IMG/VR virus record: IMGVR_UViG_3300029305_001653
Span: 32,001-96,000 of that record
Length of the DNA stretch: 64,000 bases
Direction: 5' to 3' (one strand)
Source: a virus
Taxonomy: Duplodnaviria; Caudoviricetes
Positions 1 through 64,000 of this stretch are shown one piece after another. The notes beneath the pieces were generated by a model, which made no database searches, was not told the DNA's origin, and saw only the letters and a program-made list of their open reading frames with translations. A program made the translations under genes and the position numbers. Positions within the stretch are counted from its first letter, which is position 1. Every line of letters starts with the position of its first letter.

Positions 1-27
1 TACATATGTAGATAGTAGAGAGGCATT

Positions 28-504
28 ATGGATACCTTAAAGAAAATAATAGCAGAAGCATTTAAGTATAAATACATCTCCGAGTCTGCCGTAGAGTGGA
101 TAGGAGGGCATCCATGGGACGATGACTTATTTCATAAGAATGCTGAGAAATTTGGATTGTCCGTAGAACAAGAATTTATATCTGTCCGAGGTAAGTCTCT
201 AGAATTTGACTATGTAGTACTAAATACTCCTACTGTATTCTATCATGCTACTCCAAAAGAGAATGTAGAGAAGATTAAGAAAGAAGGTCTTCTACTATCT
301 AATTCTGCGGAACAGTCAAGAGGTAAATATGTAGTAGGTGTATTCTTATCAGGGTCTAGTGAAGGTATCTCCAGATGGAGAGGAGATAATACTGCTGTAT
401 TAAAGATAATCCTCCCTAGAGGTACTAAAGTATATCAAGATAGACAATCTAATGCAGTTTTCGTTAGAGAAAATATCCCTAGCAAATTTATTTCAGTAAA
501 TTAA
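28..504 (+). CDS. ADP-ribosyltransferase-fold protein (Tpt1/KptA-like, H-x-T type), possibly head-packaged
   Basis: FYHATPKENVEKIKKEGL, GVFLS, AVLKI and terminal NIPSKFI follow the Tpt1/KptA-like ART pattern; N-terminus ...KKIIAEAFKYKYISE-S resembles leader of 6497. Confidence 0.55.
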   Translation: MDTLKKIIAEAFKYKYISESAVEWIGGHPWDDDLFHKNAEKFGLSVEQEFISVRGKSLEFDYVVLNTPTVFYHATPKENVEKIKKEGLLLSNSAEQSRGKYVVGVFLSGSSEGISRWRGDNTAVLKIILPRGTKVYQDRQSNAVFVRENIPSKFISVN

Positions 505-543
505 AGGGATTCTAGTGTATTCGACGTATTATAATAATGTAAG
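505..543 (+). promoter_or_regulatory. Conserved bipartite phage promoter, copy 1 (upstream of SigH-like sigma)
   Basis: AGGGATT-N12-ACGTATTATAATAATGTAAG; one of six copies with identical spacing. Confidence 0.85.
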
Positions 544-564
544 CAATCCAAGAGGAGGATTAGG

Positions 565-1674
565 ATGAATAGTATTAATAATATAGTGAAGAAGCTTCGA
601 GAAAATCGAATATTAAATGAGCGTGAGGACTATAGTAAGTATCCAAGAGATAAGTTAATCTCTCTAGCACAAGATGGAGATCAACTTGCTGTCGAGACTC
701 TTATCTCTACTCATGAAGATTTCATAAAGAGAATGAGTAGTAAGTACTTCCTAGGTAGTGGAGATAAAGAAGATGTGGAACAGATAGCTACTATTGCTTT
801 CTGGGATGCTATCAATACTTACGACCCTAAGATTAGTGGAGATTTCGAAGCTTATGCAGGTAGGACTATTAAACGTAGGATGTCTGATGAGATACGTAAA
901 GAAGCAACTGATAAACGTCAAGCTAATAACTTAGCTACTTCTCTTGATGAGCCTGTAGCTAGTGATGATGAAGGTGGAGAGAGTACTCTAGGTTCTACAT
1001 TATCTTCTCAGGTATCTACAGAAGAAGAGTATCTAGGAAAGTTTGGAGCTCGAGATATAATGAAGTTCATAGAGAATAACTTATCTGATACTGAAAGAGA
1101 AGTTATAAAGAAGTATATTCAAGGTTATAAAATCCCTGAGATAGTGGAGGAGATGGACATGAAGTATAAGAGTGTAGAGAATGCTATCTTGAGAGTGAAG
1201 AATAAACTTGCAGAGCATATGAGAAGATCTCACAGTGAGTCAAAGAAACTGAAAGAGGATAATTCCTTAGAGTTCACAGAAGAAGAGAAGCAGGTACTCT
1301 CTAGCATCTTCGGTAAGATAGAGGAGAAAATTTCTATCAGTGAATCTGTACGTAGTGAGCTTGCAGCTACTTATGAGAAGTATACAGAAGAGCAGTTCGA
1401 TTATGAATTAGAAGATATCGAGGATGATGTAGAGGAGATATTATCCGAGTTAGAGGATACTGACTATGATAGCAGAGATGATCTAATTGATTCTTTAGGA
1501 GATCTAAGAGTTAAGCTCTTGACTATGGAGGAGTTCCTGAGTGATGAGCAATATGAAGTATCAGAGAAAATATTAAGTAATATTCGTAATGCCGAGAATG
1601 TAGAATTCAGAGGAGATACTCCTGACGTAGATCCTTACAGAGATAGAGGATTACGTCAGTCAGATTTTGTATAA
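565..1674 (+). CDS. Sigma-70 family RNA polymerase sigma factor, SigH-like, with N-terminal leader and acidic C-terminal extension
   Basis: LISLAQDGDQLAVETL, SKYFLGSGDKEDVEQ..IAFWDAINTYD (region 2), SLDEPV, LSDTEREVIKKYIQGYKIPEIVEEMDMKYKSVENAILRVKNKL (region 4, close to the SigH KSIDNALQRVKRKL pattern); GGAGG RBS. Confidence 0.9.
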   Translation: MNSINNIVKKLRENRILNEREDYSKYPRDKLISLAQDGDQLAVETLISTHEDFIKRMSSKYFLGSGDKEDVEQIATIAFWDAINTYDPKISGDFEAYAGRTIKRRMSDEIRKEATDKRQANNLATSLDEPVASDDEGGESTLGSTLSSQVSTEEEYLGKFGARDIMKFIENNLSDTEREVIKKYIQGYKIPEIVEEMDMKYKSVENAILRVKNKLAEHMRRSHSESKKLKEDNSLEFTEEEKQVLSSIFGKIEEKISISESVRSELAATYEKYTEEQFDYELEDIEDDVEEILSELEDTDYDSRDDLIDSLGDLRVKLLTMEEFLSDEQYEVSEKILSNIRNAENVEFRGDTPDVDPYRDRGLRQSDFV

Positions 1675-1695
1675 TTCAGGAGGGAGAGATTGATT

Positions 1696-2694
1696 ATGAG
1701 CATTGACAATATAGTGAAGAGACTTAGAGAGTCTAGATTAAATGAAGAATCTAAAAAGTATGAATATAAGTTCGATATTCCGTGGAGAGAATCCATGAGT
1801 AATGAGTATGATGAGATGTATCATTACTATCCTAATATGGAATATGCAGATAGAATCATGAAGTCAGCAATCGCAGATTTCAATGATATAGACTGGTCAG
1901 AGTATACTTCCTCAGATGATCGTACAGAAGATTGTAATATCATCCGTATGACTATGGACTTTGATAGTAAAGGAAACTGCGTCATCACAGTAGTTACTAA
2001 TACTGTATGGGATGATGAACAGATCCAGTCTGTCATGGACTATCTTGAAGGTCAGATGAGTGATGGCTGGGGAGAAGGATTTGAGCAGAGAGAAGTTGCT
2101 CAAGAAACTGACTATGAAGAAGAGTGGGTAGAAGATGAAGAGGAAGAAGATGGAGGATACTATACAGAGAATAGGATTGTAAAGTATTACTATGGTCAAT
2201 TCTGGTGGAGTAGTAGGAGTAATCCGTGGACTATTACACTCCTCAGTACTCCTCATGATAAGAACATGCCTACGAATGAATCTAATAGTATCTCCATGGA
2301 ATTCGCTACAGATTCTGAAGCTCATGAGTGGGCAGAGGAGAATGGTTATCAAGTAGATAAGATTCAGCAAGGTAAGGGAGATAAGTCTTGTATCTGTTGG
2401 ATGAGTAAGATTGAGGAGTCTTCAGATTATCTGAATTCATTTAGTAAAGATGTCATGAGAGCAGTCAATAGTGAAGCTCCTAGTGCTCTTCACTGGAAAG
2501 ATGGAGACCTTGTTCAGAATACTAAAACTAATATAGTAGCTACTTTTAGAGGATATGAAAAGAACTCTATTACAGGTACGTATAGAGCAGTATTTGAGTA
2601 CGAAGATGACGGAGATTCTGTTATTGATAAAATCCCTCTCAAGACATTACAGTCAGATATCAAAAGTAAAATTTTAGTAAAGGTAATGAAATAG
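1696..2694 (+). CDS. Putative internal head (poly)protein with leader MSIDNIVKRLRESRLNE
   Basis: ATG at 1696 fits RBS better than TTG 1690; shared leader; internal TNE-S and IEE-S sites; conserved-looking GQMSDGWGEGFEQRE motif. Confidence 0.55.
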   Translation: MSIDNIVKRLRESRLNEESKKYEYKFDIPWRESMSNEYDEMYHYYPNMEYADRIMKSAIADFNDIDWSEYTSSDDRTEDCNIIRMTMDFDSKGNCVITVVTNTVWDDEQIQSVMDYLEGQMSDGWGEGFEQREVAQETDYEEEWVEDEEEEDGGYYTENRIVKYYYGQFWWSSRSNPWTITLLSTPHDKNMPTNESNSISMEFATDSEAHEWAEENGYQVDKIQQGKGDKSCICWMSKIEESSDYLNSFSKDVMRAVNSEAPSALHWKDGDLVQNTKTNIVATFRGYEKNSITGTYRAVFEYEDDGDSVIDKIPLKTLQSDIKSKILVKVMK

Positions 2695-2717
2695 ATTGAT
2701 CGTAGGTGGTGGAGGAT

Positions 2718-4631
2718 ATGCGTAATTTAAGTAGTATCCCTCAAATTAAGAATCTTAATGAAGAAGAGAGTAGACTATTCTATGCTATTCTGTCAGCGTC
2801 ATCTAATAGATCTTCCTTAGATCTGTCTCCTATTGAAAATTTGTACAAGGTAGACTATGATGAGATCCCTGTATCTATAGATGAATTCCTAGAGAATGAT
2901 TACTATCTAGGAAAAGTATATAATAATGGTAAAAATATCTATCCTTACTGGAGAAATTTCCTACATAACTTCTTCCATGATAATCCAGAGAAGGCTTTCG
3001 AAGTAGCGTTAACAGGAGCTATCGGTGTCGGTAAGACAACTATCGCATCGATAGCTCTTATCTACTTAATATACAAAACTCTTTGTCTCAAAGATCCTCA
3101 AAAATTCTATGGACTATCTGCTAACTCTCCTATCGTATTCGTAGTAATGAATTTAACTTTAGAGTTGGCTTATAGCGGTCTTTATTCCTTGATAGTAGAA
3201 GCTATTAGATTGTCTCCTTGGTTCTGTGAAAGAGTAGATATAAGAGGTAAGTATGAATTCTCTATCACATTCCCTAAGAATGTAGCACTTATGGCTGGAT
3301 CTCAAACTACTCACACAATAGGTAAGAACGTATTAGGAGCTGTACTCGATGAAGTTAACTTCAGTAGTGCTCCTAAAGGTTCTAAAAATTCAGTGATGGA
3401 TATGTATCGTAATATTCGTAGACGTCTTGAGTCTCGATTCTTGAAGCAAGGTCGTATGCCAGGTATCCTGATGATGGTATCTTCTAAGAATACAGAGTTA
3501 GACTTCTTGGAGCAGTATATACAGAGTATCAAACATCAGAAGACTACATGGGTAGTAGATGAACCTGTATATAATATCAAACCTCCAGAGACATACATAG
3601 GTACTAGATTCAAAGTGGCTGTAGGTGATAAAACTAAAGAAAGTTATCTAGTAAAAGAAACAGATGATATAGATGAGATTTTGAGTAGAGGTTATCGTAT
3701 TATAGAAGTACCTACAGAGTATAGAGTAGCATTTGAGCAGGATATTAATGATGCCTTGAAGGACATAGCAGGTATCTCTGCTGTATCCACTAGTAAATTA
3801 ATTCCATATGCTGGACGTATAGATATATGCTTCGATAGTAAACGAAAGTCTCCATTCTATACAGAAGAGATTCAGTTAGGATTAGATAGTATCGATGATA
3901 TAAAAGACTTCTTGGAGGATCTTTCTATTCTAAGAAGAAATCTTAATAAACCAAGATTCGCTCATATAGATATAGGATTAAAGGGAGACAGATTAGGATT
4001 AGCAATCGCTCATAGTAGTAAGTCTATTACAGTAGATAGATATACAGCTACAGGAGCTATAGATAAAGTATCCGAGAATTTGTACGATATTGATTTAATG
4101 CTTTCTATAAAAGCATTACCTGGTAGCGAGATACCTCTCTTTAAAGTACGTGAATTTCTCATATGGCTCAATTCATATATAGGATATAAATTTAAGAAGA
4201 TTACTTTCGACGGATTCCAGTCTGCTGATAGTATCCAGTTATTGCAGATATCAGGATTACCTTCAGGATTGTTGTCTGTAGATAGGACTGATATCCCTTA
4301 TTTAAATCTTCGAGCTTGTATACTAGAACAGAGATTAGTAGGATACTACAATAGTATTTTACTAGAGGAATTACGTGACCTAGAGTATGACAGGAGAGCT
4401 AAAAAGGTAGACCATCCGATAGTTAAGTACGATGGTAGTCCTGGCTCAAAAGACTTATCTGATGCTCTTTGCGGAGCAGTATATAATGCTCAAGAATATT
4501 ATTCGAAGCAGAAAAATAATCATATCTCTAAAGAGACTAATGTTAATGCAGCTATGGATGCTTTAGCTAGACTAAAGAATCTGCGTAATATAGAGAAGAG
4601 TAAAGAGTATGATTGGGTACTATATGATTAA
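2718..4631 (+). CDS. terL: Terminase large subunit
   Basis: Walker A TGAIGVGKTT, Walker B AVLDE, nuclease motifs HIDIGLKGD, TFDGFQS, SKDLSDAL; ATG 2718 preferred over GTG 2706. Confidence 0.9.
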   Translation: MRNLSSIPQIKNLNEEESRLFYAILSASSNRSSLDLSPIENLYKVDYDEIPVSIDEFLENDYYLGKVYNNGKNIYPYWRNFLHNFFHDNPEKAFEVALTGAIGVGKTTIASIALIYLIYKTLCLKDPQKFYGLSANSPIVFVVMNLTLELAYSGLYSLIVEAIRLSPWFCERVDIRGKYEFSITFPKNVALMAGSQTTHTIGKNVLGAVLDEVNFSSAPKGSKNSVMDMYRNIRRRLESRFLKQGRMPGILMMVSSKNTELDFLEQYIQSIKHQKTTWVVDEPVYNIKPPETYIGTRFKVAVGDKTKESYLVKETDDIDEILSRGYRIIEVPTEYRVAFEQDINDALKDIAGISAVSTSKLIPYAGRIDICFDSKRKSPFYTEEIQLGLDSIDDIKDFLEDLSILRRNLNKPRFAHIDIGLKGDRLGLAIAHSSKSITVDRYTATGAIDKVSENLYDIDLMLSIKALPGSEIPLFKVREFLIWLNSYIGYKFKKITFDGFQSADSIQLLQISGLPSGLLSVDRTDIPYLNLRACILEQRLVGYYNSILLEELRDLEYDRRAKKVDHPIVKYDGSPGSKDLSDALCGAVYNAQEYYSKQKNNHISKETNVNAAMDALARLKNLRNIEKSKEYDWVLYD

Positions 4632-4651
4632 ACAGGAGGTGAAGATTTTCT

Positions 4652-5599
4652 ATGAATTGTATATCTGAGATACTGCAATCTCTCAGAGAAAGTAGGGTCA
4701 GAGAAACTGTATTCGTCTATAAAGGTGCAGAGTATGAGAATAGATATGGGAATTATTATAGAAATCATAAACCTATCTCTAAGAAAGAGTATCATATTGC
4801 TCGGAGAGGGATACTATCTCAGAAAGACACACAAGGTACTATAGAGTATAGATTGAATTTACCTTACAAAGAATTCGCTAAGAAGATAGAGGATTTTCAA
4901 GAATTCATAGATGAGCTAGAGTATGACAAGGAGTACGAATTACCTAGAGAGACAAGAGGTCATCTTCCTAGGATAGATCCTTATGATGAGTATGAGAGAG
5001 TAGCTCAGATCATGGAAGATACTCAGATGTCTAAATTTGAAGCTTCTCAGGTAAATGATATCCTTTCTAGATATACATCTACTGATAGTTATACTACATT
5101 CTCAGATGAAGAAAAAGAGCTGTTAGATACTTACATAGATACTTCACCTATTTACTCTCCTCCTCCTGTATATAGAGGATTAGGGTTTAGAAAAAGATTA
5201 GGAGACGATAGTCTTAGTGGGTATAAATTGTTCTTAGATTTAGAAGAAGGTAGTGTAATTTCCTCTGAGAATTATTCATCTTTCAGTAGTAATCTTGATG
5301 TTGCAGTAGCATTTGCGAGTACTCACGGAGACTATCATGTGTACATCGTTAATACTAAGAATTTGTCTGGAGTAAGTATAGACCATTTATCTTCTATAGA
5401 CTACAATGAAGATGAGTTAATTTACAAAGCTAATACTAATATGACTGTCTTGAAGAAATTAGTGAAAGACAATATAGTTTATCTTCACGTTATAGAGTCT
5501 CCTATAGAAGAAGATTCAGAGGAAGAGATAATAAAAGTACCTCTACAAGGTAGTATGTTTATAGAGGAAGGAAGAAATTATGCGAGAAATCATAGATAG
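4652..5599 (+). CDS. R-S-E clade ADP-ribosyltransferase (Alt/ModA/VIP2-like) with leader MNCISEILQSLRESRVRE
   Basis: PVYRG, NYSSFSSNLDVAVAFA, GVSIDHLS, NEDELI (ExE, typical of arginine-specific ARTs). Confidence 0.8.
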   Translation: MNCISEILQSLRESRVRETVFVYKGAEYENRYGNYYRNHKPISKKEYHIARRGILSQKDTQGTIEYRLNLPYKEFAKKIEDFQEFIDELEYDKEYELPRETRGHLPRIDPYDEYERVAQIMEDTQMSKFEASQVNDILSRYTSTDSYTTFSDEEKELLDTYIDTSPIYSPPPVYRGLGFRKRLGDDSLSGYKLFLDLEEGSVISSENYSSFSSNLDVAVAFASTHGDYHVYIVNTKNLSGVSIDHLSSIDYNEDELIYKANTNMTVLKKLVKDNIVYLHVIESPIEEDSEEEIIKVPLQGSMFIEEGRNYARNHR

Positions 5600-6080
5600 A
5601 CTAAGGACTAGTCGTATAGACGAAGCTAGGAAGAAAGTAGCTTTAGAAGCTCTAGCTACAGAGTTAAAAGATAAGTTATCTAAAGTAGAAGGTTACTCTC
5701 ATCATAAATTATCTATATCTCCGAACTACGATGAAGGATGCGTAGATGTACTATTCAGAGGTACTGATGATGCTTTTAGAGTATACCCTCAGAAGACTAA
5801 GATCTCTAATGAGAATTCTAATAAAGTAATATCTGTATCTTCTATAGATGGAGCTTATATATTAGGTACTAAAGTATATGATGAGGAAGGTAATTTGTTA
5901 GGAGAAGCTTTAGTAAGAACAAAAGCTGTACATAACAAATCAGATTACTCTGAGGACTTAACAAAAGCTGAGTATCGTTTTAATTCTAAGATTACTAATC
6001 TTCAGAAGTTAGAAAAGTATATAGCTAGGGAAGCTATTAATAATATGGAAAAGAACTCTAGAAAGAGAAGGGATTCTTAG
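5580..6080 (+). CDS. Hypothetical protein with leader MREIIDRLRTSRIDE (putative internal head protein)
   Basis: ORF plus shared leader motif. Confidence 0.55.
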   Translation: MREIIDRLRTSRIDEARKKVALEALATELKDKLSKVEGYSHHKLSISPNYDEGCVDVLFRGTDDAFRVYPQKTKISNENSNKVISVSSIDGAYILGTKVYDEEGNLLGEALVRTKAVHNKSDYSEDLTKAEYRFNSKITNLQKLEKYIAREAINNMEKNSRKRRDS

Positions 6081-6107
6081 TTGTATCACGTATTATAATA
6101 ATGTAAG
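6069..6107 (+). promoter_or_regulatory. Conserved bipartite phage promoter, copy 2
   Basis: AGGGATT-N12-ACGTATTATAATAATGTAAG followed by TAAGG-GAAA-CCTTA hairpin. Confidence 0.85.
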
Positions 6108-6139
6108 GGAAACCTTATAATAATAAAAGGAGAGATAAT

Positions 6140-6442
6140 ATGTATATTGAACCTACAAAAGAAGTAAAAGAAGGCTCTATTTTTGATATTCATGAAGATG
6201 CTATGGATATATTACTCTATCCTGCTAGTGAAGACGTACCCTGTCCTTGGGATGCAGATATCATTATCAAAGATGGAGAAGTTATCCTCTCTGGAGGACT
6301 AGGACCTGGATTCTTCGGAGGAGCTAAATGTATCTGTAATTGTACTATAGGTAGATTTTCTCAGTTCTACAAGTTAGAGGTACCTGAAGATAATGAAGAA
6401 CTTATTGATGCTTTAACTTCTGCAGGATGGGAAGTAGTGTAA
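6140..6442 (+). CDS. Hypothetical acidic protein in its own promoter-gene-terminator unit
   Basis: AAAGGAG RBS; flanked by promoter copy 2 and a hairpin. Confidence 0.65.
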   Translation: MYIEPTKEVKEGSIFDIHEDAMDILLYPASEDVPCPWDADIIIKDGEVILSGGLGPGFFGGAKCICNCTIGRFSQFYKLEVPEDNEELIDALTSAGWEVV

Positions 6443-6453
6443 TTCATGTCGAT

Positions 6454-6486
6454 ATAAAAGAAGAGTATCAGATACTCTTCTTTTAT
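6454..6486. terminator. Intrinsic terminator-like palindrome
   Basis: ATAAAAGAAGAGTATC-A-GATACTCTTCTTTTAT. Confidence 0.75.
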
Positions 6487-6496
6487 TTAAGAAGGA

Positions 6497-6877
6497 GTGA
6501 TATTGTTGACTATAGAAGAAAAGATTAAAGAAGCGTTCAAGAAAGATAAGTTACTGAAGGAAGCTTCTAAGTGGGATCCTGAAACTCATCCTAATATCTA
6601 TGAATTATCTAATTTCCTGAGGAAGTCAGGATACAAACTAGTAGATATTATCCCTCAGAATACTGAACTATTAATAGAACCTGTAGAGAAAACATATATG
6701 TATCCTGAGATATTACATGACGTACCTACTAAGAGTTTTCATATAAAAGTAGTAGAACATGGATTCTTGGTATCCTCCGATGTAGAGAGTGTAATATCAG
6801 GGTATGAAAATGCTCTAGGAGTAGTACGTCATCTTGAAGCTCTAGATCTTGACAAATTAGAAATTGAAGAGGAGTAG
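6497..6877 (+). CDS. Hypothetical protein with leader ..EKIKEAFKKDKLLKE-A (true start probably TTG 6503/6506)
   Basis: ORF with AAGGAG RBS; leader similar to that of ORF 28. Confidence 0.55.
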   Translation: MILLTIEEKIKEAFKKDKLLKEASKWDPETHPNIYELSNFLRKSGYKLVDIIPQNTELLIEPVEKTYMYPEILHDVPTKSFHIKVVEHGFLVSSDVESVISGYENALGVVRHLEALDLDKLEIEEE

Positions 6878-6952
6878 TTACTACTATACTACTTCCTAGC
6901 ATAGCAGATAAGAAAACCATTCACGTAAGTAAAGAAATAAAGGAGGTGAGGA

Positions 6953-8641
6953 GTGAAGATGGGATTATTCAGTAAATCTAAGAAGCCTACTCAATCAAAC
7001 TCTCTCCCTGATGAAGCTTCTCTTCTGAAATATATAGCTAATCTGACTCCTGAAGATATAGATCTTCTGAAAGATGCAGCTATCAATAGATACAATGTAA
7101 ACCCTGAAGAGAGAAGTAAATCTTTAACAGATTATTTTAATCTGTTAAATTCTGTATTTAACAATGTTAATTTCAACTCTACAGGAAATACTCCTCATAC
7201 TAGAAATCAAAGGTATGAGATATATGATGAGATGGATGAGAGTACAGCGTATATCTCTTCTGCACTAGATATCCTTTCTGATGACGCTACACAAGCAGAT
7301 GAAGAAGGTATTATCATACATATTAAGTCTGAGTCAGCTAAGATACAGACTTTAGTCTCTGAATTCTTCGAAGAATTCGAGATAGAAGATAAAATATCTA
7401 AGTGGACAAGAGCAGTTGCGAAGTACGGAGATCTATTCATCAAGGTAGGAGGAGAGTACGGAAGAGGAGTAACTCATGTTAATGATACTATCTATCCTAG
7501 TATCATTGAACGTAGAGATCTGAATGGTAAATTAGTAGCTTTTTCTAATAGTCAAGATTCTGTCTACTCTAATACAGACTTGTACGCTCCTTGGGAGTTC
7601 ATACATTTTAGACACAAGGGAGATATCTATAAGGAAGAGAGTACTCATACACGACTAGGGAATAATGATGATACATTCGATAAGAATTTAACATCTGCGT
7701 ATGGACAGTCTATACTACGTCCAGCTATAAAAGTATACGCTCAGTTAAGATTCGTCGAGAATATGATTCTTCTTTCTCGATTGACTAATAGTATTCGTAG
7801 AAATATATTTTTAATCAATGTAGGAGATGTATCTCCTGATAAAGCTTTTGAGACTATATCTAATTATGCTCGATTATTAAAAAAGGATATTAATTTAAAT
7901 ATTGAAGAAGGTATATACTCATCTTCCAAGCATACTGTAAATTATGATGAAGATATCTTCATTCCTGTAGGAGATCCTCAGAATGATGTACGTATAGAGT
8001 CTGTAGGAGGAGAAGTTAATATACAGGAGCAGTATGATTTAGAGTACCTACTAAATAAATTATTTTCTGCATTAAAAGTCCCTAAAGCTTATCTGAACTA
8101 TGAACAAGATCTAAATGCAAGATCTACTCTCATACAATTAGATATACGATATGCAAGATCAGTAAGTCAGTTACAGACTACTATGACTGCAGGATTACGT
8201 AGATTAGTTAAGATTCATTTAGCTTATCTAGGACTGAACCCAGATGAAGTAGATTTAGATATCACATTGACTCCTGTCTCTGCTATAGATGAAGAAGCTA
8301 GAGCAGAACAGCAGCAAAAACAGATATCTAATGCAAGAGACATGTGGGACGTATTAACTTCTATGAGAGATGGTATAGGAGAGACTGCAGAGCCTATGAA
8401 TATATCAGAAGCTGCAGAGCATATTATGAGTAAGTACCTTGAGTTAGACAAGTCTATTATAGATAAAATCTTTAATAGAGAGTCTGATATAAATCCTCCT
8501 ACTAGAGTATTCAGTCATAGAGAGTATAGAGGTACAGACTATAATGCTATGTATCCGTCTACTAGCAATCAGGAAAGATATGAGCAAATTAGAGAGTCTT
8601 TAATAGACTCTAAAATTAATAATACAGAACAAATTCACTAA
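6953..8641 (+). CDS. Portal protein (T4 gp20-like)
   Basis: RYEIYDEMD..ISSALDILSDDA, HFR, YGQSILRPA, ENMILLSRL..RNIFLINVG, LFSALKVPKAYL; position after terminase. Confidence 0.88.
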   Translation: MKMGLFSKSKKPTQSNSLPDEASLLKYIANLTPEDIDLLKDAAINRYNVNPEERSKSLTDYFNLLNSVFNNVNFNSTGNTPHTRNQRYEIYDEMDESTAYISSALDILSDDATQADEEGIIIHIKSESAKIQTLVSEFFEEFEIEDKISKWTRAVAKYGDLFIKVGGEYGRGVTHVNDTIYPSIIERRDLNGKLVAFSNSQDSVYSNTDLYAPWEFIHFRHKGDIYKEESTHTRLGNNDDTFDKNLTSAYGQSILRPAIKVYAQLRFVENMILLSRLTNSIRRNIFLINVGDVSPDKAFETISNYARLLKKDINLNIEEGIYSSSKHTVNYDEDIFIPVGDPQNDVRIESVGGEVNIQEQYDLEYLLNKLFSALKVPKAYLNYEQDLNARSTLIQLDIRYARSVSQLQTTMTAGLRRLVKIHLAYLGLNPDEVDLDITLTPVSAIDEEARAEQQQKQISNARDMWDVLTSMRDGIGETAEPMNISEAAEHIMSKYLELDKSIIDKIFNRESDINPPTRVFSHREYRGTDYNAMYPSTSNQERYEQIRESLIDSKINNTEQIH

Positions 8642-8670
8642 AGACTTTTAGAGAAGAGAGGTAAAATTCG

Positions 8671-10245
8671 ATGAGACGTAATAAACTTTTAGAATCTTTG
8701 AGTGCTAAATCTCAGGAGAATACAATGTTCAGAAGATATAATCTATCTGAGATTATATCTGAGAGTTACAAGACTCTCTACGATAGTGAGAGAGGATCTA
8801 ATCTCCAGAAGCTAGTAGAAGCACATCTCGAAGATGTAAGGAACAATCCTACAGATATTGATAGACTTTCTCGTCAGTTATGCAATCTAAAATATTTATC
8901 GATGATGGTAGAGTCTAAAAAGATGGAGGATGAAGAGCTTTTAGTCCCTGAAGAGGAGTATAGTAAAGTAGTTCCTGACGAGACTATAGAAGAGTCGAAA
9001 GAGGCAGAAGAGAAAGAGGTAGTAGAGGAAAATGACAAAACAGTTGCAGGAGATATAGAACTCTCTGATGAAGAATTAGAGGAATTAGCTAAGCATCTAG
9101 AAGAGATTCGTAAGAATAAGAAAACTAATGAGTCTTCTAGACCTCGTAGATTGAAGAAGTTAGGAGAAGCAGAGGTCTCAGGGTATACCTGGGATAGTGA
9201 GTGGTCTAAAGAATATGGACTCTCTGGACGTACAAAGTATTATATCAATAGAGGAGAATCTCTTGATAATCAGATTATAGGTACTATTTATGAGCCTGAT
9301 GGTGAAGAGTTTTTAGACTACGGTGTTGATATCTACGATACTCGTAAAAATGATATATTAGCAGGTACAGGTTATGATGAAGATGCTAATAGTTTTAGTT
9401 CGGAAGAAGAAGCTAAAAGATGGGTAGAGAATTGGTTCTCTAAAAATCTGAAAGAATCTTCTAGACCTCGTAGATTGAAGAGAACTAATGAATCTTCTTC
9501 ATGGGATAGAATTCCCTTGACTGAGTTCAAGAAGAAGTCGGCTACTAAGGCTTTCGTGAAGACATTCAGAAAGCTAGATAGTAAATTGCGTGAAGGTGCA
9601 GCACTAACTCGTCAAGAGTCTATTGCTCTTTATAAAGCAGCTAATTCTGCTATGACTCAACTCTCCGTAGAGTTAGAATACAATCCTGAATTCCTTAATA
9701 CATTCAGAGAATCTACACAGCTCCTTTCTGTAGATGTATCTAAGTTATTAGGTAGCTTAATGGAAGGTAAAGCTCCTAGTAAAGCTACTATGAAGTCTTT
9801 AGCTAAATTCTCTGAAGCTCTCCTCTATGAAGAGGAAGAAGAGGAGTTACCTCCTATCGAAGACGAAGATGTTAATTCCTCTGAAGAGTCTGAGGAGTTT
9901 GATCAGGAGTATGCAGAGGCGAGAGTAGAGTTACATAAAGAGTTAGCTAAAGAACATGAAGATTCTGAAGATCCTGATGTCCAAGAGAAACTCTCTCAGG
10001 ATGCAGAGGAAGTAACATCTTTACCTGGAATCACTGAGGAGCAAGTTGCTGAGATCGTAGGAGAAGAAGAATCAGAAGAAGAAGAAGCTCCTGTAGAAGA
10101 TGAATCTGACTCAGAGCTAGAAGAGGAAGAAGATATTACAGATGAGGAATTAGCTGCTCTCAAGAAACATCTCAAAGAGATGAGAGACACTAAGAAGAAT
10201 CCTGTAGAAGAGTCTACTAAACCTCGTAAATTACTTAAGAGGTAA
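8671..10245 (+). CDS. Prohead core/scaffold-like acidic polyprotein with many x-x-E-S sites
   Basis: Between portal and protease; very Glu-rich; repeated (T/L)xESSRPRRLK and DEEL..L.KHL.E.R units. Confidence 0.6.
   Translation: MRRNKLLESLSAKSQENTMFRRYNLSEIISESYKTLYDSERGSNLQKLVEAHLEDVRNNPTDIDRLSRQLCNLKYLSMMVESKKMEDEELLVPEEEYSKVVPDETIEESKEAEEKEVVEENDKTVAGDIELSDEELEELAKHLEEIRKNKKTNESSRPRRLKKLGEAEVSGYTWDSEWSKEYGLSGRTKYYINRGESLDNQIIGTIYEPDGEEFLDYGVDIYDTRKNDILAGTGYDEDANSFSSEEEAKRWVENWFSKNLKESSRPRRLKRTNESSSWDRIPLTEFKKKSATKAFVKTFRKLDSKLREGAALTRQESIALYKAANSAMTQLSVELEYNPEFLNTFRESTQLLSVDVSKLLGSLMEGKAPSKATMKSLAKFSEALLYEEEEEELPPIEDEDVNSSEESEEFDQEYAEARVELHKELAKEHEDSEDPDVQEKLSQDAEEVTSLPGITEEQVAEIVGEEESEEEEAPVEDESDSELEEEEDITDEELAALKKHLKEMRDTKKNPVEESTKPRKLLKR
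9133..9481 (+). repeat. Perfect 25-bp direct repeat (9133-9157 and 9457-9481) flanking an in-frame 108-codon module
   Basis: TCTTCTAGACCTCGTAGATTGAAGA twice, 324 bp apart. Confidence 0.9.
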
Positions 10246-10256
10246 GTAAGAGGAGT

Positions 10257-10643
10257 ATGGAGTATATAGTTAGGCGTCTAATAGAGTCTCGTAGACTCGA
10301 AGAAGCTAGAGGAGATACGACATTAAGACAAACTCTTGAGATATTAGCTGATGAATTTAATATAGAGAATTATGACTCTACTATAGAGTACTGCCTTCAT
10401 CATAAAAATGGTAACCATGATGAAAATAAGTTATACAATCTAGTACTTATGCCTAGTAGACGTCACAATAGTTATCATACTAAACTCAATCGTAGAGGTA
10501 TAGATAAACAGTCTAAAGAAGCTCTAGAACTCTTCGATAAAGAGTATGCAAACGACTGTGTATTCGTAGGAGAATTTCTTTACAGTAAGTTGATATTAGC
10601 TACTCAAGAAGTAAAAACAGCAGATAGTGAATGTCTAGAATAA
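10257..10643 (+). CDS. HNH-motif protein with leader MEYIVRRLIESRRLEE
   Basis: LHHKNGNHDENKLYNLVLMPSRRHNSYH is a beta-beta-alpha-Me HNH motif. Confidence 0.75.
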   Translation: MEYIVRRLIESRRLEEARGDTTLRQTLEILADEFNIENYDSTIEYCLHHKNGNHDENKLYNLVLMPSRRHNSYHTKLNRRGIDKQSKEALELFDKEYANDCVFVGEFLYSKLILATQEVKTADSECLE

Positions 10644-10657
10644 GATAATACTCTTTG

Positions 10658-10689
10658 ATACTGAGTGTAGTCAGTACTACACTCAGTAT
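10658..10689. terminator. Stem-loop, probable terminator
   Basis: ATACTGAGTGTAGT-CAGT-ACTACACTCAGTAT followed by TTCTTT. Confidence 0.7.
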
Positions 10690-10744
10690 TTCTTTAGATA
10701 TTTATAATAATACACATAATTAACAAGAAATGAGGTGAAACTCT

Positions 10745-11860
10745 TTGCAGCTTGTAGAAAAATCTATAGGTCCTTTATCAACTCAAGGAAAGAAAATCTT
10801 ATCAGGACTTTTTGCTGAGCTAGGTACACTTAATCAAAATGGCAGACGCTATCCTGATGACATATACGAATCTGCGTATGAAGAGTTGATACCAAAGATA
10901 AAAGATAAAAGATTGTTAGGTGAATTAGATCACCCTGTAGACTACGATGAAGTTAGATTATCTAATGTTTCTCATGTCATTACAGACTGTGAGATTCTAG
11001 AAGATCAAGGAGTCAAGAAAGTATATGGCTCTGTCGAATTATTAGATACTCCAGCTGGATTGATAGCTCAGTCTTTAGTAGAAGCAGGTATTCCTTTAGG
11101 CATCTCTTCTAGAGGAGTAGGCTCTACAAGACAAGTAAGAGATGGAGTAGAAGTTACTGACTTAAAACTTATCACTTATGATTTAGTAGCTGATCCGTCA
11201 TTTGCTAATGCGGTACTTTCTCCAGATCAGTCTAAAAAATTATCAGATAGTCTAGAATACATTGAGTCTAAACTACCTCTAAATGAATCTTTAGAGCATA
11301 ATAGCATAAGAGATATGATACATAATATTCGTGAATCTCTCATTAGTAAGAAGACTACTCCTACTAAAGAGATTAGTATAAATAAAGCAGAGACTGATAA
11401 TCTAAAAAGATTATTAGAGACTGCAGAGTCTACTATTAAATCAGATACAGAGAAGATGATAGAGTCTCGTAAAGAGATTAAATCTTTGAGAAGAGAGCTC
11501 ATGAGTGCTAATAAGAAGTATGAAAGCTTATTAGAAAATATGTTTAATCTACAAGAAGATTATAATAGATTGAAAGAAGCCTCTACCTATAAAGAAAAGA
11601 TTAATTCTCTTGAGCTAGAAATCGTAGAGCTAAGAAAAAATTTAGCTGTTGAAAAGAGAGGTATGTCGTACTCTCAAGTATCTGAATTACTAGAAGGAGC
11701 TAATACTATAGATGAAATCGAGAATAGACTGAATTCTCTATCTTCTGTAGGACGGAAACGTCAGACTACCATCAATATACAGTCTAATACTTTGACTGAG
11801 AGTACTAAGACTGAAAATCCTAGATTGTCTGGATTAGCTGCTATAGTATCTAGAGTTTAG
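10745..11860 (+). CDS. Prohead protease (T4 gp21-like) with C-terminal coiled-coil scaffold-like region
   Basis: NQNGRRYP, LGELDHP, VSH, GISSRGVGS, YDLVADPS. Confidence 0.92.
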   Translation: MQLVEKSIGPLSTQGKKILSGLFAELGTLNQNGRRYPDDIYESAYEELIPKIKDKRLLGELDHPVDYDEVRLSNVSHVITDCEILEDQGVKKVYGSVELLDTPAGLIAQSLVEAGIPLGISSRGVGSTRQVRDGVEVTDLKLITYDLVADPSFANAVLSPDQSKKLSDSLEYIESKLPLNESLEHNSIRDMIHNIRESLISKKTTPTKEISINKAETDNLKRLLETAESTIKSDTEKMIESRKEIKSLRRELMSANKKYESLLENMFNLQEDYNRLKEASTYKEKINSLELEIVELRKNLAVEKRGMSYSQVSELLEGANTIDEIENRLNSLSSVGRKRQTTINIQSNTLTESTKTENPRLSGLAAIVSRV

Positions 11861-11880
11861 TTAATTAGGAGGATATTTTA

Positions 11881-13386
11881 ATGAAGTTCAATAATAACAA
11901 GACTCTCGCTGAGAGTGTAATTATGAGAGGTCTTGATCTCTCTGAGTCTCGTAGATGGAAAGACTACACAACTGCTATCCGTGAAGGTTACAAGCAGAAG
12001 CACAAGTCTTCTATTCCGGACAATATCATCGCTACTACTGCTACTCTTCTTGAGAATACTTATCAGTATGCAGCTCGTATGGATGAAACAACTAGAGCAG
12101 TAAATCTCGGTACTTTCATCGACTATGGTTTCGATGTTATCTCCGCTACTGTTCCTAACCTTATCGCTCATGATATCGTATCCGTTCAGCCTATGAACGC
12201 TAAGCATGGTGCTATCTTCTATCTCCAGTACCTCTACGGTAACAACAAGGGTACTATCACTGCAGGTACTGAGATGAATTCTCCGTTCACTGGTATCAAT
12301 GGTAACTCCTTCAACTTCTCTAATGACGTAGTTGATGGTGAGTCCATTGGTCTTGGTGATGGTGCTACTACATCTTTCTCTACTACATTAGGTTACACTC
12401 CTGTACGTTCAGGTGCTACTGTAATTTATGTAGGCGGTGTTGAAGTTGCTAGAGTAGTTAGCTCTGCAAATGGTGTAGATACACTCGCAGCAATCGCTGG
12501 TTCTGGTGTATCGGGTACTGTAAACTTAGCTACTGGTGAAATTTCTCTTACTCTTGCAAATGCTCCTGCAGCAGATGCAGCAATCACTGCAGTTTATCGT
12601 TATGATATGGATCTAACTACTGTAGGTTACTCTCAGGTAGATCTTGATCTCGCTTCTATCTCTCTTGAAGCATTCCCGAGAAAGCTTCGTGCTCGTTGGC
12701 TCCTTGATGCTGGCTTCGAACTTCAGAAGATGAAGGGTATCGATGCTGAGTCTGAACTTGTTACTGCTATGAGCAATGAGATCAAGTTTGAAATCGATGG
12801 TGAGCTTCTCAAGGAACTCTATGCTAAGGCTGCTTGGACTGGATTCACTTGGGACTGCCAGATGCCTGGTAATCAGCTTAGCTACATGGAATACAAGCGT
12901 ACTATTATCGATCTCTTTACTGAAATGAGTAATAAGATCTTCACTGGTACAAAGCGTGTAGGTGCAAACTTCATTGTAGCTGGTGTTAATGTATGTAATA
13001 TCATTGAGACACTTCCTGAGTTCTCTGCTGATAACCTTGGTACTAAGTCTATCAATGGTCCTCACAAGATCGGTCGTCTCTCTAACAAGTGGGATGTTTA
13101 CAAGAATCCGTTCTACAATGACAACAACTTCGTACTTGGTTACAAGGGTAGCTCTTGGTTAGATGCTGGTTTCGTATACGCTCCTTACATGCCTCTCTAC
13201 GCTACTCCGACTCAGGTACTTGATGACTTCATCTTCCGTAAGGGTCTTGCTACTTCTTATGGTCAGGTGATGCTCAACAACAAGCTCTATGCTAAGGGTA
13301 GTATTACTAACTTCACTGCATCTCGTATGGTTAGTGATGCACTCACTGTTTCTCCTGCAGAAGGCTCTATCTGGGCTAATGCTTAA
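11881..13386 (+). CDS. Major capsid protein (T4 gp23-like)
   Basis: PNLIAHDIVSVQPM, RKLRARW, ELVTAMSNEIKFEID, GYKG..DAGFVYAPYMPL; high-expression codon bias. Confidence 0.95.
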   Translation: MKFNNNKTLAESVIMRGLDLSESRRWKDYTTAIREGYKQKHKSSIPDNIIATTATLLENTYQYAARMDETTRAVNLGTFIDYGFDVISATVPNLIAHDIVSVQPMNAKHGAIFYLQYLYGNNKGTITAGTEMNSPFTGINGNSFNFSNDVVDGESIGLGDGATTSFSTTLGYTPVRSGATVIYVGGVEVARVVSSANGVDTLAAIAGSGVSGTVNLATGEISLTLANAPAADAAITAVYRYDMDLTTVGYSQVDLDLASISLEAFPRKLRARWLLDAGFELQKMKGIDAESELVTAMSNEIKFEIDGELLKELYAKAAWTGFTWDCQMPGNQLSYMEYKRTIIDLFTEMSNKIFTGTKRVGANFIVAGVNVCNIIETLPEFSADNLGTKSINGPHKIGRLSNKWDVYKNPFYNDNNFVLGYKGSSWLDAGFVYAPYMPLYATPTQVLDDFIFRKGLATSYGQVMLNNKLYAKGSITNFTASRMVSDALTVSPAEGSIWANA

Positions 13387-13414
13387 TCTCTAGAGAATAG
13401 AGTATATACTGAGT

Positions 13415-13442
13415 AAGGGAGGAGGAGGAATCCTCCTCCCTT
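13415..13442 (+). terminator. Terminator after major capsid gene
   Basis: AAGGGAGGAGGA-GGAA-TCCTCCTCCCTT then TATA. Confidence 0.7.
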
Positions 13443-13472
13443 TATACATTTATAGAAAGATGAGGTGATCGT

Positions 13473-14168
13473 ATGCTACTATCTGAATTAGTAGAAGAGA
13501 TTAAAGTCGACTTAGGGTGCGATATAAATTCTTTAGGTATCAGTGATGAGTCTATAGCAAGAAAAGTACATGAAGCACTTAGGAAGATTAGTATATATGC
13601 TCCTTATGTTTGCGTAGAGAACTTTACTGTAGAAGGTAACTCTGTACAATTACCTAAAGATACTACAACTGTAGTCGAAGTACTTAATCTAGATAAACCT
13701 TCTGCTACTAGAGCTAGAGTAGTAGCAGATGACACTGATCTATTCTCTGTGAGTAGGTATTTGTACAACTATAATGATCTTAGTGACCCTTATATCTTCT
13801 TGATGCAAAAGAATGCAGTGAGCACTCTCCAGAATTTTGTAAGACTCACAGATACAAGATTTGAGAAGTCTGAACATAAATTATATCTTAGTAACGTTGA
13901 TGTAAAGAATCTATGTATTAAATATCTCAGGAACTACAGATCAGTAGAAGAAATAGAGGATAATGATGTATTACAGAGAGTGAAAGAGTACGCACTAGCT
14001 TTATGTAAGATAATAGAAGGGAATATCCGTAGAAAATTACAGTCAGCTCCAGGAGCTATTCAGTTAGATGGAGATAGTCTAGTATCTGAAGGCATGGAGG
14101 AGAAACGCAATATAGAGGAAAGACTAGTTTCAGAATTCCAGAACATAAGATTTGGAATTAGATGTTAG
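13473..14168 (+). CDS. Neck/head-tail adaptor (T4 gp13-like)
   Basis: EYALALCK..G.IRRK..GAIQLDGDSLVSEG pattern; position after capsid. Confidence 0.7.
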   Translation: MLLSELVEEIKVDLGCDINSLGISDESIARKVHEALRKISIYAPYVCVENFTVEGNSVQLPKDTTTVVEVLNLDKPSATRARVVADDTDLFSVSRYLYNYNDLSDPYIFLMQKNAVSTLQNFVRLTDTRFEKSEHKLYLSNVDVKNLCIKYLRNYRSVEEIEDNDVLQRVKEYALALCKIIEGNIRRKLQSAPGAIQLDGDSLVSEGMEEKRNIEERLVSEFQNIRFGIRC

Positions 14169-14181
14169 GTGAGAGGTACCT

Positions 14182-14673
14182 ATGGAAAGAAGATTAGATG
14201 AAATTACTCGTAAAGATATGATAAGTGATACGGATTCATGGACTAAAGACAAGGCAAAATTAGTCAAGAGAGCTGTATACTTAGGTATTACTGAGGACTA
14301 TACAGCATTCTTCCGAGTACCTTCTGTCACGGCTGATCCTCCTACTACTTACACTGTGAAGATTAAATTATCTGAGTATCCAGATATAGAAGATTCTGAA
14401 GATCTGGATGTTAGAGAGAAAGTCAGATTAGCTATAGCAGGAGACCTACATATTAGTTGTACTTGTCCTGCTTATTTATATTTCGGATATAAGTACATAC
14501 TTACTCAATTAGATGCTAATGAGTCAGAAGATGAGAATAGATTCCCTAAGATTAGGAATCCTAAATTACAAGGAGTCATGTGTAAACACTGTTATACTGC
14601 AATGAATGCGTTCCCTCTAAACTGGTCTTCTATCGCGAGAGATATCTCTAGCAAGAAGTTCCTTAGGAAGTAG
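14182..14673 (+). CDS. SWIM-type zinc finger protein
   Basis: CTCPAY ... CKH; short leader MERRLDE. Confidence 0.65.
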   Translation: MERRLDEITRKDMISDTDSWTKDKAKLVKRAVYLGITEDYTAFFRVPSVTADPPTTYTVKIKLSEYPDIEDSEDLDVREKVRLAIAGDLHISCTCPAYLYFGYKYILTQLDANESEDENRFPKIRNPKLQGVMCKHCYTAMNAFPLNWSSIARDISSKKFLRK

Positions 14674-14683
14674 GTGAGTAGTT

Positions 14684-15160
14684 GTGGGGTTACAGATCTC
14701 TAAGAAAGAAGTTCTCTACCATCGTAAGCAGATGTATGAAAATATGAAGGTACATGGAATCTCTGCAGTTATTGATTCTATAAAGGATAGTTATCTTGAT
14801 ACTTATGATTTCTATAATGATATCGTAGGAGAAGAAACTTCTTTTGACAGAACTATTAATACATTTATTACATATGAGGAAGTCCCTAGTATAAGAACTC
14901 TTAAGTCTTTAGGGTGGTATGTGGAGACAGAGGAATTCCCTGTAGTAGCTTACATACCTGTACTTTATATTAGAGAAAGTGGAAAACCTGCAGATTTTAG
15001 ACCTGCAGTTGATGATAAAGTAACTTTGGTGTCTAATCCTATAGATGATAATAGTAGTACAAGAAGTTTCCTTATAAAAGATTTTAAAGGTAATGGATTC
15101 CCTAATACTATATATTATACTGTAAAATTAGTACCTTTCAGAGCTGACAACTATGAGTAA
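14684..15160 (+). CDS. Putative head-closure/neck protein (gp14-like)
   Basis: TLKSLGW motif and synteny. Confidence 0.45.
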   Translation: MGLQISKKEVLYHRKQMYENMKVHGISAVIDSIKDSYLDTYDFYNDIVGEETSFDRTINTFITYEEVPSIRTLKSLGWYVETEEFPVVAYIPVLYIRESGKPADFRPAVDDKVTLVSNPIDDNSSTRSFLIKDFKGNGFPNTIYYTVKLVPFRADNYE

Positions 15161-15635
15161 TTTTGATATACGTATAAGTATTAAAAAGTTATCGAACTAT
15201 AGTGCATCATTAGATAATACAGAAGATAAAAAGACTTTATTACTGATGATTAAATCATTCTCTTACTATATCTCCAATCTCTATCTACGACTTATAGAAG
15301 AGAGTATTAATTCTAGGAGATATAACGGAGATTGGGAGCCTGTCGAGGACAAAGAGTATAAGAATTATATAGGTACAGTCCCTACTACAGATATCCTATA
15401 CGTAATAGGAGATGCTCTAGAAGTAGTTAAGATAGGTCACAATTTTGTAGTAAGAGTGAGTCCTAAGTACAAGTATCCAGGGACTAATATCCCTCTAATA
15501 AGAGTACTTAGAGCAATAGAGTACGGGACTTCTAAGTTCAATGCTCGTCCTCTCCTAGCGAAGAATTCTCAGCATATTAATCGTAGGATACTAGATTTGT
15601 GGAGAGGTTATTTGATGATGAAGGGAGTGATCTAG
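15153..15635 (+). CDS. Putative neck/tail completion protein (HK97 gp10-like motif)
   Basis: AIEYGTSKFNARPL. Confidence 0.5.
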   Translation: MSNFDIRISIKKLSNYSASLDNTEDKKTLLLMIKSFSYYISNLYLRLIEESINSRRYNGDWEPVEDKEYKNYIGTVPTTDILYVIGDALEVVKIGHNFVVRVSPKYKYPGTNIPLIRVLRAIEYGTSKFNARPLLAKNSQHINRRILDLWRGYLMMKGVI

Positions 15636-15636
15636 T

Positions 15637-16242
15637 ATATCTAACAGTCATACAGATATAGAGAAGTACGATAGAGCTGTTTTCGAGTATCTATCCTCTA
15701 TCTCTAGTAAAGTTGTCTATGCTCCTACACAAGTAGCTATAAGAACTATTACAAAACAAGAGAAGTATTCTGATAAGAAACCTTGGAATTTCATCAGCTT
15801 TTATCGTAGTTCCTCATTTGATATAGACTGGAATAGGATGAATAATCCTGCTACTGTATCAGGTGACTTAGTCAGTATGTCCCTCTTAACTGAACAACTT
15901 AGAGAAGCTAAGTATGTAAGGAATATCCCAGTTAATCTTACTTACAATGTGGAGATATGGGCATCTAAAGAGATAGAAGTACAAAATTTAGCTGTAGCTC
16001 TCATCTCCAAGATTTTCATGCAGGAACAAGTACTATTAGTACCTATAAATCCTGGAGGAGAGGTAGGTAGATTCCATATACTAGATGTATCCTGGAATGA
16101 TAACTCCGACCTAGAAAGAGAAACAGAGATAGGAAGGATATATAGACACACTATAGGATTTACTATAGACGCTAGAATAACTCTAACAGTAGATGTAGAG
16201 ACTGAGAAGTTCCCTATCATCCCTGTAGATATATATGAATGA
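15637..16242 (+). CDS. Putative tail terminator/completion protein; probable ATA start at 15637
   Basis: Frame of track ORF 15838-16242 is open back to 15631; GGGAGTGA lies 6 nt before ATA; fills an otherwise empty 200-bp gap; position before sheath. Confidence 0.5.
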   Translation: MSNSHTDIEKYDRAVFEYLSSISSKVVYAPTQVAIRTITKQEKYSDKKPWNFISFYRSSSFDIDWNRMNNPATVSGDLVSMSLLTEQLREAKYVRNIPVNLTYNVEIWASKEIEVQNLAVALISKIFMQEQVLLVPINPGGEVGRFHILDVSWNDNSDLERETEIGRIYRHTIGFTIDARITLTVDVETEKFPIIPVDIYE

Positions 16243-16277
16243 GTATAAGATACTAATCATCGAAAGGAGGAGTAAGA

Positions 16278-16664
16278 ATGAAGATTAAAAATCTAACTCC
16301 TGTAGTACAACAAGTGAAGATAGTAGAGATTATAGGAGGAAGAGAATTTACTATCTATATTGAAGGTAATGGATGCACTGAATTACAAGGATTCTATCTC
16401 TCAGATACAAATAAATTGAGAGGTATCATTGAAGTAGTCGGAACATCTCCATTTACTCATAGTGAAGAATTCATCAGTGAAGATGACTTTTCTAGTGAAG
16501 AAGAATTAGATCTCAGTGAAGATTCTCCTGAGGAAGAGGAAGTAACTCCTGATGAAGATGATCCCTCTAGTGTAGATAAATTTATCTGTGAAATTTGTGG
16601 AGCAGAATTTGCATCTGCTAGAGGATTAACTTCTCATAGAAGTAGATCTCATATAGAAGAATAA
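16278..16664 (+). CDS. Acidic protein with C-terminal C2H2 zinc finger
   Basis: FICEICGAEFASARGLTSHRSRSH. Confidence 0.7.
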   Translation: MKIKNLTPVVQQVKIVEIIGGREFTIYIEGNGCTELQGFYLSDTNKLRGIIEVVGTSPFTHSEEFISEDDFSSEEELDLSEDSPEEEEVTPDEDDPSSVDKFICEICGAEFASARGLTSHRSRSHIEE

Positions 16665-16683
16665 TACAAGGAGGGTTATTAAT

Positions 16684-18177
16684 ATGCAAATAGGAGCTTA
16701 TCCAATAGAAAGAGATTACTCTCACTATGTCGCATATGCTGCAAAGACAGTATTTGCTGTAGTAGGTACAGCTACTAAAGGTCCTATCGGAGTAGCGACA
16801 GTATGCACTAGTGCACAGGATCTTGTGAATAAATTCGGTCCTTTACACTCTAAGTGCTATGGACTATATGCAGGACAGTATTTCTTAAGTCAGTCATCTA
16901 AATTATATTTCGTAAGAGCAGCTTCTGAGAGTGCTACAGGATCTACTGTATCAATCTCTGGAGTAGATGCTGAAGGTAAAGAAGTGAGTGCCATCACTCT
17001 GAGCTTCATAGAGTCAGGTACTTACTATGATGGATACACAGTAGTCGTAGGCAAAGGAATTCCTAAAGTCATCGAAGGTGAGTCTATTGACACATACAAG
17101 TTCGCTATTAAGTCTAAAGCAGGTACTACACTAGAGACTATAGATAATATCCTGATAGAAGATATAGGTACTAAGTTCGTATCTAATTATGTCTCTGTAA
17201 CATATATGAATCCTGCTGTAGTAGCTCTAACTGAAGATGTGTACACATTTACTGGAGGAGCAGATGGTATAGAAGATATCTCTGAAGCAGACTATATAAA
17301 TGCTGCTCAAGTACTCGCTTCCGATACTATCGATATGAACTTATTCGCAGTACCTGGAGTTTCTGAAGCTCCTGTAGTAACTGCGATGTTAGCTTTAGCA
17401 GAATCTAGAGGAGACTGTCTCTATTTAGTAGATCCTCCTGCAGGATTGACTAAGGAAGGAGTAGCTCAGTGGCATAATGGTGCAGGAGAGTATCAGCATA
17501 CTGCATTTAATTCTAGTTATGGAGCTCTTTATTATGACTGGATTACTATCTATGATCCTATCAACAAGACAAGAGTGAATGTTCCTCCGAGTGTACTAGT
17601 AGCTGCAAGTTATGCTTATAGTGATCGTATTACTGAAGTGTGGTATGCACCTGCAGGTCTCAATAGAGGAATTATAAGAGGAGCATTAGATTCAGTAACT
17701 AAGTTAGGTAAGACAGACACAGAATACCTCTATACAGGAGACAATAGTATAAATGCTATTTATGATGATCCTCAGGTAGGACTCGTTATATGGGGTCAGA
17801 AGACTTTACTTAGAGCAGATACTGCATTAAATAGAGTAAATGTACGTAGAATGATGAATTACTTGAAGAGAGTCATCACTGCTGCATGTAATTATCTAAC
17901 ATTCGAACCTAATGATAGAGTTACATGGAATAGCTTCACTCTGAAAATATTACCTGTACTTAAGAATATCCAAGCAAAGAGAGGTATCTATGAGTTCAGA
18001 ATTATCAAGGGTGAGACTATTGTCACAGAAGAAGATATCGATAACTACAAGATGCCTTGTATGGTAATGATTAGACCTACGAAGTCTGCGGAGGAAATTC
18101 CGATTTACTTCACGATCACTAGCACAGGTGCTGACTTCAATGAAGTACTTGAAGCTAATGGTATCATTACAGAATAA
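16684..18177 (+). CDS. Tail sheath protein
   Basis: VGTATKGP, WYAPAGLNRG, IWGQKTL, RVNVRR, FEPND. Confidence 0.95.
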   Translation: MQIGAYPIERDYSHYVAYAAKTVFAVVGTATKGPIGVATVCTSAQDLVNKFGPLHSKCYGLYAGQYFLSQSSKLYFVRAASESATGSTVSISGVDAEGKEVSAITLSFIESGTYYDGYTVVVGKGIPKVIEGESIDTYKFAIKSKAGTTLETIDNILIEDIGTKFVSNYVSVTYMNPAVVALTEDVYTFTGGADGIEDISEADYINAAQVLASDTIDMNLFAVPGVSEAPVVTAMLALAESRGDCLYLVDPPAGLTKEGVAQWHNGAGEYQHTAFNSSYGALYYDWITIYDPINKTRVNVPPSVLVAASYAYSDRITEVWYAPAGLNRGIIRGALDSVTKLGKTDTEYLYTGDNSINAIYDDPQVGLVIWGQKTLLRADTALNRVNVRRMMNYLKRVITAACNYLTFEPNDRVTWNSFTLKILPVLKNIQAKRGIYEFRIIKGETIVTEEDIDNYKMPCMVMIRPTKSAEEIPIYFTITSTGADFNEVLEANGIITE

Positions 18178-18193
18178 TTGAAGGAGGGGTATT

Positions 18194-18739
18194 ATGCCGT
18201 CTAATATAGAATCTTTAGGAGCTTCTCATCTTGCGAGTGCAGGATTCGAAGTACAACGTACTAATAACTTTGAAATCCAGATTGATAATGTTTCTAAAGT
18301 AAGACCTTTAATTCTTGCTGTAGTATCTGGATTCTTACCTAATGAGTCGAATGAAGTTATCTCCTTGAACTATGGTAATACTACTATCACAGTAGCTGGT
18401 AAAGCTAACGCTAATGGTAGTGGTTCTCTCGTAGTAAGAGACTTTGTACAAGAAGATATAGAGCAAGTTATCGACGAATGGAGAAAGACTGTTTACGACA
18501 AAGATACAGATGCTATCGGATTCGCTGCGGATTACAAGAAGCCTGCATATGTTACTCAGTATGCTCCAGATGGATCTCTTCTACGTGTATGGACTCTTGA
18601 AGGTGTCTGGCCATCTGCAGTAGACTATGGTCAGGTAAGTTACGATAGTCCTGGAGTAAAGACTATCAATATCACACTTCAGTATGATAAAGCTACTATT
18701 AATAGAGACAATTATCAGACTGAGAAGGTTACTAGATAA
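18194..18739 (+). CDS. Tail tube protein (T4 gp19-like)
   Basis: QRTNNFE, YKK..QYAPDG...WTLEGVWP, LQYD; follows sheath. Confidence 0.88.
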   Translation: MPSNIESLGASHLASAGFEVQRTNNFEIQIDNVSKVRPLILAVVSGFLPNESNEVISLNYGNTTITVAGKANANGSGSLVVRDFVQEDIEQVIDEWRKTVYDKDTDAIGFAADYKKPAYVTQYAPDGSLLRVWTLEGVWPSAVDYGQVSYDSPGVKTINITLQYDKATINRDNYQTEKVTR

Positions 18740-18794
18740 TCATACTTCCTCTATAATCTCATTCACTATGATGTGTATCGAGATATATAAATTG

Positions 18795-18828
18795 AAAGAA
18801 GCCTTAGGAGATCTCCTAAGGCTTCTTT
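18795..18828. terminator. Perfect 34-bp palindrome after tail tube gene
   Basis: AAAGAAGCCTTAGGAGA-TCTCCTAAGGCTTCTTT. Confidence 0.75.
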
Positions 18829-18962
18829 AGTATTATACTAATATCAGATAATGAGGAGTATATTAGAGAAGACTTAATGTCTGAATTCCATCAGAAGATG
18901 TTGTTTAGATATCTCATCTATAGAGGGTGGAGATTGAAGGATATGAAAGAGAGGTATTATCA

Positions 18963-19736
18963 ATGTCAACTAATTATAATTTTACTCAAGAAGTCACATT
19001 ACCATCTCAAGGTTTGCTAAATCCTGAGATACCTGGAGGTGTAGTAGTCCAGAGATGTATGATGGTAGCAGATCAGAAATATCTGTCAGGAGCTAGTCAA
19101 GCTGCGTCATCTTCTATACATCAGCTACTACAGCGTACCATAACTTCTCCTGAGAATATCGATGTATCAGCATTAACATTACCTGATACTCTATATCTAT
19201 TATTCAAATTAAGAATTCTATCTTATGGTAGTGATTACAAGTTCCGTACTAGATGTCCTGAGTGTGGTAAAAAGATAGATATCACAGTTGATTTATCGGA
19301 ATTGCCTGTAGAGATTCTAGATGAAAATTATTTAGATGAGTTAAAAGTAAAATTACCTCACAGAGGAGATACAGTATATACTAAATTACCTACAAATGCT
19401 GATATCGAAGAGATAGATAGAGAGATCAAACGTAGAAAGAGAAGAAATGCTAATGACGAGTCTGAGTATATAGTACGTATCGTGAGATCTATCGAAAAGA
19501 TCGAGCTCGCATCTCCGAACAAAGATGGGAAGAAAGAATTGACAAATCTCGTAGAGATTGAAAGATATGTAGGAGCTCTTACTAACTTAGATGCATCTGT
19601 CATACTATCTACTAGAGAGAATATAAGATTCGGAGTAGTTCCTAGTATTGAATATACTTGTCCTGAATGTAGACAATATATCGATGTAAATATACAGTTC
19701 TCTCCAGAATTTTTTCGTCCTGTCTTTAGCAGGTAA
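18963..19736 (+). CDS. Baseplate hub/tail assembly chaperone (T4 gp26-like)
   Basis: VTLPS, D..YLLFKLRILSYG, two CPEC motifs, ends FFRP; ATG 18963 has GAGGT RBS. Confidence 0.75.
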   Translation: MSTNYNFTQEVTLPSQGLLNPEIPGGVVVQRCMMVADQKYLSGASQAASSSIHQLLQRTITSPENIDVSALTLPDTLYLLFKLRILSYGSDYKFRTRCPECGKKIDITVDLSELPVEILDENYLDELKVKLPHRGDTVYTKLPTNADIEEIDREIKRRKRRNANDESEYIVRIVRSIEKIELASPNKDGKKELTNLVEIERYVGALTNLDASVILSTRENIRFGVVPSIEYTCPECRQYIDVNIQFSPEFFRPVFSR

Positions 19737-19749
19737 TTTAGAGAATATC

Positions 19750-19941
19750 GTGGAATCTTCATTCTATCTGTCTTACTATGCAGGTATACAGCCTTCAGAA
19801 GTAGACAACTTATCTACTTATGAATTCCGTAAATATGTAGAGTTGCTTAACTCTCAGTTAAAATCAGATAGAGAGTATGATGAATCTCTAGCTCAGATGT
19901 ATGGAGGAGCTAGAGGTAGAAAACAAATGAATAATATATAA
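19750..19941 (+). CDS. gp51-like small chaperone, possibly expressed by +1 frameshift from the upstream gene
   Basis: LENIVESSFYLSYY..PSEVDNL..EFRKYVELL; weak own RBS; frame open back through TTTTTTCGTC. Confidence 0.6.
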   Translation: MESSFYLSYYAGIQPSEVDNLSTYEFRKYVELLNSQLKSDREYDESLAQMYGGARGRKQMNNI

Positions 19942-19980
19942 AGGGAATTAAGATAATTCCACGTATTATAATAATGTAAG
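19942..19980 (+). promoter_or_regulatory. Conserved bipartite phage promoter, copy 3
   Basis: AGGGAAT-N12-ACGTATTATAATAATGTAAG. Confidence 0.85.
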
Positions 19981-20022
19981 GGTGAAAGAAACACCATAAT
20001 AACTATTAAAGGAGAATGACTT

Positions 20023-20346
20023 ATGAAGAATAAAATATTCACTACTGGCGAGATACTGACTATCAAGACTAATCTTAGAGAAATTGAAAAGAATTTAGGA
20101 GGTCCTATCCCTGGAGGAGTAATTGATGTAGATGATTTGAAAGATCATATATTACGTCCAGGAGAAGTAGTTACAGTATGTAGCAATTTGAGAGCTTTAA
20201 ATAAGAGAGATTCTTCCTATAAAGGTAGTACTCCTTACGGAAGCAAGACTACACCAGGTAGTGCTATAAAAGCTATAATATTCTTACTAGCAGTATCTGG
20301 GATAATATTCATAATAGAGAAAATATTAGGTCTGACTATATTATAA
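20023..20346 (+). CDS. Small membrane-anchored protein with internal duplication
   Basis: TGEILTIKTNLREIEK / PGEVVTVCSNLRALNK; C-terminal hydrophobic AIIFLLAVSGIIFII. Confidence 0.65.
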   Translation: MKNKIFTTGEILTIKTNLREIEKNLGGPIPGGVIDVDDLKDHILRPGEVVTVCSNLRALNKRDSSYKGSTPYGSKTTPGSAIKAIIFLLAVSGIIFIIEKILGLTIL

Positions 20347-20372
20347 CGCATTAATCGAGGAGGTGATAGCTC

Positions 20373-23351
20373 TTGGCAGTATTAAAAACTGAATTAAATT
20401 GGAGTACTTATCAACAGAAGCAGTTATCTATACTACAAGACTTAGAGAAGTCTTTCGCTAGAAGCTTGAGGATAAGTGAACACTTAGCTACTACTATGAA
20501 TAAAGTAGAGTACTCCATAAAATCTATCGCTATTGCCTCTGAGAATTCTGCGAAGAATATTCAATCTATAACTCAGAAACTTCTTAAAAATTATGAGACT
20601 CTAGAGCAGACTACAGCCTCTTATGAAGCTAAGATGAGAGAGGCAGGAAAGTCCCTAGGAGGATTCAGTGTTCGCATTAATTCAGCTGGGGAAAGTGCTG
20701 AGAGAAGTGGTAGACAGGTAGAACAGGCAGGTGGAAGATTTGCATCTGTCCTTGATAGTACTAGCAATTTATTATCTAACTATTGGGATCATCTAGGAAG
20801 ACTTGAAGGAGTAGGTAGGGAAATAGATAAATTCTCTGACGCTAGTAATCAGATGATTAAGTTATCTGGTATGTCCGGAGATATAGTAAGAGAGTTCCGA
20901 GGAGAGATAATGAGCACAGTAGCAGAGCTGAACGTAGCTACAGGTTCAGCTTTCAGTCCTCAGGAATCCTACGGACAGATCATATCTATTTTCCAAGGAG
21001 TAACTAGTAATCTAGATGCTATCGAAGAGATGGCGAAGCCTATGCTCCTCACTCAAGAAACACTAGACGTTAATATTAATACAGTAGCAGATATCTTTAA
21101 TAAATTCTATACTAGATATAATTTCTCCTCTATGCATATGGAAGATGCGTTAGACGAGATTAGAGGTAATACTGCAGGTAATTCAGCTAATGCTGAAGCT
21201 ACGCTAGAGAATCTGAAGACTCTAGAACATTGGATTAACAATTATGCTGGAGACAATAATGAACTTAGAGAGGAACTGATAGAACGTACTTCACACTTTA
21301 CTTCATGGTTAGAGAGTATGAATATGGACTCAGGTCCTTTTGCTGCATATATGAAGAATGTAGCAGATAGTGTCTCTAATGTAAGCCAAGACGGGTTACA
21401 ATTGATACTCAGTAGAGTAGGTATAGGAGCTTTAGAAGCTCAGAACTTAGCTAGATCTGGAGAGTATGAATATCTAACATCTAATATAGTAGAAGGTATC
21501 TACGCAGTCATGTCAGATTTTGACAGTAATAGAGATGGTAGATTCGGAGAAGGAGAAGCAGTTAATCTAAGTAAGATGCTAGAGAATTACGGTATAAGTA
21601 TGGATCTAGCTATGGAAGTATGGAATCTGAAGAATTCTGATGGATGGACTTCATTAGAAGATTTCATAGAGAAAAATTCTGATAAATCTTCAGCAGAAGA
21701 GTTAGTAGCAGATAAATATGTATCTATGGCTAATAAGACTAATCATTGGTTAGAGCAGATATACGCAGTAACTGCTAGTATCCAAGAACTTCTCCCATTC
21801 GGCTTCTCTGATATAGCATTAGCTATCGCTCTACTAGGAGGTACAGGATCAGGTGGAGGTCTCGGAGGTAGAGCTGTATCAGGTATGAGAAGTATAGGCA
21901 TGCAGAGTATGTATAGAGGTATTTTCTCTACTCCTAGAAGTCTAGGAGGAGTTACTCAAGGTCTATCTAGAGTAGCAGGTATCGGAGGAGGTATCGGAGG
22001 AGCTGCTATGCTCGGAGGAGGAGTAGTAGCAGGAGGAGCTCTAGCTTTCGACGGATTCTCTGACATGGTAGATACAGGAAATAGTACAGGTACTAGAGTA
22101 TTAGGAGGACTTGAAGGAGGACTCGGAGTAGCTGGTGCAGGTACTCTACTAGCTGCAGGTGTTACGAATCCTGTAGGATGGGCTCTACTAGCAGCAGGAG
22201 GATTAGCTGCATTAGGTAAGGTTGCTTACGAGAATGCTACAGCTCTTGGAGGAAATGCTCAAGCTGCAGTAGATGAATTAGCTAAGATAGAAAAAAGTCT
22301 ACAAGAAGAGAATCAACAAAGATTCACTGATATCCTAGATCTTTCTTATAATTTCAATAAAGAAACAGATATAGAAAAACAGAGACAATTACTCCTAGAA
22401 GCAGGCATAGCGGAAGAAGAAGAATTACGTAGCATGCAGAAAGATCAGATGAGTAATCTTATAAAAGAGTATCAATCTGCGGCTTCTGCTATGACTACTA
22501 TCACAGATAATATTCTAGGAGAAGCTGAAAGATATACTACTGAGAAACATAAAGAACAGCAGAGTAAGTTTTTACAGATGGTAGAGCAGCAGGCAGATAC
22601 TCCTGAAGAGAGACTACAGTTCCTCAATATGATCAAATCTTCGGTTACTGACGAAGATACTCGTAACAAGATAGATAAAGTAGTGGAGAGAGGATGGATC
22701 TCAGATGATCAATGGAATGATATCCTCATGGGAGGACAGAACTGGCTTTGGGATAAGCATCATCTAGGGAATACTACTATCAATGCCACAGATATGAATA
22801 GAGCTGCTACATATTTAGGAGGAGAAGCTAATTACAGCAATTTCGACGAAATAGATGAAGCAACTGAATTATGGAATAAATATCAGGAAGCGATTATATA
22901 TAAAAATAGAAAATCAGCTGATGAGATATGGAAAGAGATATTAGATAAGGATTACGATGATGAAGTAGCAGAGATGTTCGGAGCAACTGGTCCTGAACAT
23001 TTACATCTCCCTGCATATAGACAAGGTACTAATTACATCACAAAAGATCATATAGCTCTTCTCCATGAAGGAGAGGCTGTAGTACCTAAGAAGTATAATC
23101 CTGCAGTAAATAGTAAAGAATTACAATACTTAACTGAATATTTGACAAGAGAGCAAGAAAATACTCAGAGAGAGTATCAAGAGAGTAAAGAGTACTTAAT
23201 ATCCTTTATAGAAGAGATGAGAGAGATAAGGATGTTCTTATCTCTATGGAAAGAAGAGAATAATCTGAAAGAGAGATTATCGAGTGCACACTCAAAACAT
23301 AATGATATAAATAAAGTACTCTTAAGACAGTATTTAAGTATGAATACTTGA
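20373..23351 (+). CDS. Tape measure protein
   Basis: Long helical protein with Gly/Ala-rich hydrophobic core, C-terminal GTNYI..ALLHEGEAVVP; position. Confidence 0.8.
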   Translation: MAVLKTELNWSTYQQKQLSILQDLEKSFARSLRISEHLATTMNKVEYSIKSIAIASENSAKNIQSITQKLLKNYETLEQTTASYEAKMREAGKSLGGFSVRINSAGESAERSGRQVEQAGGRFASVLDSTSNLLSNYWDHLGRLEGVGREIDKFSDASNQMIKLSGMSGDIVREFRGEIMSTVAELNVATGSAFSPQESYGQIISIFQGVTSNLDAIEEMAKPMLLTQETLDVNINTVADIFNKFYTRYNFSSMHMEDALDEIRGNTAGNSANAEATLENLKTLEHWINNYAGDNNELREELIERTSHFTSWLESMNMDSGPFAAYMKNVADSVSNVSQDGLQLILSRVGIGALEAQNLARSGEYEYLTSNIVEGIYAVMSDFDSNRDGRFGEGEAVNLSKMLENYGISMDLAMEVWNLKNSDGWTSLEDFIEKNSDKSSAEELVADKYVSMANKTNHWLEQIYAVTASIQELLPFGFSDIALAIALLGGTGSGGGLGGRAVSGMRSIGMQSMYRGIFSTPRSLGGVTQGLSRVAGIGGGIGGAAMLGGGVVAGGALAFDGFSDMVDTGNSTGTRVLGGLEGGLGVAGAGTLLAAGVTNPVGWALLAAGGLAALGKVAYENATALGGNAQAAVDELAKIEKSLQEENQQRFTDILDLSYNFNKETDIEKQRQLLLEAGIAEEEELRSMQKDQMSNLIKEYQSAASAMTTITDNILGEAERYTTEKHKEQQSKFLQMVEQQADTPEERLQFLNMIKSSVTDEDTRNKIDKVVERGWISDDQWNDILMGGQNWLWDKHHLGNTTINATDMNRAATYLGGEANYSNFDEIDEATELWNKYQEAIIYKNRKSADEIWKEILDKDYDDEVAEMFGATGPEHLHLPAYRQGTNYITKDHIALLHEGEAVVPKKYNPAVNSKELQYLTEYLTREQENTQREYQESKEYLISFIEEMREIRMFLSLWKEENNLKERLSSAHSKHNDINKVLLRQYLSMNT

Positions 23352-23372
23352 TAGAATTGAGGTGAGACTAAA

Positions 23373-24932
23373 TTGAGTGTTCAAGATCAAATCTATCGTT
23401 ACGTAATTGATGAGTTAGGATTCAATCATGCTATAGCTTGTGGTATATTAGCTAATGCTCAAGCAGAGTCTGGATTTAGACCTAATGCTGTAGGAGATAG
23501 TGGAGATGCTTACGGACTATTCCAGTGGAACTCTAGAAGAGAGGAGCTATTCTCCTATGCAGGGACTAGAAGTCCTTCTGTAGCTCAACAATTAGAGTTC
23601 CTCGGATATGAACTTTACAATTCTGAGTATGTTGCTAGATCTCATATAGAGGATTTAGAAGATACTAGAGATGGAGCATACGAAGCAGGATATAATTTCT
23701 GCGTATATTATGAACGTCCATCTAATAAAGAAGAGAAAGGTGATATTAGAGGGAAAGCAGCTCAGACTCTATTTGATAGATATACACCTACATCCTCTCC
23801 TGTTAGCTCTAAAGGAAAGAGTATCGTGTCTATAGCTCGCACAGTAGTTGAGAAGAAAATCCCTTATATCAAGGGAGAGTCTTTGTATGACAATGATCAG
23901 AGAGGTACAGATAGTCCTGGACTAGTTTACTACGCTTACAGAGAAGCTGGAGTAGATATACAAGAGTATTCAGCTAGTGAGTATTACTACAAGTATAAAG
24001 ATAGAGCTAGGAAAGTCACTACTTCTGAATTAGCTCCTGGAGATTTACTATTCTATGATTACCACAATCAAATAATTGATGTAGCTATAGCTACAGGTGA
24101 GGGTACTCGTATCTACTCTAAAGAAGGAGTAGGTGTAATAGAAGAGACTAGTATAGGTAGTCCTATATATGTTTTGAGATTACTCTCTAGTGCTGAAACC
24201 TCTATAGGAAGAGATTCAGAGGCTACTCATACTCCAGGGTTCGAGTCTATATCTCCAGAGGAGTATATTGCACTCTCTTCTCTAGATTTTAATGCTGCTA
24301 AAGTAGCTAGTAGATTATCAGAATTATCTACTACAGGATTTGATTATGGTTATCTCATAGATATTACTCATAATGAAGAGTTTAGATTTTATATACCTGA
24401 ATTCTCTGAACAAGCAGGAGCTCAATGGAGTGATGTAGAGATAAGAGGGAGATCTGTCTCTGTGAAGTCTTATGAGTCTACTAACTCTAGAGTAGTGAGT
24501 CTATCTTTAGACCTATATGCAGGTGTAGGTCTTTACGCTCCTACCTCAGGAGAGAGCAAGGAAGAAACTTTAGATAGAATGTACAAGGATATAAATTTTG
24601 TGAAATCCTTAGAATATCCTGACTACTCTAATCCTATCATCAAACCTCCTCCTACAGTACACTTAATACTAGGTCCTACTCTGAGTATAGTAGGCGTAAT
24701 TAGTAATGTGAGTGTGGAGCATCTCAAACCTTTTGATGAACAGAAGAGAGCTATGTATGTGAAATTGAATTTCACAGTTACACAGATAGCTGTTAATCCT
24801 CCAGATTATAGAGATATTAGATCAGGTCCGACTTCTGCACTTAGTACTTCAAATACAGCTTCTCTTTATACTGCAGGTACTACGATAGAAGGAGACCCTA
24901 CTAATGTACCTACTTACTCAGAAGGAGAGTGA
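23373..24932 (+). CDS. Tail lysozyme (Phage_lysozyme2-like) + degenerate NlpC/P60 + tube-initiator-like domain
   Basis: GILANAQAESG..YGLFQW..R, YERP; GTDSPGLVYYAY and LAPGDLLF; C-terminal YPDY..PPTVHLILG. Confidence 0.75.
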   Translation: MSVQDQIYRYVIDELGFNHAIACGILANAQAESGFRPNAVGDSGDAYGLFQWNSRREELFSYAGTRSPSVAQQLEFLGYELYNSEYVARSHIEDLEDTRDGAYEAGYNFCVYYERPSNKEEKGDIRGKAAQTLFDRYTPTSSPVSSKGKSIVSIARTVVEKKIPYIKGESLYDNDQRGTDSPGLVYYAYREAGVDIQEYSASEYYYKYKDRARKVTTSELAPGDLLFYDYHNQIIDVAIATGEGTRIYSKEGVGVIEETSIGSPIYVLRLLSSAETSIGRDSEATHTPGFESISPEEYIALSSLDFNAAKVASRLSELSTTGFDYGYLIDITHNEEFRFYIPEFSEQAGAQWSDVEIRGRSVSVKSYESTNSRVVSLSLDLYAGVGLYAPTSGESKEETLDRMYKDINFVKSLEYPDYSNPIIKPPPTVHLILGPTLSIVGVISNVSVEHLKPFDEQKRAMYVKLNFTVTQIAVNPPDYRDIRSGPTSALSTSNTASLYTAGTTIEGDPTNVPTYSEGE

Positions 24933-24937
24933 AGTAA

Positions 24938-25288
24938 TTGAATACTAGAGAGTTCTATGAAGAGTCAAAGAATTCTTCGAAATCTTACTCAGATAGATAC
25001 AAGAATTGTAAAATATTGAAAGACATAGAGACGAAAGAAGTATTACTGTCTACGAGGGAGATAGTAGATATACCTAGTCATCCTAATGATTTATATCATA
25101 GAGTGAAATCTAATGAAGTATCTAGATTAGATTTACTAGCTCACAAGTATTATAGCAATCCTCTACTATGGTGGGTGATAGCTCAAGCTAATGATATCTA
25201 TGACCCGATGACTATGTTACTACCAGGTACTCTATTGAGGATACCTTCTCTAGAAGTACTGTATGGTAATAATGGAATACTTCTATAG
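24938..25288 (+). CDS. Baseplate wedge LysM-like protein (gp53-like)
   Basis: RLDLLAHKYYSNPLLWWVIAQAN..PGTLLRIP. Confidence 0.85.
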   Translation: MNTREFYEESKNSSKSYSDRYKNCKILKDIETKEVLLSTREIVDIPSHPNDLYHRVKSNEVSRLDLLAHKYYSNPLLWWVIAQANDIYDPMTMLLPGTLLRIPSLEVLYGNNGILL

Positions 25289-25304
25289 GTCATAAGGAGG
25301 AACT

Positions 25305-27026
25305 ATGGAATTTGTATATAAAAATAATCCTCTTAATGATGGTACATATACTGTAACTAGTCCTTACGGGCAGAGAGGTAGTGGATTCCATGGAGCTATA
25401 GATCTAGGCACGTATGGAGGAGCAGCAGAGCCTATATTCGCAGTAGCAGATGGTACAGTAGCTCGTGTAGGTAGTGATCCTGATGGTTATGGATACTACG
25501 TATATCTGGATCACGATGGAGGAGTACGTACTGTATATGCTCATATGATAGAAAAGAGCCAGCTGATAGAAGGCAATCCTATAAGTGCAGGAGAGCAGAT
25601 AGGTAATGTAGGTAGTACAGGAAATAGTACAGGACCTCATTTACATTTCGAGATAATAGTAGGAGGGGATAAAGTAGATCCTACACCTTACATAGAACAT
25701 GGAGGACCTACTTATCTTTCAGCATCTTACACTCCTGGATCTAACTTAAATTTAGAGGATGTACTATTAGAGGATATACACAAATCTTATCACAGTGTGG
25801 TAGATGCTGGAGGTACTACTGTAGGACAGAGAGTATCAGGAGCAACCCCTCAACCTGTTCATGCATTCGTAAATATCTATGTAGGGGATAATCAAACTCT
25901 ACTAGCTACGAATCCAGCTAGACCTAACTTCATCCAATCTTTCGAATACAGTAGATTAGACGGAGCAGGAGAGTCCGTTATATTTACTGTATTCGATGAT
26001 AATTGGCAAGAGATGGAGAAAGTACTTGCTGCTAATTACAACAATATCTATATAGAGTACGGATACTATGGTATAGGAGTAAAATCAAAGAGAGTTAAAT
26101 TAATGCTACTAAATTATAGTTTATCTTTCGAAGATACAGGTACTATCCTCTCAGTAGAAGCTGTAACAGAAGGTGTAGTGGATAATTTAACTCAGACTAG
26201 TATAGTATTAGATACGTATAATCCTACAGAAGCTGTAAAGAAGATATGTGAATATCTTGGATATACTGTACTAGATGAAAACTTCGATGAATCCCAAGAC
26301 GTACAGGCAGACAATCCTTTTAATATAATAGAAGATTTTCCTATCACTTACATCTATGATACTATTATCCCACAAGCTTCACAAGTAGGAGAAGAATTAT
26401 TCAGTTTCGATATAGACTCAGAAGGAGTAGCTTACTTTAAAAGAGAAGGATACAGTACTACTAGGACAGATAATCTTCGTACTTATATTGTAAGAAAAGG
26501 ATATGATAGTTCAGTAATAGACTTCACTGTAGATATAAAAGGAGTATTCGGAGGTAGTGGTACATTCGAAATAGCTACTGAATACAGAAGTTCTGTATTC
26601 GATACTAAGACGAAGAATCAAGAGTACTATGAAGTTAATAAAGGAGATACTATCACTACAGCTACAGGAGATATAGTTCATACTAAGTTCGACCAGTCAA
26701 GTGTACTAGTAGAACAGTCAGGGTACACACCATCGCAGACGAAGAGTAGAGTGTATTATGATATGAAGTCCATGATACATGATGGTTACTCTGCTACCTT
26801 GACTATATTAGGTGATCCTACTATACAGATACATGACTTTGTTAGAGTAATTAATATGACAGACTCAGGACATCTACATCATACTTCAGGAGTCTACTGG
26901 ATCCAAGGTATTACAGATTCTATCCAAGGTGGTAGTATGACTACAACACTGAAGTTGCTGAAGAATGCAACTGCAGGAGATATAGATGGATTAGAGATAC
27001 TCCACTCTAAGCCTATACTGAAATAG
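25305..27026 (+). CDS. M23 peptidase fused to baseplate hub (gp27-like)
   Basis: HGAID, YAHM, GNSTGPHLHFE; C-terminal LTILGDP..SGVYWI..TTTLKL. Confidence 0.85.
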   Translation: MEFVYKNNPLNDGTYTVTSPYGQRGSGFHGAIDLGTYGGAAEPIFAVADGTVARVGSDPDGYGYYVYLDHDGGVRTVYAHMIEKSQLIEGNPISAGEQIGNVGSTGNSTGPHLHFEIIVGGDKVDPTPYIEHGGPTYLSASYTPGSNLNLEDVLLEDIHKSYHSVVDAGGTTVGQRVSGATPQPVHAFVNIYVGDNQTLLATNPARPNFIQSFEYSRLDGAGESVIFTVFDDNWQEMEKVLAANYNNIYIEYGYYGIGVKSKRVKLMLLNYSLSFEDTGTILSVEAVTEGVVDNLTQTSIVLDTYNPTEAVKKICEYLGYTVLDENFDESQDVQADNPFNIIEDFPITYIYDTIIPQASQVGEELFSFDIDSEGVAYFKREGYSTTRTDNLRTYIVRKGYDSSVIDFTVDIKGVFGGSGTFEIATEYRSSVFDTKTKNQEYYEVNKGDTITTATGDIVHTKFDQSSVLVEQSGYTPSQTKSRVYYDMKSMIHDGYSATLTILGDPTIQIHDFVRVINMTDSGHLHHTSGVYWIQGITDSIQGGSMTTTLKLLKNATAGDIDGLEILHSKPILK

Positions 27027-27036
27027 AGGTGAGTAT

Positions 27037-27618
27037 ATGTTTAAGAACGCTTACACGAGAACCTACTCGTCTATTTATAGAGGAATAGTAGAAGACAATA
27101 TAGACCCTGAGAATTTAGGGAGATGCAAGATTAGAGTTCCTTCAGTACATGGAGAACTTACTTATCCTGTAGAGATACTACCTTGGGCTAGACCTATAGT
27201 CTTATCTCCTATAAGTAAAGAGCGAGGAAGTGTTCACATACCTGATAAAGGAGATATAGTATGGGTATTCTTCGAAGGTGCAAATAGAGATTTTCCTGTC
27301 TATATAGGAGGTACTTATGGTATAGGAGATATAGAAATCAAGAATGACGTAATAGATTTCTATATAGAAAAAGATAATAAAATTTCTTATAATAGGAGTA
27401 CTAACACCTACCATATCATGATAGGAAATAATTCCATTACAGTAAGTCCTAAGAATATTACTATTGAAGGTAGTGTCTTAGTAAAAGGAGATATGAAAGT
27501 CTCCGGAGTTATTGAATCTGATACTGATGTATTATCGAATGATATTAGTCTTATATCTCATAGACATGGTGGAGTAATGCTAGGAGTAGGATCTACTGGA
27601 GGTCCTAGAGGGAGGTAA
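27037..27618 (+). CDS. Baseplate spike (gp5 OB-fold/gpV-like)
   Basis: YRGIVEDNIDPENLGRCKIRVP, PWA, VWVFFE; C-terminal HRH. Confidence 0.88.
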   Translation: MFKNAYTRTYSSIYRGIVEDNIDPENLGRCKIRVPSVHGELTYPVEILPWARPIVLSPISKERGSVHIPDKGDIVWVFFEGANRDFPVYIGGTYGIGDIEIKNDVIDFYIEKDNKISYNRSTNTYHIMIGNNSITVSPKNITIEGSVLVKGDMKVSGVIESDTDVLSNDISLISHRHGGVMLGVGSTGGPRGR

Positions 27619-27621
27619 TAA

Positions 27622-28050
27622 ATGGCACAGTCTAATAACTTAATAGGTAGAGGTCCTTCATTTCCTTACAATAAATCTTCTTCAGGAGGACTAGAGTATA
27701 CTGAAGATATAGCTCGTATCAATCAAAGTTTATTTCTGATATTTGAAACTCCTAAAGGTAGTAGATTGATGATGCCTGAATTTGGATCTGACTTACGAAA
27801 GTATAAGTTCGACCCTCTAGATAGAGTACTGATGGAAAAGGTTAGATACACTATAACTGAAGACATCAAGAGATGGGAGCCTCGTATATCATTGTCTAGT
27901 ATAGAATTTTTACTGGATGACGATGTCATTGATAATAACATACTCTATGTATCTATAAGCTATAGAGTAATAAATACTAATGTACCTGCTAATTATGTAT
28001 ATCCTTACAGATTAGGTACGTATGATACAAATGAAATAAGCTATAACTAA
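27622..28050 (+). CDS. Baseplate wedge subunit (gp25-like)
   Basis: TPKGSRLMMPEFGS, FDP, WEPRI. Confidence 0.9.
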   Translation: MAQSNNLIGRGPSFPYNKSSSGGLEYTEDIARINQSLFLIFETPKGSRLMMPEFGSDLRKYKFDPLDRVLMEKVRYTITEDIKRWEPRISLSSIEFLLDDDVIDNNILYVSISYRVINTNVPANYVYPYRLGTYDTNEISYN

Positions 28051-28065
28051 ATAAGGAGGTACAGG

Positions 28066-29499
28066 ATGTCAGAGAATAATATATTTTCTTATACGAGACG
28101 TGATTATGAGAATTCACGTCAAGAAGGAATATCTAAAATCCCTATTATCAGTAATGGAAAATGGACAGACTTGAATGTGACTGATCCTGGTATAATCATA
28201 CTAGACTATGTACATGCATTAGTGGATATGATGCAATATTATCAAGATCATCAAGCATTAGAAGCTTTCATCACTACTGCAAAAGAGAGAGCTAACATAT
28301 TCAGACTAGCTAAGCAGCTATCCTATGATATTAGGTCATCTAAAGGAGCTATATGTGATGTAGAGTTCACTAGTTCATCTATATATGGACATACAGTAAA
28401 GATACCTAAACATACATCTCTTTCTACAAAGTCAGGTATAAAATATTTGACTATGCAAGATGCTTATTTATTAGCAGGAGAACATAGAGTAGTAGTGCCA
28501 TGTTATCAAGGTAAATTAGTGACTATTAACTATAAAGGTACTGGAATCTCTAGATTCAGTAACGTAGTAGGTGCTAAGAATCAAAGTATTAGATTAGTAG
28601 ACAATAATATAGATATAGAGTCTATTGAAATAATTGATGATAGAGAAAGATTATGGAGTCCTATTGATTATATCATATTCTCTACAGAACTAGATAGAGT
28701 TTATCAATCAGAGTTAAATACAGACAACTCTATCACTATTTATTTTGGAGATGGACTGAGAGGTATAATTCCTAGTACTGAAGATGATCTTACTATTTCA
28801 TACATATCTACTCTAGCTGAGGAAGGAAGAGTTGAGAGTAATAGTATAACAATCCTCGAGACAAGTATAAAAGATGATACTGTAGGATATATAGAATTCT
28901 CAGTAAATAATAACAATCCTAGTACAGGAGGTTCCTCTTCACAATCTAGTAGAGAAATTAGAGAGACAGCTCCAGGAGCTATCAAAGCTCAAGGAAGAGC
29001 AGTTACTTTAGGAGATTATGAAAGTTTAGCTAAGTTAGTAGATGGAGTTGCAGATGCTAAAGCTTATGATATCAATACACTACCTGATCTCTGTCTCTAT
29101 CATGAAGTGAAGGTAATAGTAGTTCCTAAAAACTCAGAAGATTCCTTAGATACATTAAAAAAGATAGTATATGACTATCTATCTAGGAGAGCTATTCCTC
29201 CTGTAAATGTACAAGTAATTACTCCTTCTTACATTTACTTAGATTTAAGTGTAACAATAGAGAAAAGATATAATAATATATCTGATAGTAGACTCCAGTA
29301 CAATGTAACTCAAACTATAATAGACTACTTCAAGTCTAGAGAAAGAGATATAGGAGAATCATTCTATCCACTGAGTTTAGCTACTACTATTATGAGTATA
29401 GAAGGAGTTAAAGATGTGGCGATCACTCCTAATGAAGTATATCATATCGGAGAATTCTCAGCTATAAAATTAGGTAAATTAGATTTACATATAAGATAA
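28066..29499 (+). CDS. Baseplate wedge protein (gp6/J-like)
   Basis: WTD..DPG, FGDGLRG.IP, RAVTLGDYE. Confidence 0.88.
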   Translation: MSENNIFSYTRRDYENSRQEGISKIPIISNGKWTDLNVTDPGIIILDYVHALVDMMQYYQDHQALEAFITTAKERANIFRLAKQLSYDIRSSKGAICDVEFTSSSIYGHTVKIPKHTSLSTKSGIKYLTMQDAYLLAGEHRVVVPCYQGKLVTINYKGTGISRFSNVVGAKNQSIRLVDNNIDIESIEIIDDRERLWSPIDYIIFSTELDRVYQSELNTDNSITIYFGDGLRGIIPSTEDDLTISYISTLAEEGRVESNSITILETSIKDDTVGYIEFSVNNNNPSTGGSSSQSSREIRETAPGAIKAQGRAVTLGDYESLAKLVDGVADAKAYDINTLPDLCLYHEVKVIVVPKNSEDSLDTLKKIVYDYLSRRAIPPVNVQVITPSYIYLDLSVTIEKRYNNISDSRLQYNVTQTIIDYFKSRERDIGESFYPLSLATTIMSIEGVKDVAITPNEVYHIGEFSAIKLGKLDLHIR

Positions 29500-29510
29500 G
29501 GAGGATACTC

Positions 29511-30848
29511 ATGACTGATATAAGTTCATTTATTAGGTCTCACTTACTAGAACCTTTGAAACAGTATCCTACAGTTATACAGGATACTTTAATAGAGATA
29601 ATTACACAGAAATTACAGACTCTATATGAGTACACTGTAAGATTCCCTGAAATTGTTTCTCCTTCTAGTAATAGATTAGATATTCTGAAGACTATAGCAG
29701 AACAATTCCTCTTTACTATTAGAGAAGATGCAGATATAGAGGAACAGATAGCTATCTTAGATAATATACTGTATGTGTACAAGATGAGAGGGTCTGTGGA
29801 CACTATAGAAAATATGTGGAAGTATTATGGAGGTACTCTCCCTAAAGATGTAAAAGTAATAATACCTTCATATACTATATTCAGATATAGTATGTCTAAG
29901 TTGTCAGGTACTCATAAATTCATAGATGGAAGATCTAGTTATGTAGAATTAGACACTCCTGCTCCTGAGAATATTCCTTCAGGTACTTTAGTATACGATA
30001 TATACAGTGATAATTATAAAGCTACTCTAGGAATATTGGAAAATACTACTCGAGTACTCCTCACTAATATTGATAATTTAAATATAGGAGATATACTACG
30101 AATAGGAGATTATTATGAAGGTAAGATAGTTAGTCTCTATGAGAATAAAACTCCTACTATGAATCGTTCAGGAGTCTACGAGATAAGACTCACTAATAAT
30201 ACATACCCTATACCTGACTTGAAAGAATTCTTAATAAAAGAATTAGTAGCAGCAGGTAATTATATTTATTTCACTAACACTCTCCATATGGATGTTAATC
30301 AAACGGATGAGAATTCTAATTACTATAGGTACTCTGTTAATGAACATACATTATTACAGATACAGTTAGATGTATTAAAGGCAAGACAAGGACTTATGTT
30401 GAGTGGATATAATCCCTTAAGTCCTAATCCTAAATTCTCTGAAGAAGAGATAAATGAGATGCTCCGACGAGGGTTTACTGAGACAGATATAGAGAGGATG
30501 ACAACTCCTAGAGATGCTAATGACTCTCTATGGTCAGGTAGAAGATCTATATTCTTAGAATTGACTAGACTTATAAATCTCCCGATGATAGAGCTAAATA
30601 ATTACAGTCCTTATAAATTCTTAGGAATTTCTATGACTATGTTCCCTGATATAGAAAAGATAGTCTATAGTATAAATAGTAATAAAAGTTATGATCGTAT
30701 CATAGAATCAATTCTGTACTGTACTCCTAGTACGTCTTCATACTATATGTCTCGTCACTTATATAATAGAAATGGAGAACTGTTAGAATCTAATTATCCT
30801 GGATATTTCATATTAGGAGAATCTCTTTTAGGAGAAGCTATAAAATAA
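29511..30848 (+). CDS. Baseplate wedge protein (gp7/I-like)
   Basis: YKMRGS, SKLSGTH; follows gp6-like gene. Confidence 0.6.
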   Translation: MTDISSFIRSHLLEPLKQYPTVIQDTLIEIITQKLQTLYEYTVRFPEIVSPSSNRLDILKTIAEQFLFTIREDADIEEQIAILDNILYVYKMRGSVDTIENMWKYYGGTLPKDVKVIIPSYTIFRYSMSKLSGTHKFIDGRSSYVELDTPAPENIPSGTLVYDIYSDNYKATLGILENTTRVLLTNIDNLNIGDILRIGDYYEGKIVSLYENKTPTMNRSGVYEIRLTNNTYPIPDLKEFLIKELVAAGNYIYFTNTLHMDVNQTDENSNYYRYSVNEHTLLQIQLDVLKARQGLMLSGYNPLSPNPKFSEEEINEMLRRGFTETDIERMTTPRDANDSLWSGRRSIFLELTRLINLPMIELNNYSPYKFLGISMTMFPDIEKIVYSINSNKSYDRIIESILYCTPSTSSYYMSRHLYNRNGELLESNYPGYFILGESLLGEAIK

Positions 30849-30874
30849 ATGTTTAAGATGAAGGGGAGGAGAAT

Positions 30875-31060
30875 ATGGATTTCACAATAGGTGAAAAACT
30901 CCAGCATACTTACACTAAAGAAGTACTTTGGGTACTCCGTATAGGTAATGAGCAGATATTATGCAGAACTAAAGATTTAAGAGAGATATGGTTCTATCCT
31001 TATGAGTTAGAGAGAATAGATTCTGTAACTGAGAGTAGACGTAGTAAAAGATTTTTATGA
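30875..31060 (+). CDS. Hypothetical small protein
   Basis: ORF with GGAG RBS. Confidence 0.5.
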   Translation: MDFTIGEKLQHTYTKEVLWVLRIGNEQILCRTKDLREIWFYPYELERIDSVTESRRSKRFL

Positions 31061-31085
31061 TTCAAGGTAGATAGTAGGTGAAATT

Positions 31086-31685
31086 TTGATTTCTATAGTA
31101 GGTACTAGAATATACATATATCAGAGTATAGATTATGCTTTTAGAGTCAAGTATAGAAATTCAGAAGGAGATATCTTTAACTTTACTCCTACAGATACTA
31201 TAACTATGATAATCCGTGATAGAGATACTGAAAAGATTATTCTCTCTAAAGTAGCTGAGTCTATAACTATAAACGATGAACCATGTTCTATAATCGTATT
31301 TACTTCTCGAGATATGATACCTAAAGGAGACTATAAGTATGATCTAATACTAGGTACTATAGATGACTCCAAACATATGTTGGTTAGTAAAGCTGATTTA
31401 AATGTACTAGAGGATAGAACCCTTACAAGAGATCTACCTCAATTAGGAGAATTCGAACCTCATTCTTTAGAAGACATAAATAGCAATACTATGTCTCTCA
31501 GTAAAGATGAACTAATATGTAATTTTACTCCTATCATAATTAATAAGGAAGAAGCAGAAGGAACTCTCATATTATTCAATAAGATAAATAAAGTTGATGA
31601 TACAGACGAAGATACTACTGAAGGTGATTTAATACTATTTGACCCTAAAGTAGAAAATTCTGAAGATACTCTAATATTATTCTAG
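31086..31685 (+). CDS. Putative baseplate/fibre-attachment protein (BppU N-terminal-like)
   Basis: beta-rich N-terminus with GDYKYDL. Confidence 0.4.
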   Translation: MISIVGTRIYIYQSIDYAFRVKYRNSEGDIFNFTPTDTITMIIRDRDTEKIILSKVAESITINDEPCSIIVFTSRDMIPKGDYKYDLILGTIDDSKHMLVSKADLNVLEDRTLTRDLPQLGEFEPHSLEDINSNTMSLSKDELICNFTPIIINKEEAEGTLILFNKINKVDDTDEDTTEGDLILFDPKVENSEDTLILF

Positions 31686-31701
31686 GAAAGGAGAGAGTTA
31701 T

Positions 31702-32355
31702 ATGGCTAATTACAAAGTAGCTTACGGTCATAAAGATAATATAGACTTAGCTATTACCTTAGGAGTTATACCTCCAGGTAGTATAATACTCACAGAAGAT
31801 TCTAATGAAATTTTCTTCTATGACCTTAATAATAGAATAAAGACTTATGAACAAAGATATAAATTTGAGTCCTATGAGGAAGCTGAGTCCTGGGTACAGA
31901 GATACAATTGTCAGGGGCAGATTCTTTCTGTCCATGAAGTTGATAAATGTAATCTGTATATAGTAGAGTACGATAACCAGTTACGTAAATTAGGTGCAGA
32001 CTACAAAGCATCTGATAAGAACCCTACTATAGACGACATTGGATATGACCTACTTACTCACTGGATTAATGTTGTAACTGAAGATGTATACATCTTAGTT
32101 TCTTTAAAAGATAATAAAGCTTCTTGGAAGAAACTAGTAACAGATATTACTGATTCTAAAGATTTATCTTATAAGTTCACTCAGTCTACTAAAGCTTCTA
32201 AGTGGGTAATAGACCACAGTCTAGGAAAATATCCTTCAGTCTCTGTAATAGATGATTTAGGTAATGCTGTAATAGGTGATGTAGCTTATATTGATGAAAA
32301 TTCTATCTATCTAGAATTCACTAGTCCTGTTGCAGGTTACGCTTATCTCAATTAA
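31702..32355 (+). CDS. Putative tail fibre-associated structural protein
   Basis: C-terminal W.IDHSLGKYPSVSVID..G module. Confidence 0.5.
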   Translation: MANYKVAYGHKDNIDLAITLGVIPPGSIILTEDSNEIFFYDLNNRIKTYEQRYKFESYEEAESWVQRYNCQGQILSVHEVDKCNLYIVEYDNQLRKLGADYKASDKNPTIDDIGYDLLTHWINVVTEDVYILVSLKDNKASWKKLVTDITDSKDLSYKFTQSTKASKWVIDHSLGKYPSVSVIDDLGNAVIGDVAYIDENSIYLEFTSPVAGYAYLN

Positions 32356-32372
32356 GAAAGGAGGTTCCTAGA

Positions 32373-33284
32373 GTGCGTCGTTATTTGACTGATATCGATA
32401 TGAGCAAGAATACAGTAAAGAATGCTAGATTTCATCCAGATATAGAGGCTCCATCTTCTCCTGTAAGTGGTATGTTCTGGACAGATACTTCTGTATTTCC
32501 TAATAAGTTATACTGGTATGATGGAGAAAAGTGGGTCCCTTTAGGAGTTAGTACTCCTGATAAATTTCCTGAGAAGGTAGAACCTTCTATTAGAATTACA
32601 CTATCTGATGTTGATGCATCAGGAGCAGAAGTAGGTTCGACTATTCCTATCTCCTATAGTACTGTATTCCATCCTGGTTCCTATACATATTCTAACGATA
32701 CAGGTGTAGTTCTAGAGAGCTTAAGAGTATACGATAACAATACTCCTCCTCACGAGTCTAGTGATGCTTCAGATACATTTGAACAAGTAGTTATAGGAGA
32801 TACTACAGAATATAAAATCTTTGTAGAAGCTACTCACTCTGCAGGGTATGTCCCTCTGACAGAGCAAGGGAATCCTTATCCTGAGTCTCAGATTTCTGCA
32901 GGTACTAAAAAGTCTTCTACGAGTGCTATATCAGGATTTCGTAAGTATTTCTACGGATCTATTATATCTCCTATAGAATTAAATTCAGGTAATATTAGGT
33001 CTCTCACTCATAGTAGTGTTCCTGCTTCTGAAGGTACTACATTCGATCTAGATATATCAGAAGGGACTAATCAAGTTGTGATAGCATTCCCTACAAATCT
33101 TAATCTATCTTTATCTAGTGTCATAGATACAGGAGCTTTCAATATCAACGTATATGATGTATTTGAAAAAGTGAACGTAGAAGTTGAAGGTGCTAATGGT
33201 TATGATCCTATTAGCTATGATGTATACGTTTACTCTCCTGATGTAAGTCTTAGTAAGAATCTTTATAAAGTAACTATATCTTAA
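32373..33284 (+). CDS. Putative structural protein with Ig-like beta-rich region
   Basis: APSSPVSGMFWTD..LYWYDGEKW, AEVGST, RKYFYG. Confidence 0.5.
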   Translation: MRRYLTDIDMSKNTVKNARFHPDIEAPSSPVSGMFWTDTSVFPNKLYWYDGEKWVPLGVSTPDKFPEKVEPSIRITLSDVDASGAEVGSTIPISYSTVFHPGSYTYSNDTGVVLESLRVYDNNTPPHESSDASDTFEQVVIGDTTEYKIFVEATHSAGYVPLTEQGNPYPESQISAGTKKSSTSAISGFRKYFYGSIISPIELNSGNIRSLTHSSVPASEGTTFDLDISEGTNQVVIAFPTNLNLSLSSVIDTGAFNINVYDVFEKVNVEVEGANGYDPISYDVYVYSPDVSLSKNLYKVTIS

Positions 33285-33300
33285 GAAAGGAGTGAGACTA

Positions 33301-33789
33301 TTGGCTAGTTATGTCGAAAATTTTAAAAGTAAAGTAGACTTTCCAAAACCTTTTCAACGTACAGGTAAATTCCCTATAGACCGTACGGATTTATTCGATA
33401 GTTATGCAGATGCTGTAAAATATGCAGCTGGTAATAGATCTGATCCTGATAGTCGAGGACTGTGCGGTACATCGTATATAGGACAGATAATTACTGTATA
33501 TGAGGATGACGTAGTTACTGTCTATAAGATTGATGCTGACCGTACTTTAAAAGAAATAGGAGCTGCTCCTGACTTCCAGACAGGTTATATGCCCTCTACT
33601 CTTATTGCAGGGACTACATCTGTAGATATCAATATCCCTGAAGGTAGTAACTTCGTTGATGCAGTAGTTAAGGATTCTACTGGAGAGCAGGTATTGACTG
33701 ATGTATTATGTAAAGACAATTTAGTAACTATCTCTGTCTCTGAAGCTCTTTCTTTTGATCTAAGTATCATAGTAACGTATTACAGGTAG
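33301..33789 (+). CDS. Putative structural protein
   Basis: FQRTGKFPIDR, YIGQIITV; TTG 33301 fits AAAGGAG. Confidence 0.5.
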   Translation: MASYVENFKSKVDFPKPFQRTGKFPIDRTDLFDSYADAVKYAAGNRSDPDSRGLCGTSYIGQIITVYEDDVVTVYKIDADRTLKEIGAAPDFQTGYMPSTLIAGTTSVDINIPEGSNFVDAVVKDSTGEQVLTDVLCKDNLVTISVSEALSFDLSIIVTYYR

Positions 33790-33800
33790 GAGGTAGTATC

Positions 33801-33983
33801 ATGAAATTTTTCGGAAGAATCTCAGACCCTAAAGATGTTACTACTAAAGAGTATGTAGATAGTAAATTTAAAGAACTCGATGAATCTAAAGTAAATTCGA
33901 AAGACATAGAAGAGTATACTCCTCAGGATGTAGAATCTCTTTGGTCACAATTGTTTAATACTAGTAGCAATACTAGTAATTAA
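33801..33983 (+). CDS. Small fibre-linker-like protein
   Basis: DVTTKEYVD fibre motif; C-terminal EYTPQDVESLW. Confidence 0.5.
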   Translation: MKFFGRISDPKDVTTKEYVDSKFKELDESKVNSKDIEEYTPQDVESLWSQLFNTSSNTSN

Positions 33984-34010
33984 TAAATTTTATTTGGAGG
34001 TAATTCTATT

Positions 34011-35327
34011 ATGGCAACAAACTACAAGCATTTAGGTAATGATGGTTTACAGAAATTACTACAGTTATTAGTTACTGAATTCAGTAAGGTTCAGTATGAA
34101 GAAGCTGGTAAGGGTCTATCTACTAACGACTTTACTAATGAGCTTCTTGCAAAGCTGAATGGTATCGAAGAAAATGCTAATAACTACATTCATCCCGAAT
34201 ACACAGCTCGTGATATCGGACTTTACAAGGTTCAGGTAGATGCTACAGGTCATGTTGTAGCAGTATCTGCAGTTGAGAAGGCTGACATCACAGGTCTTGG
34301 TATTCCTGGTCAGGATACTACTTACGTATTAGCTACTGCAGAAGCTGACGGTCTCATGTCTAAGGGTGACTTCAGTAAGTTAGCAGGTATCGAAGAGGGT
34401 GCTAATAAGTACGTTCACGCTACTCACGGTGCTTACGACGCTGGTATCTACAAGATTACTGTTGATGGTGAAGGTCATGTAACTGCTGCATCTGCTGTTA
34501 CTAAGGCTGAACTTGATGCTATCATTGGCTTAGCTACTCAGTCTGAAAATGGTCTTATGTCTAAGGAAGACAAGGCTAAGGTTGATGGTCTTAAGGCTCT
34601 TGCTTCCAAGGATCAGGTTGCTGAAGGTGATTTAGAAGAATCTCTTAAGGCAAAGGTTAACGCTTCTCACAGCCATACTAATAAGGATCTTCTTGATACT
34701 TACACTCAGTCCAATGAAGATTTAGCTGATGCTGTTACTAAGAAGCATAATCATGAGAATGCTGATGAGCTTAATAAGATCGCTGCTGGCGATAAGGAAA
34801 AGTGGGATGGCATGCAGGCTGCTGCTGAAGCAACTGCTGCTGCTGAGTTAAAGAAGGTAGTAGAAGGTACTATCGCTCAAAATACTGCTGCTGCCGCTGC
34901 TGCTCAGTCTACTGCTGACGAAGCTAAGGCTGCTGCCGTTACTAATGCTGCTAATATCACATCTGGTGATGCTGCTACACTTCAGTCTGCTAAGGATTAT
35001 GCAGATGCTGCTGTTAAGGCTCAGATTGCTGCTGCTTACAAGGCATCGGGTACAATTGTTTACGAAGAACTTCCTGAACCTGCAGAAGCAGTTCTTGGTA
35101 ATGTTTACAATATCTCCAACGACTTCACTACTGACGCAGACTTCGTTGAAGGTACTGGTAAGCAGTATAAGGCAGGCGTTAACGTTGCTATCGTAGAGAT
35201 CGATGGAGCTTATAAGTATGACGTAATGGCTATGAGCTTCGACGGCTTTGTTCAGGAAGCTAATATTTCTGAATACTCTGCTGACGATATTCAGACTCTC
35301 TGGACTAACGCTGGATTTACTGCTTAA
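34011..35327 (+). CDS. Fibre protein (likely high copy)
   Basis: GKGLSTNDFT, repeated GIEEGAN.Y.H, DGLMSK.DK; capsid-like codon bias; followed by terminator. Confidence 0.75.
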   Translation: MATNYKHLGNDGLQKLLQLLVTEFSKVQYEEAGKGLSTNDFTNELLAKLNGIEENANNYIHPEYTARDIGLYKVQVDATGHVVAVSAVEKADITGLGIPGQDTTYVLATAEADGLMSKGDFSKLAGIEEGANKYVHATHGAYDAGIYKITVDGEGHVTAASAVTKAELDAIIGLATQSENGLMSKEDKAKVDGLKALASKDQVAEGDLEESLKAKVNASHSHTNKDLLDTYTQSNEDLADAVTKKHNHENADELNKIAAGDKEKWDGMQAAAEATAAAELKKVVEGTIAQNTAAAAAAQSTADEAKAAAVTNAANITSGDAATLQSAKDYADAAVKAQIAAAYKASGTIVYEELPEPAEAVLGNVYNISNDFTTDADFVEGTGKQYKAGVNVAIVEIDGAYKYDVMAMSFDGFVQEANISEYSADDIQTLWTNAGFTA

Positions 35328-35357
35328 TCATAGATTCGCAAGATATAATTATTGAAT

Positions 35358-35395
35358 TATAAAGGTGAGGTGAGTTAACTCACCTCACCTTTATA
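35358..35395. terminator. Perfect 38-bp palindrome
   Basis: TATAAAGGTGAGGTGAGTT-AACTCACCTCACCTTTATA. Confidence 0.75.
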
Positions 35396-35430
35396 CTATA
35401 ATCAATATAATATCGATAGGAGGTCATAAA

Positions 35431-38400
35431 TTGTCTGACTCTAAATTCAAAAATCTAGGAGATACTGGAATAACTAAGATATTCCAGTTAATGAAAGGTG
35501 CTCTAGACTCCATCGAAACTACATTTTATGTAACTGTATCTGAAAGTGGTGGAGTATATACCTCTGATAAATCTGTAGAAGAGATATATAATGCTATAGC
35601 TGAAGGTAAGGTAGTAATCTGTACTACAACTATAGATAATTTAGAATACCATCTACCGTTAGTTCAAGTATCAGAGGATCGTGCTTTCTTCTCTTCTACA
35701 GTAGATAGTGAGTGTACTTGTATAGTAATTGATCTTAATGAAGTCTTAGTAGAACAGATGATAGTAGCTACAGAAGATGATTTAAACTTCTACGTTATAT
35801 TAGATATGGAAAATGGTATGGAGTCTGAAGAAGGTTATATTATCTGTCCTACTGACAAGACATATGCTCAGGTACTAGATGCTTACAGTGCAGGTAGGTC
35901 TATGTATGCTAAAGTTAATTTGGATGATAATATATACTTAGTACCTCTAGTTTCTAATGAGTCTGGAAATCTTATGTTTATGATATTCACAGGTGCTGAA
36001 GTATTAGCTATACAGATACCTAGTGATACAGATAATATAGCTGCTTTACTGATATTTAGTATCTCAGAGCAGTTAGGCATAGATAAAGTTGAGAATAAAT
36101 CCTCTGAGGATATACGCAATGAGATTACTGCAATGAATATCGTGAGTGCTTTAGGATTTGTTCCTGGTCAGTATAATTCAGACTACTTAGATGTCCAAGG
36201 TAATCCTGACGGTACTAATAATGTTATTAAACATGTTGGAGATATGTACGATGCAGTATTCCATAATACCTTCGTATACTGTAAATATAATGATTTATCT
36301 ACTGGACGTCTCATAAATTTGTTCTTATCAAAAGTATTCTATGAGGGTGGACAGTATATATATGTATTTTCTAATGTCGTAGATAAAGAGATATATCGAC
36401 TATATTACTATCAGGAAGCTAGTACTGTTCAAGTTTCTCGTACGCCTATCTATGACAATGCTACTACTGATGCTGACGGTCTTATGTCTAAAGAGGATAA
36501 AGAGAAGTTAGAGGGTATTACTCCAGGAGCTAATAAAATTAGTATTAATGTAGGTACTACAACTACAGGAGCTCCTGGTAGTTCTGCTAGTGTAACTAAC
36601 TCAGGTACTACTACTGACCTTGTTCTGAACTTTACTATTCCTCAAGGTCCTAAGGGAGATAAAGGTGACCAAGGTATCCAGGGTGTCAAGGGTGATACAG
36701 GTACTGCTGCTACTATCTCCGTAGGGACTGTTACCACAGGTGCAGCAGGTAGCTCTGCTTCAGTGTCTAATGCAGGTACATCTTCTGCAGCTAAATTTGA
36801 TTTCACTATTCCTAAAGGTGATAAAGGTGACAAGGGAGATAAGGGTGACCAAGGTATTCAAGGTGAGAAAGGTGATACTGGCTCACAAGGACCTAAAGGA
36901 GATACAGGTACTGCTGCTACTATCACTGTTGGGACAGTAACTACTGGCTCTGCTGGTTCCTCAGCTAAGGTAACTAACTCAGGTACATCATTTGCAGCTA
37001 AACTTGACTTTACTATTCCTAAAGGCGATAAAGGTGATAAGGGAGATAAGGGTGATACAGGTTCCCAAGGACCTCAAGGTGATAAAGGTGACAAGGGTGA
37101 CCAAGGTATTCAAGGACCTACAGGGTCTCAAGGTCCTAAGGGTGATAAAGGTGATCCTTTCTCAATCTCTAAAGTATATGCTAGCGTATCTGCTATGAAT
37201 GCTGGATACTCCTCTGACGGAGTACCTGTAGGTGGATTTGTTATTATCGATACAGGTAATGTAAATAATGCTGATAATGCTAAACTTTATTATAAAGGCT
37301 CCTCTTCATATCAGTATCTGACAGACTTGTCAGGTGCTCAGGGTATCCAAGGACCTCAAGGTCCTCAAGGTGATCAAGGTCCTCAAGGACCTACAGGAGC
37401 AACAGGTGCAACAGGTACTGCTGCTACTATTACTGTTGAAACAGTGACTACAGGAGCTGCAGGTACTAATGCATCTGTAACTAATTCAGGTAATAGCTCA
37501 GCAGTTAAACTTAACTTTACTATCCCTAGAGGTGCAACAGGAGCTCAGGGTCCACAAGGTGATACTGGACCACAAGGACCTCAAGGCGATAAGGGTGATA
37601 AAGGTGATGCTGGTACTAACGCTACTATCACAGGTGCTACTGCTACAGTAGATGCTAATGTCGGTACTCCTTCAGTTACAGTCACTCCAGGAGGTACTGC
37701 TTCTGCTAGAACTTTCGCTTTTGCATTCAAGAATTTGAAAGGTGCTAAAGGCGATAAGGGTGATACTGGAGCAACAGGTCCTCAAGGACCTCAAGGTGAT
37801 AAGGGAGATAAAGGTGATACTGGAGCAACTGGCACGACTCCTACTATCAAGGTTGCTAACGGAACTAATGTAGGTACCGTAGGTACTCCTAGTGTAACTG
37901 CTAGTACTTCAGGTACTACTACTACATTTACCTTTGATTACTTGAAAGGTGCTAAAGGTGATAAAGGTGATACTGGTGCAACAGGTGCTACAGGAAGTAG
38001 AGGTACTGGTATCCTGAAAGTTACAACAGCTCCTTCTAGTTATACTACGGCTATAGGTAGTTATACACCTAAATATCGTATTGCCTTATCAACAGTAAAG
38101 AGTCAAAGCGATGTTTCAGAAGTATTAATAGGTGATATTATTATTTGCTCCTATTATATGTATAAAGTTGACTACCTTGATAGCTCCTATGCTTATATCA
38201 GTGAGACAAGAGTCTCCACTAGAGGATCAACAGGTGCTACAGGATCTGCTGCTACGATTAATGTAGGTACTGTTACTACAGGTGCAGCAGGATCTTCTGC
38301 TTCTGTAACTAACTCTGGTTCCACTAGTGCTGCTGTATTAGACTTTACTATCCCTAAGGGTGACAAAGGTGATAAAGGTGATAAGGGTGATACAGGAGCT

Positions 38401-39609
38401 ACAGGTACTGCTGCTACTATTTCGATAGGTACCGTAACTACAGGAGCTGCAGGAAGTTCTGCTACTGTTTCTAATGCAGGTACATCCTCTGCGGCTAAAC
38501 TTAACTTTACTATCCCTCAAGGAGCTAAAGGTGATACAGGAGCTACAGGTACTAGAGGATCTCAGATTTACTCAGGTACAGGTGTAACAGGTACTAGCAC
38601 TACAGCTACTGTCTTTAGTGGGTCTGGTGTTAGCTCTGCTTTAGTAAATGATATTTATATCAATACTAGCACATTCAACTATTATCAGTGTACTACAGCA
38701 GGTGCAGCTTCTGCTGCTAAGTGGGTATATAAAGGATGTCTCAAAGGTGCTACAGGTACAGCAGGTACTACTCCGACTATTAAGGCTGCTAGTGGTACTA
38801 ATATAAGTACCGTAGGCACACCTTCTGTAACCGCCTCAACTTCAGGCACTACTACTACATTCACCTTTAATTATCTAAAAGGGGCTAAGGGAGATAAAGG
38901 TGACAAGGGTGACCAAGGTATTCAAGGACCTGAAGGTCCACAAGGTCCTGCAGGTACTAACGCTACTACGACAGCTGTTGTATCTACTAGTGCTAATGGT
39001 CTAGCTCCTAAGAGAGATGGAAGCACTACTAAGTTCCTGAGAGGAGATGGCACTTGGGCAGCATTACCTGCAGCTAGTGGTACTGCAGCAGGTATTACTA
39101 TTGTTTATCCAGCAGCTAGTTGTACTACATTCTCTAGTGACTCTGGTACTGTAACTCCTCTTGCAGTTCAAAAAGGTGCTAAGATGTTCGCTATTACTAG
39201 ACCTTCTTCTACTACTAGTAAAGCTATTACTAGATATAGCAATACAACTGGTGATGTTCAAAATTCTAACATTATCATTGAAGACGTAACAAACACAAGA
39301 GATGGTAGTAAGGCACAGGTAATTGCAATTCCAGCTTCTGATGGCAAGAAAATGGTCTATGGTTACTGTACTGACCAGATTGACGGTACATCATTTATTG
39401 GTGGTGTATTTGACCAATCTGCTACATCATATCCTTATAATGCTGGTCTTGCCATTGGAGGAACTTCTGGCAATCTTTTATGGAAAGGTGTTAGGATTGA
39501 CGGTGGTGCAGGCACTGACTATACAACATTCCGTCCTAGAGGTATAGCACTAATGGACGCTGAGCCTGACTCCATATCTAATGGCTGTATCGTAGGTGTT
39601 TATGAATAA
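35431..39609 (+). CDS. Long tail fibre with collagen-like Gly-X-Y repeats
   Basis: Many [12 protein letters not shown] runs alternating with [23 protein letters not shown] units. Confidence 0.88.
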
Positions 39610-39649
39610 ATAAAGTCATGTCTAGATAAACAAAGGAGGTAATCAAGGT

Positions 39650-41521
39650 ATGGCTGAAATGATTGATGCTCTAGATAACATAAAGGTTATTAGTGCTACA
39701 CTCCCAAAAGGTCGTATGAAAGGTGATGTTGACGGCGACGGAGTCATCGCAGAAAATGATTATAAGTTGATTCTGCAAGCAATATCTGGCACAACATCTC
39801 TTGATGATATACAAAACTGGTGTGGTGATGTCGATAATAGTGGCAAGGCAGATAGTAGTGACTCTGTACTACTAATGAACGTCGTAGCTGGGAGAGAGAC
39901 TGTTCTGACATCTGTTCCAACTATGGCTGATTATTATGGTAATTGGACATGGGTTAAAATAGATGACTTAAGTGGATATTTCTATTACGATATCCCTGTT
40001 GCGACAGCGACTATAGGTTCAACAGCAGCATTAGCAACATCAGATGATGCAGATATGTTTATTGACTTTGAGTGTAGAGATGGCTCTATAAGAGTATATG
40101 CTAAAAGATTACCTCTTGAATCCACTGAGATTTCCATCTCAGTGGATTCAGAGCCTACTAATAAGACCTCTACACTAATAGGTAATCAATATTCTAACAA
40201 TAGAGTATACAGAGGTATTAGACATTACGATCATCTCCCTATAACTAGTGAAGATATCCACGAATATGCAGATACAGTTTATATGAAAACAGCTTATATC
40301 ATGAATAACATATTAGGCTGTGGTATCTTAAATACTCCTTCTATCACTACATCAGGTGATGGTATCAGTCTCAGTGAACCTGCTGTATTGCTCGTAAATG
40401 GTGATGTATCTTTGATACAGTCTGATGATAATACTCCTCTCGTATCTAAGTCTGCTATTGCTACTGCTAATCACTCCTCAGGTACTGTATGTATTGTAGG
40501 ATGGTATCAGCATCTATTAGCTACTAGTAAAATGAGAAATTATGGAGGGGTCTATAACTCGATAATCCCTAATACTCTCTTAGATAATGAACTCAATATA
40601 CAACTATCTACTAGATATCAATTTAGATGGATGCCTGTACTAATAGCTACAGAGTCTATATCTAGTGATACTATAACCTTTGATATAGAAAGTCTTAGAG
40701 AAGATGGTAGTAGTACAGGAGATGTACATACTATAATAGCTAAGAAAGATGAAAGTATCTTTAAAGCTTCTGCTCCTTCTTCTATGACGTATTCCCTGTC
40801 AGGACTCTATGTAATACCTCTACTGAAGTATTCATATTCTAGTAGTTCAGGTACTATTACAGGTACTTCTCCTTACTTACCTGTGAAACCTAAAGGAGGA
40901 TCCTCAGGTTTCATTAAAAGTGACTCCGAGCCTATAGGAGATTATGCTGAAGGTACTACATGGTATAATCCATTAACTAGAGAGTTCAAGACTTACGTAG
41001 AAGGTGTAGGATTCGTTGATAGTGCCTCTACTATGGGATTCTTACAATATCAGTCTGTATATACTGTACCTAATACAATTTATGAAGAACAAGATATTGT
41101 TGTCCCCATTGAGATAAGTGAACTACAAGAAGGAGATATCTTACAAGTAGTTTATGAAGGACTAGTATTGTCCTTAGGAGAACACTATACAGTAGATTAT
41201 AGGAATAATACAGTAAAGTTATTAGGATTTACTGTGAATGCAGGAGAGAAGATAACCTTCACAGCGACTAAGATAGTAGAAGCTAGTGACATTACAAATG
41301 TCACTCTCACATTCACTAGTCATATGGCTACTACGAGCTCTAGTACTGTAGAGGGACATGTTAAATTATCCGACTATGCTGACGACTTATTGACTGTAGA
41401 TGATGGAGTTGCTGCAACTCCAAAAGCGGTCTATCAGTCTCGATTAATCAAAGATAATACTAATAATATAAATTATAAATTTGGGGTAGAGAATGGATTA
41501 CTCTATCTAGAGGAGGTGTAG
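39650..41521 (+). CDS. Tail/fibre protein with N-terminal dockerin-like domain
   Basis: GDVDGDGVIAENDYKLIL and GDVDNSGKADSSDSVLLM paired Ca-binding repeats; C-terminal GHVKLSD..AATPKAV fibre motif. Confidence 0.75.
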   Translation: MAEMIDALDNIKVISATLPKGRMKGDVDGDGVIAENDYKLILQAISGTTSLDDIQNWCGDVDNSGKADSSDSVLLMNVVAGRETVLTSVPTMADYYGNWTWVKIDDLSGYFYYDIPVATATIGSTAALATSDDADMFIDFECRDGSIRVYAKRLPLESTEISISVDSEPTNKTSTLIGNQYSNNRVYRGIRHYDHLPITSEDIHEYADTVYMKTAYIMNNILGCGILNTPSITTSGDGISLSEPAVLLVNGDVSLIQSDDNTPLVSKSAIATANHSSGTVCIVGWYQHLLATSKMRNYGGVYNSIIPNTLLDNELNIQLSTRYQFRWMPVLIATESISSDTITFDIESLREDGSSTGDVHTIIAKKDESIFKASAPSSMTYSLSGLYVIPLLKYSYSSSSGTITGTSPYLPVKPKGGSSGFIKSDSEPIGDYAEGTTWYNPLTREFKTYVEGVGFVDSASTMGFLQYQSVYTVPNTIYEEQDIVVPIEISELQEGDILQVVYEGLVLSLGEHYTVDYRNNTVKLLGFTVNAGEKITFTATKIVEASDITNVTLTFTSHMATTSSSTVEGHVKLSDYADDLLTVDDGVAATPKAVYQSRLIKDNTNNINYKFGVENGLLYLEEV

Positions 41522-41522
41522 T

Positions 41523-42137
41523 ATGGCTACAGGAGATAAGTTATATCTAGCAGATAAACCTACATTAGATAATATTAAGACAGATACTAGTGCTATCAAG
41601 AATACATTGACTGTTATCTCTGATAAGATAGACGATGTAGAAGCTAATAGTAAGTCTAATGAGTACTATAAGCCTACAGATGTTCGTGATAATAAATTCA
41701 AGGTAGGACAGCTCTCTGTAACTAATGTTACTACACCACAATTGAATATAACAGGGTCAGGAATATTCTATGGTTTTGTCTATAATAGTACTTACTACCT
41801 TACAGGAAACTCCTCTATAGATTATATCACTATCAATATAGATAATGTAAGAGTATATTATTCTGCCCTAGCTCATACTGAAAGAAGTGTCTACGGTATG
41901 ATAACTCCTCAGATACCTTTATTCGGACAAAATCCTTCTGCAATGATCCCATATAGTATTCCATTGAGTCTGTACAACAAGAGCTTAGCTACTGATACGC
42001 AGAATGCAAGTAATAACTTAGTATACTTGCCTAAACCTATAAGATTCGAGAGTAATTTACAGATCACAGGCTATACCTCTAATATGACTAATATAGTACA
42101 GCAAGGTTTCTTGTATTACTATTATGAATTAGATTAA
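41523..42137 (+). CDS. Putative fibre tip/receptor-binding protein
   Basis: LADKPTLD short coiled coil then beta-rich domain; position. Confidence 0.45.
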   Translation: MATGDKLYLADKPTLDNIKTDTSAIKNTLTVISDKIDDVEANSKSNEYYKPTDVRDNKFKVGQLSVTNVTTPQLNITGSGIFYGFVYNSTYYLTGNSSIDYITINIDNVRVYYSALAHTERSVYGMITPQIPLFGQNPSAMIPYSIPLSLYNKSLATDTQNASNNLVYLPKPIRFESNLQITGYTSNMTNIVQQGFLYYYYELD

Positions 42138-42154
42138 ATGAGGAGGTAATACAG

Positions 42155-42757
42155 ATGAGTAGACCTAACTTATTAAAGATATTCAATGAGACTACTGAGT
42201 CTACAGCCTATAGTAGGCTGAATAATCCTGTAGATGTGACTAAATCAGGAAGCTCTCTTATAGTATCCAAGACTATAACTGTGCACAATAATTCTTTCTT
42301 AACATTTAGAGCTCCATGTTCCTGTCAAGGAATATTGAGTATAACTATTAATAAGGTAGTATACAACCTCATAGATTCCGCAGGTAATACTCTAGAAGGT
42401 ACGCAGTCCTTCATTGAAAATGCTCTAGTCTCTGTAATAATAGATACTACTAATAAAAAAGCTTATATACTGAACTCTGCTTCAGTATTAGATTTAGACT
42501 CTTTACTAGAATTAACTCCTGACTCTATCGTAACAACAGACTCTGATGGTAGTCTATCTACAAGTACTGCTAGCATTGTTAGACGTAAATTAGGACTAGG
42601 AGAGTCTACAGGTGCATTAAGTACAGAGTATGGAGGTACAGGTGTAGGGAGTATGGTAGGAGATGACTACAACGTAAATCGCCCTAGAGGTATAATACTA
42701 CAGGATAGAGAACCTAACTCTGTATCTAATGGATGCATTGTTGGAGTTTATGAATAA
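42155..42757 (+). CDS. Putative short fibre protein
   Basis: GGTG motif; C-terminus nearly the same as that of 35431-39609. Confidence 0.55.
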   Translation: MSRPNLLKIFNETTESTAYSRLNNPVDVTKSGSSLIVSKTITVHNNSFLTFRAPCSCQGILSITINKVVYNLIDSAGNTLEGTQSFIENALVSVIIDTTNKKAYILNSASVLDLDSLLELTPDSIVTTDSDGSLSTSTASIVRRKLGLGESTGALSTEYGGTGVGSMVGDDYNVNRPRGIILQDREPNSVSNGCIVGVYE

Positions 42758-42776
42758 TTATGAGGAGGTATGACAA

Positions 42777-43175
42777 ATGAGCAATCGTTATCAGGTCAAA
42801 GTAGGAGAATTTTTATTTGAGGCTTTGAAACAGCCTATGGCTACTAAGAGAGTTTTTAGAGGAGAGAATAGAGATACACTTCTCCTTGTATTCCATAAGG
42901 ACGTATTCGGAGATAATAATCCTTCAGATATTTTTGTAGATGACTGTGCATTCTCGATTATTGAGACTGTAGAACTCATGAACGTATCTGGTCTCCCTTC
43001 TAGAGAATATGAAGATAGAGAATATTCTAAAGAATTATTCTGTGTTGCTGGAGATATTACAGATCACAGAGATGGAACTCTCTCTATCCTTATGGGTAAG
43101 AAGACAGATAGAGAATTATTAGAAGAAGAAAATGCCGTTCTGTTATTTGAAAATCTGACTGGAGAGGATTTCTAA
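42777..43175 (+). CDS. Putative fibre assembly protein
   Basis: AGDITDHRDGTLSILMGK; position. Confidence 0.45.
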   Translation: MSNRYQVKVGEFLFEALKQPMATKRVFRGENRDTLLLVFHKDVFGDNNPSDIFVDDCAFSIIETVELMNVSGLPSREYEDREYSKELFCVAGDITDHRDGTLSILMGKKTDRELLEEENAVLLFENLTGEDF

Positions 43176-45100
43176 TGCCTGTATATACAAGTATTGATGG
43201 TGTAAAAAGACAACTTACTGCCTTCTACGAATCTGTAGGAGGCACTAAGGTAGAGACTATCACTAAGTATGCAGGTCATGAAGGTGAGAAACGTATTATC
43301 TTCTCTAAAGCAGGTGCAGGTTATATAAAGTTCATGATAGCTACTACTGATGGTATCTATTATACATTAGATAGGATCAACTGGGTAAAACTTATATCAG
43401 ACACTATTACAGAGGCTTATATAGATGGTATACAACTTAGTACAGGAGAGAAAAAGTGGGCTGTAGTTACATATGAATATTATTCAGTTCCAGGCATGTC
43501 TCTCTCTGCTTATCGTATTAAAGTATATCTGATTGACGAGTTAAATAATGATACTCCTGTAATCACTACTCTTCACGAGAGTGAGTTGAACTCTTATAAG
43601 TTATACTCGAATATATTTATGACGGAGAACTGCATTTGGACTGTTAATGAGAATGACGGTAACCTCACAGCTTTCAAGTATGACGGAACTTCTTTTGCAG
43701 TTACTCCTAAAGATACTAGTAATAATACTATAACAGATGCTACTATTGTAGATTTCTCTAGCAAAGCGTATCTGTTACAGTGGATAAATGGAGATACATC
43801 AGAAGATTCTACAGCAGGATTCATCATTTACTCATATCCTACAGAAGCAGCAGGTACTAGTGTATCTTCTTTATTAGCTTCAGGTCCTAAGAATCTTAAT
43901 AATGTTACATCAGTATATAGTCTAGACGGAACATCTTTAACATCAAGTGACTGGACATATACTCTTAGCTCAGGTACTGTAGGACCTTCAGGTATAAAAG
44001 GAGAGACTGTAGGAGGAGCTATTGAGTATCCTTCAGCAAAATTTAAGTATTTCAATGGTAGACTATATAATATCATATATGCAGATATAGGTGTTAATAA
44101 GTCTTCTAGTAAGTATGCTTATCAGCTTTATGGGGTGATGGAGATCTCTTATGAAAATGATACACTAACTACTAGAGTTTTCATAGAACCTAACAAAACT
44201 ACTTCTTATACAAATTATAGAGTTAAATCTCTTATAGATGTAAATGAGTCAGGTATTTTCTATACTAGAAACGATGGTAATCTCTACTATAAACCTTCTA
44301 TGGACTCTGCGGAGGTACAACTAAGTTGGGGATTTACTCCTTCTTTCCTAGAGACTTCTATAGATAATTCTGCTATTGCAATCACTCCTCCTGATTCTTA
44401 TGTACCGGATAATGACTCCTTGTCTGAGAATACAGTATGGACAGGTAGTGACATCTCTACATTTGTAACAGGTACTATAAATAACTTGAGTGCTTCTCAT
44501 CTCTCTGTCTTTGGATCAGTTGGAGCTAACGCATTCTTAAATCTCGCTAATGGTACAGAGATATTAGTCAACGAATCTGGTACTTATGTTCCTTATATAA
44601 AGGTATCTTCTAATAGACTCATAAGAAAGTATCTGCCTAATTATACTTCTAAAGCTTATGTATATATCGAAGGGTCTACACTAAGAGGTTCAGACTATCT
44701 AGAGTCTAAGCATATAAGAACTCGTATGTCTAGCTATATACTTTCTATAGCAAAGGGTGAAGCAGCTACAGAATCTAATATTAACTCATATGCTAATATC
44801 CTAGGTAGTAGAGTAGCTTATGTAGAAGGGACTACTACTGCAGGAGAGTATTGGTTAAGCGAGACATACAATCCTGGAGGAGAATTTAACACAGATTTTT
44901 ATGATCCTATTGTTGTTTATTACGTAACTACATCCGGGTCTATTGGCGAAGCTTCAGGAGATGTCACTCCTACTCATGGTAATACTGATTATCCTGTAGA
45001 TGTATCTGCTAAATATATAAGACCTATACTCGAATTAACTAGTCCTGCTGTCATTATGGAAGAAAATGCAGATGGGACTATAAAGTTTAAGGGGGACTGA
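43175..45100 (+). CDS. Putative receptor-binding protein with C-terminal lectin-like (DUF6273-like) domain
   Basis: N-terminal IDGVKR..Y.SVGG; C-terminal YWLS..VYYVTTSG..IRPILEL. Confidence 0.5.
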   Translation: MPVYTSIDGVKRQLTAFYESVGGTKVETITKYAGHEGEKRIIFSKAGAGYIKFMIATTDGIYYTLDRINWVKLISDTITEAYIDGIQLSTGEKKWAVVTYEYYSVPGMSLSAYRIKVYLIDELNNDTPVITTLHESELNSYKLYSNIFMTENCIWTVNENDGNLTAFKYDGTSFAVTPKDTSNNTITDATIVDFSSKAYLLQWINGDTSEDSTAGFIIYSYPTEAAGTSVSSLLASGPKNLNNVTSVYSLDGTSLTSSDWTYTLSSGTVGPSGIKGETVGGAIEYPSAKFKYFNGRLYNIIYADIGVNKSSSKYAYQLYGVMEISYENDTLTTRVFIEPNKTTSYTNYRVKSLIDVNESGIFYTRNDGNLYYKPSMDSAEVQLSWGFTPSFLETSIDNSAIAITPPDSYVPDNDSLSENTVWTGSDISTFVTGTINNLSASHLSVFGSVGANAFLNLANGTEILVNESGTYVPYIKVSSNRLIRKYLPNYTSKAYVYIEGSTLRGSDYLESKHIRTRMSSYILSIAKGEAATESNINSYANILGSRVAYVEGTTTAGEYWLSETYNPGGEFNTDFYDPIVVYYVTTSGSIGEASGDVTPTHGNTDYPVDVSAKYIRPILELTSPAVIMEENADGTIKFKGD

Positions 45101-45104
45101 TGAT

Positions 45105-45782
45105 ATGGATATCTACGTAAATCATTTCAGTAGTGTGAAGGATGGTCTAAAATTCCTGGAGGGTCTGAGAGTATCTCCTGAGGTTTATGATGTACATATT
45201 ACATTAGTCAAAGCGAATACTCCTCTAGCTGTATCTTTGAGTGGGAATTTCTTAGATGAGAATCTCAACTGGGAATATGTAGAGTCTCAAGGATATGTAA
45301 TAGAGAAGGATTCTCACTCTTTCGGAGAGTATAGTGCATTCCTATCAGTACCTGAAAATTCCTTTACTATTACTATCCCTACAAACACTCCAGAGCAGTT
45401 CTCCATACCTTATGTAGAAGCTATGTTTGAGAGACTTTATGGTTGTAAGAAGCCTAGTTATCGTAAGAAGACTAATGATTTCATGGTAGAGAGTAAGAAA
45501 GTCCTAGGACGTGCATTCTTCCGTGAAGGTGAACTCTATCATGCTATAGGTACATTAGACTCTATCCCTGTAGAATTAGATAAGATATTCACAGATAAAT
45601 GGTTAGAGAATAGTGGAAAGATTCCACCTTCTGAACGTGTAATTGGTTACCGTGAAGCTACTAATCAACCTGAAGCTACTATAGAGACTTTCGCTGAAGA
45701 TCTCAAGTTCCGTATTAATGAGCAGTTAAAGAATACTGTACAGAATATATACCACATTGATGCAGATAAGGAGAGTGAATAA
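45105..45782 (+). CDS. Hypothetical protein
   Basis: ORF only. Confidence 0.55.
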   Translation: MDIYVNHFSSVKDGLKFLEGLRVSPEVYDVHITLVKANTPLAVSLSGNFLDENLNWEYVESQGYVIEKDSHSFGEYSAFLSVPENSFTITIPTNTPEQFSIPYVEAMFERLYGCKKPSYRKKTNDFMVESKKVLGRAFFREGELYHAIGTLDSIPVELDKIFTDKWLENSGKIPPSERVIGYREATNQPEATIETFAEDLKFRINEQLKNTVQNIYHIDADKESE

Positions 45783-45784
45783 TC

Positions 45785-45916
45785 ATGTTTGAAAAGATTA
45801 AGAAGTATTACATCAAGGGTCTTTACAAGGATTCACATTTAAAAGTTCTCGTAGCTAAGGAAGCAATCACTCCAGAACAGTATACTGAGATTACTGGAAA
45901 GCCTTACGAGAAGTAA
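45785..45916 (+). CDS. XkdX family protein (not in ORF track)
   Basis: MFEKIKKYYIKGLY..V.KEAITPEQYTEITGKPY; AAGGAG RBS. Confidence 0.8.
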   Translation: MFEKIKKYYIKGLYKDSHLKVLVAKEAITPEQYTEITGKPYEK

Positions 45917-45981
45917 TCTGTATTTAGTACCTATAAGGTATTAGATAAATAATTAAATTTATATTATAGGAGGAAGAAATT

Positions 45982-46296
45982 ATGGCTAATGTATTTATGG
46001 AAAACCTTAAGGGTATCGTTGAGACATCCTATGCAGGTGAAGAAAAACCGAAGTATGACTGGCAGACTTCTATCGATATGTTTATCAACGAAAATCGTAT
46101 CACTGTAGGTATGAATCCTGCAGAGATCGAGGCTCAGAGAACTGAATTCCTCGAGTATGTAGCTGCACGTCAGTTTGATAAGGAAGGTAATGATATCACT
46201 AAGCCTGCTCCTGGTATCGGTGAAATCCCGCAGGGAGATATGTATCTTGTTAACGGAAAGTACATCAAGATCACTGGAGATATGATTAAGGACTAA
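45982..46296 (+). CDS. Hypothetical protein
   Basis: ORF with AGGAGG RBS. Confidence 0.6.
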   Translation: MANVFMENLKGIVETSYAGEEKPKYDWQTSIDMFINENRITVGMNPAEIEAQRTEFLEYVAARQFDKEGNDITKPAPGIGEIPQGDMYLVNGKYIKITGDMIKD

Positions 46297-46312
46297 GATA
46301 TCTTAGTCCTTA
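46287..46312. terminator. Perfect 26-bp palindrome over the stop codon, before holin
   Basis: TAAGGACTAAGAT-ATCTTAGTCCTTA. Confidence 0.55.
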
Positions 46313-46340
46313 TCTATACTATCTAAGGAGAGATGAGCTC

Positions 46341-46595
46341 ATGAAGATTAAAACTGAGACTATTGTGAGATTAGTTATATTATTCATTGCTCTCGTAAAC
46401 CAAGTACTCACATCAATGGGTATGAGTCCATTACCTTTTGAAGATGAAACTGTAACGGAGCTAGTTAGTATTACAGTCACTGTAGCAGCTTCTGCGTGGG
46501 CTTGGTGGAAGAATAATTCCTTTACTAAGGAAGCTATTGCAGCAGATGAATACTTAACTACTCTCAAGAAAGAGGGTAGTGTAAAGAATGGCTAA
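46341..46595 (+). CDS. Holin (SPP1-type)
   Basis: TIVRLVILFIALVNQVL..SPLP, AWWKNNSFTKEAI.AD. Confidence 0.9.
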   Translation: MKIKTETIVRLVILFIALVNQVLTSMGMSPLPFEDETVTELVSITVTVAASAWAWWKNNSFTKEAIAADEYLTTLKKEGSVKNG

Positions 46596-47274
46596 GGTAT
46601 TTTTAGGTGTAGGTCATGGAGGTAAAGATCCAGGAGCTACTGCAAATGGATTAGTAGAAGCGGATATTAATCTAGTTATTGCACTGTCCTGTAGAGATGT
46701 CTTAGAACGTCATGGAGTTACTGTATTAATGAGTCGTTATAAAGATGAAGATGATATAGTATCAGAAGAGATTAAAGAATGTAATGCATTTAATCCTGAC
46801 TTAGCTATAGATATCCATACTAATGCAGGTGGAGGAGATGGTTTTGAAATATTCCACCACTATGGTGGAGGAGTATCAAAGACACTAGCTTCTAATATTA
46901 ATAATGAAGTAATTTCTATAGGTCAGAATAGTAGAGGACTTAAGACTAAACTTAACTCTGCAGGAAAAGATTACTATGCATTCATCCGATCTACTAATGC
47001 ACCTGCTGTAATAGCAGAGTGTGCATTCATTGATAATAAAACAGACATCCAGATTATTAATAGTGTTGAGAAACAATTAGTATTCGGAGTAGCTTACGCT
47101 AAAGGAATTCTTAAGACTCTAGGTATCACATATCAAGATGAAAGACCTTGGTATGCAGATGCTAGAGACTGGTGTATGAGGAAGAATATTACCGATGGTA
47201 CAAACCCTCAGAACTATGCAACAAGAGCTGAAATCTGGACTATGCTATATCGTACATTTAGTCAGATGAATTAA
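46588..47274 (+). CDS. Endolysin, N-acetylmuramoyl-L-alanine amidase (Amidase_3) with SLH-like C-terminus
   Basis: GHGGKDPGA, E..NL, IHTNAGGG.G.E, ECAFIDN; ATRAE..MLYR. Confidence 0.92.
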   Translation: MAKVFLGVGHGGKDPGATANGLVEADINLVIALSCRDVLERHGVTVLMSRYKDEDDIVSEEIKECNAFNPDLAIDIHTNAGGGDGFEIFHHYGGGVSKTLASNINNEVISIGQNSRGLKTKLNSAGKDYYAFIRSTNAPAVIAECAFIDNKTDIQIINSVEKQLVFGVAYAKGILKTLGITYQDERPWYADARDWCMRKNITDGTNPQNYATRAEIWTMLYRTFSQMN

Positions 47275-47280
47275 TTGAGT

Positions 47281-47309
47281 GATACTCGTAAGATACCCTT
47301 ACGAGTATC
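47281..47309 (+). terminator. Terminator after lysis cassette
   Basis: GATACTCGTAAG-ATACC-CTTACGAGTATC then TTCTTTT. Confidence 0.8.
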
Positions 47310-47408
47310 TTCTTTTATAAATATGAAGTACTACACTATAATAGTTTACTATCATTTAGATGTAAGTAACTAGTTTAGTGAATAATCACAGAAAGAAGGT
47401 GACTAATC

Positions 47409-48143
47409 TTGGCAATTGCGGTTAATGGAGGTCACGTATCGAGAGCTTTAGATTTCTATAATACAGATAGTAAATACTTCATCATAGGAGGTACTACTCC
47501 TTGGGAAGACGATACTACTCCTCTCTCTCCTAGTGTCGAAGATTATAAACTAATTGATGTCGTAGGTCTTAAAAAAGTAGATAATACATATATGGTAATA
47601 CCGACAGATGAGACAGAAAATGTCATATCGTATCGTAATCAAAATTGGAAGAGAGTAGAACCTCAGATAAAAACTACTATAGGTACTACAGGAGTTACTG
47701 CAGGGTCTAAAGTAATTACCGTATTCTCTGTAGCAGGGTTGACTGTAGGAGCTAAAGTACGTGTAAATAATCTGTATGAAGGTAAAATAACTAATATATC
47801 AGGACTATCTCTTACTCTAGATACAGAAGCTCCAGTTAGTATTCCTGCAGGTAGCGAAGTACTAGGAGGAGCTCTTGTAGAGGGAGCAAAGTATGTATAC
47901 GTAGACTGTTATTTAGAATATGATAACTTCCCTCTAGTTACTTATAGACAGATAGGACTCTGTACTAATGTAGTCCCAGTAGAAAATATTGACAGAAATA
48001 TACTAAGATCTGCTCGCTATAATCCTACTAAGAATGAAGATGAATATACATCTTTAGGTATCTTAGAAGTATTAGATAATAGAGTCCCTGGTACTAGAGA
48101 CATAGATCAGCGTGAGCTACTATCGCTTATAATAGAATTTTAA
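47409..48143 (+). CDS. Baseplate protein (gp8-like; SPO1/Twort-type)
   Basis: MAIA..HVSRA, IGGTTPW.D..P.P, YRQIG, DNR. Confidence 0.7.
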   Translation: MAIAVNGGHVSRALDFYNTDSKYFIIGGTTPWEDDTTPLSPSVEDYKLIDVVGLKKVDNTYMVIPTDETENVISYRNQNWKRVEPQIKTTIGTTGVTAGSKVITVFSVAGLTVGAKVRVNNLYEGKITNISGLSLTLDTEAPVSIPAGSEVLGGALVEGAKYVYVDCYLEYDNFPLVTYRQIGLCTNVVPVENIDRNILRSARYNPTKNEDEYTSLGILEVLDNRVPGTRDIDQRELLSLIIEF

Positions 48144-48192
48144 GTCTTGATATCTATGTGTATATAATCTAGTAAAGGAGGATTATCTAGTC

Positions 48193-51100
48193 ATGCCGAA
48201 ATTTAATCAGTCAGTAGCTCCTTACTATAATATTAGAGACAATAAGGAGCAATACCCTCATTACTCACAGTATACTCAATTACTTGCTGTACCTGGGCGT
48301 GTAGCACAAGCTAGAGAACTTACTGAGATTCAGTCTACTGTAAAAGATATTGTAAAATCTCTAGGAGATAGTATCCTAAAAGACGGTAACGTAATAGAAG
48401 GATGTCAAGTCATAGTAAATGATGATAAAAGTACTGTTACAGTTACAGCAGGAAGAGTCTATCTAAATGGTATGGTATTACCTGTAGAAGAAACTACTAT
48501 AGGTATCACAGGAAAAGGTACTGAAATCATAGGATTCAAGTTAATTGAGACTCTGATTACAGAGAACGAAGATATCACCTTGAGAGATCCAGCACAAGGG
48601 TATGATAATTTCAATCAAGCTGGATGTCATCGTATTAAGAGTGAAGTAAGCGTAATAAAAGTAGGAGAGAATGATTCAGACTATGCTATATTAACTACTC
48701 TAGCAGACGGAGCTGTGACAGTAGAGAAATACGCTCCAGAGTATGATGTACTTACTCAGACTTTAGCTAGAAGAACATACGATGAATCAGGTTCCTATAT
48801 CGTAGAAGGATTAACTGTCAGAGTAGAGGATAATATAACTAACAGTAATAAGGTAAATGTAGTAATAGAGTCAGGTAAAGCTTATGTATTAGGTTATGAA
48901 TTGAAAATACCTGCTCCTAGAAGAATTGAAATAGATAGAGCTCTAACTACTGAGCAGCCTATCAATCCAGCTACTGGGCTCTACCGTACGGGTATCAATA
49001 GTTATAAGATACATGATGATCCTTATATATCATCCATCAAACAAGTAACAGGGTATAAATCTCATGTAGAAAATTTAGGAGCTCCTGCTACTAATACTGC
49101 GGAAATCCCTCTAGAAAAATCTACTATAGAAACACAACAGCAGTATGATGGAAAATATACTTACCATATTGAAGGATACGAGGCAGGAGTCGATTATGAA
49201 ATCTATCCTGAAGGAAACTATTGTTTCCTAGTATGGAAAGGTACTAATAACTACCCTACTAGTTCTTACAATGTATCATATAGGTACATTCATACATTTG
49301 AGTCAGGCGTAGACTATGAATTGCATCATAATGAATCGGATAACAGTCATGAAATTAAATGGATATCTAGTAATACTCCTCTAGTAGGTACGACTTTTAC
49401 AGTAGTGTATGAACAGTATCTAGCTCGTAAAGACGTAGTATATATAGATCAGTATGGAGATATATCTGTAGTACAAGGCACTCCTGCACAGTATAACTTT
49501 GAATTGACTCCAGGAGCTCCTGTTAATACTCTAACTCTTGCTACTATCTCGAGTCCTCCAGGAGGAAATAATTCGAATAATAGTAAATTAAAAATCATTA
49601 CATCTAATGTAGGATTGACTAGATTCACAATGAATGATATCCAGAAGATATTAAATCGCATCAAAACTCTGGAGTATGATCAGACTATCCTTTCATTGAA
49701 TGATGAAGCTAGACAATATGAAACTACTAGTGAGAAGAGAGGCATCTTTACAGACCCACTTATAGACTTCTCTAAGATAGATTATACTTACAACTTAGAA
49801 GATGGAGTAGCTGTAGATCCTACATTACCTATCTATGACGCTACTATAGATACTGATAGCAATATGAGTTATTTGCCTGTAAATACTAGAGCTTATGATG
49901 CAACTCCTAGTAACTTAAGTACTGCTAATATATCAGGTAGAACTGCTACACTAGCAGTCACAGGAGAGTCTGTAGTATTGTCTCAATTGTACGCTACTAA
50001 ATCTTTTTTAGTTAATCCGTATACTACATTCCCTCAATTACCTGAAATATCTATCACACCTGCTGTAGATACTTGGATAGATGAAACTCTCATCACAGTG
50101 CCTGTATCTAGATCTACTACTGAAGTAATACAAGCCTCTACTAGACATATATCGAACTGGGGTAGAGCTTCTGGATCTAGTACTACGGATACAGCTATAG
50201 GTCAGAGAGTAGATACATTTAGTGAAGAATCTATTGTAGCAGAGTCCTCTATAAAGTACATAAGAAGAAGAGAAATAGAAGTAGATGGTAGTCTATTCCC
50301 TCCAAATTTAGAAAATATCAAATGTTACTTCGATGGAGTAGAAGTTCCTTTGATAGCTACAGGAGATACAGAAGCAGGAGAAGGAGGTTCAGTTAAATCT
50401 AATGAATCTGGAGCTTTCACTGCTAAATTTACTATACCTGAGAATATCCTTACAGGTATAAGAGAAGTTAGATTATCTTCGGATGTAAAAGTCGATGGCT
50501 ATGAAACTTCTGCATTTGCTTTATATCAAGCTTCAGGTACTTCTAGGACAATACAACGCACGGTAACTACATTAACTACTGTATTACTGAATAGAGTTAC
50601 TACAGTAAATACTATAGTATCTCCTATCGATCCTGTAGGTCAGACTTTCGTATTAGACAGAATGACTTTGGTTAGTGGTATTGATCTTTATTTCGAGTCC
50701 AAACCTACAGGTAACGTACCTATCACCTGCGATATAAGAGAAGTGATAAATGGAAATATCACATCTACTGTATATGGTCACTCAACTCTACCTGCAGATA
50801 GTGTACTTATTAGTAGTGATAGTAGTGTAGCTACAAGATTTAAATTTGATACTCCTGTTCTACTAGAAGAGAATAAAGAGTATGCATTCGTAGTGAGATC
50901 TACATCTCCTAACTATAGATTATGGGTAGCTGAACTCGGAAGTAGCGATATCTTATCAGGAAATTTAGTATTGTCTAATCCGTACCTCATAGGTGTAATG
51001 ATGTCTTCTTCGAACAATAGTTCATGGACTACTCATCAGACTATGGATATAAAGTTTAGATTAGTAGAAAATACTTACAGTAATACTTCTGACATATATT

Positions 51101-51705
51101 TTGGTAGTATTACTAGTGAGGAAGAGTTCGGTAGGATATATTTATTAGCAGAGTCTGCTATATTAGAAGGCACTACTGTGACCTGGTACTATAGTGTGGA
51201 TGATGGAGTAACTTACAGAGAGATATCTCCTTATGATATATTAGTGCTAAATCAGACGGCGGAAACTATTAATATTAAAGCTACTTTAGCTAAATCCGTA
51301 AGACCTAATTTATCTCTGACTCACTTATCTCCTATCGTAGCACTGGATACTATAGGAGTTGTATTGTCTAGTTACGACACTCTAGGGTGGTATATAACTG
51401 ATAAAGTCCCTGGTATAGATCCTTACACTAACGTAGATGTAGTAATTGATACTTACAATACTAATAATACTTCTATGGAAGTATATGTAGCTTCAGTAGA
51501 GAAACCTACAGCTGATGATTTGATAAAAGCTACTATAAATAAATCTTCGGATTTGAATTACGGATGGAAGCAACTTACTTATAAAGCTACTGTACCAGAT
51601 TTAGGTCAAGATACAGACTACTATCTAAGAGTATATATCAAAATGGGGAGTACTCTTAAATATGAGACTCCTGCATTCAGAAGATTGAGAGTGATAATGT
51701 CGTGA
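48193..51705 (+). CDS. Large baseplate/adsorption-associated tail protein (DUF4815-like)
   Basis: QARELTEIQS, LARRTYDESGSY, GKAYVLGYE, DPVGQTF, SSNNSSWT.HQ. Confidence 0.8.
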   Translation: MPKFNQSVAPYYNIRDNKEQYPHYSQYTQLLAVPGRVAQARELTEIQSTVKDIVKSLGDSILKDGNVIEGCQVIVNDDKSTVTVTAGRVYLNGMVLPVEETTIGITGKGTEIIGFKLIETLITENEDITLRDPAQGYDNFNQAGCHRIKSEVSVIKVGENDSDYAILTTLADGAVTVEKYAPEYDVLTQTLARRTYDESGSYIVEGLTVRVEDNITNSNKVNVVIESGKAYVLGYELKIPAPRRIEIDRALTTEQPINPATGLYRTGINSYKIHDDPYISSIKQVTGYKSHVENLGAPATNTAEIPLEKSTIETQQQYDGKYTYHIEGYEAGVDYEIYPEGNYCFLVWKGTNNYPTSSYNVSYRYIHTFESGVDYELHHNESDNSHEIKWISSNTPLVGTTFTVVYEQYLARKDVVYIDQYGDISVVQGTPAQYNFELTPGAPVNTLTLATISSPPGGNNSNNSKLKIITSNVGLTRFTMNDIQKILNRIKTLEYDQTILSLNDEARQYETTSEKRGIFTDPLIDFSKIDYTYNLEDGVAVDPTLPIYDATIDTDSNMSYLPVNTRAYDATPSNLSTANISGRTATLAVTGESVVLSQLYATKSFLVNPYTTFPQLPEISITPAVDTWIDETLITVPVSRSTTEVIQASTRHISNWGRASGSSTTDTAIGQRVDTFSEESIVAESSIKYIRRREIEVDGSLFPPNLENIKCYFDGVEVPLIATGDTEAGEGGSVKSNESGAFTAKFTIPENILTGIREVRLSSDVKVDGYETSAFALYQASGTSRTIQRTVTTLTTVLLNRVTTVNTIVSPIDPVGQTFVLDRMTLVSGIDLYFESKPTGNVPITCDIREVINGNITSTVYGHSTLPADSVLISSDSSVATRFKFDTPVLLEENKEYAFVVRSTSPNYRLWVAELGSSDILSGNLVLSNPYLIGVMMSSSNNSSWTTHQTMDIKFRLVENTYSNTSDIYFGSITSEEEFGRIYLLAESAILEGTTVTWYYSVDDGVTYREISPYDILVLNQTAETINIKATLAKSVRPNLSLTHLSPIVALDTIGVVLSSYDTLGWYITDKVPGIDPYTNVDVVIDTYNTNNTSMEVYVASVEKPTADDLIKATINKSSDLNYGWKQLTYKATVPDLGQDTDYYLRVYIKMGSTLKYETPAFRRLRVIMS

Positions 51706-51872
51706 GAAAAGAAATCGTAGATCCTAAGAATGGAGCAATACTTTTCAAGAAAACAGAGGAGACTATAACTCTAGAAATCCTTGTAGGTAAAGTGAAAGAT
51801 CTAGAGAGTAGAAATAAGAAACTTGAAAAGCGTTTATCAGAGATAGAAAAATTACTAAAAAAGGACTCGTAA
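51702..51872 (+). CDS. Small coiled-coil protein (not in ORF track)
   Basis: GTGA overlap with upstream stop; MRKEIVDPKNGAILF...LEKRLSEIEKLL. Confidence 0.55.
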   Translation: MRKEIVDPKNGAILFKKTEETITLEILVGKVKDLESRNKKLEKRLSEIEKLLKKDS

Positions 51873-51883
51873 GAGTCCTTTTT
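51858..51883 (+). terminator. Intrinsic terminator ending the structural region
   Basis: AAAAAGGACTC-GTAA-GAGTCCTTTTT. Confidence 0.85.
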
Positions 51884-51900
51884 CTTTTATAAATTATTAG

Positions 51901-51939
51901 AGGGAAATAGAATTTTATCACGTATTATGATAATGTAAG
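51901..51939 (+). promoter_or_regulatory. Conserved bipartite phage promoter, copy 4
   Basis: AGGGAAA-N12-ACGTATTATGATAATGTAAG. Confidence 0.8.
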
Positions 51940-51979
51940 GAAGAACCTCATCGTGAAATTAACTTAAAGGAGTACATCT

Positions 51980-52585
51980 ATGAATAACAACATTGACTGG
52001 AAAGAGATAGAAGATAAAATAGCTATCATCTGTTACAAATTTAGTAACTTATCTTCATACCATGAAGATTTAGCACAAGAGCTTAGAATCCACGCCTACT
52101 ATGTCTCAGATAATTATTATGACTTGTATCGTAAAGCTATAGACTTCTGGAGAAAGTTACAATCTAGACAGTCTCCTGAAGTTCCTTACTTTGATTTAGA
52201 ACTTTTAGGAGGTTCCTATTCCATGGAGAAAGAAGCTACAGATCAGTTTAACGATATAGTATTTCTTATCCGTAAGGAATTAAATAGATTTCCTCAGAGT
52301 AAGTGGGATAGTAATAAGATAGACGTAGCTACGAAACTTTTAGATATCATCTTAGAAGATATAGACCCTAAGAAGGTAGAAGGTAATTCTGATATAGTAG
52401 GAGATTCTAATCTTAACCACTATATCAATCATAGACTAAATTTATCATGGGTTTCTGAAGAGACAGGTATCGGATATAAACAGATAGTTATGGCTATGAA
52501 ACTCTTAGAAGATATAGTTAGAGGATTACATGCTATGAAGAAGATAGAGATTCCTTTAGAGTATTTCCAGGGATACTACGAATAA
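51980..52585 (+). CDS. Divergent sigma-70-like factor (region 2 and region 4-like HTH)
   Basis: HEDLAQEL..RKAIDFWRK (region 2-like); LSWVSEETGIGYKQIVMAMKLL (HTH). Confidence 0.55.
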   Translation: MNNNIDWKEIEDKIAIICYKFSNLSSYHEDLAQELRIHAYYVSDNYYDLYRKAIDFWRKLQSRQSPEVPYFDLELLGGSYSMEKEATDQFNDIVFLIRKELNRFPQSKWDSNKIDVATKLLDIILEDIDPKKVEGNSDIVGDSNLNHYINHRLNLSWVSEETGIGYKQIVMAMKLLEDIVRGLHAMKKIEIPLEYFQGYYE

Positions 52586-52607
52586 TCTTCCTTACAATTG
52601 AATAACA

Positions 52608-52642
52608 AATAAGAGCTCCTAGACGATCTAGGAGCTCTTATT
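52608..52642. terminator. Bidirectional terminator between convergent genes
   Basis: AATAAGAGCTCCTAGA-CGA-TCTAGGAGCTCTTATT. Confidence 0.8.
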
Positions 52643-52717
52643 ATTTTAAGGTTAGGCGTGGAAGGAAACTCATAAATAGACTGTTGTAGAGTCAATATTG
52701 TAGTGAATTAACCTATC

Positions 52718-53797
52718 TCAAGTCTCATTCACTACAGTGTCAATATGATTTACGATAGTCTCGTAATGAGACAAGATATTCTCCTCTACTAAATCATACA
52801 AGGTACTTACTCTCTCTAATCTTTCTTCTTCTGACAAACTTCCTAATATATCAGGTAGATCCTTATAATTAGTCTTACTTACTCTTATAGCAGAGTTGAA
52901 TCCTAACCAGTCAGGTGTAGATTCTTGACAAAGTACAGGTAGACATCCTTCTCTGATAGCTTCCATAGTAGCTATCTCTACTCTAGGTTGATGATTACGT
53001 AATCCCATATTCCTCATCAAGAATAAGAAATTCCAATGGTACTTGACATCTTCTAATAATCTAGGTACTTGACTAGGCTCAAAATATCCTAAATCATGAT
53101 AAGACTCTGTAGGTAATTCTTCCATCTTTAAATTATACCAGTAACTCTGATGAGATCCTGCAGCATACACTTCTATACCATTCTTTACAAAATCATCAGA
53201 CATAGACAAGTACTCATAAATCCTTTTTGCTGTAGTCCATCTGCAGGTAGACATAATCTTATTACTCTTCTTCTTAGCTTTCTCTAGTATCTTCTCTTTA
53301 GGAGGTAATAAAGGACTGAAGCTAACATACTCCCAATCTCCACAGATATCAATATAGTCATCGAAGCAGTCTGCCATACCAGGACAATTGAACATAACAA
53401 ATGTCATATTAGGATGATTAAGAAAATTCATGTGATAAGGGTAAAGTTTCCTATCATTCTCCTCATGACATATGAATGTAAACTTCTTAGTATGGTTCAA
53501 TACATCTATATACTTATCAGGAGTAGCTTCATTATACTTTTCGTAAGTCAGACCTGGGGAAGAGAATATTACGAAATCATAATTAGAGAGTATCGAAGGA
53601 TTAGAGTGATACTCTACAGCTTCAGCTAAAGGAGACTTGTAGTTCTTATTATCACGTAATGTAATTAAATCTACATCTTTTATGTATCTACGTAATTGAT
53701 CTGCTAGGTAAATAGGAGCAGAAGAAGCTCCACCTACTTCTCCAGGACCAAATCCATTGTGAAATGTACATATACAAACTTTAAAATTATCTCTCAT
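52718..53797 (-). CDS. GT-B glycosyltransferase, T4 DNA alpha-glucosyltransferase-like
   Basis: N-terminal Gly loop, YDFVIFSS, ICHEE, RWTTAK, EIATMEA..GCLPVL line up with my recollection of T4 Agt motifs (RTTTWK; EYTHLE..GTIPVF). Confidence 0.75.
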   Translation of the reverse strand: MRDNFKVCICTFHNGFGPGEVGGASSAPIYLADQLRRYIKDVDLITLRDNKNYKSPLAEAVEYHSNPSILSNYDFVIFSSPGLTYEKYNEATPDKYIDVLNHTKKFTFICHEENDRKLYPYHMNFLNHPNMTFVMFNCPGMADCFDDYIDICGDWEYVSFSPLLPPKEKILEKAKKKSNKIMSTCRWTTAKRIYEYLSMSDDFVKNGIEVYAAGSHQSYWYNLKMEELPTESYHDLGYFEPSQVPRLLEDVKYHWNFLFLMRNMGLRNHQPRVEIATMEAIREGCLPVLCQESTPDWLGFNSAIRVSKTNYKDLPDILGSLSEEERLERVSTLYDLVEENILSHYETIVNHIDTVVNET

Positions 53798-53807
53798 ACT
53801 CTACTCC

Positions 53808-54095
53808 TTAATACTTTGCTATATAGTATTCAGCATACTCCGTGAGATCTATACCTTCTATTACTGCTCTAGCTTCTAAGATTGCTAGATAATCTGCCAT
53901 AGCTCTAACTTGAATATTGTAAGTGCTACGAGGACATGTAGGCTTAAATCCTATGATCTCTTCTCCTCCGAAATCCCACTTACTCAGTAGATCTCTTAAT
54001 TTATTATATCTTATAGCTAATTGTAAGTATTCAGATTTAAATCTTTCTTTATAATCTGAACTTGTCATCATAGAAATAGTATCTTTCAATTCCAT
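53808..54095 (-). CDS. Conserved small phage protein (crAss001_48-like)
   Basis: MMTSSDYKERFK.EY.QL.IRY.KL, PTCP, Q..AM..YL.ILE.RA.IEGI. Confidence 0.7.
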   Translation of the reverse strand: MELKDTISMMTSSDYKERFKSEYLQLAIRYNKLRDLLSKWDFGGEEIIGFKPTCPRSTYNIQVRAMADYLAILEARAVIEGIDLTEYAEYYIAKY

Positions 54096-54097
54096 AA

Positions 54098-55174
54098 TTA
54101 ATTATCCTTTCCATCTAAATATTTTATACAGAGATAACCATCTTCATCTACATAAGCCATATCAGGTAGTTTCCAGGAAGGGTTATACTTCATACGATCA
54201 GAGTATTTATAATTAGACCTTAACTCAACTGTACGATTCTCCTCATCATATCCTAGTACATTATTAGGAGTAAGAGTAATCTTACCTATCTGAGTCATGA
54301 GAGCTAATATAGGCTTACTCCTACCTGTCACATGTCCTGAATTCACTAGAGATTCGTAACAGTCTATCATCTTTGATACTGAAGGTCTTAGATGATGAGT
54401 ACCTTTCATAGGTACTGCATGGAATAGATAATGAGCTTCTATTCCTCTCATTCTCATAGAGTGATATAGTTCAATGAGTTGCTTAGGAGTATCATTTACT
54501 CCCTTTAAGAAAACATTTTGAGAGTAGATAGTGATACCTATACTCTGTAATCTCTTTATTACATTATCTACATCTTCATCGAATTCAAGATGTGAATTTA
54601 TTTGAGTAGCTACTTCTACTCTCTTGACTTTACTATATCTGCTAAGAACAGAATATATCTTCTCTGAGATGGTCTTAGGAGACTGAGTAATCATCCTAGT
54701 AGCTATACGATAAATTTGTACATTAGGAGCTATATCATAGAGATAGCCTAAGAATTTACTAAGAGCCTTGATATTAGTAAATGGATCTCCTCCAGTAATC
54801 AATATCTCCTCGAATCCTTCATCTCTGCAGTACTCAGCTATAGCTATCAGATTATCGTCAGTAAGTCTATAATGATCTTCATAATTACTCCTCAAACAGT
54901 ATCTACAGTTAGAAGCACATCCCCAAGCTATCTCCACACATCCATGTCTTCGATATAACCTTTCAAGATTCTTTATAGAGTCTCCTTCACAATCTGCTTC
55001 ATAGTGTCTATTATTCACTTCATCAGTGACTATATCCTCTTCTTCCCTATATACGTACTGATTATATATAGACAAGTACTCCTCAGAATCTTTACCATAT
55101 GTTTCTTCAAGAAAAGATAATTTATCTTTTAAGTGTTTACTTATCACTTGTCTGAATTCTTCTCTTCTACTCAA
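54098..55174 (-). CDS. KamA-family radical SAM/PLP 2,3-aminomutase-like enzyme
   Basis: LERLY, CASNCRYCLR, EILITGGDP, RIATR, QNVFLKGVND, YLFH, GK (PLP lysine position). Confidence 0.88.
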   Translation of the reverse strand: MSRREEFRQVISKHLKDKLSFLEETYGKDSEEYLSIYNQYVYREEEDIVTDEVNNRHYEADCEGDSIKNLERLYRRHGCVEIAWGCASNCRYCLRSNYEDHYRLTDDNLIAIAEYCRDEGFEEILITGGDPFTNIKALSKFLGYLYDIAPNVQIYRIATRMITQSPKTISEKIYSVLSRYSKVKRVEVATQINSHLEFDEDVDNVIKRLQSIGITIYSQNVFLKGVNDTPKQLIELYHSMRMRGIEAHYLFHAVPMKGTHHLRPSVSKMIDCYESLVNSGHVTGRSKPILALMTQIGKITLTPNNVLGYDEENRTVELRSNYKYSDRMKYNPSWKLPDMAYVDEDGYLCIKYLDGKDN

Positions 55175-56286
55175 TCTATATTCCTCCTAACTGACCTAAT
55201 TTTGCCTGTATTCGAAACTTCAATTAAACCGAATTTTACAGGAATATTCAGAGATAATTTATTACGTATCTCTACTCTGATATAGTCTACTATTTCCTCA
55301 TTATGGATATAATCTACACTGCTAATTATTAACTCTGCGTACTCAATAGGATCTTCTCTAGAGACACGTAACTGACTGATAAGATCAGGACATCCATAGA
55401 GTAATCCAGCCTCTGCTACGATGTCTCTAATAGTATTAGGATAAACATTTAATCCTCTTATGACTAACATTTCATCTGATCTTCCTAATATATTGAATCT
55501 AAAGTTAGGTCCATCAGACAGAACTTCTACGATATCTCCTACATTGTAGTTGATACGATTAATAAGTCCTCCCTCATATGTAGTAGTGATGAGTAACTCT
55601 CCTACTAAACCCTTTTTAGGAGGTAGAATCTGATCTCCTACTTTAATACTAGCAAAAGCAATATCATCTGCTAAGAATTGAAGACTATCTCTAGTATAAT
55701 AATTCTCAGAAGCTAACATTGAGATACTATCAGCAGAGCCATAATTAGCATTCAAAGCTTCAATACCCCACTCTTCCTCAATATTTTTCCTAAAATTAGG
55801 ATTCTGGATACCACTTTCTCCTCCGAAAAATCCATACTTGAGTCCAAGATTCCTAGGACTCATATTAAATTCATCCTTGAGAACTTCTTTAATTTTGTAC
55901 ATATAAGAAGGAGTACAAGAGATACCTTCAATATTATAGTACATGATAGTATTAATCAATTCTTTAGTGTTACCTACTCCGTAAGGAAATACAGCAGCTC
56001 CTGCTTTCATAAGACTAGTACAGTCTACGAATCCTCCAGACCACATCTGGAAATTAAGGCAGTGTATTATCCTCATACCTGGACGAACTCCTGCATTAAT
56101 GAAGCATCTAGCTCCTACATCAGTAATCTTCTCGAAATCTATCTTGTTCATAGCTATAGACAAAGGAACTCCTGATGTAGAACCTGAGGTTCTCACTACT
56201 AAATTAATATCTCTTTCTTTTACTTCAGAAACTCCTAAATGATTAGTAGACTGAAAAGATAGTAAATCTGACTTATAAGTAATCAT
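55171..56286 (-). CDS. Phenylacetate-CoA ligase-like adenylate-forming enzyme
   Basis: TSGSTSG, CTPSY, GGE, NYG, GD, GRSDEMLVIRGLNVYP, TGKIR. Confidence 0.85.
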   Translation of the reverse strand: MITYKSDLLSFQSTNHLGVSEVKERDINLVVRTSGSTSGVPLSIAMNKIDFEKITDVGARCFINAGVRPGMRIIHCLNFQMWSGGFVDCTSLMKAGAAVFPYGVGNTKELINTIMYYNIEGISCTPSYMYKIKEVLKDEFNMSPRNLGLKYGFFGGESGIQNPNFRKNIEEEWGIEALNANYGSADSISMLASENYYTRDSLQFLADDIAFASIKVGDQILPPKKGLVGELLITTTYEGGLINRINYNVGDIVEVLSDGPNFRFNILGRSDEMLVIRGLNVYPNTIRDIVAEAGLLYGCPDLISQLRVSREDPIEYAELIISSVDYIHNEEIVDYIRVEIRNKLSLNIPVKFGLIEVSNTGKIRSVRRNID

Positions 56287-57128
56287 TAGATTAAACCTCC
56301 TTCATCGAATATCTTTTTATGATCTATGATATGAGCAGGATTACCTACTACAACACTATTGTCAGGTATATCTCTTATAACTACAGCTCCCATACCTATT
56401 GAAACGTTCTTACCAATCTTTATTCCATTACGTATTTTAGCTCCTATACCTATCACTGTATGGTCACCTATCACTGTACTACCTCCTATGATAGTACCTG
56501 CAGCTATGATACAAGACTTACCTATAATACAATTATGACCTATCTGACACCCAAAATCAATTTGAGTATTATCTCCTATTTTAGTATAATTGAATGTTCC
56601 TCTACCTACCATAGTATTGTATTTGATTACTACATTATTTCCTATCAAGACTCCTCCTAATTGAGGAAATTGTACTATAGTCTCTGCATCATACCCTAGG
56701 ACAGGACTAAAATCAATACCTCCTAATATGACTCCATGATCTATCCAGCAGTTACGTCCTATAATAATTTCTTTACAGTAAATATTAGGTAGATATCTAA
56801 GATAGTCAGATTTAGACAGATTATCTGTATGAATCCTTTGAAGTCTAGAGAGCAATTCAAATTTAGATACAACAAGACAAAATGTAAATTTAGGATTCTT
56901 TACTCTAATGAAATCATTTCTTTTAGACTGGAGTTCAGGATAAGATTCATTTATGAGATAAACACAGTGCTCACTATTGTCTAATCTTTCTAGATTAATG
57001 TCAGGTTTATTTATGAACATCAAAGTATTGTAATTAACGTCTAAAGAGTCTACTTGTATGATGTTGAATTCTTTATCTGAGGGACTCAGTGATAGAAAGC
57101 TTCGTATATCATTATTAGTTACACTCAT
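56286..57128 (-). CDS. LpxD-like hexapeptide-repeat N-acyltransferase
   Basis: VKNPKFTF, FPQLGGVLIGNNV, QIGHNCIIG, IGMGAVVIRDIP..VVGNPA. Confidence 0.85.
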   Translation of the reverse strand: MSVTNNDIRSFLSLSPSDKEFNIIQVDSLDVNYNTLMFINKPDINLERLDNSEHCVYLINESYPELQSKRNDFIRVKNPKFTFCLVVSKFELLSRLQRIHTDNLSKSDYLRYLPNIYCKEIIIGRNCWIDHGVILGGIDFSPVLGYDAETIVQFPQLGGVLIGNNVVIKYNTMVGRGTFNYTKIGDNTQIDFGCQIGHNCIIGKSCIIAAGTIIGGSTVIGDHTVIGIGAKIRNGIKIGKNVSIGMGAVVIRDIPDNSVVVGNPAHIIDHKKIFDEGGLI

Positions 57129-57129
57129 A

Positions 57130-57834
57130 CTAAAAATCCTCCGTTACAATAGTCATAGGATAAAATGCCTCTGCGTAATCTCTACCTATTTCAGTACCTC
57201 TTACTTTAGCGAGTGTAATTATGGAAGAGATATCTAGAATATCTCTCGGATCTCTGACTAATTGAGATCTATATTCAGATAAAGCTAATTTCTTCTTCTC
57301 AATATCTTCAGCTGAGAGTGGTACATAAAGCTTACTATTAGGGCTCAAGTTACTACTCCAAGTATTCACGTAAGGGTACTCATACATAGCTTTCAGCTGT
57401 ATATAATTAGTATCTACTGTAGGACGTAGTGCAGCAACACTAGCTTGGAATACTGCTTGATGATCTTGGTGATGACTACTATAAGGGAAAAGAACTGCTG
57501 TAGGTCTAAACTCTCTAATCACTTTGTCTAACTGAGTTACTAAAGATTTCTTGTCTACCTGGTCTAGCTTTCCGTCTATAAATCCTTTTAATTGGATTAG
57601 ACTTATACAGCCTTTACGAAATCCTAATCTCCATAGAGCATTTACAGTCTCTGATATTCTTTCCTCATTAGAAACTACTCTACCTACATTGTAATTATGT
57701 ACATTAGAATGAGTAGCTACTAGTACTACCATAACTTTATTCTCAGTATCAGTAGCTAGCTTGCTCATCAAACCTCCGCATCCGATAGTTTCATCATCAC
57801 AGTGAGGAGTGATGATTAAAGTACGTTTGAACAT
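57130..57834 (-). CDS. PIG-L/LmbE family N-deacetylase
   Basis: PHCDDETIGCGG, R..E, DG, HHQDH, Y.SQ, YAEAF. Confidence 0.9.
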   Translation of the reverse strand: MFKRTLIITPHCDDETIGCGGLMSKLATDTENKVMVVLVATHSNVHNYNVGRVVSNEERISETVNALWRLGFRKGCISLIQLKGFIDGKLDQVDKKSLVTQLDKVIREFRPTAVLFPYSSHHQDHQAVFQASVAALRPTVDTNYIQLKAMYEYPYVNTWSSNLSPNSKLYVPLSAEDIEKKKLALSEYRSQLVRDPRDILDISSIITLAKVRGTEIGRDYAEAFYPMTIVTEDF

Positions 57835-57846
57835 GAGTACCTCCTC

Positions 57847-58506
57847 TTATATCATAGAATGTCCATAGATATTTAAAGAGTTCATAATCTCTTTATTTTC
57901 AGATAAAGTGTCTTTCATAGACTTGATAGCTCCTCTTACTACAGTAGACAAATAATGATTTACAGGGATAGTAAAATAATCAATCTTATACTCCTTCAAG
58001 TACTGGAGAACTTCATGAGCTACCCTTAACATATAATAATTGTGTAATAAAGAGACTTCTTTTATCACTTTATTAGCTACTACTAAAGTATCTACAAGCT
58101 TCAATATCAATCCTTCAGGTTCTTCCTTAGCATCTCTCCACAATTCATAGTGGAGTTCACTATTACTGAATTGAGACTTGAAGAACTTCTTAGCTACACT
58201 ATCAGCTACATCTTTTAAAGATTCTCTAGTACCTTCACTGTAATACTTGACAGGTCTAGGAATATCTCCTGTAATGACTTCCTCTAAATCGTGATAAACT
58301 GCTTTCATAACATACTTACTAGATTGTATGTATTCGAAGCCTGCAATTTTATTCACTTCATCGATTATCTTTAATCCTAACATTACAGTATCTATAATGT
58401 GTTGAGATAAAGATTCTGCCTCTACTAGCTTAGTACCACTATATCTGTAAGTATGGTCTAAGTTCATGAGAGGACTGGATACTAGTTCTAAAAATTTATT
58501 GTCCAT
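57847..58506 (-). CDS. HD-domain (YfbR-like) deoxynucleotide phosphohydrolase
   Basis: RYS..ESLSQH, HDLEEVITGDIP.PVK, KLVD. Confidence 0.85.
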   Translation of the reverse strand: MDNKFLELVSSPLMNLDHTYRYSGTKLVEAESLSQHIIDTVMLGLKIIDEVNKIAGFEYIQSSKYVMKAVYHDLEEVITGDIPRPVKYYSEGTRESLKDVADSVAKKFFKSQFSNSELHYELWRDAKEEPEGLILKLVDTLVVANKVIKEVSLLHNYYMLRVAHEVLQYLKEYKIDYFTIPVNHYLSTVVRGAIKSMKDTLSENKEIMNSLNIYGHSMI

Positions 58507-58563
58507 TTAACGTCTCCTCCTTGCCCTTATCTTCTAAAATAAGAAACGTGACATATCTTATTA

Positions 58564-58781
58564 TTGAGCTACTTTTATGATTTTATGCAAAAGTAGCTCA
58601 ACGTTAGAGTTTCTTACGTTGCTTAGCATGTAAGCTTTTAAGCTTACAAGGCTGCGGAGCAGCAAGCAACTACGTAAGATGGAGGAGCTATATTATTATA
58701 ATAATTAACATTATTATAATAATCACTTATAATGCTTAGCATGTAAGCTTAAGAAAAATGAAATCTGAGAGATTTCATTTT
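58564..58781. other. Highly structured divergent intergenic region (multiple inverted and direct repeats)
   Basis: 13-bp IR 58564-58601, branched fold 58613-58678, two ATTATTATAATAAT palindromes, 18-bp direct repeat, hairpin 58755-58781. Confidence 0.65.
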
Positions 58782-58799
58782 ATATCTGAAGAGTAGAAA

Positions 58800-58838
58800 A
58801 GGGATTCTTGAAGATATCACGTATTATAATAATGTAAA
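58800..58838 (+). promoter_or_regulatory. Conserved bipartite phage promoter, copy 5
   Basis: AGGGATT-N12-ACGTATTATAATAATGTAAA. Confidence 0.85.
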
Positions 58839-58864
58839 AGAAAATTAAATAGGGAGAGTGTATC

Positions 58865-60649
58865 ATGAAGACTTACAATGATGAGAGTATTAAAGTACTT
58901 TCTGATATAGAGCATATCCGTACTCGTCCTACTATGTATATCTCTACTGAGAGACCTTCATATCAAATGTGGACTGAGATAGCTGATAATGCTGTAGATG
59001 AAGCTATGAATGGATATGCTTCAGAGATTGTTTTTGAAATTGATTTCATTAATAATTATATATGTGTAGAAGATAATGGTAGAGGACTTCCTCAAGGCAG
59101 GAATGAAGAACTTGGTAAGCCTACTATCTTTGCTATTTACCAGAAACTCAACGCAGGTGGTAAATATGATCAAGATTCTTACGCTATGAGCGGAGGTTTA
59201 AATGGAGTAGGTAGTACAGTTGTAAATGCTCTATCTAAAGAATTCCATGTATTTTCTTGGAGAGACGGATCTTGTATTACAGCTGACTTTGAGTATGGTG
59301 AGACTGTAGGATCTAATATTCCATTCCATGATCCTCAGTATAACAAGAAATCAGGTACTAGAGTATTCTATCGTATTGATACTGAACATTCTCTTTTCAC
59401 TGACAAACTTTCCGACTATGAACAAGACATTATTAATAAAGTACGTCTTTTGAAAACTTTGATGCCTAAAGTCAAAATTATCTATAATAATGAAGAGATT
59501 CAAGCTAGAGATTTTAGAGAATTCCTTCAGTTATCTAAAGAACCTTTACTAGATAATTCTATACTTATAGAGTGCAAAGACTATTCTGTAGCATTGAATT
59601 GGTCTAAAGATACTAATAAAAGTACACAAATTTCTTATTGCAATAGTATTTTTACTCCTAATGGAGGAGATCACGTCAATGGTATTCATAACGCATTGAT
59701 AGATATATTTGGTACTGATAGTATGTATGGTCTCAATATAGCACTTTCAGTTAAATATCCTAGAGTAGAATTCGATAGCCAAGCTAAGACTAAAGCAATT
59801 TCTAAGGATATGAAATCATATCTTACAGAGAACTTCAGTACAGAATTCAAGTCTTATCTTCGTAAGTATCCTGATATTAAAGAGTCTATCTCTAAGTTAA
59901 TTGCATATAAGAGAAATGAACTTAATAAACGTAATAACAAGAGTAATGTACGTAGAGATAGGAAGAGTACATTCTTAAATACCTTAGGAGTCTCTGGATT
60001 CGCAGACTGTAATTGCAGTGATAGATCAGGAGCTGAATTGTATATAGTAGAAGGTAATTCAGCTGCAGGTTCTGCTAAACAAGCTAGGGATGTTGAGACA
60101 CAAGCTGTTATGCCATTAAGAGGTAAAGTACTCAATGTATTGAATTCTGATATGAAGTCTATCCTGAACAATAAAGAAATTGCGACTATTTATGCAAATC
60201 TTGATACAGGTATTATGGAAGACTTCAATATTAAGAAATCTCGTTATAGTAAAGTAATTATATTTACAGATGCGGATGAGGATGGCAAAAACATAGCAGC
60301 ATTGTTGATTACTCTCTTCGCTACATTATCTCCTGAATTGATAGATTCAGGTTATCTTTACTTAGCTCTTCCTCCACTCTATGGTACATATGAAGGTAAG
60401 AAATTCATCCCTATAAATGATGAAGAAACTAAGAATGAGTATCTCAGTAAAGGATACTCTATCACAAGATATAAAGGACTCGGTGAGATGAATCCTGAGC
60501 AACTTCGTATCTCTTGTATGGATCCTAGTACTAGAGTATTGATTAGATTGGATAGATCTCCTGAATGCTCTCATAGGATACAGCAAGTCATGGGTTCAGA
60601 TACTTCTTTTCGAAGAAAACTTCTTCAAGAAGAAGGGATTCTAGTATAG
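58865..60649 (+). CDS. Type IIA DNA topoisomerase subunit B (GyrB/ParE-like)
   Basis: EIADNAVDE, DNGRG, GGLNGVG, EGNSA, PLRGK, DADEDG, RYKGLGEM. Confidence 0.95.
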   Translation: MKTYNDESIKVLSDIEHIRTRPTMYISTERPSYQMWTEIADNAVDEAMNGYASEIVFEIDFINNYICVEDNGRGLPQGRNEELGKPTIFAIYQKLNAGGKYDQDSYAMSGGLNGVGSTVVNALSKEFHVFSWRDGSCITADFEYGETVGSNIPFHDPQYNKKSGTRVFYRIDTEHSLFTDKLSDYEQDIINKVRLLKTLMPKVKIIYNNEEIQARDFREFLQLSKEPLLDNSILIECKDYSVALNWSKDTNKSTQISYCNSIFTPNGGDHVNGIHNALIDIFGTDSMYGLNIALSVKYPRVEFDSQAKTKAISKDMKSYLTENFSTEFKSYLRKYPDIKESISKLIAYKRNELNKRNNKSNVRRDRKSTFLNTLGVSGFADCNCSDRSGAELYIVEGNSAAGSAKQARDVETQAVMPLRGKVLNVLNSDMKSILNNKEIATIYANLDTGIMEDFNIKKSRYSKVIIFTDADEDGKNIAALLITLFATLSPELIDSGYLYLALPPLYGTYEGKKFIPINDEETKNEYLSKGYSITRYKGLGEMNPEQLRISCMDPSTRVLIRLDRSPECSHRIQQVMGSDTSFRRKLLQEEGILV

Positions 60650-60672
60650 TCCACGTATTATACTAATGTAAG
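60634..60672 (+). promoter_or_regulatory. Conserved bipartite phage promoter, copy 6 (overlaps last codons of topo B)
   Basis: AGGGATT-N12-ACGTATTATACTAATGTAAG. Confidence 0.82.
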
Positions 60673-60718
60673 GGAGAAAGAAACTCCACAATAACTAATT
60701 AAAGAGAGGTAGAAGATT

Positions 60719-61045
60719 ATGACATTTAAGATGATTACAGTTGATGAGTTCAACAAGGAACATGGTACTTCTTGGAAAGCTCCTAAGAGCGAGTATAGTG
60801 GAGAAGTTCAGGGTTTATATTTAGGAGTTAACCCTGAAGTAGTCTTAGAAGATGGTACTCTTGACGCAGAGAGTACGACTTTTATCTGTAATATCGATGA
60901 GTTAGATAATGACTTTTGGACTTGGCACAGAGAAGATATGTCTTACAAATATTCATGGACTGGAAGATTAGTATTCAGAGGATATTATTCTTCTCACTAT
61001 GACTTTGAAGAACGTGATGAGTATTTCATAGAAGAGACTGTGTAG
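60719..61045 (+). CDS. Hypothetical acidic protein between topoisomerase subunits
   Basis: ORF with GAGGT RBS behind promoter copy 6. Confidence 0.6.
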   Translation: MTFKMITVDEFNKEHGTSWKAPKSEYSGEVQGLYLGVNPEVVLEDGTLDAESTTFICNIDELDNDFWTWHREDMSYKYSWTGRLVFRGYYSSHYDFEERDEYFIEETV

Positions 61046-61068
61046 TCATAATACGAAGGAGCAGATTT

Positions 61069-62859
61069 ATGAATTATATAAAAGATATAACTAGTAATTA
61101 TACTGCTAGTTATGCAAAATACGTAGCAACTTCTAGAGCTATCCCTTCTTTAAGTGATGGACTTAAACCTGTACAGAGGAGATGTATTAATTCAGCTCAC
61201 GACTTAAAGCTATTCCATGATAGGAAGTTCTTAAAAGTAGCTAAGCTAGAAGGTCAGGTAATGGGTGATTACCATCCTCATGGAGGAGCTAGTATGGTAA
61301 TCTTAGCTCAGCCATTCAAGACGAGATATCCATTATTTGAAGGACAAGGAAATTTTGGTAGTCCTGATGAACCAAATAGTGTAGCAGCTAGTAGGTACAT
61401 AGAGACAAGAATGACTAAATTTTGTGAAGATTTTTATCTATCCTCAGCTGATTATGCTGATAGAGATGATAACTATGATGGAAGACTGAAAGAAGTAGTG
61501 CAGTATTATCCTCCTATACCTGGAGTATTATTGACAGGGTCTTCAGGTATTGCAGTTGGATTATCTACTAATATTCCAACACATAGGATTTCTGATGTAT
61601 GTTCATCTCTTCTTGAGTATATAATGAATCCTGAATCTTCTAAGTATCTAGACGATATGATGCCTGAGACTTGTGAAGAGTCGATCATTACAACTTCGAG
61701 AGCAGATATCAAGAAGTTGTATCAGACTGGAGAAGGCTCTATCCAGTATAAAGCTAAGACTCACTATGAGAGTATTGAAGGTAAGTTAGCTCTTGTAGTA
61801 GATGCATTTCCTCCAGATTACAGTAAGAAAAGATTAGAGACAGCGTTCATACTTGATGCAGTCGAAGCAGGTAATCTTGAGCTTAGGAATGAATCATCTA
61901 CAGGTATTAGGTACGTATTCTTATCAGATAGTAAAGAAATACTTTCTGCTGTAGAAGAGAGACTTGTGAGTTCTTCAGGATATAGATTCTACATAGAGCA
62001 TAAAGATAAGATTCATCTCTATACTCTTTCTGAATTATATGATGACTTCATAGAAGCACGTAAAGAATATGTGGTACGTAAATATGAAGATCTTGTCAAG
62101 AAGAATGAGATAGAGATTGAATTCATAAGAGTACTATTAGAATTCAAAGAAGACAGAGAGTATGTGAAGTCTATATTTGATAAGTCTCCGAAGGAAGTAT
62201 CGAAAGAGATAGTTAAGAGATACAGTACTTCAGTAGATATAGCTTCTAGAATTATATCTACATCTCTGTCTAGTATGATGAGAGACAACATAGAGAAGTT
62301 AAAAACTAAGTACGAGGAATTGAATGAACAGATTACTGAATACAAAGGGTATGTAGATAATCCTATCTCGAAAATAGTATTAGATATCAGGAGACTTCAT
62401 AAAGAGTATTCAGGTGAAGAGAGAAGAGCAGTTCATATCAAAGATATTAAGGAGAGTATAAGTTTTAATTACAGAGGAGAGACTATTACAGCTCATCCTT
62501 CTTCTCTATTCTATATTGCAGATACGAATAATCACTATGATATAATTCATGCAGCTGATCTCCAATCTAAAAATTTAGATGATAAGATTCTAGTACCTAC
62601 GAACTGTGATTATTACGTATTCTATGATAGACAAGGATTAGTGGTAGTTACTAGTGAGACTATGAGTAGATTTGATAATAAATTCAAGAGTGATTCTCTC
62701 CTAGGTATCATAGGTACGGATGATTTATCTACTATTAGAGTAGATAGGAGTAATACTAAAAGAGCTTTGTATCTCGGAGATTGGGCTATACGTACTAGAC
62801 TTTCCTATGTGAGGCAGGTAGATGGAGATGAAAGTATAGAATTAGTAGTCCAAGGTTGA
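61069..62859 (+). CDS. Type IIA DNA topoisomerase subunit A (GyrA/ParC-like)
   Basis: RAIP..DGLKPVQRR, YHPHG, GQGNFG, AASRY, GIAVGLSTNIP. Confidence 0.95.
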   Translation: MNYIKDITSNYTASYAKYVATSRAIPSLSDGLKPVQRRCINSAHDLKLFHDRKFLKVAKLEGQVMGDYHPHGGASMVILAQPFKTRYPLFEGQGNFGSPDEPNSVAASRYIETRMTKFCEDFYLSSADYADRDDNYDGRLKEVVQYYPPIPGVLLTGSSGIAVGLSTNIPTHRISDVCSSLLEYIMNPESSKYLDDMMPETCEESIITTSRADIKKLYQTGEGSIQYKAKTHYESIEGKLALVVDAFPPDYSKKRLETAFILDAVEAGNLELRNESSTGIRYVFLSDSKEILSAVEERLVSSSGYRFYIEHKDKIHLYTLSELYDDFIEARKEYVVRKYEDLVKKNEIEIEFIRVLLEFKEDREYVKSIFDKSPKEVSKEIVKRYSTSVDIASRIISTSLSSMMRDNIEKLKTKYEELNEQITEYKGYVDNPISKIVLDIRRLHKEYSGEERRAVHIKDIKESISFNYRGETITAHPSSLFYIADTNNHYDIIHAADLQSKNLDDKILVPTNCDYYVFYDRQGLVVVTSETMSRFDNKFKSDSLLGIIGTDDLSTIRVDRSNTKRALYLGDWAIRTRLSYVRQVDGDESIELVVQG

Positions 62860-62899
62860 GATTTGACACGTTACTAATAATGAGACTAATTAAGAAAGG

Positions 62900-63754
62900 A
62901 TGTTTTGTTTGAATAAGAAGATTTCTATTTATCTTGCTTCATCTTGGTTTACACCTAAGATGAGAGAGATTCTTGACATACTAGAGAGTGAGCTGTCCTC
63001 AAGAGATAATATATCTCTTTACTCTCCTAGGAGAGATGGTATTGTGCTTCCTCCTAATCAGAAACATGATACTTCTTTGAGAGAGAGTATCTTCAAGGAG
63101 AATATCGAAAATATTATTAAAGCAGATCTAGTATTAGCTAACATAGATTGTACGGATTCATACAATGATCCAGGTACTATATATGAAGTAGGGTATGCTA
63201 TGGCTAATAATGTTCCTGTAATAGGATTTACTTCTAGCATGAAAGACCTCGGAAGTAGATTCAAAGGGATCAGTGATGGATTCGATTTTATAATCCTCGG
63301 ATATGATGAGTTAAATAAATATCTGGATACATTAATTCCTTCTACTAAAGATACGTCAAATAAAGTACTCTTAGTTGGAGCAGGTAATGAGGATGTGGAT
63401 AATAAGATAGCTTCTTATATCATGGATAGTGGAGCTAATCTTCGATGGGTTAATGAGATGCATAGTGATATATACTCTAGGATCGATGAAATTTTCGAGA
63501 ATGTACAGTATATGATTGCGATCATAGATGATAGGAAAACTCTTGTTTCCTGGATGATAGGACAAGCTTATGCAAGAGGAATACCTATCATTACATACTC
63601 AGATTTTAATTGGGGAATTAATGTGATGTTACTCGTATCTGTATTGACTCATCTTAGAGGTGTGGATGAATTATCACAATTTTTACAGCAAGTTAAGAGA
63701 GAAGGATTAGAGTCTATCCCTAAATTCGACATCTCTCAGATAGATTCTATGTAG
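62900..63754 (+). CDS. Nucleoside 2-deoxyribosyltransferase/nucleotide N-glycosidase family protein, two tandem domains
   Basis: IYLASSWF, YSP, D.GTIYEVGYA.A...PV; second copy TLVSWMIGQAYARGIPII..INVML. Confidence 0.8.
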   Translation: MFCLNKKISIYLASSWFTPKMREILDILESELSSRDNISLYSPRRDGIVLPPNQKHDTSLRESIFKENIENIIKADLVLANIDCTDSYNDPGTIYEVGYAMANNVPVIGFTSSMKDLGSRFKGISDGFDFIILGYDELNKYLDTLIPSTKDTSNKVLLVGAGNEDVDNKIASYIMDSGANLRWVNEMHSDIYSRIDEIFENVQYMIAIIDDRKTLVSWMIGQAYARGIPIITYSDFNWGINVMLLVSVLTHLRGVDELSQFLQQVKREGLESIPKFDISQIDSM

Positions 63755-63762
63755 GTGAGTAA

Positions 63763-64000
63763 ATGAGACTGTACAATAATGTAGAACATCCTCTTCGAGT
63801 ATACCTCGAAGAGGAATATTCAGGAGAAATATCGAAATTGATTTATTCTCTCGATAGTAAATATTCTCCTCCTGAGAATTCATACAACTCAGAGGATGAA
63901 GTAGAGAGTATAATCTTCTATGATGAATATTCAGAAAAGTACTACGTAGTTCATGGATTGTTACATATAATAATTAAAGAAGCTTCCATAATAGGTATAG
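63763..64000 (+). CDS. Hypothetical protein, truncated by window end
   Basis: AGGTGA RBS, ATG 63763, frame open to 64000. Confidence 0.55.
   Translation, partial: MRLYNNVEHPLRVYLEEEYSGEISKLIYSLDSKYSPPENSYNSEDEVESIIFYDEYSEKYYVVHGLLHIIIKEASIIGI

Follow-up and report, generated by a model that had tools for sequence, protein, structure and literature searches.

A phage operon that may place a beta-aminoacylated amino sugar on a modified uracil in DNA

Described hypermodifications and how this locus compares

The closest described system is that of Bacillus phage SP-15, in which 5-(4',5'-dihydroxypentyl)uracil (DHPU) bearing glucose and phosphoglucuronolactone is linked to the gene block 146-155, to which glycosylation of DHPU has been ascribed and within which SP15_153 lies (Kropinski et al. 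2018, PMC5977210). YerA41 and Carin-5 are related T-modified phages (PMC12686479, PMC13697223), and for Carin-5 there is already a hint of amino sugars on phage DNA (PMC12686479). The pathways of M6, ViI and PaMx11 place amino-acid-derived groups on a C5-substituted uracil, with a radical SAM enzyme and acetyltransferases taking part and with combinatorial cassettes (Lee et al. 2018 and 2022; PMC5889632, PMC8989533). The a-gt enzyme of T4 (CAZy GT72) glucosylates 5hmC in DNA, and in bacillithiol and mycothiol synthesis GlcNAc transfer (BshA/MshA, GT4) is followed by deacetylation (BshB/MshB, PIG-L) and by coupling of an amino acid to the amine (BshC/MshC ligase).

We analyzed a seven-gene operon within a 64,000-nucleotide stretch of phage DNA (the window) and conclude that the phage, known from metagenomes only, is distantly related to SP-15, has a complete genome of about 112 kb and infects anaerobic Gram-positive bacteria; this large myovirus groups with two lytic phages, SP-15 and the Listeria phage LIS04 (PMC12160530). 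About 31 colinear genes are common to the three phages, including those for the HD hydrolase, the glycosyltransferase (GT) and a nucleoside 2-deoxyribosyltransferase-like (NDT-like) protein. With SP-15 the phage also has in common a UDG-PolA fusion, a dUTPase-family protein and purged GC-only palindromes, its GT being homologous to SP15_153 at 33% identity; with LIS04 it has in common a divergent ThyX. In contrast, the UDP-Glc dehydrogenase, UGPase, TagF-like phosphotransferase and GT1 enzymes for glucose/glucuronate decoration in SP-15 and LIS04 are all absent here, with PIG-L, an LpxD-like acyltransferase, a PaaK-like ligase and a KamA-like aminomutase in their stead, in a genome half the size of that of SP-15.

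The proposed pathway would resemble those of M6, ViI and PaMx11 in its amino-acid-derived group, C5-substituted uracil, radical SAM enzyme and combinatorial cassettes, but those pathways are sugar-free, have an SPL-like rather than a KamA-like radical SAM enzyme, and couple the amino acid straight to the base by means of 5-HMUDK and aGPT-Pplase, neither of which was found here. Compared with T4 a-gt, the GT has the same GT-B fold at about 12-17% identity, a pair to which BLAST is blind; the donor here is presumably an N-acyl hexosamine instead of glucose and the acceptor probably a uracil derivative. As for bacillithiol and mycothiol, the logic of GlcNAc transfer, deacetylation and amine acylation with an amino acid is similar, but all scores lie below the equivalog cut-offs, the ligase is of PaaK type rather than BshC/MshC, an LpxD-like acyltransferase and an aminomutase are added, and the context is one of phage replication genes.

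Operon layout and conservation

The seven minus-strand ORFs of block 52718-58506 match the coordinates of an earlier sequence-only reading exactly (Table 1), and its description of co-oriented, tightly packed genes was borne out, with gaps of 12, 1, -1, -4, 2 and 10 nt in operon order from the 57847-58506 gene downward. The -1 gap is the shared base reported at 56286, between 56286-57128 and 55171-56286, whereas the overlap at 55171-55174, reported as ATGA, is in fact TTGA when read along the coding strand, a TTG start running into a TGA stop. A GGAGG-type ribosome-binding site precedes all seven starts. The block is the sole sizeable minus-strand run in the 112-kb genome, is the same as the rest of the genome in GC and GC3, and lies between baseplate and topoisomerase genes. 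Reading by eye, we saw two copies of an 18-nt direct repeat, AAGCTTACATGCTAAGCA, in the intergenic region upstream, and in the operon leader a hairpin with an 11-bp stem; a sigma-70 scan of this region for the operon promoter did no better than shuffles. The family calls of the sequence-only reading also stood, with six of the seven verified by profile (the exception being the GT), except that the small protein listed with the enzymes belongs to the Sequestin family and is probably not one of them. The cassette proteins are acidic (GT pI 5.3), which offers nothing in favor of DNA binding.

Table 1. Features of the operon and its surroundings
Feature	Coordinates	Strand	Basis
Bidirectional terminator, likely	52608..52642	.	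Palindromic 16-bp-stem hairpin, terminator scan; between convergent gene 51980-52585 and operon end
GT-B retaining-type glycosyltransferase, 359 aa, proposed DNA glycosyltransferase	52718..53797	-	Predicted structure, hhalign
Sequestin-family small protein, 95 aa	53808..54095	-	PF21825, 60.8 bits vs 24.8
KamA-family radical SAM/PLP amino acid 2,3-aminomutase, 358 aa, TTG start	54098..55174	-	TIGR00238, 116 bits (cut-off 199 not reached)
PaaK-like adenylate-forming ligase, 371 aa	55171..56286	-	NCBIfam only: PaaK, 113.6 bits (below equivalog cut-off 646)
LpxD-like left-handed beta-helix N-acyltransferase, 280 aa	56286..57128	-	Hexapeptide/LpxD-like family match; profile vs LpxD 3eh0
PIG-L family N-deacetylase, 234 aa	57130..57834	-	PF02585, 68.6 bits vs cut-off 28.2
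HD-domain YfbR-like 5'-deoxynucleotidase, 219 aa, first operon gene	57847..58506	-	PF12917, 67 bits vs cut-off 25.9; phrog_7076
Divergent intergenic region upstream of operon	58507..58864	-	Read by eye: direct repeat, hairpin
Nucleoside 2-deoxyribosyltransferase-like protein, 284 aa	62900..63754	+	PF05014, 68.6 bits

The genes also occur together in related phages: one 122-kb contig, the closest relative at 68% identity, has six of the seven genes with order and flanks unchanged (the Sequestin gene is missing from its cluster), and about 20-35 related contigs carry the GT, radical SAM and acyltransferase genes at 52-79% identity. In two variant cassettes (L035 and L037) HD, PIG-L and GT recur, with HD adjoining PIG-L (66% identical to ours in L035, 50% in L037), and WbqC plus a methyltransferase replace the trio of aminomutase, ligase and LpxD-like acyltransferase, an arrangement suggesting that a free amine on the sugar is what gets tailored. 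SP-15 and LIS04 carry HD homologues with 35-38% identity in their replication modules. The enzyme probably removes a canonical deoxynucleotide, for which we propose dTMP or dTTP.

Glycosyltransferase, acylation module and acceptor base

The GT had zero matches in Pfam, NCBIfam and PHROG. With its AF2 model (pLDDT 89), the top Foldseek match was 1y6f, the T4 alpha-glucosyltransferase bound to DNA (E 6.5e-12, TM 0.70), which was the best solved structure by two independent aligners (VIA-align: Z 25.5, rmsd 3.6 A, 335 aligned); BshA, a small-molecule GlcNAc transferase, came second at Z 23.1 by VIA-align, 2.4 Z units below, and TarM, GtfA and SdgB have the same fold at Z 19-20. By hhalign, the GT family matched T4 a-gt with 91% probability (E 1.1e-6, 298 columns), and its profile placed a-gt and b-gt within the top three of 222 T4 ORFs. 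A tblastn search of 50,697 phage records matched only SP15_153 and a syntenic LIS04 ORF. The family comprises 89 clusters among 1.84 billion proteins, its distant members adjoining genes for 5-hmU DNA kinase, Thymidylat_synt, TAGT, dCMP deaminase, dUTPase, PolA and dNMP-kinase-like proteins, and the ten distant clusters looked up were all on contigs of <=63 kb. On the structural ranking by two methods, the hhalign result and these phage DNA-modification contexts, the GT is T4-Agt-like, as the sequence-only reading had supposed, and not a GT4 enzyme of the cell-wall kind; by profiles and predicted structure it is remotely homologous to T4 alpha-glucosyltransferase. It is also homologous to SP15_153, and we propose that it acts on DNA.

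As judged by profiles, the deacetylase, N-acyltransferase, ligase and aminomutase form the coherent amino-sugar N-acylation module that had been suggested, although the PaaK, LpxD, KamA and BshB1 matches all fall short of curated equivalog or family cut-offs, so that the functions rest on remote homology. The PIG-L translation shows PHCDDE and HHQDH metal motifs, with BshB1 as best NCBIfam match (58 bits, cut-off 182), and we propose that the enzyme frees the 2-amine of GlcNAc, whether the sugar is still UDP-bound or has already been transferred. Characterized PIG-L enzymes act mostly on GlcNAc glycosides rather than UDP-GlcNAc, which makes the order of steps uncertain. The acyltransferase (AF2 pLDDT 93.9; NCBIfam LpxD 121 bits, cut-off 207) aligns by family profile with both the N-domain (E 5e-8) and the LbH (E 6e-47) of E. 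coli LpxD 3eh0, its catalytic His-Asn pair (H198/N199) being invariant; it lacks the C-terminal ACP-binding helices and keeps the uridine-binding-type N-terminal domain, which is consistent with the earlier suggestion of tailoring on the UDP-sugar before transfer. The ligase, which matches PaaK in the PDB (2y4o, E 3.6e-23), would, we propose, convert the beta-amino acid to an activated form, either a CoA thioester or an adenylate. In the aminomutase, aligned to 2a5h, C86/C90/C93, R95 (=R134), the arginine binding the free alpha-carboxylate, and K298 (=PLP K337) are retained, but both lysine-binding aspartates are gone (D293->V254, D330->M293), a pattern shared without exception by phage and bacterial members. 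By this alignment the substrate pocket is neither lysine- nor glutamate-type, and with both aspartates lost the acyl group would not be beta-lysine.

In bacteria, the radical SAM, ligase and LpxD-like genes adjoin in surface-polysaccharide loci, with PIG-L in some (26-55% identity across three or four module genes; radical SAM 47-55%, ligase 39-48%); in 29 of 64 loci the ligase homologue (35-48% identity) lies 1-3 kb from the radical SAM homologue. Neighboring genes encode Wzy, MurJ/flippase, EpsG, Bac_transf, PglD and DegT, and in one locus (L042) acyltransferase relatives stand beside WbpA/B/E/D-like UDP-sugar enzymes. Loci such as those of Calditrichales MX18-03 and a 467-kb metagenome contig resemble the phage cassette in having the same three or four genes as close neighbors with invariant specificity residues, but differ in carrying Wzy, flippase and a priming transferase and in lacking an Agt-like GT, HD and Sequestin, none of which was present in any of the 64 loci. 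From this context, the bacterial homologues appear to act in surface-glycan synthesis rather than on DNA, and we surmise that the phage has joined a surface-polysaccharide acylation module to a DNA glycosyltransferase.

With regard to the acceptor, a divergent ThyX, kinases and UDG-PolA are encoded just outside the window; over the whole genome the kinases, of P-loop type, number two or three, and there is also a protein of the dUTPase family. The divergent ThyX matched a single protein among phage records (LIS04_124, 43% identity) and has no detectable similarity to the divergent ThyX of SP-15 (gp130); we know of no ThyX-fold enzyme shown to be a hydroxymethylase. The NDT-like protein is 31-34% identical to its LIS04 and SP-15 copies and 38% to that of L037, its LIS04 gene adjoins the divergent ThyX, and it is possibly an accessory of the modified-nucleotide pathway. 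The hydroxymethylase that the sequence-only reading placed outside the window did not appear, the complete genome lacking PF00303 (ThyA-type/dCMP hydroxymethylase), TET/JBP, 5-HMUDK, dCMP deaminase and any C5-cytosine methyltransferase signal. GC-only 4-bp palindromes are purged (8 observed vs. 58.9 expected, O/E 0.14), as in T-modified SP-15 (0.11) and unlike C-modified T4 (1.03), a signal that is supportive rather than decisive since some GC-only sites are avoided as well by EF24C, which is unmodified, and by SPO1, which contains hmU. As controls within the phage genome, AT-containing palindromes gave 0.92 and GC-only non-palindromes 0.95; GATC, which contains T, is still depleted (0.55). 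The missing ThyA-type hydroxymethylase and TET, the presence of divergent ThyX, kinases and UDG-PolA, and palindromes purged as in SP-15 argue that the acceptor is probably a C5-substituted uracil of SP-15 type and not the 5hmC first supposed.

Proposed pathway and competing readings

Taken together, we give about an even chance (roughly 0.5) to the operon being a DNA hypermodification system in which an amino sugar is re-acylated with a beta-amino acid and placed on a modified uracil, a route of which we infer every step. The base precursor would be made outside the operon, with the dUTPase-family enzyme yielding dUMP, the divergent ThyX-fold enzyme adding a hydroxylated carbon substituent at C5, the P-loop kinases forming the triphosphate and UDG-PolA substituting the modified base for some or all of the thymine, as the HD 5'-deoxynucleotidase depletes the competing canonical nucleotide. 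PIG-L would take the acetyl group off host UDP-GlcNAc, the KamA-type aminomutase would convert a neutral alpha-amino acid to its beta-isomer, the PaaK-like ligase would activate it, most likely as a CoA thioester, and the LpxD-like enzyme would transfer the beta-aminoacyl group to the 2-amine of the sugar still on UDP; the Agt/SP15_153-like GT would then act on duplex DNA, linking the N-(beta-aminoacyl)hexosamine to the hydroxyl that the modified uracil carries on its side chain. If true, the product would be a bulky major-groove adduct, probably with a free amine, and it would block restriction and possibly also other defenses that target DNA.

The same product might be reached in another order, with the GT placing GlcNAc on the modified base in DNA, PIG-L deacetylating it there, and the ligase, the LpxD-like enzyme or both then aminoacylating the freed amine post-replicatively. 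This order mirrors the mycothiol/bacillithiol logic of GT, deacetylase and ligase, agrees with BshA and BshB1 as second-best structure and best NCBIfam match, and suits the characterized PIG-L enzymes, which use GlcNAc glycosides from a preceding GT; in addition, the thymidine hypermodifications known so far are built up on already replicated DNA, a radical SAM enzyme being among those at work (PMC8989533). We consider it unlikely, as the acyltransferase retains the uridine-binding domain, its bacterial relatives sit with UDP-sugar enzymes and the aminomutase keeps the arginine for a free alpha-carboxylate. The surface-polysaccharide origin of the acyl module keeps a non-DNA target alive, namely an N-(beta-aminoacyl)hexosamine on wall teichoic acid, cell-wall polysaccharide, S-layer or virion protein, serving superinfection exclusion or virion decoration. 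Here the co-location of the radical SAM, ligase, acyltransferase and PIG-L homologues in bacterial glycan loci and the fold common to TarM, GtfA and SdgB have to be set against the absence of GT, HD and Sequestin from those loci, a GT family confined to phage-sized contigs beside nucleotide and DNA-modification genes, a cassette without lipid-carrier transferase, flippase or polymerase that opens with a deoxynucleotidase between baseplate and topoisomerase genes, and the grouping with lytic myoviruses, so that we regard this target as unlikely.

A soluble small molecule, either a bacillithiol/mycothiol-like glycoside or an aminoglycoside/streptothricin-like compound with a beta-amino acid amide, would account for the formal parallel with BshA/BshB/BshC and MshA/MshB/MshC and for BshA and BshB1 as near-best matches, and streptothricin, a beta-amino acid amide on an amino sugar, is a precedent; it is quite improbable given that no acceptor-forming or export gene is present, that GT relatives occur in DNA-modification contexts and that the HD deoxynucleotidase is co-transcribed. 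Even less probable is the 5hmC acceptor of T-even phages: T4 AGT, the closest solved relative, does act on 5hmC, but the gene content and palindrome counts above speak against it, and the nearest cultured relatives modify thymine (PMC5977210, PMC13697223).

In our preferred reading of DNA hypermodification, the Sequestin-family protein would be a separate anti-Thoeris passenger in the same anti-defense operon. The family sequesters 3'cADPR (bioRxiv 10.1101/2025.07.12.664507), and by family membership our copy is probably a 3'cADPR sponge against type I Thoeris. A further Sequestin copy is found in variant cassette L035, and an Acb4-family gene lies at a similar place in L037.

The minus-strand cassette and its genome

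Almost all genes of this phage are carried by the plus strand, and the cassette is the sole sizeable minus-strand block, comprising seven ORFs with intergenic spacings of 12, 1, -1, -4, 2 and 10 nt and a GGAGG-type ribosome-binding site before each of them. ORF coordinates, gaps and ribosome-binding sites thus bear out the seven co-oriented, tightly spaced genes described in the sequence-only reading; the 4-nt overlap at 55171-55174, given there as ATGA, is actually TTGA, with TTG as the aminomutase start. GC and GC3 of the operon are the same as in the remaining genome, and a sigma-70 scan of the region for an operon promoter gave nothing above shuffles. The divergent intergenic region upstream harbors an 18-nt direct repeat, AAGCTTACATGCTAAGCA, in two copies about 113 nt apart, together with a hairpin of 11-bp stem immediately ahead of the ribosome-binding site of the HD gene; these elements may represent an operator or leader structure.

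The source entry describes the 112,222-bp record, of which the window covers bases 32001-96000, as linear and 69% complete. Based on the reappearance of its first 100 bases at the start of the last 164 bases (100 of the 164 compared) and on related phages that assemble to 112-122 kb, the genome is very probably complete, and, against the source entry, the record is probably a circularly assembled genome. Searched at the DNA level in 50,697 phage records, neither the cassette nor a 24-kb part of the window yielded relatives, and a search of viral contigs for related loci with the rSAM or GT alignment returned no matches. In L037, a variant cassette from a related phage, the block from HD to GT lies on the topoisomerase strand; here the entire block runs opposite to the topoisomerase genes (window 52718-63754 compared).

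Coordinates of the cassette and of other features of the phage (window positions unless marked G000, the whole phage record)
Feature	Position	Strand	Remarks
Dockerin-containing tail-region protein	39650-41521		623 aa; type I dockerin domain (PF00404)
Palindromic hairpin, 16-bp stem	52608-52642		Closes operon; terminator scan
Seven-gene cassette	52718-58506	minus	HD, PIG-L, LpxD-like acyltransferase, PaaK-like ligase, rSAM aminomutase, Sequestin, GT
Glycosyltransferase (GT)	52718-53797	minus	359 aa
Sequestin-family (PF21825) gene	53808-54095	minus	60.8 bits vs. 24.8 (Pfam)
KamA-family aminomutase (rSAM)	54098-55174	minus	
YfbR-like HD 5'-deoxynucleotidase	within cassette	minus	Pfam/NCBIfam
Divergent intergenic region	58507-58864		Direct repeat and hairpin
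Nucleoside 2-deoxyribosyltransferase-like protein	62900-63754		
Divergent ThyX, two P-loop kinase-like genes, UDG-exonuclease-PolA fusion	G000 99907-105342 (window-equivalent 67907-73342; L007:4208-9643)		Beyond window end
Anaerobic ribonucleotide reductase (NrdD)	G000 13366-15210		

Proposed sugar-tailoring enzymes and their bacterial counterparts

Six of the seven family assignments made earlier were upheld by Pfam and NCBIfam, the GT being the exception. Scores against the curated equivalogs are all well under cut-off, and the cassette enzymes are, by this measure, divergent members of their families and not the named enzymes. The PIG-L protein scores 68.6 bits (PF02585-type Pfam model) vs. 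a gathering threshold of 28.2, with PHCDDE and HHQDH metal-binding motifs visible in the translation, while its best NCBIfam match, BshB1, reaches 58 vs. 182. The ligase, which scores 113.6 bits vs. 646 for the PaaK equivalog and is shorter than PaaK by about 75 residues at the N-terminus, can be assigned no more closely than to the PaaK-like clade of adenylate-forming enzymes. A Z-genome (PurZ) reading of the HD gene, suggested by its phrog name 'dATP triphosphohydrolase', was rejected since an adenylosuccinate-synthetase homologue is absent from the genome.

The aminomutase falls under the TIGR00238 cut-off as well (116.4 bits vs. 199.2), and we assign it to a divergent KamA subfamily. Alignment with 2a5h showed that the CX3CX2C cysteines (C86/C90/C93), the PLP lysine K298 (=K337) and the alpha-carboxylate arginine R95 (=R134) are all kept, without variation across 18 family members. 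The positions of Asp293 and Asp330, the epsilon-ammonium ligands of lysine 2,3-aminomutase, are occupied by V254 and M293, with M293 invariant in the subfamily; the predicted substrate is a free amino acid, not lysine. For the acyltransferase, a hexapeptide-type enzyme with LpxD as its closest family, the profile matched E. coli LpxD (3eh0) in two stretches, residues 4-135 with E 5e-8 and residues 129-295 with E 6e-47, spanning the uridine-binding N-domain and the left-handed beta-helix, with catalytic H198/N199 invariant. The protein ends about 15 residues past the helix (280 aa vs. 341), without the C-terminal ACP-binding helices, and its NCBIfam LpxD score is 121.5 bits vs. 207, so that by these features it is not LpxD proper. 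Retention of the uridine-binding domain and absence of the ACP-binding helices point to a UDP-amino-sugar as acceptor and to a donor other than ACP.

In two bacterial surface-polysaccharide loci, rSAM homologues (47-55% identity) are positioned beside ligase homologues (39-48%) and acyltransferase homologues, one locus also containing a PIG-L homologue, with EpsG, Wzy, a MurJ-type flippase, Bac_transf, PglD and DegT among the surrounding genes. In a set of 64 bacterial loci whose rSAM homologue is at least 33% identical, the ligase was found in 29, the acyltransferase in 25 and PIG-L in 7, at distances of about 0.5-4.5 kb, but an Agt-like GT, HD or Sequestin gene in none. We surmise that this conserved module implies a predicted, undescribed beta-aminoacylated sugar in bacterial surface glycans. 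The rSAM, ligase and LpxD-like module, with or without PIG-L, occurs in Desulfobacterota, Calditrichota, Omnitrophota, Bacillota, Planctomycetota and others (loci L041, L042 and L043-L113), and another branch of this rSAM subfamily (Streptomyces, Dongia and others) is devoid of such neighbors.

Variant cassettes in related phages retain HD, PIG-L and GT, with a WbqC-family protein and a methyltransferase in place of the acyl trio (rSAM, ligase and acyltransferase) and a sponge gene again present. A conserved deacetylase beside interchangeable amine-tailoring enzymes is what one would expect if the free 2-amine of the hexosamine were the point of diversification.

The glycosyltransferase and the probable modified base

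No match to the GT was found in Pfam, NCBIfam or PHROGs, and BLAST gave none to T4 a-gt. Its AlphaFold (AF2) model, built from 21 relatives (pLDDT 89), has a predicted GT-B fold with two Rossmann domains. As for whether the GT resembles T4 Agt or cell-wall enzymes, a comparison proposed in the sequence-only reading, T4 Agt was best by both structural searches: Foldseek returned the T4 alpha-glucosyltransferase-DNA complex 1y6f as the top solved match (E 6.5e-12, TM 0.70), and VIA-align, an independent all-against-representatives comparison, likewise ranked 1y6f first (Z 25.5, rmsd 3.6 A, 335 aligned residues), with BshA next (Z 23.1). In addition, the family profile aligned to T4 a-gt by hhalign with 91% probability (E 1.1e-6, 298 columns), and family HMMs placed T4 a-gt and b-gt within the top three of 222 long T4 ORFs, a-gt at rank 2.

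The GT family is small, with 89 clusters among 1.84 billion representatives; the ten distant clusters looked up all came from contigs of at most 63 kb. Homologues among the 50,697 phage records were of two kinds only, an unannotated ORF of Listeria phage LIS04 (36% identity by tblastn) and SP15_153 of Bacillus phage SP-15 (32.7% over 97% of the query), the latter situated among genes 146-155, the block to which Kropinski et al. attributed the decoration of 5-(4',5'-dihydroxypentyl)uracil (PMC5977210). Distant members adjoin genes for a 5-hmU DNA kinase domain, a thymidylate-synthase-like protein, a TAGT glycosyltransferase, dCMP deaminase and dUTPase, and others sit between PolA, a P-loop kinase and an HD hydrolase. 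Pfam scans of GT-fusion proteins and of several neighbors of distant homologues were uninformative save for one DUF1599 'nucleotide modification associated' tail. Isoelectric points in the family are about 5 and give no pointer to DNA binding. Based mainly on the genomic context of its relatives (the SP-15 modification block and the 5-hmU kinase, TS-like, TAGT and PolA neighbors), we propose that the GT is a candidate DNA glycosyltransferase acting on a hydroxylated base in duplex DNA.

Proteome comparison revealed about 31 colinear genes common to this phage, SP-15 and LIS04 in the structural and replication modules (22-43% identity); of the cassette, only GT and HD are held in common. This phage shares with the SP-15-type system the SP15_153-family GT and a UDG-fused A-family DNA polymerase but differs in its tailoring set, as SP-15 decorates with glucose/phosphoglucuronate enzymes. 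For UDP-glucose dehydrogenase, UGPase and the TagF-like phosphotransferase, no protein of this phage matched the SP-15/LIS04 regions holding them, nor was such a family seen in the subset of ORFs scanned with Pfam.

Beyond the window, a divergent ThyX-fold protein of 370 aa (PF02511, 46.9 bits; RGR replacing RHR; C-terminal extension) precedes two kinase-like genes and a 997-aa fusion of PF03167, PF01612 and PF00476 in one protein, the polymerase domain of which is 34-41% identical to those of LIS04 and SP-15. The sole match to this ThyX among the phage records is LIS04_124 (43% identity); its similarity to canonical ThyX is weak (E 0.02 only), none is detectable to anything in SP-15, and it falls in virus-dominated ESM Atlas clusters. 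We consider it a candidate first enzyme of the modified-base pathway. UDG-PolA fusions together with thymidylate-synthase homologues are features of T-modified phage genomes (PMC13697223, PMC12686479). A third kinase is encoded elsewhere in the genome, as are an anaerobic ribonucleotide reductase and a protein of the dUTPase family. No ThyA-family enzyme, TET/JBP, 5-HMUDK, dCMP deaminase or PurZ was found genome-wide; the hydroxymethylase that was to be sought outside the window thus did not turn up as a ThyA-type enzyme, and the 5-HMUDK/aGPT-Pplase, TET/JBP, ThyA-type and dCMP deaminase routes were discarded. The nucleoside 2-deoxyribosyltransferase-like protein in the window is extended at its C-terminus by an additional domain (about 165 aa) and is conserved in SP-15, LIS04 and L037, with the LIS04 copy adjoining the divergent ThyX.

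GC-only 4-bp palindromes (CCGG, CGCG, GCGC, GGCC) occur 8 times in the whole genome vs. 58.9 expected (Poisson P ~1e-16), as compared with O/E 0.92 for AT-containing palindromes and 0.95 for GC-only non-palindromes. This pattern is like that of T-modified SP-15 and opposite to that of C-modified T4. It suggests purging of sites that thymine modification could not protect, and hence that C and G are probably unmodified, by a palindrome test that is uncalibrated and in which GATC is still depleted (O/E 0.55).

Observed/expected ratios of GC-only 4-bp palindromes
Phage	Modification	O/E
This phage		0.14
SP-15	T-modified	0.11
LIS04	not reported	0.46
SPO1	hmU	0.35
EF24C	none known	0.56
T4	C-modified	1.03

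Proposed pathway and rival readings

In the pathway that we propose, 1) the ThyX-fold enzyme would turn dUMP into a C5-hydroxyalkyl-dUMP, which kinases would bring to the triphosphate and UDG-PolA would incorporate into DNA, with the HD hydrolase removing the canonical competitor nucleotide; 2) PIG-L would convert UDP-GlcNAc to UDP-GlcN; 3) the aminomutase would convert an amino acid to its beta-isomer, for activation by the ligase as a CoA thioester; 4) the LpxD-like enzyme would N-acylate UDP-GlcN; and 5) the Agt/SP15_153-like GT would move the sugar onto the base hydroxyl in DNA. We put the full pathway at a probability of roughly 0.5. As to its parts, we are fairly confident that an N-acylated amino sugar is what the operon synthesizes and transfers; phage DNA is the likely acceptor, and the acyl group is, on modest balance, a beta-amino acid. 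The most inclusive version, held tentatively and at somewhat under even odds, is that some or all thymine is replaced by a ThyX-made C5-hydroxyalkyl-uracil, O-glycosylated with a cationic beta-aminoacyl hexosamine, and that the acyl module derives from bacterial glycan loci, which would then make an undescribed beta-aminoacylated sugar in many phyla.

The order of steps may differ, with GlcNAc transferred first and tailored afterwards on DNA, for which bacillithiol and mycothiol offer a precedent. As the acyl module comes from glycan loci, the target might instead be a surface or protein glycan, but the GT context is exclusively phage/DNA metabolism, a deoxynucleotidase is co-transcribed, and there is no lipid-carrier, flippase or polymerase gene, rendering this target doubtful. 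A soluble product resembling bacillithiol or streptothricin is less likely than a glycan target and, in our view, improbable. Very improbable is the 5hmC acceptor of the sequence-only reading, against which the purge of GC-only palindromes speaks (0.14 vs. 1.03 in T4).

Precedents for sugars on the hydroxylated pyrimidines of phage DNA exist in T-even phages, SP-15 and RB69/DLP3 (PMC13326640) and with TET-linked GTs, and the Carin-5 sugar block holds a deacetylase, a hint of amino sugars (PMC12686479). In the literature searched, with most subscription journals outside its scope, we found no description of this gene set or of a beta-aminoacyl amino sugar on DNA; the joining of a KamA-type aminomutase, a PaaK-like ligase and an LpxD-like N-acyltransferase to a DNA glycosyltransferase, as well as the functional placement of SP15_153, appear undescribed in the searchable literature. 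If true, the pathway would provide the first aminoacylated amino sugar on DNA. It would also be the first case of a KamA-type aminomutase, and of an LpxD-type acyltransferase, being used to modify nucleic acids, and would illustrate how a phage can build a new armor when a conserved DNA glycosyltransferase is joined with a capsule/O-antigen sugar-tailoring module. DNA of this kind would withstand restriction enzymes and possibly also CRISPR nucleases, and sequencing may under-represent it; the enzymes could serve site-selective cationic DNA labeling. A function is now proposed for SP15_153, which had lacked annotation although its phage has been a model of DNA hypermodification for 50 years; the enzyme starting SP-15-type base synthesis may be sought among the long viral variants of ThyX, and the palindrome test suggests a cheap sequence-only readout of which base a phage protects.

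Probable anti-defence genes and host

The "small conserved protein" of the sequence-only reading belongs to PF21825, the 'Sequestin' family of phage proteins, which overcome type I Thoeris by acting as 3'cADPR-binding sponges (bioRxiv 10.1101/2025.07.12.664507). Residues R18, E22, Q62 and R76 are spaced, by eye and not by alignment, like R8, E12, Q47 and R61 of SequestinA. Given this family function and the absence of the gene from the otherwise identical cluster of a relative at 68% identity, we read it as a predicted anti-Thoeris sponge, an anti-defence passenger rather than a pathway component. Variant cassettes in related phages harbor a Sequestin or Acb4-family (PF13876) gene at a similar position, and with this recurrence of sponge genes the cassette is predicted to double as an anti-defence island. 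With regard to the host, the dockerin domain of the tail-region protein, the anaerobic ribonucleotide reductase and SigH/Spo0A-like genes point to a cellulosome-bearing bacterium of Clostridia type.
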